A DNA stretch of 32,000 bases from Sedimentisphaera cyanobacteriorum. GTDB lineage: Bacteria; Planctomycetota; Phycisphaerae; Sedimentisphaerales; Sedimentisphaeraceae. Below are positions 1 to 32,000 of the stretch, one piece after another. A program made the position numbers and the translations under genes. Each line of letters begins with the position of its first letter. Positions within the stretch are counted from its first letter, which is position 1. The notes beneath the pieces are model-generated. The model ran no database searches and was not told the origin of the DNA. It saw only the letters and a list, made by a program, of their open reading frames with translations. The stretch spans positions 2,670,001 through 2,702,000 of the forward strand of contig NZ_CP019633.1 of NCBI RefSeq assembly GCF_001997385.1, read 5' to 3'.

Positions 1-846
1 AAGGACGGGTTTTACTTTGACGCAATTTGTCGGCAAGAGCCGATAGACGAAGAAAAACTTAATCCGGCAGATAACTGCGTAGAGTTCAGTGTACTCTCGG
101 AAAGTGAGATAGAGCATTACAAGAAGGAAGCCAAAGCTGCTGCAGAAAGTGGAAAAGGAGCGGTCCTTACAGCTCCGGCTGCGCCGTTTGGAGATATTGC
201 TATGATTCCGGCTGTGGGAGTGAAACATACTCCCGGCATTAGGGATGTCGAAGAGTGGTATGTCTCAACTGTTGCTCGGCGGGATTATGTCTATGCAGTT
301 TTTGAAAAACAATGCGAGATAGCTCTCGAAAATCTTGGTCTTCTTGCAGAAGCTCTCGGAGACGATGTACTGGCGGTTTTTACCACCGGAACTGATTTCG
401 GAATGCAGACAGGGCTGTTCATTTCGCCGCAGGCTTACCGTGATTTGTATAAGCCGTTTCATAAAGCGATTAATGATTTTATACATCAAAATACTTCATG
501 GAAGGTGTTTATTCATTCCTGCGGAGCTGTAAAGCAATTGATTCCGGAGTTCATAGATGCTGGGTTTGATATTCTTAATCCGGTACAGTGCTCGGCTGCA
601 GGGATGGATCCGCAGGAGTTGGCTGATCGTTTCGGGCAGAATATTACTTTTTGGGGCGGATTAGTTGATACTCAGAACACGCTGCCCTTCGGGACACCTG
701 AAGAAGTTTACAGAGAAGTTTCTGAAAGGGCTGAGATTTTTCAGCAAAAAAATGGCTTCGTAGCCACCTCGATTCACAATATACAAAGCAATGTTCCAAT
801 TGATAATATCATTGCAATGTTCAAGGCGCTTGGAAGAGATTTTTAA
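1..846 (+). CDS. URO-D (uroporphyrinogen decarboxylase / MtaA-CmuA methyltransferase-like) family protein, 5'-partial
   Basis: Frame 1 is open from nt 1 with no stop before the track ATG at 202, so the gene starts upstream of the window. The translated part (FIHSCGAVKQLIPEFIDAGFDILNPVQ, GMDPQEL, ITFWGGLVDTQNTLPFGTPEEV, IHNIQSNVPIDNI) fits the C-terminal half of the URO-D TIM-barrel family. Stop is TAA at 844-846. Confidence 0.7.
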   Translation, partial: KDGFYFDAICRQEPIDEEKLNPADNCVEFSVLSESEIEHYKKEAKAAAESGKGAVLTAPAAPFGDIAMIPAVGVKHTPGIRDVEEWYVSTVARRDYVYAVFEKQCEIALENLGLLAEALGDDVLAVFTTGTDFGMQTGLFISPQAYRDLYKPFHKAINDFIHQNTSWKVFIHSCGAVKQLIPEFIDAGFDILNPVQCSAAGMDPQELADRFGQNITFWGGLVDTQNTLPFGTPEEVYREVSERAEIFQQKNGFVATSIHNIQSNVPIDNIIAMFKALGRDF

Positions 847-876
847 CGATTATAATAATTCAATCTAAGGTTTTAG

Positions 877-2271
877 ATGGCTGAACATAAAATAAATACT
901 GATAATCAGCACACTGAAATTTCACAAGGTAGTTTGAGTTATGCAGCTGTTGTTGCGGCAGCAGCTGCGCTTGGCGGTTTACTGTTCGGCTATGATACAG
1001 CGGTAATTTCCGGGGCGATAGGTTTTCTGCGCAGCCATTTTGAACTGAATTCTATGATGACCGGCTGGGCAGCCTCCGCCGCCCTTGTTGGATGTATTTT
1101 CGGGGCAATGTTTGCAGGCACGCTTAGCGACCGTTTTGGCCGAAAGCGTATTATGATGCTTGCGGGAGGAATGTTTTTTATCTCTGCTGTTTGGTCGGCT
1201 ATTCCTTATCAATTATTTGATTTTATTATAGCGAGGGTTGTAGGTGGATTAGGTGTAGGGGCGGCCTCAATGCTTTCGCCTTTATATATAGCTGAAATAT
1301 CTCCTGCCAAGATGAGAGGTCGTCTGGTTTCTTTGAACCAGTTTGCCATTGTAGGTGGAATGCTGGTTGTCTATTTTGTAAACACTATGATTGCTCGTCA
1401 GGGCGGTGAAATGTGGAATGTGCAGTACGGCTGGAGATGGATGTTCGGCTCGGAAGCGGTGCCGGCAATACTGTTTTTTGGTTTGCTTTTTCTTGTTCCG
1501 GAAAGTCCGAGATGGCTAACAGAAGCAGGCAAAGAAAAACAGGCGAGGAATATCCTCACAAGGGTGGGAGGCAGTGAGCATGCTAAACTCGAGCTGAAAG
1601 AAATAAAGGATACCATCGCAATGGAGAGCGGCTCGATTTGGGATCTGTTCAAACCCGGGATAAGGATGGCTTTGATTATCGGCGCAGGACTCGCCATCCT
1701 CCAGCAAATCACAGGAATAAATATAGTTCTATACTATGCTCCGGAAATCTTCAAAAATGCAGGATTGACAGCGCAATCGGCTCTTTCAGATACCGTTATT
1801 GTTGGAATTGTCAATTTAACCTTTACTGTTGTTGCGATTGCTGTAGTGGATAAGCTTGGCAGGAAGCCTTTGTTATTGGCGGCCAGTGCTGGAATGGGGG
1901 TAAGTTTGTTACTACTCGGCAGGGCAATTCGTCTTGAACAGTTTGAAGGGCCATGGGTTCTGCTTTTTGTTCTGACCTACGTTGCTTCATTCGCTGTAGC
2001 TATGGGACCGGTTGTCTGGGTAGTAATATCTGAGATATTTCCCACTAAAATTCGCGGCAGAGCGATGTCTGTTGCCACTGTGTGTTTATGGACAGCCTGC
2101 TTTCTTGTATCTGTATTTTTCCCTTATATGCTTGAAACCTTTAAAGGTTCGGTATTTTGGATTTATGCCGATGTGTGCGGGGCTGCATTTTTGTTCGTTC
2201 TTTTATTCGTCCCGGAAACAAAAGGCAAAAGTCTTGAAGAAATAGCAAAAAGCTGGATTGGAAGCGATTGA
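877..2271 (+). CDS. MFS sugar porter family transporter (sugar:H+ symporter, XylE/GalP/AraE-like)
   Basis: 464 aa with a multi-TM profile. Classic sugar-porter signatures are present: GRKRIMM after TM2, PESPRWL, PETKGKSLEEI near the C-terminus. AAGG RBS upstream, TGA stop. Confidence 0.85.
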   Translation: MAEHKINTDNQHTEISQGSLSYAAVVAAAAALGGLLFGYDTAVISGAIGFLRSHFELNSMMTGWAASAALVGCIFGAMFAGTLSDRFGRKRIMMLAGGMFFISAVWSAIPYQLFDFIIARVVGGLGVGAASMLSPLYIAEISPAKMRGRLVSLNQFAIVGGMLVVYFVNTMIARQGGEMWNVQYGWRWMFGSEAVPAILFFGLLFLVPESPRWLTEAGKEKQARNILTRVGGSEHAKLELKEIKDTIAMESGSIWDLFKPGIRMALIIGAGLAILQQITGINIVLYYAPEIFKNAGLTAQSALSDTVIVGIVNLTFTVVAIAVVDKLGRKPLLLAASAGMGVSLLLLGRAIRLEQFEGPWVLLFVLTYVASFAVAMGPVVWVVISEIFPTKIRGRAMSVATVCLWTACFLVSVFFPYMLETFKGSVFWIYADVCGAAFLFVLLFVPETKGKSLEEIAKSWIGSD

Positions 2272-2607
2272 ATTTTCCAGAAGGCATTTTCGGATTTTTG
2301 ACAAATTCAGCTGTTGAATAATGAACTTAAACTGAGATGTTTGTGGAAGCGATTGTGAGAATACAAACAGCACTTTGTTCTTGCGGAAAATGGCTTTATA
2401 TTAACGCAAAATGGCCTTCATTTTGAGGCTGATGTTTCTTATATTTGTACAATGAGCCTTCGGTTTTTGCTTTATAGTATTGCGATAGATCTCAAAAATG
2501 CCTTGATTCGCTTTTTGCTGATTGAAGGCAGCAAAGTTGTAAATATCCGAGGCTTTAATGCCGCTGAGCTTTGATTTCTAAACTGCTCTGATGTAATGCG
2601 TAATACG

Positions 2608-2627
2608 GCAGAATTTAGCAGAATTTA
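2608..2627 (+). repeat. Perfect tandem duplication of the 10-mer GCAGAATTTA
   Basis: Read directly: 2608-2617 and 2618-2627. It lies inside the 538-bp ORF-poor spacer upstream of the PEP-CTERM gene. Confidence 0.9.
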
Positions 2628-2809
2628 ATAGGTTTTGAAAGCGTAGAGAATTATGAATAGAAGGGTTTGGTTTTTTACAACTGCAGAGCCGGCAGCATTA
2701 ATCGAAGAGAAGAAAGGAGATTTGATCGACAGTGAACAGTGTTTTTTAAGGTATTACCGCAGTAATCAAAATCGTGTAATTTATTTAATTATTTTTTGAG
2801 GGTAGAAAA

Positions 2810-3412
2810 ATGAAAAAAACAAAAAGTATTCTAATGTTTGCTGCTGTTATTGCTGTAGCAGTTAGCTCGCAGGCCAATTTTATTGCCAATGGTGATTTCG
2901 AGAACGGAACTGACAATTGGCCTGAAAGAGGCAATTGGGGCGGAGCAACCCTTACATTCGACAACGGTGAGTTGTATATGGATACTAATGCTGAAAATCT
3001 TGATAACACTGAGGACTATGGAGCTAACGCTCGTAGTGATCGCTTTTCAGTTTATCAGGGGATGCAGCTTGATTACAGTATTGACTATGCAACTTGGATC
3101 TCCGAGACGCCTCAGGCAGAGAGTTATCTCTTCAGACTGCAGTTTTACGATGAGCAGGAAAACTGGGTCGGAGATACTGTGTTAGAGGAGATTAAAGACC
3201 ACACAGGGTTCGTTTGGAACACGTTGTCAGGTCAGACTACAGTGGGGCCTGAAAATGCGGTTTTAGCCGCTGTTGAATTGAGCAACGGAACCTATAACAA
3301 TTTTAACGGAGCTGTAAAGGTTGATAATGTTTCGATAGTTCCCGAACCGGCTTCGCTTTCACTGCTCGGATTTGGTGCTGCAGCACTGATTCGAAAAAGA
3401 AGCTCAGCGTAA
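2810..3412 (+). CDS. Secreted PEP-CTERM-anchored protein with a single NGDFE-type CBM-like (CBM4_9-like) jelly-roll domain
   Basis: Signal peptide MKKTKSILMFAAVIAVAVSSQA. The domain starts NFIANGDFENG..W, typical of CBM4_9-like modules. The C-terminus VPEPASLSLLGFGAAALIRKRSSA gives a PEP motif, a TM helix and a basic tail (PEP-CTERM sorting signal, nt 3338-3409). GAGGG RBS upstream. Confidence 0.8.
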   Translation: MKKTKSILMFAAVIAVAVSSQANFIANGDFENGTDNWPERGNWGGATLTFDNGELYMDTNAENLDNTEDYGANARSDRFSVYQGMQLDYSIDYATWISETPQAESYLFRLQFYDEQENWVGDTVLEEIKDHTGFVWNTLSGQTTVGPENAVLAAVELSNGTYNNFNGAVKVDNVSIVPEPASLSLLGFGAAALIRKRSSA

Positions 3413-3416
3413 AAAA

Positions 3417-3438
3417 AGTTATGTGAAAGTTATGTGAA
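3417..3438 (+). repeat. Perfect tandem duplication of the 11-mer AGTTATGTGAA
   Basis: Read directly: AGTTATGTGAA at 3417-3427 and again at 3428-3438. It lies in the 94-bp spacer between the PEP-CTERM gene and the next paralog. Confidence 0.9.
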
Positions 3439-3506
3439 CAGAAGGGACTCTGAATTTACTTCAAGATCGCTTCTATTAAATGAAATTCTTTACTAAGGAG
3501 AAAATT

Positions 3507-5120
3507 ATGAAAAAAAGCATTAACTATTTTTTGGTTTTAGCTTTCATTGGGTTAATGAGTGTTGCCGCAGAGGCAAATATTCTTCCTAACGGAGACTTTG
3601 AAGCGGATCCGCCAGACCAGTTTTGGAACAGCGGTACTGGGGGCAACGGTGTAGTTGATTTCTCTTATAACGACGGATATCTGCGTACCGACGCTGCCAG
3701 CGACCATGCTGATATAATAAGCGACAAATTCAGCGCTTCTGCTACAACCTATAATTACAGCTTTGAGTATTCGGTAGACAATTTTTCCAGCGATGATTTG
3801 GCTGGTCTGTTTCAGTTGAGGTTTTTCGATTCCTCCGGCTCTTTTCTCGGCGAGGAGGATGTAGATCTGGCTGATACAGGGAGTTCAACAATAACAGCAA
3901 GCGGCTCAGCTTCAGCTCCCGCCGGCACGTCCAGTGCTGATATTCGTGTTAGTTTGGGCGTATTCAATGATTTTACCGGCGACTTGATAATTGATAATAT
4001 TTTAATTGAAGCAGACCTTTGGATTATCACCCAGCCTGAAGGTGTATTGGCAAATGAAGGCGATGACGTTAGCTTTACTGCTGAAGCAGGCTCTGCTTCC
4101 GGGGACACTCCCTCATACCAGTGGTACAAGTCTGCCGATTCAACTATTGGAGGCGAAGATGATCAGCTGCTCACTGGAGAGACAGCAGCAACATTGGCGA
4201 TTTCTGATGTAACATCCGCTGATACTGGTTTTTATTACTGTGAAGCAGCAGTGAATTCAAGTACGATAACTACCAATGCTGCCTTCTTGAGTTTTGGTGA
4301 TCTTGTGGCGCATTGGAGTATGGACGAAGCTGATGTAGCGGGTTCAGACCCCAATTACTATTCCGATCTGACCGGCAACGGACACAGCGCAAATATAGAA
4401 CAATCAGTACCGGTGAACTTTGTTGATGGCGTAGTAACCGGTGATCAGGATATTGAAAACTTAAAACCAAACGGTGCTGTTGAAATTGATCACCTAGCCG
4501 GAACAGCCAATGCCAGAACATTTGACCCTGCTGCAGAATCAGGCGAGTGGTCGGTTAGTCTCTGGCTTAATTGGAACGATACAGGCCTTGATTCGGGTTA
4601 CAACAATTTATGGTCTAAACGAGACGGATGGGGTTTCGATTCTATGCAGTATATGGTGCACGTATATGATGAATGGGACGGAGCTGTAATCATGGAAACT
4701 TCCGGAGGCGGCTGGATTGGTACCGGCGGCAGTGCAATAACACCCGGTCAGTGGCATCATCTGGTTATAACTTACGATTCCAGTCAGCGCGCAGAGATAT
4801 GGCTTGACAGCGAGCTTGAGGCTGAGAATGATAACTATGTTATGGGCACAAAGAGCGATTCCACGTTCTGGGTCGCCCGCAATGACAGTACTGCAGAATG
4901 GTTCGATGGTGCGATTGATGACTTCAAGGTCTTCAACTATTCCCTCTCTGACAAAGATATATATGACCTGTATTACGATGAAACAGGTTTTCGCAGGTGT
5001 CTGGAGGAACAAAGACCAGAGGCTGACCAAAATGGTGACTGCGTCGTAGATTTTGTTGATTTTTCTCTGCTTGCAGAGGAATGGCTGAATGACGGTAATT
5101 ACACTCCGCAGGCCTTCTAA
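3507..5120 (+). CDS. Secreted multidomain protein: CBM-like jelly roll, Ig-like domain, LamG (Laminin_G_3-like), dockerin-like C-terminal tail
   Basis: The preferred start is ATG 3507 (MKKSINYF..., signal peptide ending AEA), with AAGGAG 6-7 nt upstream. The track ATG at 3480 lacks an RBS. Modules seen: NILPNGDFE N-terminal module; Ig-like segment with YQWYK and DTGFYYCEA; LamG-type segment LVAHWSMDE ... WHHLVITYD ... FDGAIDDFKVFNYSLS; tail C-x13-DQNGDCVVDFVDFSLLAEEWL. Confidence 0.75.
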   Translation: MKKSINYFLVLAFIGLMSVAAEANILPNGDFEADPPDQFWNSGTGGNGVVDFSYNDGYLRTDAASDHADIISDKFSASATTYNYSFEYSVDNFSSDDLAGLFQLRFFDSSGSFLGEEDVDLADTGSSTITASGSASAPAGTSSADIRVSLGVFNDFTGDLIIDNILIEADLWIITQPEGVLANEGDDVSFTAEAGSASGDTPSYQWYKSADSTIGGEDDQLLTGETAATLAISDVTSADTGFYYCEAAVNSSTITTNAAFLSFGDLVAHWSMDEADVAGSDPNYYSDLTGNGHSANIEQSVPVNFVDGVVTGDQDIENLKPNGAVEIDHLAGTANARTFDPAAESGEWSVSLWLNWNDTGLDSGYNNLWSKRDGWGFDSMQYMVHVYDEWDGAVIMETSGGGWIGTGGSAITPGQWHHLVITYDSSQRAEIWLDSELEAENDNYVMGTKSDSTFWVARNDSTAEWFDGAIDDFKVFNYSLSDKDIYDLYYDETGFRRCLEEQRPEADQNGDCVVDFVDFSLLAEEWLNDGNYTPQAF

Positions 5121-5157
5121 AAAGATTAATTGAATAAATCAATATAAGGAGAAAGAT

Positions 5158-7113
5158 ATGAATAAGACTTATTATTTTCTACTGATATTAGCTATAACAG
5201 GCATTGCACAAGCTAATCTTATTACTAACGGTGATTTTGCTGATGGTAATGCCAATTGGCCGGAGACCGGTTCATGGGGTGGTCAAAACCTTTCATTCGC
5301 CAATGGTGAGCTGTACATGGACAGTAATGCATCGAATCTTGATGACACAGAGGACTATGGAGCCTTTGCCCGCAGTGAACGGTTTTCGGTTTATCAGGGG
5401 ATGGAGCTTGGTTACAGTATTGACTATGCAACATGGGTGTCGGCTACTCCGCAAACTGAAGGTTATCTCTTCAGACTTCAGTGTTTTGATGATCAGGGAG
5501 AATGGGTCGGCGACATTCTTTTAGAAGAGATTACTGACCATACTGGATTCGGCTGGAACACACTGACCGGACAGTTTACAGTGGATTTCGCTAATGTTGC
5601 CGAAGCGACTGTTGAGCTCAGTAACGGAGCTTATAACAGTTTCAATGGAGCTGTTAAAGTTGACAACATTGCTCTGTTCGGCCCGTCTGCTTGGGATCCT
5701 GTTCCGGAAAACGGTGCTCAAGATGTTGGAACTGTTCAGAATGAAGCTTGTGATGTTGACTTGAGCTGGAAGACAGGGCTGAAAATTGCCGATCCTACCA
5801 TTCCTGATCCGAATATAGTTACTCATTACGTGTATCTCAACGACGGCAGCGGATGGACGCTTCAGGATGATGTAAACGCCGACAGCCCCGAAGCGACATA
5901 CACGCTCACAGGTTTGTCTTTCAATAAGCAATACCTCTGGCGGGTAGATGAGGGCGTCAGCCTTGCAGGCGGCGGCGTAAGCGGGCCTGAAGACCCTGAA
6001 ACCATTCAAGGGCCGGTCTGGTCTTTCGGCAGCTATGTAACCTTGTCAATTACTGAACAGCCCGAGACTGCTGCTGTAGATGCTGGAAGCGATGTTGACT
6101 TTACTCTCGCAGCAGAAACCTTGTTTGACTCGCCAATCTCGTATCAATGGTATAAGTCCGCAGATGATGTTGTTGACGATAGCGACGAGGCTCTCACCAG
6201 CGGGGATGTATTGACGCTCACTGATGTGGACTTGACTGATGAGACATTCTATTACTGCGCCGTATCTTCCGGTTCCCTTACGCTGCATTCAAATGTGGTT
6301 TCGCTTGGCATTCGCCGGAAATTAGCGCACTGGAGCCTTGATGATGTCGATTATTCCGAAAGCCAGTATATAGACCTCAGCAATTCAGGGAATGATGCCT
6401 CTGTTGGAGGAACTCCGGAATTTGTTGATGGTTTCGTAAACGGCGATCAAGACCCGAATACATTAAAGGCAAACGGTGCTGTTAAGATATATGAAAACGA
6501 TGGATGGGCTGATGCAGGAACATTTAACCCTGCCGAATATTCAGACCAGTTCACCGTTAGCGGATGGTTCAAGTGGACTCAGCACAGCGATCCTGCTGTT
6601 GACTGGAATACTCTCGTATCCAAGCGCGATAACTGGACTAGCAGCGATGACAATATGTTTATGATTCTCGTTGCAGGCCCGTCAAAGCAGCTCGTGATGC
6701 AGTCTTGGGGAGATGGCTATATTGGCTCCGGCCAGGATTCTGTACAGCCTAATGAATGGTATCATTTCGCAGCAGTTTACACCGGCGAAGTTGGCAGAGT
6801 GTATCTCAACGGCCAGTTTGCAGGTGAAGCCGAATATCCGATGCAGGGCGGCGAAGACTCCACATTCTACATCGGAAGAATTGGCGACGACCTCGGCCAG
6901 CGTTTTGATGGTGCAATTGATGATATTCAAGTTTATAATTACGCTCTGAGCTCTGAGCATATTGCAGGCTTGTATCAGGACGAAACGGGCGAAACAATTT
7001 GTCTGAAAGATCTTGTATGGTACGATCTGACAGACGACTGTGCCGTAAATATGGATGATTTTATGGTAATGGTTGATCAATGGCTTGATTCAGGTATGTA
7101 TCCGGCCGAATAG
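5158..7113 (+). CDS. Secreted multidomain protein: CBM-like jelly roll (paralog of 2810-3412), FN3-like, Ig-like, LamG, dockerin-like tail
   Basis: AAGGAG RBS upstream and signal peptide MNKTYYFLLILAITGIAQA. The N-terminal ~150 aa are about 70% identical (hand alignment) to the 2810-3412 protein. Other modules: FN3-like segment (WDPVPENGAQDV...LSW...YLWRVDE...GPVWSF); Ig-like (YQWYKSADD...ETFYYCAV); LamG (LAHWSLDD...WYHFAAVY...FDGAIDDIQVYNYALS); tail C-x12-DLTDDCAVNMDDFMVMVDQWL. Confidence 0.75.
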   Translation: MNKTYYFLLILAITGIAQANLITNGDFADGNANWPETGSWGGQNLSFANGELYMDSNASNLDDTEDYGAFARSERFSVYQGMELGYSIDYATWVSATPQTEGYLFRLQCFDDQGEWVGDILLEEITDHTGFGWNTLTGQFTVDFANVAEATVELSNGAYNSFNGAVKVDNIALFGPSAWDPVPENGAQDVGTVQNEACDVDLSWKTGLKIADPTIPDPNIVTHYVYLNDGSGWTLQDDVNADSPEATYTLTGLSFNKQYLWRVDEGVSLAGGGVSGPEDPETIQGPVWSFGSYVTLSITEQPETAAVDAGSDVDFTLAAETLFDSPISYQWYKSADDVVDDSDEALTSGDVLTLTDVDLTDETFYYCAVSSGSLTLHSNVVSLGIRRKLAHWSLDDVDYSESQYIDLSNSGNDASVGGTPEFVDGFVNGDQDPNTLKANGAVKIYENDGWADAGTFNPAEYSDQFTVSGWFKWTQHSDPAVDWNTLVSKRDNWTSSDDNMFMILVAGPSKQLVMQSWGDGYIGSGQDSVQPNEWYHFAAVYTGEVGRVYLNGQFAGEAEYPMQGGEDSTFYIGRIGDDLGQRFDGAIDDIQVYNYALSSEHIAGLYQDETGETICLKDLVWYDLTDDCAVNMDDFMVMVDQWLDSGMYPAE

Positions 7114-7128
7114 AAGAGATTGAGCGAT

Positions 7129-7170
7129 GGGGTTCCGGACTATTCCGGGACTCCTCCTTTTAAGTTTTTT
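7129..7170 (+). terminator. Rho-independent terminator after the 5158-7113 gene
   Basis: GGGGTTCCGGA-CTAT-TCCGGGACTCC forms an ~11-bp stem including G-U pairs (7129-7154). It is followed by TCCTTTTAAGTTTTTTT. Confidence 0.6.
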
Positions 7171-7190
7171 TATAACGATCTTTAATAATC

Positions 7191-7204
7191 ATTGTGAAAT
7201 CAGC
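7191..7204 (+). promoter_or_regulatory. Shared 14-nt motif ATTGTGAAATCAGC, copy 1, upstream of the pseudopilin gene
   Basis: An identical 14-mer recurs at 11158-11171. Both copies lie in intergenic DNA just downstream of a terminator and upstream of a + strand gene. This copy runs into the near-palindrome ATCAGCTGCAGC(T)TGAT at 7199-7215. Confidence 0.4.
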
Positions 7205-7254
7205 TGCAGCTTGATACAGATCAGTCATTGACAAAATTGATAAAAGTAGAAAGA

Positions 7255-8079
7255 ATGCAAATGAAAAATAAATATCTTAAATTAAACAGCGCTTTTACGC
7301 TAATCGAATTGCTGGTGGTCATTTCCATTATCGCTTTGCTTATGGCCATCCTTATGCCGGCATTATCGCAGGCAAGGCAAATGGCAAAAACGCTTGTATG
7401 CGAGAGCAACATACGTGGTTTGAACGTTGCTTGGCATACCTACGCATCGGATAATGACAGCAAAATCCCAGGGGCAAACGTGTACAATCCTAAAGAGCAG
7501 GAGTGGATAGAGACACATAAATGGGACTGGGCTTGGGCTCCTTGGAACAGTGAAGGCCAAAGGGGCGGCGGGGCAATAATCGACAGTCCAACGATTGAGC
7601 ATCGCAAGGAAGGTATTCGGCTTGGAAGCCTCTTTCCTTACACTGAAAGCGTGGATCTTTATCACTGTCCTTCAGATAAATCAGGCAATTTCAGGACATA
7701 TTCTATTCCCGATTCACTTAACGGAAGTTTAGACTGGGGGTGGACTCATCTTGATCGGACTGTCCAGATTTCTTCTCCCAGCACTTCTTATAACTTTGTT
7801 GGAGAGTATGACGGCCGCAACTTTAATCGCGGCTCATGGGCACTTGGCCCTTATGAACAAAGATGGGAAGATCAAACCTGGCATGACCCGATTTCCGTGT
7901 GGCACAGAGGCAAGACGAATTTCGGTTATGTGGACGGCCATGTTGAAACAAGGGATTTGAGCGACGAAACTGTTGAAGCTTTTGAGCGTCTCAGAGCGCA
8001 TCCAGGGACATTTTCGCCCGTAACAGATGAAGGCAAAGCGGATATGAAGTATATACATGACGGTTGGCCTCAACCCTAA
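7255..8079 (+). CDS. Prepilin-type N-terminal cleavage/methylation domain protein with H-X9-DG motif (DUF1559-like pseudopilin family)
   Basis: N-terminus MQMKNKYLKLNSA|FTLIELLVVISIIALLMAILMPAL gives the type IV pilin/T2SS pseudopilin signature. C.SNI..L follows, as in DUF1559 proteins. HRGKTNFGYVDGH gives H-X9-DG at nt 7903-7938. The start is ambiguous: TTG 7228 in the track, ATG 7255, or ATG 7261. Confidence 0.8.
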   Translation: MQMKNKYLKLNSAFTLIELLVVISIIALLMAILMPALSQARQMAKTLVCESNIRGLNVAWHTYASDNDSKIPGANVYNPKEQEWIETHKWDWAWAPWNSEGQRGGGAIIDSPTIEHRKEGIRLGSLFPYTESVDLYHCPSDKSGNFRTYSIPDSLNGSLDWGWTHLDRTVQISSPSTSYNFVGEYDGRNFNRGSWALGPYEQRWEDQTWHDPISVWHRGKTNFGYVDGHVETRDLSDETVEAFERLRAHPGTFSPVTDEGKADMKYIHDGWPQP

Positions 8080-8242
8080 TAAACAGGTATGAAATAATAC
8101 GCCGGCCACTATTTAGCAGCCGAAGTAAAAAAAATTAATGTAAACAAAATCTTGAAAAATGTTTTTCAGGAATTAAACATTCCCTGTCAATTCTTTGGCA
8201 TAATATCAAGCAGTTAAACCTTACGGCAATTAGGATTAATTT

Positions 8243-11086
8243 ATGGCATTAAAAAAGCAAGCGGTTACAGCACTTCTCCTTTTGTATTATTTTTGCGGCA
8301 TCGCTGTTGGCGGTGAGGAATGGGTGGGCGGTGATACTGCAGCTAATTTGATTCTTAACGGAAGCGCTGAAAATGATTTTTATGGTTGGAATTATTCCTA
8401 TGGCGTGAGTATAGTTAATGACGGTACCGAAGGAGCTCACTGTTTTGAGCTAAAACGCGATTTCTCAGACCGTTACCAAGACCTTCGCAGCGATGAGATC
8501 AATGTTACTGGCTGCGGGGAAATAATGATTCGATTTGCCGTCATGGCAATGGATGGGGCAAGCAGCGACGGGCAAGTTGATGTTCGCTTTTCCAGTCATA
8601 ATGAATTTTTAGGACAGGAGCAGTTCGCAATTGATGCCGGAATTACTGAATGGACTTATGTTTCGCATATAGTTTCAGTGGAGGAAGGTGCTGATGTTAT
8701 GGATGTCCGGTTCTTAATTGATGAATCAACCGAGGGAACTTTTCTCATTGATGACATATCTGTTTACCGCGCACCTATGGATTTTGGTATTTCATCTCCC
8801 GAGCACCTCTATGTAATTGATTTTCATTCTAAATATCTAAATGATGCCAAACGAATAGCCCTTACTTCATTGCAGGGCATACTTGCGCAGAATAAGCCGG
8901 AGTTGTATTTTATAGATGGAGGCGGAAGGTATCAAATGTATCTGGATGACTTGAAAAACAGATATGGCATAACTGCCACCAGAAATGACTACCTGTCTTT
9001 TTACCTTGATAAGTACAAAGATGAGCTTGCTGGATACGTGCTTTATGATTTCGATGACGTTGATTCGTTCAGCGCAGCTATGTCTTTGGCGGGAGTGTTG
9101 AGGGCTGTACCTCTGGATATCTCGCTTGAAAGCGATGTAAATCGAAGATGGCCGGAGCTGCAAATGCTTGTTGACTGCAGAGGCAAAACAGAGCAATGGG
9201 TTTATCAAAATTATTGGCACAGGCTAAACCATAATGCAATAACTATTCAGGATACTGATCAGAGCAGCAGAAAGTTTTTCCTTCGGGATTTGGGAGCAGC
9301 TTCCAAGGCAATCTCATGGTGGAACAGCGACTACTCTGCAACCCAGCAGGTGTTTGAATCAATGAACCCTAATTCCTCTGTTTGGGGATGGGATAATCCG
9401 GCAGCCCCGGGCGAATTGAGCGCTGTTGATTTTCACAGCCAAAACAGTCTTTTTCAGGTGCCGGCAGACTGGATGCTTAACCTATCCACATTTGCAGGGA
9501 TGGCCTCTTATGAGCCGGAAATAGAATTGAAACATCCTGCGAGCGATAAGGAGTATGAAAAGAAAACTGATGTTCACCATGTTGCTTTTATGATGAGCGA
9601 TATGGACAATATCAACGTCGTGTTTCATCCGCTCTCACATTGGTTCGATCCTCAATATTTCGGCCAGTTTCCTATGGGCTGGGGCATGCAGGCTTCTATG
9701 GTTGAAGTAGGCCCTTCAGTGATGGATTGGTGGTACCGCAAAGCAGGGGATAATAATTCCTTCTCTGCATACTCAGGACAGGGATATATGTATCCTTCTA
9801 AATTCCCAGAGCTCGATAGTTATTCAACCGTACTTAATAGTTATATGAAAAAAGGCGACCTTGAGTCGATGGTGATTTTAGACAATTATTCGGATGGATG
9901 GGATAAACCTCTTACATTCAGCGGATACAAGGATTTTGCAGGCAAGTACACCCGCTTTGACAATTTAAAAGGGCTCTTCTATGTTGATGTGCAGGGTGAT
10001 TACGCCCGCTATGACGGGAAAATACTTTGGTTTGACGGTAAGCCTATGGTAGCCACGAGGTACACTTTATGGGATTCGCAGCAGTATGAAGGAGTCAGCC
10101 GAACAGGTGAACAATTGGCAAACAGTATCAATCAGTTAGCGGCAGATTCTACCAGTGAGGATGGTTATAGTTTTGTTATAGTCCACGCATGGAGTTATGG
10201 TCTTGAGCAGGTGCATAATGCTATTCAGAATTTGGATGAAAATGTCAGGGTTGTAACACCCGATGAAATGATAGATCAATTGTATTTTAACACCGATACA
10301 GCATACTGGCCGTTTGAATTAGATACTGAAAACCGCTTTGCGGATAATCATTCTTACGAAAAGTTCGGCGAGCCTGAATTTGTTGCTGAGGACAATGCCA
10401 AAAGAGGTATTAGTGGAATAAGTTTTGACGGCGATGACGACTGCATAGACTTTGGCAATCAAGCCGGCTCATCCGAATGGCTCACAGCAGCCTTCTGGAT
10501 GAAATCCAGAAGACTCCAGCTTCAGGTTCCCGTTGATAAGCTGCCTAACGATAACAGCGGCACCGGCTGGAATGTTAAATTGCGTGAGACCGGCGAGGTA
10601 TGGTTCCGCGTTGGCAGTGAATCCAATAATCAAACCATTATCGCACCAAACGGCTATTCGCCGGGTGAGTGGGTGCATGTAGCCTGTACGCTGAATGAAA
10701 ACGTAGGGCGGCTTTATATAAATGGCGAGCTTGCTGCAGAACGAACTGATATCGTTCATTCGCCGGCGAATACCTCTGTGCCGATTCGAATTGGAAAACC
10801 CGCAGAAGCTGCAGTTGAGGAAGCTTTCTTTGGCATACTTGACGATGTGGTTATCTACGGCAGACCGCTTTCCCACGAAGAAATTAGATCTCTTATGAAT
10901 GAAGGCCCCTGTTCTCCGTATCTTAAGGGTGATTTGAATAAAGACTGCCGGGTGAATAAGACAGATCTTTTGCAGTTTGGGAAAAGCTGGCTGGAAAACG
11001 GTGAAGGAATTTCTGCGGATATTGATCAAAATCAAAGCGTTGACCTCAGAGATTTTCCTTATTTGTCTGATGGCTGGGAAAAATAA
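8243..11086 (+). CDS. Secreted GxGYxYP-family putative glycoside hydrolase with N-terminal CBM-like module, C-terminal LamG and two-repeat dockerin-like tail
   Basis: Signal peptide, then NLILNGSAENDFYGW ... FLIDDISVY (CBM-like). The motif GQGYMYP lies at nt 9776-9796 (GxGYxYP). LamG-like segment: FDGDDDCIDFG...WVHVACTL...GRLYINGEL...FFGILDDVVIYGRPLS. The tail has two EF-hand-like repeats, DLNKDCRVNKTDLLQF and DIDQNQSVDLRDFPYL. Confidence 0.7.
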   Translation: MALKKQAVTALLLLYYFCGIAVGGEEWVGGDTAANLILNGSAENDFYGWNYSYGVSIVNDGTEGAHCFELKRDFSDRYQDLRSDEINVTGCGEIMIRFAVMAMDGASSDGQVDVRFSSHNEFLGQEQFAIDAGITEWTYVSHIVSVEEGADVMDVRFLIDESTEGTFLIDDISVYRAPMDFGISSPEHLYVIDFHSKYLNDAKRIALTSLQGILAQNKPELYFIDGGGRYQMYLDDLKNRYGITATRNDYLSFYLDKYKDELAGYVLYDFDDVDSFSAAMSLAGVLRAVPLDISLESDVNRRWPELQMLVDCRGKTEQWVYQNYWHRLNHNAITIQDTDQSSRKFFLRDLGAASKAISWWNSDYSATQQVFESMNPNSSVWGWDNPAAPGELSAVDFHSQNSLFQVPADWMLNLSTFAGMASYEPEIELKHPASDKEYEKKTDVHHVAFMMSDMDNINVVFHPLSHWFDPQYFGQFPMGWGMQASMVEVGPSVMDWWYRKAGDNNSFSAYSGQGYMYPSKFPELDSYSTVLNSYMKKGDLESMVILDNYSDGWDKPLTFSGYKDFAGKYTRFDNLKGLFYVDVQGDYARYDGKILWFDGKPMVATRYTLWDSQQYEGVSRTGEQLANSINQLAADSTSEDGYSFVIVHAWSYGLEQVHNAIQNLDENVRVVTPDEMIDQLYFNTDTAYWPFELDTENRFADNHSYEKFGEPEFVAEDNAKRGISGISFDGDDDCIDFGNQAGSSEWLTAAFWMKSRRLQLQVPVDKLPNDNSGTGWNVKLRETGEVWFRVGSESNNQTIIAPNGYSPGEWVHVACTLNENVGRLYINGELAAERTDIVHSPANTSVPIRIGKPAEAAVEEAFFGILDDVVIYGRPLSHEEIRSLMNEGPCSPYLKGDLNKDCRVNKTDLLQFGKSWLENGEGISADIDQNQSVDLRDFPYLSDGWEK

Positions 11087-11108
11087 ACTCTGCTGGAGTT
11101 TTTTTTTT
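11085..11108 (+). terminator. Rho-independent terminator after the 8243-11086 gene
   Basis: AAACTC-TGCTG-GAGTTT hairpin overlapping the TAA stop, followed by a T run through 11108. Confidence 0.6.
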
Positions 11109-11146
11109 GAGTTTGCAGGCAGTTTGAATTGTTCAAAAATAGTTTT

Positions 11147-11171
11147 GCTGATTAGTAATTGTGAAATCAGC
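11147..11171 (+). promoter_or_regulatory. Inverted repeat GCTGATT-N11-AATCAGC containing copy 2 of ATTGTGAAATCAGC (11158-11171)
   Basis: Perfect 7-bp arms are read directly from the sequence. A second palindrome, TTTGAA-TTG-TTCAAA, lies at 11123-11137. Both sit between a terminator and the GH116-like gene. Confidence 0.4.
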
Positions 11172-11311
11172 ATTTTTGATTAATAAATAAGTGATAAATT
11201 TTTAACTGGCTTAGGGTTTGCGATTAAAATTGAAAGCAGAGCTCTTTTATTGTAAGGAGCATCATTTTAATTGCTTCAATTTATCCAGACCTTAACTAAG
11301 AGGAGCAAATT

Positions 11312-14300
11312 ATGGAAGTGAAAAAATTAGCATGTTTTATTGTTGTCTGCGTTCTTGGAGCTGCTGCTTTGGCTGAAGAGATTGACTACGGGGCAGACGA
11401 AGTCAATGCGATGCAGGAACGAAGAGATATGGTTAAGGGCGGGAAGTCTGATTATAATTATTTGGCTTTAAAAAACCACAAAGGGCCGAGCGGTGTGCCG
11501 CTGGGCGGTATCGGGACAGGCTGCTTTGATATTGCTCCAAACGGAGCTTTCACTCGTATCGCTCTGAATAATACTCACGAAGCAGGAGTCTTGAAAGATG
11601 TGCAGGGCAGTTTCCTGGCTTTCTGGAACGGGGAAGATGCAAAACTCCTGCAGCGTAAAAGCGTTGCCGGTATGGATACGATAGACAACGTTACCTACAC
11701 AGGGCTTTTCCCAACAATCAAATGCGATTACGGCAATGGTGTTACACTAAACGCCTACTCCGGCCTAATCCCCCACAACATCAAAGATTCCTCGCTGCCT
11801 GTTGCATGGCTTGATGTTACTGTGAAAAATACAACCGGCAAAGACAGTGATTTCAGCGTTGCATTCTCATGGGAGGATGTAATTGCCAGAGGCATTTCTG
11901 ACTACGCTGACCCTTCTATATTCAATCAAGTAAGCAATAACGCGTGGAGCTTGAATACAGTAAAAGACAAGCATCCCGAAAAAGGCTTACAGCCTATGGA
12001 AAAACCTCAAACACGAGTAGTCCCGTTGGAAGTAGGCAGTTTTTCAGGGCTCTTGCAGTATTCAAAGAAGCTTAAACCTTCAAAAATGACCTACCAGAAC
12101 TACAACAACAAAACAGCAATTCTGGCTGAGAACAGTTCTGGTGTAAAAGTAAGCTTTCTTCCCGAATGGAAAGTTGATAATCCAAAAGCGTGGAAATCTT
12201 TTGTAAAGTCAGGCGAGTTTGAACCTGATATGAGCCAGCCTCTCTCCTCGCATGGCGAAGGAGCTGCTGCTTCGGCTGTTTCTATAAAAACGCATCTCAA
12301 GGCCGGAGAATCCAAAACGGTCCGTTTTATGCTGGCATGGTTTGCTCCCGAATACAAAATTGACCGTGAAAAAGCCGATCCAGTTACTTATTTCGGTTCT
12401 GCTGATTACTGCCGGTATTACCATAACTATTTCGATAATATTAAAGAGCTTGTTTCGTATGCAGCGAAAAATCGCTCGAGAATTCTCAACAAATCACGTG
12501 AATGGCATAAGCCGGTTCTCGATTCAACTATGCCTGACTGGCTCAAATTCAAGTTGATAAACAGCGGCTACGTTATTTATACAAACTCCATTCTCAACAA
12601 AGCTGGAGATTTCACCGTGATGGAGGGTATGATGGGCGGTTTGGCTGGTACTATGGACCAGCGGATGAGCTCGCATCCGTTCTTCCAGAAATTCTTCACA
12701 GAAATAGACCGTTCTGAAATGGAGCTGTTCGGTCATACGCCCGGTTCAATGGGGCAAATTCTGCACTTTGACGGCCACTACTACATCGGCATTGCCTCCA
12801 GAGACGGCCAAACTCCAACCCCGGAGGGCTGGATGCTTGATAATTCCGGCAGCTGGCTCGTGCAGCTTGCAAAAGAATATCAGCAGACAGGCGATTTAGA
12901 ATACATAGCCCAGTTCCGTGATGAGATTAAGGGAGCTGTTGCCTTTCTGAAAGAAAGAATGCTCTACGACTTGGAAATACCCGTTGGCTACACGACCTAT
13001 GACGATTTCTGGCATCCGGATATTTATTCATACACCGCAACAACTTATCCTGTCTTCATGGATGCTGCCGCTGTGCTTTTTGAGGCTCTGGGCGAGAATC
13101 AGCTTGCTCAAGAATGCCGTTATCAGAAGGAAAGAAGCGTTCAGGATGCTGTTAATTATTTGTGGAACGGTAAGTATTTTGCCTATGGATGCGATCCTGA
13201 CGGCACGAACCGCCTTGATGATGTGATGTTCAGCGGGCAGTTGGCAGGCCAGTTTGTTTCTCGTTATTGTCAGTGGAACGAGAATTTCCCTGTTGAGATG
13301 GTCAAATCTTCAATTATAGCCCAGCTTAAAACAAATGTTGGTAATTCGGTTGATTATTATGCACCTAAGGTATGGGATATTCCAGCCAAGCAGGCCGAGC
13401 AGGGCGATTACGGCAAGTCAACATGCTGGCCGTTTTATCTTGAAAGCTATACTGCTATGGCAGCAATGCAGGCAGGATTTCTGCAGGATGGGCTGGATAT
13501 TATGAAACACATCCAGCTTGTGCATCTGCGTAACGGCTGGACATGGACGCAAAATCTATGGCAGCCCGATGAGGTTACATATATGACAGCTCCGGTAACA
13601 TGGTTTGTAACAGATGTGCTGGCTGGAGCAGGCGTTGATGTTACAAAAAATACTCTGTACCTTGCTCCTGTTTCGATGGAAAAGCAGGGCAAGGTGCAGC
13701 TCCCGCTGTTCTATCCTAAATTCTGGGCTGTTGTAACGCTTGATAACAATAACAAAACTGCGAGCCTCAAAGTAACCAAAACCTTTGGCGAAGAGAAATA
13801 TAAAATCGATCGTTTAATCTGTCGTCCTGTTGGAAAGTCGTTTGCTCAGCAGAAGACTTTTGATATTAGCCCTGTAACCCTCAAGGCCGGAAAAACTATC
13901 GACTTATCTGAGTATTATAATGCAATTACAGATGCCGAAATACACGAACCTATTCTCGATAAAATTGAAGTAGTACCATTTAAAGAATATACGCCGGCAA
14001 AATCATTGAAGTATCCCGAGATAAAATCAGCTCAAGACTTCTTTATTGACAGCATTGAAGTAAGTATTGCTTCTGAGAAGGGCGATATATACTATACACT
14101 TGATGGGTCTGACCCAAAAGCTGAAGGTAAAAAATACACGAAACCTTTCAAAGTAGATACCGAGACAACTGTTCTTGCTGTCGCTTCCAGCGACGGTTTG
14201 TACAGTCCTGTCCAAAGCAAGACCTTTACCAAGGCCGAGCCTCTCTCTCCGGATCTTGAAAACCCCGTCCGATTCAGATATCAGCTTTATAAGGGGTATT

Positions 14301-14668
14301 TTCAGAAACTTCCGGACTTTGCATTTCTTGAGCCCGTTAAAAGCGGAATTGCAGTTGACAGCAATGTTAAGAGGTTTAGATTTAAGGACAATTTTGCGGT
14401 TCTCTATGAAGGCTCTGTTACGATCGAAAAAGATGGTGTTTATACTTTCAGCCTTCGTTCAGATGACGGCTCACGTTTAACTGTTGGCGGTAAAGTTCTG
14501 AGTAATGACGGCGTGCATGACGCCACAGACACAAAGACCATGACTGTTCCTCTAAGTAAAGGTATCTACTCGGTTAAGGTAGAATATTTTGAGAACGAAG
14601 GGGGAGAGCTGCTCGAGGTTAAATGGCAGCCATCCGGTTCTGATTCAAAAGAAGTTTCGCTTTTTTAA
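11312..14668 (+). CDS. GH116-like glycoside hydrolase (GBA2-type beta-glucosidase fold) with C-terminal chitobiase/Fn3-associated-like and PA14 domains
   Basis: GAGGAG RBS and a signal peptide. GVPLGGIGTGCFDIAPNGAFTR is the characteristic GH116 N-terminal motif. It is followed by a long (alpha/alpha)6-like region (TYDDFWHPDIYSY...). DIYYTLDGSDP matches a chitobiase C-terminal-like module. YQLYKGYF...GVYTFSLRSDDGSRLTVGGKVL...VEYFENEGGELLEVKW matches PA14. Confidence 0.65.
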   Translation: MEVKKLACFIVVCVLGAAALAEEIDYGADEVNAMQERRDMVKGGKSDYNYLALKNHKGPSGVPLGGIGTGCFDIAPNGAFTRIALNNTHEAGVLKDVQGSFLAFWNGEDAKLLQRKSVAGMDTIDNVTYTGLFPTIKCDYGNGVTLNAYSGLIPHNIKDSSLPVAWLDVTVKNTTGKDSDFSVAFSWEDVIARGISDYADPSIFNQVSNNAWSLNTVKDKHPEKGLQPMEKPQTRVVPLEVGSFSGLLQYSKKLKPSKMTYQNYNNKTAILAENSSGVKVSFLPEWKVDNPKAWKSFVKSGEFEPDMSQPLSSHGEGAAASAVSIKTHLKAGESKTVRFMLAWFAPEYKIDREKADPVTYFGSADYCRYYHNYFDNIKELVSYAAKNRSRILNKSREWHKPVLDSTMPDWLKFKLINSGYVIYTNSILNKAGDFTVMEGMMGGLAGTMDQRMSSHPFFQKFFTEIDRSEMELFGHTPGSMGQILHFDGHYYIGIASRDGQTPTPEGWMLDNSGSWLVQLAKEYQQTGDLEYIAQFRDEIKGAVAFLKERMLYDLEIPVGYTTYDDFWHPDIYSYTATTYPVFMDAAAVLFEALGENQLAQECRYQKERSVQDAVNYLWNGKYFAYGCDPDGTNRLDDVMFSGQLAGQFVSRYCQWNENFPVEMVKSSIIAQLKTNVGNSVDYYAPKVWDIPAKQAEQGDYGKSTCWPFYLESYTAMAAMQAGFLQDGLDIMKHIQLVHLRNGWTWTQNLWQPDEVTYMTAPVTWFVTDVLAGAGVDVTKNTLYLAPVSMEKQGKVQLPLFYPKFWAVVTLDNNNKTASLKVTKTFGEEKYKIDRLICRPVGKSFAQQKTFDISPVTLKAGKTIDLSEYYNAITDAEIHEPILDKIEVVPFKEYTPAKSLKYPEIKSAQDFFIDSIEVSIASEKGDIYYTLDGSDPKAEGKKYTKPFKVDTETTVLAVASSDGLYSPVQSKTFTKAEPLSPDLENPVRFRYQLYKGYFQKLPDFAFLEPVKSGIAVDSNVKRFRFKDNFAVLYEGSVTIEKDGVYTFSLRSDDGSRLTVGGKVLSNDGVHDATDTKTMTVPLSKGIYSVKVEYFENEGGELLEVKWQPSGSDSKEVSLF

Positions 14669-14775
14669 TCTGAAGTGGTTTTGCGCTCAAACTGTTTCTC
14701 AGTATAAAGTGCCGTTTTGGAAAACTGGCAAAGAAAGCGTGTAAAAGATATACAACTCGCTAAAAGGTGAATTTG

Positions 14776-16983
14776 ATGAAGAACTTTAAAATATTGATTG
14801 CAGGCTTGGTTTTATCAGTCTGCACCTTACATAGCTATGCGGATAACAGTGTAAGGCTTGTAACTGATCGAAGCCTCGAGTTGACGGGGTTTCAGGACAG
14901 CAGGCCGTATTCTCCTGAATGCGATTTCCGTAATGATTTCGCAATGGTGTATGGTGCTTCCCGTCCCGATCTCATTGATGACCTTAAGTCTTGGAAGCAG
15001 AAGGATTATCTCCCTCACCTGATGACGGGAATCGCTTGGGGGCAATACTCTGATTTTGAGGATTTTGAGGGCAGCTCAATTATGTCTCTCTCTCAAGTGG
15101 ATGCCGATGGTTCGCAAAAGCTCCACGGGCATATGAATCCTTACATTGTCCCCTCAATCGAGTTTGCAGACTATATTACCGAAAAGCTTAAAACTGCAAT
15201 TGATGCCGGAGTTTTGGCCATACATCTGGAGGAGCCGGAATTTTGGGCTTACACTGGTTTTTCTGAAAAGTTTCAGAAGGAATGGAAGCTTTTTTATGAT
15301 GAACCTTTTACACGTCCGGACTCATCCATAAATGCGCAATACAAGGCCAGCAAGCTGAAATATTACCTTTACACGCGCACCATTCGTCGTGTAGCGGAGG
15401 CCTGCAAGGATTACGCCCTTAGAAAACACAATCGAGAATTGAGGATCTATGTTCCTACTCACAGCCTCATAAACTATACTCATTGGAATATTGTTTCTCC
15501 CCAGTCCTCTCTGATAGATTCAGACGTTATAGACGGCTGTATTGCTCAGGTCTGGACAGGCACTTCCAGAACCCCGAATGTTTATGAGGGCAATCGGGCA
15601 GAACGGACTTTCGAAACTGCTTTTCTGGAATATGGCGTTATGCAGGAGCTAGTTCGAAATACTGATCGGCGTTTGTGGTTTCTTCACGATCCAATCGAGG
15701 ATAATTCAGGCTACGGCTGGGATGATTACAAATATAATTACAAAGCAACATTGATCGCTTCCCTGCTTCAGCCCCATATATGGCGTTATGAAATATGTCC
15801 TTGGCCCCATAGAGTCTTTGAAAGAAGTTATCCCAGAGGTTCAGAGAACGCCAAACCCATACCGGCTGATTATGCCACTACGCTCTGCACAGTATTCAAT
15901 CAGCTTCGAGATATGCGTCAGGAAGAGAATGAATGGGTAAATGCATCTCACGGGATCGGAGTTTTGATAGCTGATTCGGCGATGTTCCAAAGAGCCCAGC
16001 CCGTTTTTCGTGAGGCAGCGGGAAATATGGATAACCCCAAAAGGGCAAGCGAGTCAGAAATTGAGGATTTCTCTGCTTTTTACGGTTTGACGCTTCCTCT
16101 TCTAAAGCACGGGATCCCTGTTCAGGCCGTTCAGCTGGATAATACTGTAAGATTTGCAAATTACCTAACGGACTATAAGGTTCTTGTTCTCAGCTACGAA
16201 TTTATGAAGCCGCAGACGCCTGCTGTTAATCAGGCTTTGGCCGAATGGACTGCGCAAGGCGGTGTATTGGTCTATGTCGGAGCTGATGAAGACCCGTTCA
16301 ATAATGTCTCTGAATGGTGGAACATGGGTGATAAAGAATGCCAGACCCCCTCTGGGCATTTACTGGAACTTATGGGCATCAAATCCGAAACAGAAGATGG
16401 GATTTACAGCTTCGGTGAAGGAAAGGTTTTCCTTTCCCGGAAGCATCCCGCCTACTACAGCCGGTCTGAAAAAGCCGCCGATGAATATCGCTCAATTTTG
16501 AGTCATGCAGCTAAGGCAGCGGGCATGAAGTATAACCGAAATAATTATCTGCAGCTCAATCGCGGGCCTTATGTTATAGCGGCATGCTTGGAAGATTCAA
16601 TCAGCAAAAAGCCGCTTGAGCTTGAAGGGCTTTTTGTAGATCTGTTAGACAGCAACCTTCCTGTAAAGAAAAAAGTATCTGTAAGCCCAGGCCAGCGCAT
16701 CTGGCTGATGGATTTGAAAAAGCTTGAGAAGAATAAAGCCCAGCCAATAGCTTCTGCAGCGAGGATTGAGAGCTGGGAAAAACTTGACGACGGCATTGAA
16801 TTAAAACTGTCTGCTCCAAGGGATGTAAAAATTGTTTCCCGAATCCGTTTACCTAAAAAGCCACTCAGAATGCTTATAGACAATAAAAATTTCGCTGATT
16901 TTTCATGGCATAAACATAGCAAAACCGTGTTTTTTAAATCGCCTGCTTTTGAAAAAATTCAAAGTGTTAAAATATTCTGGTAA
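14776..16983 (+). CDS. Uncharacterised secreted protein; possible (beta/alpha)8 glycosidase-like domain plus GH42-trimerisation/GATase1-like domain
   Basis: ATG 14776 sits 6 nt after AAGGTG; the track GTG at 14767 lies inside that RBS. Signal peptide MKNFKILIAGLVLSVCTLHSYA. I recognise no named family. AIHLEEPEFW, AQVWTG and HDPIED look like barrel strand ends. YKVLVLSYEFMKPQTPAVNQALAEWTAQGGVLVYVG resembles the GH42 middle domain. Confidence 0.45.
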   Translation: MKNFKILIAGLVLSVCTLHSYADNSVRLVTDRSLELTGFQDSRPYSPECDFRNDFAMVYGASRPDLIDDLKSWKQKDYLPHLMTGIAWGQYSDFEDFEGSSIMSLSQVDADGSQKLHGHMNPYIVPSIEFADYITEKLKTAIDAGVLAIHLEEPEFWAYTGFSEKFQKEWKLFYDEPFTRPDSSINAQYKASKLKYYLYTRTIRRVAEACKDYALRKHNRELRIYVPTHSLINYTHWNIVSPQSSLIDSDVIDGCIAQVWTGTSRTPNVYEGNRAERTFETAFLEYGVMQELVRNTDRRLWFLHDPIEDNSGYGWDDYKYNYKATLIASLLQPHIWRYEICPWPHRVFERSYPRGSENAKPIPADYATTLCTVFNQLRDMRQEENEWVNASHGIGVLIADSAMFQRAQPVFREAAGNMDNPKRASESEIEDFSAFYGLTLPLLKHGIPVQAVQLDNTVRFANYLTDYKVLVLSYEFMKPQTPAVNQALAEWTAQGGVLVYVGADEDPFNNVSEWWNMGDKECQTPSGHLLELMGIKSETEDGIYSFGEGKVFLSRKHPAYYSRSEKAADEYRSILSHAAKAAGMKYNRNNYLQLNRGPYVIAACLEDSISKKPLELEGLFVDLLDSNLPVKKKVSVSPGQRIWLMDLKKLEKNKAQPIASAARIESWEKLDDGIELKLSAPRDVKIVSRIRLPKKPLRMLIDNKNFADFSWHKHSKTVFFKSPAFEKIQSVKIFW

Positions 16984-17020
16984 AAAAACAAAGTTAGCAT
17001 TTACATTGGAGAAATTTTAA

Positions 17021-19324
17021 ATGGGTAAAATTTACAAAAACTTATTTCTGCTGCTCTTTTTGAGCGTTTTAATTTTTAGTCCTGCAATGGCCGGGAAAAG
17101 CCAATCACCGATTGATTATGTAAATCCATTGGTTGGTTCGGATTCGGCCTTCGAATTTTCCAACGGCAACACTTATCCTGCTATAGCTCTTCCCTGGGGC
17201 ATGAATTTCTGGACGCCGGTAACGAATACTGATCAGCTCAACGGCTGGTGCTACAACTACGACGACTATAAGATTTGCGGATTCAAGCAGACCCATCAGC
17301 CCAGCCCTTGGATCAGCGACTACGCCCGTTTTGCCCTTATGCCGGTAGTCGGCGAGCTAAAAGTTCGAACGGAAGAGCGCGCGAGCTGGTTTTCTCATAA
17401 GGCCGAGACGGTAAAGCCGCACTACTACAAGGCCTATCTGGCCGATTACGATGTAACCGCAGAGATCACACCTTCCCAAAGGGCTGCTCAGTTTCGCTTT
17501 ACATTCCCCGAATCAGATAAATCCTACGTACTGCTGGATGCCTTCAATCAGGGCTCATACGTAAAGATCCTGCCCGAGAAGCGAATGATCATAGGCTACT
17601 GCCGCAACAACAGCGGCGGCGTACCTGATAACTTCCATAACTATTTCGCTGCAGTTTTCGACAAGGATTTTGAAGAAGTTTCCACCTGGAGCGACTGGAA
17701 AATCAAAAAGGGCAGCAGTGAGAAGAAGGGCGAACATGTCGGAGCGGCTGTCAGATTCAAAACCGGCAAGGGCGAGAAGGTGAACGTTAAAGTGGCCTCT
17801 TCGTTTATCAGCCTTAAGCAGGCAAAGCTGAATCTCAAACGAGAGATAGGCAATGAAACCTTCTCGCAAACCCGCTCAAAAGCAAAGGATATATGGAATA
17901 AGCAGTTAAACAGAATCAGGGTAAATGGCGGAACTGAAAAACAGTACGGCAATTTCTACACAGCGCTTTACCGCACTCTGCTTTTCCCGAGGAAGTTCTA
18001 CGAATTCAATGAAGACGGCAAGATGGTTCATTACAGCCCATACAACGGCAAGGTGCTCCCGGGATATATGTTCACAGACAACGGTTTCTGGGATACATTC
18101 CGCGCAGTCTTCCCGTTCTTCACTGTGATGTACCCCGAGCTGAATGCCGATATTATGAAGGGCCTTGTAAACACCTACAAGCAGAGCGGCTGGCTTCCGG
18201 AATGGGCAAGCCCGGGACACAGAGACTGCATGGTGGGCTCTAATTCTGCTTCGATAATCGCTAATACCTACCTCAGCGGAATAAGGGGCTACGACATTGA
18301 AACTCTCTACGAAGCTATTCTGAAAAATTCCGAAAATCAGCACCCGAAGCTCTCTTCGGTAGGCAGGCTCGGCGTTGACTATTACAACGAAAAGGGTTAT
18401 ATTCCCTGCGATGTAGGTGTAAATGAGAGCATTGCCCGCACGCTTGAATACAGCTATGCCGATTATACTGTCTGGAAGCTTGCAGAGGCTCTGGATAAAC
18501 CAGAAGAGCATATTAAGCGTTTCCGTAAGAGAGCCCAATACTACAGAAACGTTTTTGATAAAAGCACGAATTTTATGAGAGGCAAAAAAGAAGACGGCAA
18601 ATGGCAGTCTCCATTCGCTCCTGAGAAATGGGGCGGGGTTTTCACTGAAGGCTCAGCATGGCATTACACGTGGTCTGTTTTTCAGGATCCAAAGGGGCTT
18701 ATGAATCTGATGGGCGGCAAGAAAGCGTTCGCAGAAAAGCTTGATTCTGTTTTTACAACGCCGCCGAAATACGACGCTTCTTATTACGGCTTCCCGATAC
18801 ACGAGATCATAGAGATGACCGTTGTTGATATGGGTCAGTACGCCCACGGGAATCAGCCAATCCAGCATATGATATACCTCTACAACTATGCCGGCCAGCC
18901 ATGGAAGGCGCAGAAATGGGTCAGGGAGGTTATGGACAGGCTCTACCAGCCACGCCCGGACGGCCTTTGCGGCGATGAGGATAACGGCCAGACCTCAGCG
19001 TGGTATGTATTCTCAGCCCTTGGATTTTATCCGGTATGTCCGGGTTCAGGGGAGTTTGTGATAGGAAGTCCGATTTTCAAGGAGGCTGAAATGAAGCTTG
19101 AAAACGGGAATATCTTTACCGTTGAGGCCGAAGAGAACAGCAAAGATAATATATATATTCAATCTGCCCGTTTGAACGGCAGACCGTATTCAAAGACTTA
19201 CCTGAATTACGAAGACATCCAGAAGGGCGGAACAATATCTTTCGATATGGATGATGAGCCGAACAAAGACTGGGGCAATGCCCCTTCCGATGCCCCTTAC
19301 TCAATGTCTGAAGAGTTGGAGTAA
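17021..19324 (+). CDS. GH92 family alpha-mannosidase
   Basis: GGAG RBS and a signal peptide. VNPLVGSDS near the N-terminus and the hallmark GDEDNGQTSAWYVFSALGFYPVCPGSGEFVIGSPIF. The size (767 aa) is typical of GH92. Confidence 0.85.
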   Translation: MGKIYKNLFLLLFLSVLIFSPAMAGKSQSPIDYVNPLVGSDSAFEFSNGNTYPAIALPWGMNFWTPVTNTDQLNGWCYNYDDYKICGFKQTHQPSPWISDYARFALMPVVGELKVRTEERASWFSHKAETVKPHYYKAYLADYDVTAEITPSQRAAQFRFTFPESDKSYVLLDAFNQGSYVKILPEKRMIIGYCRNNSGGVPDNFHNYFAAVFDKDFEEVSTWSDWKIKKGSSEKKGEHVGAAVRFKTGKGEKVNVKVASSFISLKQAKLNLKREIGNETFSQTRSKAKDIWNKQLNRIRVNGGTEKQYGNFYTALYRTLLFPRKFYEFNEDGKMVHYSPYNGKVLPGYMFTDNGFWDTFRAVFPFFTVMYPELNADIMKGLVNTYKQSGWLPEWASPGHRDCMVGSNSASIIANTYLSGIRGYDIETLYEAILKNSENQHPKLSSVGRLGVDYYNEKGYIPCDVGVNESIARTLEYSYADYTVWKLAEALDKPEEHIKRFRKRAQYYRNVFDKSTNFMRGKKEDGKWQSPFAPEKWGGVFTEGSAWHYTWSVFQDPKGLMNLMGGKKAFAEKLDSVFTTPPKYDASYYGFPIHEIIEMTVVDMGQYAHGNQPIQHMIYLYNYAGQPWKAQKWVREVMDRLYQPRPDGLCGDEDNGQTSAWYVFSALGFYPVCPGSGEFVIGSPIFKEAEMKLENGNIFTVEAEENSKDNIYIQSARLNGRPYSKTYLNYEDIQKGGTISFDMDDEPNKDWGNAPSDAPYSMSEELE

Positions 19325-19395
19325 GACATATTGCGGGGTTTATATTGTTAATGTACAGAATTTAATAACAGTTTAATTTTACGAAAGGCAGAATC

Positions 19396-20571
19396 GTGAG
19401 AATCCAAACAATTCCAATACTATTTGTATTTCTGATGATGGGCGTTGCCGATGCAATGGGGCCTATGTCTGAGGCGGTAAGGGAGAATTACGAGCTCAGC
19501 AACGTAACAGCAACCCTTCTTTCATTCTTTGTATTTATAGCGTTCGCTGTTTTCAGCGTTCCGGGCGGTCTTCTTGCCGCAAGGATCGGCAAGAAAAGGC
19601 TACTTCTGCTCGGCCTCGGCCTCAATGCGATAGCAATGCTGATACCCTGCCTTACAGAACCAACATTTGCGGTTCTGCTGGGCTGCATTTTTGTTCTCGG
19701 AATCGGAACAACATTCCTTCAGGTAGCGGGCAATCCGATTATGCACGATGTGAGCGCTGAGGGCAAATACGGCCGAAACCTCAGCTTCGCGCAAGGCTTC
19801 AAGGGGATTGGAAGCTCGGTTTCCTCTTACCTTGTAACGGCTGTAGCGGGATTTGCGATATTCAAGACACTGGGCTGGAGAGGCGTATTTCCGATTTTCT
19901 TCGTGCTTATGGCAGCGGCCTTTATCTGGGTCTGCACTATCAAAGTAAACGAGACAAAGGCAGACGTTCCCCCAAGCCTGAAGTCCGGACTTGGTCTTTT
20001 GAAAAAGCCGGTTTACGCTTTAGCGGTTCTCGGGATATTTTTATACGTGGGCTCTGAGGTATGTATGGCAAGGTTCCTCCTGCCTCTTCTTGAAAAGATG
20101 GGACTTGAAGAATCCACTGCAACCAAATTCGGCCCTGCATTTTTCTTCCTTATGCTTACTGTCGGCCGTCTGGGCGGGGGTGCTGTACTGAACTTCCTCT
20201 CACAGCGTACATTCTTCAGGCTCTCAGCCCTGATGGGTCTTGTCGGGGCATTGATACTTATGTTCGGTGCATCGAATATAGCGGTAATAGGAGTATTGCT
20301 TTCAGGCCTTGGTTTTGCTAATATATGGCCAATGCTTTTCTCTATTACAGTAGAGAAGGATCCCGCCCGCGGAAGCGAGCTCAGCGGTCTTATGTGTATG
20401 GCAATCTCAGGCGGAGCTCTCGTGCCTCTGCTGATGGGGCAATTTGTTGATATGGGCCTTGGTACTAAGGCATTTATCGTTCCAGTTGTATGCTTTGTGT
20501 ATCTTCTGGTGCTTTCCCTTGAGAAGGACCAGCCCAAGCAGATTGAACCAGAATCAGCAGCAAGTTCCTGA
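19396..20571 (+). CDS. MFS permease of the FucP / glucose-galactose(-mannose) transporter type
   Basis: GTG start; it is the first start after an in-frame TAA at 19366-19368. Multi-TM profile. SVPGGLLAARIGKKRLLLLGL and LQVAGNPI...NLSFAQGFKGIGS match FucP-family patterns. Confidence 0.7.
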   Translation: MRIQTIPILFVFLMMGVADAMGPMSEAVRENYELSNVTATLLSFFVFIAFAVFSVPGGLLAARIGKKRLLLLGLGLNAIAMLIPCLTEPTFAVLLGCIFVLGIGTTFLQVAGNPIMHDVSAEGKYGRNLSFAQGFKGIGSSVSSYLVTAVAGFAIFKTLGWRGVFPIFFVLMAAAFIWVCTIKVNETKADVPPSLKSGLGLLKKPVYALAVLGIFLYVGSEVCMARFLLPLLEKMGLEESTATKFGPAFFFLMLTVGRLGGGAVLNFLSQRTFFRLSALMGLVGALILMFGASNIAVIGVLLSGLGFANIWPMLFSITVEKDPARGSELSGLMCMAISGGALVPLLMGQFVDMGLGTKAFIVPVVCFVYLLVLSLEKDQPKQIEPESAASS

Positions 20572-20587
20572 TTAAATGAGGTGAGAA

Positions 20588-21694
20588 ATGAATCCAGCAA
20601 ATGATAACAGAATTGTATTAACCCTTGATGCAGGGGGAACGAATTTCGTTTTCTCTGCGATGCAGGATATGAAGGAAATAGTTGAGCCGGTAAAACTGCC
20701 CGCCTTCGCAGACGACTTGGATAAGAGTCTTGGTTCGATGGTGAAGGGTTTCTCTGAGGTGATCGAGAAGCTCCCGCAGAAGCCGGCGGCAATCAGCTTT
20801 GCTTTTCCCGGCCCTGCGGACTATCCCAACGGTATTATAGATAACGTAGGCAATCTTCCCGCCTATGCGGGGGGAATCCCTTTGGGCAGCTATTTGGAAG
20901 AGAAATTCCAGATACCCGTATATATAAACAACGACGGGGATTTGTTTGTTTACGGGGAGGCGATTGCCGGCTTCCTGCCTAAGGTCAACAGTATGCTCGA
21001 GAATGCAGGCTCGCCCACACGCTTCAAGAATCTGTTCGGCATAACAATCGGAACAGGCTTCGGTGCGGGGATAGTTTCAAACGGAGAGCTCTTCATAGGC
21101 GACAACTCCGCAGCAGGCGAGATATGGATCACCAGAAACAGCAAGTACTCCGAGTGCTTCGCTGAAGAGGGCGTAAGCATAAGGGCGGTAAAGAATAAGT
21201 ATGCAGAGCTTGCGGGGATATCGCCGCAAAACGCTCCCGAGCCAAAGGATATTTACGAAATCGCCAACGGCAATCAAGAAGGCAGTAAGCAGGCAGCCCT
21301 GGATTCGTTTGCCGAGCTGGGTGAGATTGTTGGCGATTCGCTTGCCAACGCAATCACGCTTATAGACGGGATTATCGTAGTAGGCGGCGGGCTTTCCGCT
21401 GCGTACGATATGTTCATAGATTCAGCGTTGAGGCAGATGAACGGAACTATCAGCAGCTATGCAGGCGAGCCCAAGCCGAGAATTATTCAGAAAACCCTCG
21501 ATCTGGAGAGCGAAGAAGGGCGGAGGGAATTTATCGAAGGCAAGGTTAAGCAGCTGAAGGTCCCCGGGACTGATAAAGAAATTCCATACGACTCTATGAA
21601 ACGTATTGGAATCGGCAGGGCCGTCCTCGATACAAGCCGAGCCATCGCAATAGGAGCATACGCTTATGCACTGAGTGAACTGGATAAAAGCTGA
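20588..21694 (+). CDS. ROK-like sugar kinase (atypical, no CxCGxxGC zinc motif)
   Basis: GAGGTGA RBS. LTLDAGGTNFVFS is an ASKHA phosphate-1 motif. INNDGDLFVYGE and ITIGTGFGAGIVSNGELFIGDNSAAGEIW are ROK-like. The whole protein contains only one Cys. Confidence 0.55.
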   Translation: MNPANDNRIVLTLDAGGTNFVFSAMQDMKEIVEPVKLPAFADDLDKSLGSMVKGFSEVIEKLPQKPAAISFAFPGPADYPNGIIDNVGNLPAYAGGIPLGSYLEEKFQIPVYINNDGDLFVYGEAIAGFLPKVNSMLENAGSPTRFKNLFGITIGTGFGAGIVSNGELFIGDNSAAGEIWITRNSKYSECFAEEGVSIRAVKNKYAELAGISPQNAPEPKDIYEIANGNQEGSKQAALDSFAELGEIVGDSLANAITLIDGIIVVGGGLSAAYDMFIDSALRQMNGTISSYAGEPKPRIIQKTLDLESEEGRREFIEGKVKQLKVPGTDKEIPYDSMKRIGIGRAVLDTSRAIAIGAYAYALSELDKS

Positions 21695-21716
21695 TTATAC
21701 AAGAAAGGATTATCAA

Positions 21717-23345
21717 ATGATAAACAGACGCGATTTTATGAAAAGTACTGCTGGGATATTAGCTTTTCATACAGCTCCAGTATTAAGCTCTGAAGCCGGG
21801 TTTAAGGAGAAGCCAAACATACTTATCATTATGGCAGATGATATGGGGTATTCGGATGCAGAATGATTTGGAGGAGAGGTTCGTACACCGAATTTATCTT
21901 CTCTTGCGGATAATGGTTTGCGTTTTACCCAGCATTATTCTTCAGGCCGATGCTGGCCTTCCCGCGCCTGCCTTTTAACCGGTTACTACGCTCAGCATAT
22001 ACGCCGCGACAGCCTACCGGGGATAAAAAAAGGGAAAAGACCTTCTTGGGCGCCGACTGCGCCTCATTTCTTTAAAAATGGGGGCTATAAGTCTTACCAC
22101 AGCGGAAAGTGGCACATTGACGGCAGTCCTGAACAGGGCGGTTTTGACCGTTCGTGGGGAAGTCATAATAACGGCTGCGACTGGGACAGATTCTTCGACT
22201 CAAAGCCTTGGCAGGAAGACGACCTCAAAGCACCGGCACAAAAAGGTGAGCAGTATTATTCAACTACTGCCATCGCAGACCATGCTATTGCATGCCTGAA
22301 ACTTCATCAGGAAAAACATCCGGACAGCCCTTTTTTCCAGTATATGGCATTTTATTCGCCGCACTTCCCCCTGCAGGCACTGCAAAAAGACATAGACTCG
22401 TATCAAGGAGTTTACAGGAAGGGATGGGATGCTGTAAGGCAGGAGAGATTAGAACGTATGAAAAAAATGGGGATTGTTAATTGCGGTCTCTCCGAGCGTG
22501 AACCCAATATAATCCCGCATTGGAATATGTCCGAAAAGGGCTTAAAACAAAAGATTGATGAAGGTGAAGCCGCTTACGCCGTAGCTTGGGATACACTTAC
22601 TGAACAGGAAAAAGAATTTCAGGCGAAGAAAATGTCTATCCACGCCGCTATGATTACCCGTATGGATATTGAGATTGGGCGGGTGATAAGGCAGCTGAAG
22701 AAAATGGGTGCCTATGAAAACACCCTGATACTATTTGCAAGCGATAACGGGGCAAGTGCTGAGCAGTTTATCCGCGGGGACGGCCATAACCCCGATGCAC
22801 CTTTGGGTTCGGCAGAAAGTTATTTATGCCTTGGGCCTGGCTGGTCAACAGCGGCTAATACCCCCTTCAGACTGCATAAACACTGGAATCATGAAGGCGG
22901 AATAAGTTCTCCTTTTATTGCTCATTGGCCTAATGGAATCAAAAACACAGGTGAACTAAGAGATGACCCTTCACATTTCATTGATGTCCTGCCAACCTGT
23001 ATGGATGCGGCTGGACTCAAATTTCCTGAAAAAACTGAGGGTGGGAAGAACGTGCCGAAACGCCTTGGGAAAAGTTTACTGCCGGCATTCAAGAAAAATG
23101 GAGCAGTAAAACATAACTGCTTATGGTGGGCGCACAGCAGCAATAGGGCTTTGCGCAAGGGGGATTGGAAGATATCTGCCAGAAGAGCAAGCAATGGTCA
23201 GACGGGGCCTTGGGAGCTGTACAACTTAAAGTTTGACAGATGTGAAATGAATAATCTGGCCTCTAAACACCCGGATAAAGTTAATCAGTTAGCTTCGAAA
23301 TGGCATGAAATTGCAGAAGGTTTTAAGAAAGACTTGTCAGGGTGA
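21717..23345 (+). pseudogene. S1 (formylglycine-dependent) sulfatase with Tat-type signal, interrupted by one in-frame TGA at 21864-21866 (pseudogene or recoded gene)
   Basis: MINRRDFMKSTAGILAF is a twin-arginine signal. PNILIIMADDMGYSDAE-TGA-FGGEVRTPNLSSLADNGLRFTQHYSSGRCWPSRACLLTG reads through in one frame: 21717 and the track ORF at 21918 share a frame. The CxPxR motif CWPSR lies at 21951-21965. No other disruption occurs over the following ~490 codons. Confidence 0.8.
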
Positions 23346-23555
23346 TAGAGAAGCTTTTCGAAGATCCAGTTTTAGGAAACTTCTGTTAGAGTTTTTCATT
23401 TAAATCCGTTGGCGACAGGCTGAGCTTTACAGGATATTAAAGCGTTTGCTTGGCTTTAATTGTCGTATCTTGGCGATTTGAATTGCTGGAATTACTACGA
23501 AAGCACGTTTTTTGGCAAAATATTAAAAAAAGTTTTAAAATTTTTTGTTTTTTAT

Positions 23556-23583
23556 TTGCATCCTTGTCAATTTTTATTACTAT
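23556..23583 (+). promoter_or_regulatory. Possible sigma70-type promoter for the tRNA-Thr/tuf transcription unit
   Basis: TTGCAT (23556-23561), a 16-nt spacer, then TACTAT (23578-23583). An A/T-rich UP-like tract precedes it (AAAAAAAGTTTTAAAATTTTTTGTTTTTTAT). The call rests on consensus resemblance only. Confidence 0.3.
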
Positions 23584-23664
23584 GTTCGCTCTATTTTGAG
23601 CTTTAGCGGGGACGGTGTGAGTATTGGTCTGAGCTACTCCGTGCTTGATAAGGCGTTGAGTTCC

Positions 23665-23737
23665 GCTGCTGTAGCTCAGTTGGTAGAGTACATCCTTGGT
23701 AAGGATGGGGTCATGGGTTCAAGTCCCATCAGCAGCA
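23665..23737 (+). tRNA. tRNA-Thr (anticodon GGT)
   Basis: Hand-folded cloverleaf: acceptor GCTGCTG/CAGCAGC, D arm GCTC..GAGT, anticodon stem CATCC/GGATG with loop TTGGTAA, T arm ATGGG-TTCAAGT-CCCAT, discriminator A. CCA is not encoded. The position upstream of tuf is classical. Confidence 0.9.
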
Positions 23738-23833
23738 CTTGCCCAGCCTTGCTAAGCTTGAAATAAGCGTACAATAAATCGGCGAAAATTAAAGAGAATT
23801 TATGTAATCTGAATTTTAGGGAGTAAACCTGAA

Positions 23834-25042
23834 ATGGCAAAAGCAGTATTCGAAAGGACCAAACCGCACCTAAACATTGGTACAGTTGGTCACATTGACC
23901 ACGGTAAGACAACTCTTACAGCGGCAATCACAATGCGCATGGCGAACAATCGCGGCGAAGAGGGCAAAAGATTTGATGAAATCGACAATGCTCCCGAAGA
24001 GAAAGAGCGCGGTATTACTATTAACACCGCTCACGTAGAGTATGAAACAGACAAAAGGCACTATGCACACGTTGACTGTCCTGGACACGCCGACTATGTA
24101 AAGAACATGATTACTGGTGCTGCTCAGATGGACGGTGCTATTATGGTGGTAGCGGCTTCAGACGGCCCGATGCCTCAGACACGTGAGCACCTCCTGCTCG
24201 CACGTCAGGTAAACGTTCCCAGAATTGTTGTGTTTATGAACAAGGTAGATCAGGTGGATGACCCTGAGCTGCTCGAACTGGTAGAAATGGAAATTCGTGA
24301 GCTTCTCAGCAAGTACGAATTCCCGGGTGATGAAGTACCGATTGTTCAGGGTTCTGCTCTGAAGGCTATGGAATCAAACGGCAAGGATGACGATGCCTGT
24401 AAGTGCATTGATGATCTTATGGGTGCAGTTGACGACTACATCCCGGTACCTGAGCGTGCTGTAGATCAGAAATTCCTTATGCCTGTTGAAGACGTGTTCT
24501 CAATCAAAGGCCGCGGTACTGTAGGAACAGGCCGTGTAGAGCGCGGAGTTATCCACGTGAACGACGAAGTTGAGATCGTTGGCCTCGGCGAGACACGAAA
24601 GACAACCTGTACAGGTGTTGAGATGTTTAACAAGACACTTAACGAAGGTCAGGCTGGTGATAACGTTGGGCTTCTTCTTCGCGGCGTTGAAAAGAAAGAC
24701 CTCGTACGCGGTCAGGTGCTCGCTACTCCGAAGTCTATTACACCGCATACTAAATTCAAGTGTGAGGTTTATGTGCTTACTAAGGAAGAAGGCGGCCGTC
24801 ACAGTCCGTTCTTTGCAGGATACCGTCCTCAGTTCTATTTCCGTACTACTGACGTAACAGGCTCTGTAAACAAGATTATGAGCCGTGAAGGTAACGAAGC
24901 TGAGATGTGTATGCCGGGCGATAATATCGCTATGGAAGTTGAAATTATTGCACCTATCGCTATGGAAGATGGACTGCGCTTTGCTATTCGTGAAGGCGGA
25001 CATACCGTAGGCGCTGGTGTTGTTACCGAAATAATCGAGTAA
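23834..25042 (+). CDS. tuf: Translation elongation factor Tu
   Basis: [40 protein letters not shown] and the rest are unmistakably EF-Tu. 402 aa. Confidence 0.98.
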
Positions 25043-25061
25043 CCAGCTTAAGTTAATATCA

Positions 25062-25095
25062 GTCGGGCGGTCAAACCGGCCGTCCGGCTTTTTTT
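25062..25095 (+). terminator. Rho-independent terminator after tuf
   Basis: GTCGGGCGG-(9-nt loop)-CCGTCCGGC forms a 9-bp stem with two G-U pairs. Seven T residues follow (25089-25095). Confidence 0.75.
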
Positions 25096-25210
25096 ATCTC
25101 AAATTTTTTATTAGGATCTTTTCTGCCGCTGCGGGAACGTTTTCTCTTCAAATATCGGCGGAATTGTTTGCAGCCAGCTCTATTTTAGAGGCCAGTAAGA
25201 GGTAAAAAGA

Positions 25211-25378
25211 ATGGCAAAATCACTCAAAAGAGAACACGTTTGGTTTGAATGCAAAGATTGCGGTTCAAGGAATTATCGAACACCTGTAAATGTGGTGGGC
25301 GGTGTTCCTAAAATTGAGCTGAAAAAATACTGCAAAAATGAACGCAAGCATACTGTTCATAAGATCAGACGAAAATAA
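25211..25378 (+). CDS. rpmG: 50S ribosomal protein L33
   Basis: This 55-aa ORF is not in the supplied track: MAKSLKREHVWFECKDCGSRNYRTPVNVVGGVPKIELKKYCKNERKHTVHKIRRK. It fits the L33 pattern (CxxC..RNY...KYC...KHT.HK). AGAGG RBS upstream. The position between tuf and tRNA-Trp/secE is canonical. Confidence 0.85.
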   Translation: MAKSLKREHVWFECKDCGSRNYRTPVNVVGGVPKIELKKYCKNERKHTVHKIRRK

Positions 25379-25387
25379 AACGCGCTT

Positions 25388-25460
25388 AGGACACTAGCTC
25401 AATCGGCAGAGCATTGGTTTCCAAAACCAAAGGTTGGGGGTTCGATTCCCTCGTGTCCTG
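25388..25460 (+). tRNA. tRNA-Trp (anticodon CCA)
   Basis: Hand-folded cloverleaf: acceptor AGGACAC/GTGTCCT, D arm GCTC..GAGC, anticodon stem TTGGT/ACCAA with loop TTCCAAA, T arm GGGGG-TTCGATT-CCCTC, discriminator G. It sits in the canonical position before secE-nusG. Confidence 0.9.
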
Positions 25461-25502
25461 TTTATAATAAAAATGGCGCATAATATTTGGCAGAGGTAAT
25501 CC

Positions 25503-25892
25503 ATGCAGCTATATATATATAAAAGAGGACAGGGATATCATACTCGTTTATGGACAAGTCTTGCGTGTTTTGCGCTGGCCTGCTGGGGATGCTACAGGCT
25601 CAGCGAGATGCTTACAATGACAGAGAACCCGTGGATTGAGTATATGGTACCGGCAGCTTTGCTTGCGGGGCTGAGCTGGCTGATTTATTCTGTCCAGAAT
25701 AAACCAAGTTTTGCAGATTTCCTCATCGAATCAGAGGGAGAGCTCAAGAAGGTAAGCTGGTCTTCCAGAGCACAGATTATAGCTTCTACGATGATTGTGA
25801 TATCTGTAGTCGTGATAATCTCAATACTTCTTGGTGCTGTAGATGTTGGTTTCCGCTCTATGTTTGAGTATGTGTTCAAGATTTACTCGTAA
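25503..25892 (+). CDS. secE: Preprotein translocase subunit SecE (three-TM form)
   Basis: Three hydrophobic segments. The C-terminal region ESEGELKKVSWSSRAQIIASTMIVISVVVII matches the conserved SecE core. GAGG RBS upstream. Located directly upstream of nusG. Confidence 0.85.
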   Translation: MQLYIYKRGQGYHTRLWTSLACFALACWGCYRLSEMLTMTENPWIEYMVPAALLAGLSWLIYSVQNKPSFADFLIESEGELKKVSWSSRAQIIASTMIVISVVVIISILLGAVDVGFRSMFEYVFKIYS

Positions 25893-25906
25893 GTGAGGTC
25901 TGTTTT

Positions 25907-26458
25907 ATGCAGTGGTATGTGCTGAGGGTGGCCTCAAACAAGGAAAATTATGTCCGTGATACGATCGAGAAGAAAGTTAAGCTTGAACAGCTCGAGGAAT
26001 GTGTCGGACGGGTGGTAGTACCTACAGAGAGAAAAAGAGAACGCACCAAAGACGGTAAAGAGCGGATAAAAAAACAGAAGCTCTACCCGGGGTACGTTTT
26101 TATGGAGCTTGAGACTGATGAAAACGGCAGGATCCCCGAAAAGCCTTGGTTCTTGATTAAAGAAACCGGCGGGGTGGGCGATTTCATCGGCACTGAAGGC
26201 GTGCCTACTCCAATGCGTGATACAGAGGTGGCGAAGATGCTTCAGGAAGTTGAAAAACAGGAAACTGAAGAAGAGCCGGTTTTCAAACTCGAGTTCAGTG
26301 TTGGGGACTTAGTTAAGATTATAGACGGCGCTTTTGAAAATACCGAAGGTGTGGTTGACTCTGTAGATACCGAGCGCGGGGTTGTCAGGGTGATAGCTAA
26401 CGTTTTTGGCAGAAGTACTCCGATAGAAATTGAGTACTGGCAGATTGAAAAGGCTTAG
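25907..26458 (+). CDS. nusG: Transcription termination/antitermination factor NusG
   Basis: MQWYVLRVASNKEN is an NGN-domain start. The KOW motif GDLVKIIDGAFENTEGVV is present. Synteny secE-nusG-rplK. Confidence 0.95.
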   Translation: MQWYVLRVASNKENYVRDTIEKKVKLEQLEECVGRVVVPTERKRERTKDGKERIKKQKLYPGYVFMELETDENGRIPEKPWFLIKETGGVGDFIGTEGVPTPMRDTEVAKMLQEVEKQETEEEPVFKLEFSVGDLVKIIDGAFENTEGVVDSVDTERGVVRVIANVFGRSTPIEIEYWQIEKA

Positions 26459-26558
26459 CCGGATTTTGAGATTCACCACCGGCAGAGGCAGATTGCAGCC
26501 CTTCGGCGGGATAATTTGATAAAAATACTTTTTTACGAGTTTAAGAGGTTTATAAAAA

Positions 26559-26981
26559 ATGGCAAAAGAACTAACCGGACAGATTAAGCTTCAGGCACCG
26601 GGCGGTAAGGCAACACCCGCACCACCTATTGGCCCTGCGCTTGGTCAGCATGGTGTGAATATTGGCCAGTTCGTCCAGCAGTTTAACGACCAGACAGCTG
26701 AGCTTAACGGGATGACTGTTCCTGTTGTAATTAATGTTTACAACGACAGAAGCTTTGATTTCATAGTAAAAAGCCCGCCTGCCGCGGTTCTTCTTATGAA
26801 GGCAGCAGGATTGGACAAGGGAAGCGGTGAGCCGAATACAAACAAAGTCGGCACTGTTACCAAGGCTCAGATTCGTGAAATCTCTGAGATGAAAATGAAA
26901 GACCTTAACGCCTACAAGATCGAATCAGCAGACCTAATCATTGAGGGTACGGCGCGCAGTATGGGGATAGAGGTCTCATAA
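26559..26981 (+). CDS. rplK: 50S ribosomal protein L11
   Basis: [27 protein letters not shown] is the L11 signature. 140 aa. Confidence 0.97.
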
Positions 26982-27049
26982 TAGTAATGTTTGCTTACCA
27001 CGGCTTCAGTGGGAGCGTTGACTAAGATTTAACGCGAAAGGATAATTGA

Positions 27050-27739
27050 ATGAATAAAAGCAGAAGATACCGCGAGGCAGCGGAAAAAGCGCCAAAACAG
27101 CCGCTTTCTGTGAAAGATGCGGTAGAGGTGCTCAAGGGTTTCTCTGCGACAAAGTTTGACCAGTCGGTTGATGTGGTTATGCATCTGGGGATTGATCCCC
27201 GCCAGTCTGATCAGCTTATCAGAGGATCGCTTTCCCTTCCAAACGGAATCGGGAAAACCAAAAAGGTAATTGCATTCTGCGAAGATACAGAAGCAGAAGA
27301 AGCAAAATCTGCCGGTGCTGTTGATGCCGGCGGTGATGAACTCGTAGAAAAGGTCTCAGGCGGATGGCTTGATTTTGACGTTGCCATAGCTTCGCCAAAG
27401 CTTATGAGCAAAGTCGGAAAGCTCGGCCGTGTACTCGGGCCTCAGGGGAAGATGCCTTCTCCTAAAAACGGCACGGTTACACCGGATGTCATTACTGCTG
27501 TGAAAGAGTTTTCTGCCGGTAAGGTGGAATTCAGAAACGACAGCGGCGGGAATGTGCATGCTTTGGTCGGGAAGCTGAGTTTCAATGAAAAAAAGCTCGT
27601 TGAGAATATTAAATATTTTATCGACCAGATAGATAAGATGAAGCCTGAATCGGTTAAGGGTACGTATATTAAGAAGGTATGCATCAGTTCAACAATGAGC
27701 CCTGGTGTTGAGATTGAGCTGAAAGGTGAAGAAAAATGA
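27050..27739 (+). CDS. rplA: 50S ribosomal protein L1
   Basis: 229 aa. FDQSVDVVMHLGIDPRQSDQLIRGSLSLPNGIGK and LGPQGKMPSPKNGTV are typical L1 motifs. Confidence 0.95.
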   Translation: MNKSRRYREAAEKAPKQPLSVKDAVEVLKGFSATKFDQSVDVVMHLGIDPRQSDQLIRGSLSLPNGIGKTKKVIAFCEDTEAEEAKSAGAVDAGGDELVEKVSGGWLDFDVAIASPKLMSKVGKLGRVLGPQGKMPSPKNGTVTPDVITAVKEFSAGKVEFRNDSGGNVHALVGKLSFNEKKLVENIKYFIDQIDKMKPESVKGTYIKKVCISSTMSPGVEIELKGEEK

Positions 27740-28266
27740 GTAAGTTTGTAAAACAATTACTTCAGAGAGAACTTGAAGCCCAGTTCAAGGATATTGATAA
27801 TTTTCTCGTAATCGGCATTGACGGAATCGGGGGAAACGACAACAACCAGATGCGTGCAGACCTTAGCGAGAAGGGAATGACAGTTAAGGTTGTTCGCAAC
27901 AGCCTTATGCGGAAGGTTCTAAGCGATGCCGGTAAGGAACAGGCCAAAGAGCTTTTCAAGTTGGGGCAGTGCACGGTTGCTTACGGAGGCGACAGCATTG
28001 TAGATGTTGCCAAGGAGATGGTAGCTCTCAAAAAGAAGCTAAAGGCTCTGGATCTGAAAGGGGCTTTTGTAGAAGGCAGTGTGGTCGGTTCTGAAGGCGT
28101 AACTGAGCTCTCAAAGATGCCGAATCGTGCAGAGCTGCAGGCGCAGATTGTTCAGATTTCTCAGACACCTGCTTCAAACGTTGCAGGAGCTGTTTCCAGC
28201 CCGGCTTCAAATATTGCAGGCTGCCTGAAAACCCTCATCGAGAAAAAAGAAGAGCAGGCTGCTTAG
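27736..28266 (+). CDS. rplJ: 50S ribosomal protein L10
   Basis: 176 aa. Position between rplA and rplL, with an L10-like N-terminal region. The start overlaps the rplA stop (ATGA). Confidence 0.9.
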   Translation: MSKFVKQLLQRELEAQFKDIDNFLVIGIDGIGGNDNNQMRADLSEKGMTVKVVRNSLMRKVLSDAGKEQAKELFKLGQCTVAYGGDSIVDVAKEMVALKKKLKALDLKGAFVEGSVVGSEGVTELSKMPNRAELQAQIVQISQTPASNVAGAVSSPASNIAGCLKTLIEKKEEQAA

Positions 28267-28403
28267 TCAGCCTTGAAAAGGATAATAAACAGAAGACAAT
28301 CTATTCAGTTATTACGGCATTTGTCGGTCGTCCCGAAAGGGTTAAACGCGGCGGCGTAGCTGCGGCAGCCGGCATAAGCGGGTAATAAAAGGAGATTAAT
28401 AAT

Positions 28404-28811
28404 ATGAGCGAAGAAGCAAAAACATTCAGCGACGATATCAAATCGATCGGCGACAGCATTGTAAATCTTACTCTTATGCAGGCAAAAGAGCTTGCTGATT
28501 ACCTCAAAGAAGAGTATGGAATCGAACCTGCAGCCGGCGGCGCAGTAATGATGGCAGGGCCAGCAGGCGGCGAAGGCGCCGGAGAAGAGGAAGAGGAAAA
28601 AACTTCTTTCGATGTTATCCTCGAAGCTGCAGGCGACAAGAAAATTGGTGTTATCAAGGAAGTTCGCGGAATTACCGGCCTCGGCCTGAAGGAAGCAAAA
28701 GAGCTAGTTGATAATGCACCTAAGCCGATAAAAGAAGGTGTCTCTAAAGAAGAGGCAGAAGAAATGAAAACGCAGCTTGAAGAAGCAGGCGCTACTATCA
28801 AGATCGACTAA
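28404..28811 (+). CDS. rplL: 50S ribosomal protein L7/L12
   Basis: AGGAG RBS. Ala/Gly/Glu-rich hinge, then [54 protein letters not shown]. Confidence 0.97.
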
Positions 28812-28823
28812 AAACTTTCCAAC

Positions 28824-28897
28824 GGCTGCAAGGCAGCCTGATATCTTTGAAATTATAGTGGTGTCGGGTAGGAGAGATATTCTCCTTCCCGTACACC
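28824..28897 (+). terminator. Two hairpins in the rplL-rpoB spacer (likely partial terminator/attenuator)
   Basis: Hairpin 1: GGCTGC-AAG-GCAGCC at 28824-28838. Hairpin 2: GGTGTCGGGTAGGAGA-GATAT-TCTCCTTCCCGTACACC at about 28860-28897, with about 15 bp, one mismatch and one bulge. Hairpin 2 is followed by TTTATTGCGTTTA. Confidence 0.45.
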
Positions 28898-28975
28898 TTT
28901 ATTGCGTTTATATATGCCGGAGGTTTATTCCGGCAGACCCGTGCTTGCATTATCATAATTATGCGGAGAATTTGA

Positions 28976-31900
28976 ATGGGGCCAAGAGCAGTACGAAATT
29001 TTGGGAAAATCAACAAAACTATCCCTGTACCGGATCTAACAATGGTGCAGAGAGAGAGCTATAGGAGGTTCCTCCAGCTCGACAAGAATCCTGCGGAGAG
29101 AGAAGATTTCGGTTTGGAAGCCGTTTTCAGGGAGTCTTTTCCGATAGAAGGCCAGGAACTTACCCTTGAATATCTGCACTACGCCCTGGAGAGACCAAGG
29201 TACACGCCTTTGGAATGCAAGGGGCTGAAGCTTACTTACGGCTACCCTCTTCGAGTTACGTTCCGGCTGACCAACAAAAAGCTCGATGAAGTAACAGAGC
29301 AGGCTGTATTCCTCGGCGAGATGCCTGTAATGCTCGGCGGCGGTACTTTCATAGTAAACGGAGCTGAGAGGGTTATCGTCAATCAGCTTCACAGAGGCCC
29401 GGGTGTGGACTTTGGCATTGAAAGCAAAGAGGCAGACAGGGTTCTTCACGGAGGAAGGATTATTCCAGAAAGGGGAAGCTGGCTTGAGGTGAATGTTACC
29501 AAGAAAGACCAGCTGATTGTAAAGATAGACCAGTCCAACAAGCTCCCGGCAACTGTGCTTCTGCGTGCTATGGCTCCCGAATACGGAACTACAGCAGCAG
29601 TTATAAGACAGTTTTACGAGACAGAAGAAATATCTCCTGCCAAACTCGAGCCTACTATGTGGGCAGTGGGGCAGGTTGTAGATACTGAAACCGGAGAAAT
29701 CATTGTTGACTCCGGCCACCAGATAGGCGAGAGAGTAGGTCAGATACAAGGCAGCGGCATCGATAAGATTGAGGTAGTGAAAAACTTGAGCGATATGCTC
29801 ATACTCAACACTCTCGCTGAGGATGACTGCGAAACCTACGAACACGCCCTCATAAAGATATATTCAAAGCTGCGTCCCGGGAATCCTGCAAACGTTGAAA
29901 AGGCTGAGCAGCTATTCAACGAACGTTTTTACGATAAGAGCAGGTATCGCCTCGGGAAGGTGGGGCGCTTCCGCCTGAACAGAAAATTCGGTACTAATGT
30001 TTCCGAAGAACATCAGACAATAAGGCCTGAAGACTATATCAATGTAGTGAGCTATATCCTTAAGCTAAGGGCAAATCAGGGCGAAATCGACGATATCGAC
30101 CACCTTGGTAACCGCCGTGTCAGAACGGTGGGCGAGCTTGGCTCAGATGAAATCAGAAAGGGGCTCTTGAAGCTCCGCAGAACTGTTACAGACAGGATGA
30201 GCAGCAAGCAGGCCGAAGATATCAAGAAGATATCTGATATTGTAAACAGCAAGAGCGTTTCAAATCATATAGATGCCTTCTTCGGAAGAGGCGAGCTCAG
30301 TCAGGTAGTTGATCAGACAAACTGCCTAAGCCAGCTTACGCACGAAAGAAGGCTCTCAGCTCTCGGCCCGGGCGGTCTTAACAGAAAGCGTGCCGGCTTT
30401 GAAGTTAGAGACGTTCACATCTCCCACTACGGCAGGATTTGTCCTATTGAAACTCCTGAAGGAGCGAACATTGGTCTTATTTCCTCGCTAGGTGTATATT
30501 CAAGCCTCGATGAGTACGGCTTCCTCATGACGCCTTATATGAAGGTGAAAAACCGCAAGCTCACCGGAGACGTGGTAACTATGCGTGCGGATAATGAAGA
30601 TGAAGTAGTATGTGCCCCTCCAGCCGCCTTAGATCTTAAAGACCAGAAGAAGTTAAGGTCTGGTCCTGTGCTTGCACGTGAGAAGGGCGAGCTTACTCAG
30701 ATAGACAGTAAAGAAGTGGAATATCTCGATGTCTCCTCACAGCAGACTGTGGGTATCTCAGCCTCGCTTATCCCCTTCCTCGACCACGACGATGCAAACA
30801 GGGCTCTTATGGGCTCGAATATGATGAGGCAGGCAGTTCCGCTTCTTAAAACAGAAGCCCCGTTTGTGGGAACGGGTATGGAATATGAAGTTCCCAAAAA
30901 CACCCCTATGGTGGTAAAGGCTCGACGCAGCGGTGCTGTTACAGCAGTTGACGCTACGAAAATCGTTATCGACGACAGGGACGAATATCACCTGCGCAAA
31001 TACCGCGGTCTGAACGAGAGGACATGCCTGAACCAGAAACCTACAGTAACCCTTGGGGAGAAGGTTGAACAGGGGCAGATTATCGCAGACGGCGGCGGAA
31101 CCTGCAATGGCACGCTTGCTATCGGGAAAAACCTTCTCGTTGCCTTTATGCCTTTCGACGGATACAACTTCGAGGATGCTATTCTTATCAGCCAGAAGGT
31201 AGTAAAGGAAGACACTTTCACAAGTGTTCACATAGATGAGTTCGATGTAGAGGTTCGCGAAACAAAGCTGGGAAGAGAAGAGTTTACAAGAGATATCCCG
31301 AATGTGGGCGAGAAGATGCTCCGGAATCTTGATTCACGCGGCGTAATCCGCGAGGGAACTCGAGTTGGGCCGGGGGATCTGCTCGTGGGCAAGGTGTCTC
31401 CCAAGAGCAAAACTGAGCTCACTCCAGAAGAGAAGCTCTTACATGCGATCTTTGGACGCGCAGGCGAAGATGTGAAAAATGATTCGCTTGTTATGCCCAG
31501 CGGGCATGAAGGTGTTATTATCGGAACTAAGCATTTCCGCAGATACACAGCAACAAATGAAGCGGAAAAGAAAGAGCTTAACGCCAAGATTGAAAAGCTC
31601 AGGAAAGAAGCTTTAGGCAAGCAGATTCGTCTTTTCAGAAATATGATGGAAACTGTTTACAGTGAGCTGGGCGAGGTTGATGTTATAGACCCCGACACTC
31701 TCCAGAAGGCTGGTGTGAGCAAGGATGATGACGTTATCGCCGAGCAGATCGAAAGCTTCTCTCCAAGCTGGCTGAAGCAGAAGAATAAAAAGAAGAAATT
31801 CCAGGAAATCGTGGATATGTACTGGCCGCAGATTGTTGAAATCGGCCAGGAGCTCGAGAGAGTTACAGAGCATATGAAGCGGGGCGATGAGCTCCCCAAT

Positions 31901-32000
31901 GGTGTGCTCGAGAAGGTAAAGATTTACGTAGCTATGAAACGGCCGCTTTCTGTCGGTGATAAGATGGCCGGACGGCACGGTAATAAGGGAATTATCGCAA
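28976..32000 (+). CDS. rpoB: DNA-directed RNA polymerase subunit beta, 3'-partial (runs off the window)
   Basis: Not in the track because there is no stop in the window. ATG 28976 is preceded by an in-frame TGA and by GGAG 8 nt upstream. The translation MGPRAVRNFGKINKTIPVPDLTMVQRESYRRFLQ ... FIVNGAERVIVNQLHRGPGV ... GDKMAGRHGNKGIIA is diagnostic. The long minus-strand ORFs in this region are shadow ORFs. Confidence 0.97.
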   Translation, partial: MGPRAVRNFGKINKTIPVPDLTMVQRESYRRFLQLDKNPAEREDFGLEAVFRESFPIEGQELTLEYLHYALERPRYTPLECKGLKLTYGYPLRVTFRLTNKKLDEVTEQAVFLGEMPVMLGGGTFIVNGAERVIVNQLHRGPGVDFGIESKEADRVLHGGRIIPERGSWLEVNVTKKDQLIVKIDQSNKLPATVLLRAMAPEYGTTAAVIRQFYETEEISPAKLEPTMWAVGQVVDTETGEIIVDSGHQIGERVGQIQGSGIDKIEVVKNLSDMLILNTLAEDDCETYEHALIKIYSKLRPGNPANVEKAEQLFNERFYDKSRYRLGKVGRFRLNRKFGTNVSEEHQTIRPEDYINVVSYILKLRANQGEIDDIDHLGNRRVRTVGELGSDEIRKGLLKLRRTVTDRMSSKQAEDIKKISDIVNSKSVSNHIDAFFGRGELSQVVDQTNCLSQLTHERRLSALGPGGLNRKRAGFEVRDVHISHYGRICPIETPEGANIGLISSLGVYSSLDEYGFLMTPYMKVKNRKLTGDVVTMRADNEDEVVCAPPAALDLKDQKKLRSGPVLAREKGELTQIDSKEVEYLDVSSQQTVGISASLIPFLDHDDANRALMGSNMMRQAVPLLKTEAPFVGTGMEYEVPKNTPMVVKARRSGAVTAVDATKIVIDDRDEYHLRKYRGLNERTCLNQKPTVTLGEKVEQGQIIADGGGTCNGTLAIGKNLLVAFMPFDGYNFEDAILISQKVVKEDTFTSVHIDEFDVEVRETKLGREEFTRDIPNVGEKMLRNLDSRGVIREGTRVGPGDLLVGKVSPKSKTELTPEEKLLHAIFGRAGEDVKNDSLVMPSGHEGVIIGTKHFRRYTATNEAEKKELNAKIEKLRKEALGKQIRLFRNMMETVYSELGEVDVIDPDTLQKAGVSKDDDVIAEQIESFSPSWLKQKNKKKKFQEIVDMYWPQIVEIGQELERVTEHMKRGDELPNGVLEKVKIYVAMKRPLSVGDKMAGRHGNKGIIA

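Follow-up and report, generated by a model that had tools for sequence, protein, structure and literature searches.

Does the pseudopilin gene that stands among the exported lectin-like proteins of a glycan-degradation cluster form a functional unit with them? The question is raised by a locus of the planctomycete Sedimentisphaera cyanobacteriorum, analysed as a stretch of 32,000 nucleotides (the window). Five consecutive genes on the + strand (p1-p5, 2810-11086) each code for an exported protein. An initial annotation proposed a combined fibre-plus-lectin capture module. The reading favoured here, with a probability of about 0.55, takes the region as that half of a polysaccharide utilisation locus (PUL) without SusC/SusD which binds the glycan and makes the first attack on it, with a recurrent cassette of X-domain binding proteins at its core and the pseudopilin p4 as an accessory.

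Gene row, putative binding proteins and first enzyme

The gaps between p1 and p5 measure 37-163 bp. ORF calls, Sec signal peptides (p1-p3) and a prepilin leader (p4) agree with the earlier description of five consecutive genes with exported products. An AT-rich intergenic region of 538 bp (2272-2809, + strand) precedes p1. It is the largest gap of the gene row, contains no called ORF and is likely a promoter or regulatory region; the lowest GC content of the window (0.38) is found in the bin 2001-3000. Further upstream, Pfam identified a URO-D-like gene and an MFS sugar transporter gene (202-2271, + strand). A URO-D and Sugar_tr pair also adjoins GH38 in a mannoside locus of Anaerohalosphaera lusitana (L007), the two transporters sharing 41% identity.

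Catabolic genes of the same cluster follow downstream (11312-23345, all on the + strand). They encode a GH116-like protein with PA14 (11312-14668), an orphan protein of 738 aa (14767-16983), a GH92 (17021-19324), an MFS permease (19396-20571), a ROK kinase (20588-21694) and a sulfatase (21717-23345; in-frame TGA at 21864). The first three carry N-terminal signal peptides. Apart from the orphan, all were assigned by Pfam, confirming the glycosidase, permease, kinase and sulfatase context described initially. Genes for EF-Tu, ribosomal proteins and RpoB lie beyond the sulfatase. As had been noted, neither a secretin, ATPase or platform gene nor a SusC/SusD pair was detected in the window, and the PUL-like reading holds for a cluster of the SusC/D-less type. 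A cohesin-like partner, a scaffoldin or an exosortase was not seen within the window either.

p1 (2810-3412, + strand) consists of a signal peptide, an N-terminal domain termed X (aa 21-177) and a PEP-CTERM sorting signal (aa 177-198), assigned by HMM searches and AF2/Foldseek. The sorting signal scored 21.9 bits in Pfam (cut-off 20.7) and 21.4 bits with TIGR02595 of NCBIfam (cut-off 16); this anchor was not mentioned in the initial annotation. CBM_4_9 matched p1 weakly (E 0.02; 15.7 bits, cut-off 25.9). The protein matches L21SP3_02121 of S. cyanobacteriorum at 100% identity. HMM searches divided p2 (3480-5120, + strand) into a signal peptide, X (3570-4013), an Ig domain (4023-4280; Ig_3, E 9e-10), a LamG domain (4512-4961; Laminin_G_3, E 4e-16) and a single dockerin-type repeat (4974-5111; tail HMM, E 1.6e-20). 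p3 (5158-7113, + strand) has a signal peptide, X (5209-5679), a linker read from the sequence as FN3-like, Ig (6046-6270; Ig_3, E 2e-6), LamG (6535-6966; Laminin_G_3, E 3e-24) and again a single repeat (6976-7107; tail HMM, E 4.9e-19). The FN3-Ig-LamG-tail architecture is common to the p3 homologues P0121-P0134. The signal peptides of p1, p2 and p3 end in SQA, AEA and AQA, respectively, immediately before the N-terminal domain. Pfam and NCBIfam searches found no catalytic domain in p1-p3, upholding the statement that three of the four jelly-roll proteins are non-catalytic, and support their classification as putative lectin-like exported proteins.

As modelled by AlphaFold (pLDDT 75), the N-domain resembles CBM4-2, CBM16, CBM22 and CBM70 (Foldseek E ~2e-6 to 1e-4). 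By this model, X of the window is a CBM4/16/22-like beta jelly roll, its likeness to CBMs being at the fold level only. X of p1 and the N-terminus of p3 share 66-71% identity (66% over 176 aa), and the N-domain of p2 shares about 30% with them. The N-domain of p5 matched p2 marginally (BLASTP E 0.008) and gave no match with p1. The jelly roll ascribed to four proteins is thus common to p1, p2 and p3, but marginal in p5.

p5 (8243-11086, + strand) combines this distant X-like N-domain (8342-8767) with a GxGYxYP putative glycoside hydrolase (8804-10273), LamG (10430-10885; Laminin_G_3, E 6e-24) and a two-repeat dockerin (10913-11083), as assigned by Pfam and BLASTP. All four GxGYxYP domains are present (GxGYxYP_C, E 1e-50), while Dockerin_1 stayed below the cut-off (20.5 versus 22.9 bits). 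The tails described as dockerin-like therefore comprise two repeats in p5 and only one in p2 and p3. A tail profile matched 11,866 protein clusters, and Pfam Dockerin_1 was present in 44 of the 75 top matches scanned. Sulfatases, GH2 and a phosphodiesterase-like protein carry the tail in the related loci L088-L093. Judged by its sequence, the tail is a dockerin-related generic module.

A recurrent cassette in Phycisphaerae

The cassette of putative sugar-binding proteins recurs in Phycisphaerae. Its conserved unit comprises a small PEP-CTERM protein, the ectodomain X of which is repeated at the N-terminus of one to three X-Ig-LamG-dockerin proteins. Such duplications, with 49-76% identity between the copies, were found in three independent loci, each with an X domain unrelated to those of the other two. 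The copies are 66% identical in the window, 76, 74 and 53% in a locus of GCA_028282905.1 (L133), and 64, 52 and 49% in L088. CAZymes and sulfatases adjoin the proteins of p2/p3 architecture in all seven distant homologue loci; GH2, GH92, sulfatases, MFS and ROK are neighbours in the loci of p3 homologues.

The pseudopilin and its neighbours

p4 is a DUF1559 / H-X9-DG prepilin-type protein of 274 aa (7255-8079, + strand, from ATG 7255; the ORF opens at TTG 7228). In its prepilin leader, LNSA is followed by FTLIELLVV. N_methyl and SBP_bac_10 (DUF1559) of Pfam as well as TIGR02532 were above threshold. The H-x9-D-G motif was found (HRGKTNFGYVDG), with TIGR04294 at 18.8 against a cut-off of 19. 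The AF2 model (pLDDT 88) shows a long helix (residues 15-65), then an alpha/beta head, and the heads of the p4 subfamily have invariant Cys, His and Asp residues. A 'T2SS protein G' of S. salicampi is 96% identical; in total, 7028 homologues were retrieved. DUF1559 proteins form the largest paralogue family, with 68-74 copies per genome. The literature searched gives no resolution of their function, in line with the earlier remark that their role is experimentally unsettled.

A terminator-like hairpin with a U tract (7129-7154, + strand) is located between p3 and p4. Its 11-bp stem is followed by TCCTTTTAAGTTTTTTT (folding energy -23.6 kcal/mol, z -3.5), and stem and T tract are kept in S. salicampi. 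A conserved TTGACA-containing stretch lies just upstream of p4.

No pseudopilin was found within 10 kb in six of the seven distant cassette loci. It is absent from L088 and L090-L093, and L130-L132 contain no annotated N_methyl gene. The neighbours of some 110 other pseudopilin genes were heterogeneous. Among about 70 PVC pseudopilin genes, the directly adjacent genes (±1) represented 200 Pfam families, with Laminin_G_3 as the commonest at just 3/130. Mixed neighbours and frequent tandem pseudopilin arrays were observed for 30 genes of the p4 subfamily. Housekeeping genes, e.g. for fumarase and rRNA dimethylase, also occur beside pseudopilins.

Dockerin-tailed genes made up 4/90 of the direct upstream (-1) neighbours of pseudopilin genes against 0/732 of other genes (Fisher P 1.4e-4), the counts being small, derived with a crude gene caller and from loci partly picked for p4 similarity. 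In pseudopilin-centred loci, the clear C-terminal tails (L002, L007, L120, L121) all belonged to co-directional genes at -1; further adjacencies occur in L052 (-1) and L034 (+1). About 95% of the pseudopilin genes sampled lack a tailed gene beside them. The combination of pseudopilin and cassette was encountered again in A. lusitana (L007) and GCA_028282905.1 (L133), in the latter as a full cassette with two pseudopilins. A tailed protein and then a pseudopilin are encoded in the mannoside loci L007 (GH38/GH18) and L120 (SSF/GH130). Co-localisation in PVC genomes is thus wanting only in part, since the adjacency to tails exceeds chance and the combination recurs in two genomes. The pseudopilin is an occasional companion, not a conserved member of the cassette.

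A merely coincidental position of p4 is conceivable, with odds of perhaps one in four. DUF1559 genes would have spread across PVC genomes by duplication, and one copy would have landed between p3 and p5, have been inherited by two Sedimentisphaera species and serve an unrelated envelope function from its own promoter. The size of the family, the common tandem arrays, the diversity of neighbours including housekeeping genes, and the hairpin together with the TTGACA-containing stretch agree with such an insertion, as does the identical synteny, which was found in the sister species S. salicampi only. It leaves the adjacency to tailed genes above chance unexplained, as well as the like placement of related pseudopilins in two further mannoside loci that belong to different lineages (L007, L120). 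It also fits poorly with a verrucomicrobial pseudopilin inside an alginate-induced cluster and a pseudopilin over-expressed on alginate (PMC13274419).

An integrated fibre-plus-lectin device is improbable, more so than coincidence. p4 would build or cap a type IV filament, and the tails of p2, p3 and p5 would dock on a cohesin-like DUF1559 head, so that lectins and enzyme are carried to the glycan; in a variant, p4 would be a cargo-specific pseudopilin for which the tail is the signal for type II secretion. The tailed genes on both sides of p4 speak for this device, as do the -1 adjacencies together with L052 and L034, the repeated gene order in L007 and L120, and the two pseudopilins beside the full cassette of L133. 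A conserved site for binding or for a metal would be in keeping with the invariant Cys, His and Asp residues. However, one pseudopilin in seven cassette loci is close to the chance rate for a family of about 70 copies, and some 25 tailed proteins in the pseudopilin-less cassette loci lack a pseudopilin partner, as does the large majority of sampled pseudopilins a tailed neighbour. Ordinary two-repeat dockerins make up most of the very large tail family, the hairpin separates p3 from p4, no machinery gene is present in the window, and the adjacency counts are small and partly selected. Of the capture module proposed initially, the set of lectin-like proteins is supported, and the pseudopilin as a conserved member is not. 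With the pseudopilin an occasional companion, coupling of fibre and lectins is therefore possible but unproven. The link between pseudopilin and cassette may nevertheless be tighter than an accessory status assumes, because tail adjacency is above chance and pseudopilins recur in L007, in L133 and behind the tailed gene in L120.

Proposed mechanism and known systems

An ECF sigma/FecR pair heads all seven distant homologue loci, and the C-terminus of its FecR-type anti-sigma factor carries LamG or NPCBM. Control of the distant cassettes by this pair is suggested because their genes lie directly downstream of it. Unlike all distant cassettes, the window contains no such pair, and L007 has GntR regulators instead. 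Although this gene order would suit X-Ig-LamG-dockerin proteins that feed trans-envelope signalling and would correspond in function to SusC-type transducers with their ECF sigma/anti-sigma pairs, such a sensor role is very improbable, with the pair absent from the window and L007, an anti-sigma C-terminal domain that is not a copy of X, and a simple sigma factor regulon explaining the downstream position equally well.

The locus is a PVC-type variant of a PUL. A mannose-containing, possibly sulfated glycan as substrate is indicated by the presence of GH92, the GxGYxYP protein, the GH116-like protein, ROK and the sulfatase. The variable ligand-binding X would be displayed in two forms, on the short PEP-CTERM-anchored p1 and at the tip of the long X-FN3-Ig-LamG proteins p2 and p3, which end in a putative Ca-binding dockerin-type repeat. 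The first enzyme, p5, unites a distant X-like domain, LamG and a full dockerin. After export by Sec, the proteins may be retained on the cell surface by either PEP-CTERM anchoring or dockerin tails. X, perhaps with LamG, would bind the glycan, which would be cleaved by p5 and the signal-peptide-bearing glycosidases. Products would be imported by the MFS permeases and phosphorylated by the ROK kinase. p4 is probably cut by a prepilin peptidase and becomes part of a filament of the type II secretion or type IV kind, with the machinery encoded elsewhere. As an accessory gene, perhaps with its own transcript, it may aid export or retention of the large dockerin-tailed proteins.

Bacteroidota PULs with SusD and SusE/F-like surface glycan-binding proteins are similar in that non-catalytic exported proteins with Ig-like and CBM-like domains head the CAZyme cluster, an enzyme (here p5) carries a similar binding module, and the distant cassettes directly follow an ECF sigma/anti-sigma pair. 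In contrast, the planctomycete window has no SusC/SusD or TonB-dependent transporter gene, and the N-termini of p1-p5, read by eye, show no canonical lipobox. Anchoring would use PEP-CTERM and dockerin-type tails, and cytoplasmic import MFS permeases. The C-terminal EF-hand-like repeat (D-x-N/D-x-D-C-x-V-D-x-x-D-F...W-L) recalls the dockerins of cellulosomes; the tail profile finds true Dockerin_1 proteins, and p5 has two repeats. Differences are the single repeat of p2 and p3, the score of p5 under the Pfam threshold, and a window without cohesin or scaffoldin. Besides cellulases, the tail is found on lectin-like proteins, sulfatases and RCC1 proteins.

p4 shares with GspG/PulG and type IV pilins a prepilin-type leader (FTLIELLVV with Glu5) and a long N-terminal helix before a globular head, and is annotated as 'T2SS protein G' in databases. 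It differs by Ala instead of Gly at position -1, a head about twice the size of that of GspG without a match among solved structures in Foldseek, and a GspG-equivalog score of 34.9 bits (cut-off 88.85). Its gene is located outside a gsp/pil operon and has tens of paralogues per genome. The minor pilins of Streptococcus sanguinis are modular type IV pilins with a glycan-binding concanavalin-A/LamG-type lectin, a precedent for joining filament and lectin. In that case, pilin and lectin form one fused protein, whereas pilin-like and lectin-like proteins are separate polypeptides here and their contact is hypothetical.

Verruconatronum alginivorum, with 67 pseudopilin paralogues, carries a pulG-like gene within a cluster that alginate induces, and over-expression of a pseudopilin was seen on this substrate; the role suggested by the authors is secretion of enzymes rather than capture (PMC13274419). 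Phylum and substrate differ, and LamG/dockerin lectin-like neighbours are not reported in the available part of that study. Common to both are a PVC host, multi-copy pseudopilins and one copy inside a polysaccharide-degradation cluster. The V. alginivorum cluster provides a precedent for a pseudopilin within a glycan-induced cluster.

Gene row and domain content of p1 to p5

The genome of Sedimentisphaera cyanobacteriorum (Planctomycetota, Phycisphaerae, Sedimentisphaerales) carries a row of 13 genes on the plus strand of the window (202-23345), which is followed by tRNA-Thr, tuf, tRNA-Trp, secE, nusG, rplKAJL and rpoB. The gene order is kept in the draft genome of S. salicampi (L001), with 96% identity to p4 and 91% to p3. 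Five consecutive plus-strand genes form the centre of interest. The product of p1 (2810-3412), 100% identical to L21SP3_02121 of S. cyanobacteriorum, combines a Sec signal peptide, an N-terminal domain of 155 aa (X) and a PEP-CTERM signal. X is followed in p2 (3480-5120) by Ig_3, Laminin_G_3 and a C-terminal tail of about 45 aa, and p3 (5158-7113) adds to this architecture an extra FN3-like stretch, a label given from sequence only. The prepilin-type protein p4 (7255-8079) comprises N_methyl, DUF1559 (SBP_bac_10) and an H-x9-DG motif. An N-domain, four GxGYxYP domains, Laminin_G_3 and a two-repeat dockerin constitute p5 (8243-11086). The initial annotation described these proteins correctly, subject to three refinements: the PEP-CTERM anchor on p1, the nature of the p5 N-domain and the repeat number of the tails. 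Its view of lectin-like proteins lacking a catalytic domain is borne out by Pfam and NCBIfam scans of p1, p2 and p3, which matched no catalytic family; hidden catalytic domains in these three proteins were rejected on the same scans. SusC (TonB-dependent transporter) and SusD are absent from the Pfam matches of all window proteins, in agreement with the reported lack of this pair. Genes for a prepilin peptidase, assembly ATPase, platform protein or secretin do not occur within the window.

The PEP-CTERM signal of p1, VPEPASLSLLGFGAAALIRKRSSA, consists of the PEP motif, a transmembrane helix and a basic cluster (PF07589, 21.9 bits, cut-off 20.7; TIGR02595, 21.4 bits, cut-off 16). X of p1 shares 66-71% identity with X of p3 and about 30% with that of p2. 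Four NGDFE-type jelly rolls had been proposed; three are retained in p1, p2 and p3, whereas the N-domain of p5 matches X in length and position but is related to it only distantly (BLASTP E 0.008 against p2, no BLASTP match to p1). A sequence-level tie of X to solved carbohydrate-binding modules (CBMs) was rejected, as a PDB profile search aligned only the first 18-29 residues with the NGDF motif (E 0.6-0.9). Because the sequence search reached only this N-terminal motif, a fold search was needed. AlphaFold (AF2) models X of p1 as a beta sandwich (pLDDT 75, pTM 0.73). Foldseek matches of the model are CBM4-2, CBM16, CBM22, CBM70 and a porphyran-binding CBM (E 2e-6 to 1e-4, TM-scores 0.5-0.65), together with CBM-like domains of phage tailspikes and Cry protoxins. 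The model thus has the beta jelly-roll fold of CBM4/9/16/22, and a CBM4/16/22-like jelly roll is the predicted fold class; the Pfam score for CBM_4_9 is 15.7 bits, below the threshold of 25.9. A profile search with X retrieves only the two Sedimentisphaera p1 proteins, and further X domains occur only in the p3 homologues P0122 and P0123.

Nearly all p3 homologues end in the tail motif C-x(6-12)-D-[LF]-x-G-D-C-x-V-[DN]-x-x-D-F-A-x-F-A-x-x-W-L, often trailed by CGLxPDC. A profile built from 14 of these tails retrieved 11,866 clusters at E <= 1e-3 from 1.84 billion representatives, many with at least two repeats. Among the best 75 of the 11,866 clusters, 44 contain Pfam Dockerin_1, 23 Laminin_G_3 and 13 Ig_3; others carry RCC1, beta-propeller, pectate lyase or GH88 domains. 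The Dockerin_1 proteins in the profile matches support homology and argue that the tail is a true dockerin relative. The earlier label of dockerin-like tails is upheld in this respect and corrected in another, p2 and p3 holding one repeat instead of two. The two repeats of p5 score 20.5 bits against PF00404, which requires two calcium-binding repeats of about 22 residues above a threshold of 22.9 bits; the single repeats of p2 and p3 gave no Pfam match at E < 0.1. Cohesin was matched by no window protein. In related loci, the tail also terminates sulfatases, one GH2, one Exo_endo_phos protein and several orphans. This argues for a module found generally at the C-terminus of secreted proteins in Phycisphaerae, and against a marker of lectin-like ones. 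An anchoring or sorting role is its simplest interpretation.

Recurrence of the lectin-like cassette

Seven independent, distant loci harbor p3 homologues of 27-34% identity (L088, L090, L091, L092, L093, L130-132 and L133). All seven are headed by an ECF sigma factor and a FecR-type anti-sigma factor with C-terminal LamG or NPCBM (e.g. L133, 492-2650). One to three Ig-LamG-dockerin genes lie directly after this pair, followed by GH2, GH92, fucosidase, sulfatase, MFS or ROK genes. This arrangement suggests a conserved regulatory circuit of Phycisphaerae glycan clusters. The C-terminal (sensor) domain of the anti-sigma factor was also considered as a copy of X and rejected, the similarity being weak and LamG-to-LamG only.

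A small PEP-CTERM protein is encoded ahead of the Ig-LamG-dockerin genes in three loci, the window, L133 and L088. Its ectodomain is in each case a near-copy, over the whole length, of downstream N-terminal domains. The identity is 66% in the window (2810-3412 vs 5158-5679). It reaches 76%, 74% and 53% in L133 (3562-4236 vs the regions from 4493, 6652 and 8937), and 64%, 52% and 49% in L088 (8655-9620 vs those from 10001, 12424 and 14890). The X domains differ between the three loci, each of which has its own, unrelated sequence family. The near-copies would be accounted for by recent duplication or by gene conversion inside each locus. Since X is shared within each locus, it is likely the specificity module. 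It would be displayed once by a short PEP-CTERM-anchored protein and again by long proteins with an FN3-Ig-LamG-dockerin stalk.

A pseudopilin gene occurs within 10 kb in only one of the seven distant loci. Of the two in L133, one comes immediately behind FecR and the other, p4-like at 37% identity, behind the sulfatase. One in seven is about the chance level for a family of some 70 copies and 20 kb of a 3-7 Mb genome. The conserved unit is the cassette without the pseudopilin, which is facultative.

The pseudopilin p4 and its neighbours

The prepilin motif of p4 is NSA/FTLIELLVVISIIALL, with Ala in place of Gly at position -1. The class III signal (FTLIE motif, Glu at +5, hydrophobic helix) exceeds the thresholds of PF07963 (26.0 vs 21.2 bits) and TIGR02532 (24.5 vs 16.3), and the DUF1559 domain behind it that of PF07596 (24.3 vs 23.3). 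The H-x9-D-G motif is present as HRGKTNFGYVDG; the TIGR04294 score is marginally below the cut-off (18.8 vs 19). Among 43 p4 relatives, H216 and D226 never vary and G227 and H228 hardly do; the subfamily also shares invariant C48 and C137 and a conserved E-E-N-D-P-R-G-Y-N stretch. An AlphaFold model based on the 43 relatives (pLDDT 88, pTM 0.85) has a 50-residue N-terminal helix (residues 15-65) and an alpha/beta head, and matched no solved structure at E < 1 in Foldseek. The GspG model TIGR01710 scored 34.9 bits against 88.85, confined to residues 22-77. By its sequence, p4 is classified as a prepilin-type DUF1559 protein and not as a GspG equivalog. A periplasmic solute-binding protein, a reading raised by the Pfam name SBP_bac_10 and by published papers, was not adopted in view of the pilin-like helix, the single alpha/beta head and the lack of Foldseek matches to binding proteins.

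The p4 family includes 7028 proteins at E < 1e-5 among 8000 candidates examined, and thousands combine PF07963 with PF07596. DUF1559 copies number 74 in Rhodopirellula baltica and 68 in Planctopirus limnophila, where they form the largest paralogue group, of unknown function and with two essential members. The pseudopilins of Verruconatronum alginivorum number 67 (PMC13274419). DUF1559 is repeatedly termed a protein of unknown function in the literature. Genes for T2SS K/L/M and secretin lie near p4-like genes in related metagenome-assembled genomes. L005 (16816-20843) also encodes an unusual secretin fusion, in which Peptidase_M56 (BlaR-like), a SecDF head domain and Secretin are joined in one chain longer than 1400 aa. 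A Penicillinase_R repressor is encoded upstream of it, and a p4-like pseudopilin is located 6 kb away.

The genome collection was scanned with the pseudopilin alignment, in which the generic pattern [GA]FTLIELLV gives a broad sample only, and metagenomes were re-scanned with a head-only alignment. Among the matches listed, the 130 immediate (±1) neighbours of about 70 PVC pseudopilin genes match 200 Pfam families; the commonest is Laminin_G_3 (3/130), and sulfatase accounts for 2/130. Neighbours of the p4 subfamily in 36 metagenomic loci include fumarase, an rRNA methylase, Big_13 proteins, one LamG and one GH130, and tandem pseudopilin arrays are frequent there. Arrays of two or three p4-subfamily paralogues were observed on the metagenomic contigs L094-L097, L110 and L124. 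The nearest p4 relatives (40-48% identity) have varied loci, with an RCC1-dockerin protein (L002), a GDSL lipase and an FG-GAP protein (L003), or small orphans and GH95 (L005) beside the pseudopilin. A strikingly similar mannoside locus is found in Anaerohalosphaera lusitana (L007), which encodes GntR, LamG-Ig-LamG-dockerin, pseudopilin, GH38, URO-D, MFS and GH18-LamG. Heterogeneous neighbours and the large size of the family fit a coincidental presence of p4 in the cluster. This reading is nevertheless unlikely, in view of the tailed genes found beside pseudopilins.

Among 87 pseudopilin-centred loci, the clear C-terminal tails are all encoded at the -1 gene on the same strand (L002, L007, L120 and L121). 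The tail occurs at 4/90 directly upstream genes vs 0/732 other genes (Fisher P 1.4e-4), small counts that stem from a crude ORF caller and include two loci picked for p4 similarity. Further tailed neighbours are located at -1 in L052 and at +1 in L034, and L120 has the order tailed protein, pseudopilin, SSF symporter and GH130. The counts suggest that a minority of DUF1559 genes is paired with a dockerin-tailed gene. The co-localisation of pseudopilin and lectin-like genes proposed in the initial annotation therefore stands for this upstream excess and not for the cassette loci.

A strong terminator-like hairpin with a U tract, 16 nt past the p3 stop (7129-7154) and kept in S. salicampi, counts against co-transcription of p3 and p4 in the window. 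The 38 nt that lead up to and span the start of p4 (7225-7262) are nearly identical in S. salicampi and include TTGACA; with the conserved hairpin, p4 may thus have its own promoter, or the true ORF start may be TTG 7228. No promoter is claimed because the sites of a promoter scan were no more frequent than in shuffled sequence. A physically integrated fibre-lectin device, the capture system proposed initially, would draw on the tailed genes directly upstream of pseudopilins; it is improbable given the facultative pseudopilin and the p3-p4 hairpin. A bolder and likewise improbable proposal makes DUF1559 pseudopilins the partners of the single-repeat dockerin tails of PVC bacteria. Each paralogue would recognise the calcium-binding tail encoded just upstream, acting either as a cargo-specific subunit of a pseudopilus that secretes the tailed protein or, like a cohesin, within a surface filament that displays lectins and enzymes. 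If true, this would be a pilus-borne, cellulosome-like glycan capture system, and the partnership would explain the huge DUF1559 expansion as well as polymer binding by planctomycetes without SusC/D.

Proposed glycan utilisation and known systems

The p5 enzyme is above threshold for PF16216, PF20957, PF20958 and PF14323, all four GxGYxYP domains; glycoside hydrolase activity of this family is only a prediction (PMC4071793). Signal peptides are present on p5, the GH116-like enzyme, a 738-aa orphan and GH92. The orphan is encoded between the GH116-like and GH92 genes (14767-16983) and matched nothing in Pfam, NCBIfam or PDB sequences; its S. salicampi version has 735 aa and no Pfam domain. It is a candidate undescribed glycoside hydrolase or accessory protein. 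The sulfatase gene (21717-23345) contains an in-frame TGA at 21864-21866. The reading frame, from 21717, begins with a Tat-like signal (MINRRDFMK...) and a conserved N-terminus (PNILIIMADDMGYSDAE), and resumes past the TGA as FGGEVRTPNL...CWPSR; an ORF finder reports the 3' portion only, from TTG at 21918. In sulfatase consensus sequences, Cys is common here (GC[YF]G); a TGC/TGT-to-TGA change is therefore possible, as are a sequencing error, a pseudogene or recoding. A URO-D-like (uroporphyrinogen decarboxylase/methyltransferase-like) gene and an MFS sugar transporter gene adjoin mannosidase genes in Sedimentisphaera and Anaerohalosphaera (window 202-2271; L001 2382-5045; L007 14519-17130 and 1-763). 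The URO-D-like protein might act on methylated sugars.

The cassette with an accessory pseudopilin is the preferred reading (probability about 0.55). Following Sec export, p1 would be sorted to the envelope by an exosortase, and p2, p3 and p5 would be held at the surface by their calcium-binding dockerin-type tails on a partner. X, perhaps also LamG, would bind a mannose-containing, possibly sulfated glycan. This would be trimmed by p5, the GH116-like enzyme, the 738-aa orphan and GH92, and the products imported by MFS permeases and phosphorylated by a ROK kinase. Most likely, p4 is an accessory subunit of type II secretion or a type IV filament with machinery encoded elsewhere, and it may aid export or retention of the large tailed proteins. 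A similar role has been suggested in V. alginivorum for the pulG-like gene of an alginate cluster (PMC13274419). A function of the proteins as sensors would suit their place behind ECF/FecR in the distant loci and is highly improbable, no such pair being encoded in the window or in the A. lusitana locus.

Planctomycetes and related PVC bacteria play a major part in degrading complex and sulfated glycans, and how polymers are bound and sensed without SusC/D is at issue, as is the role of DUF1559, their largest gene family. The recurrent cassette, usually behind ECF sigma/FecR, offers concrete candidates for binding and sensing. Within-locus sharing of X points to a likely specificity determinant open to recombinant tests. 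A specific hypothesis for DUF1559 function follows from the modest, significant excess of dockerin-tailed genes at the position just before pseudopilin genes. The searched literature contained no description of the PEP-CTERM(X) and X-Ig-LamG-dockerin cassette behind ECF/FecR or of the dockerin-pseudopilin pairing; earlier descriptions of either may exist. The locus itself would not greatly surprise a PVC specialist, and two directly testable hypotheses arise from it. At minimum, this cultured anaerobic halophile provides a well-resolved example of a polysaccharide utilisation cluster outside the Bacteroidota.

An assignment of the LamG domains to TafC, a subunit of the Tat-dependent fimbriae of haloarchaea (NF052521), was rejected at 27-39 bits against 410, in the LamG region only; these weak NCBIfam matches reflect the LamG fold. 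The tails are dockerin relatives as in cellulosomes, yet the system is not a cellulosome because no cohesin was seen in the window and p2 and p3 are single-repeat. Functionally, the cluster resembles a Bacteroidota polysaccharide utilisation locus with surface glycan-binding proteins but differs in its defining feature, an adjacent SusC/SusD pair. The locus is rated as a non-SusCD polysaccharide utilisation cluster, a variant of a known cluster type.
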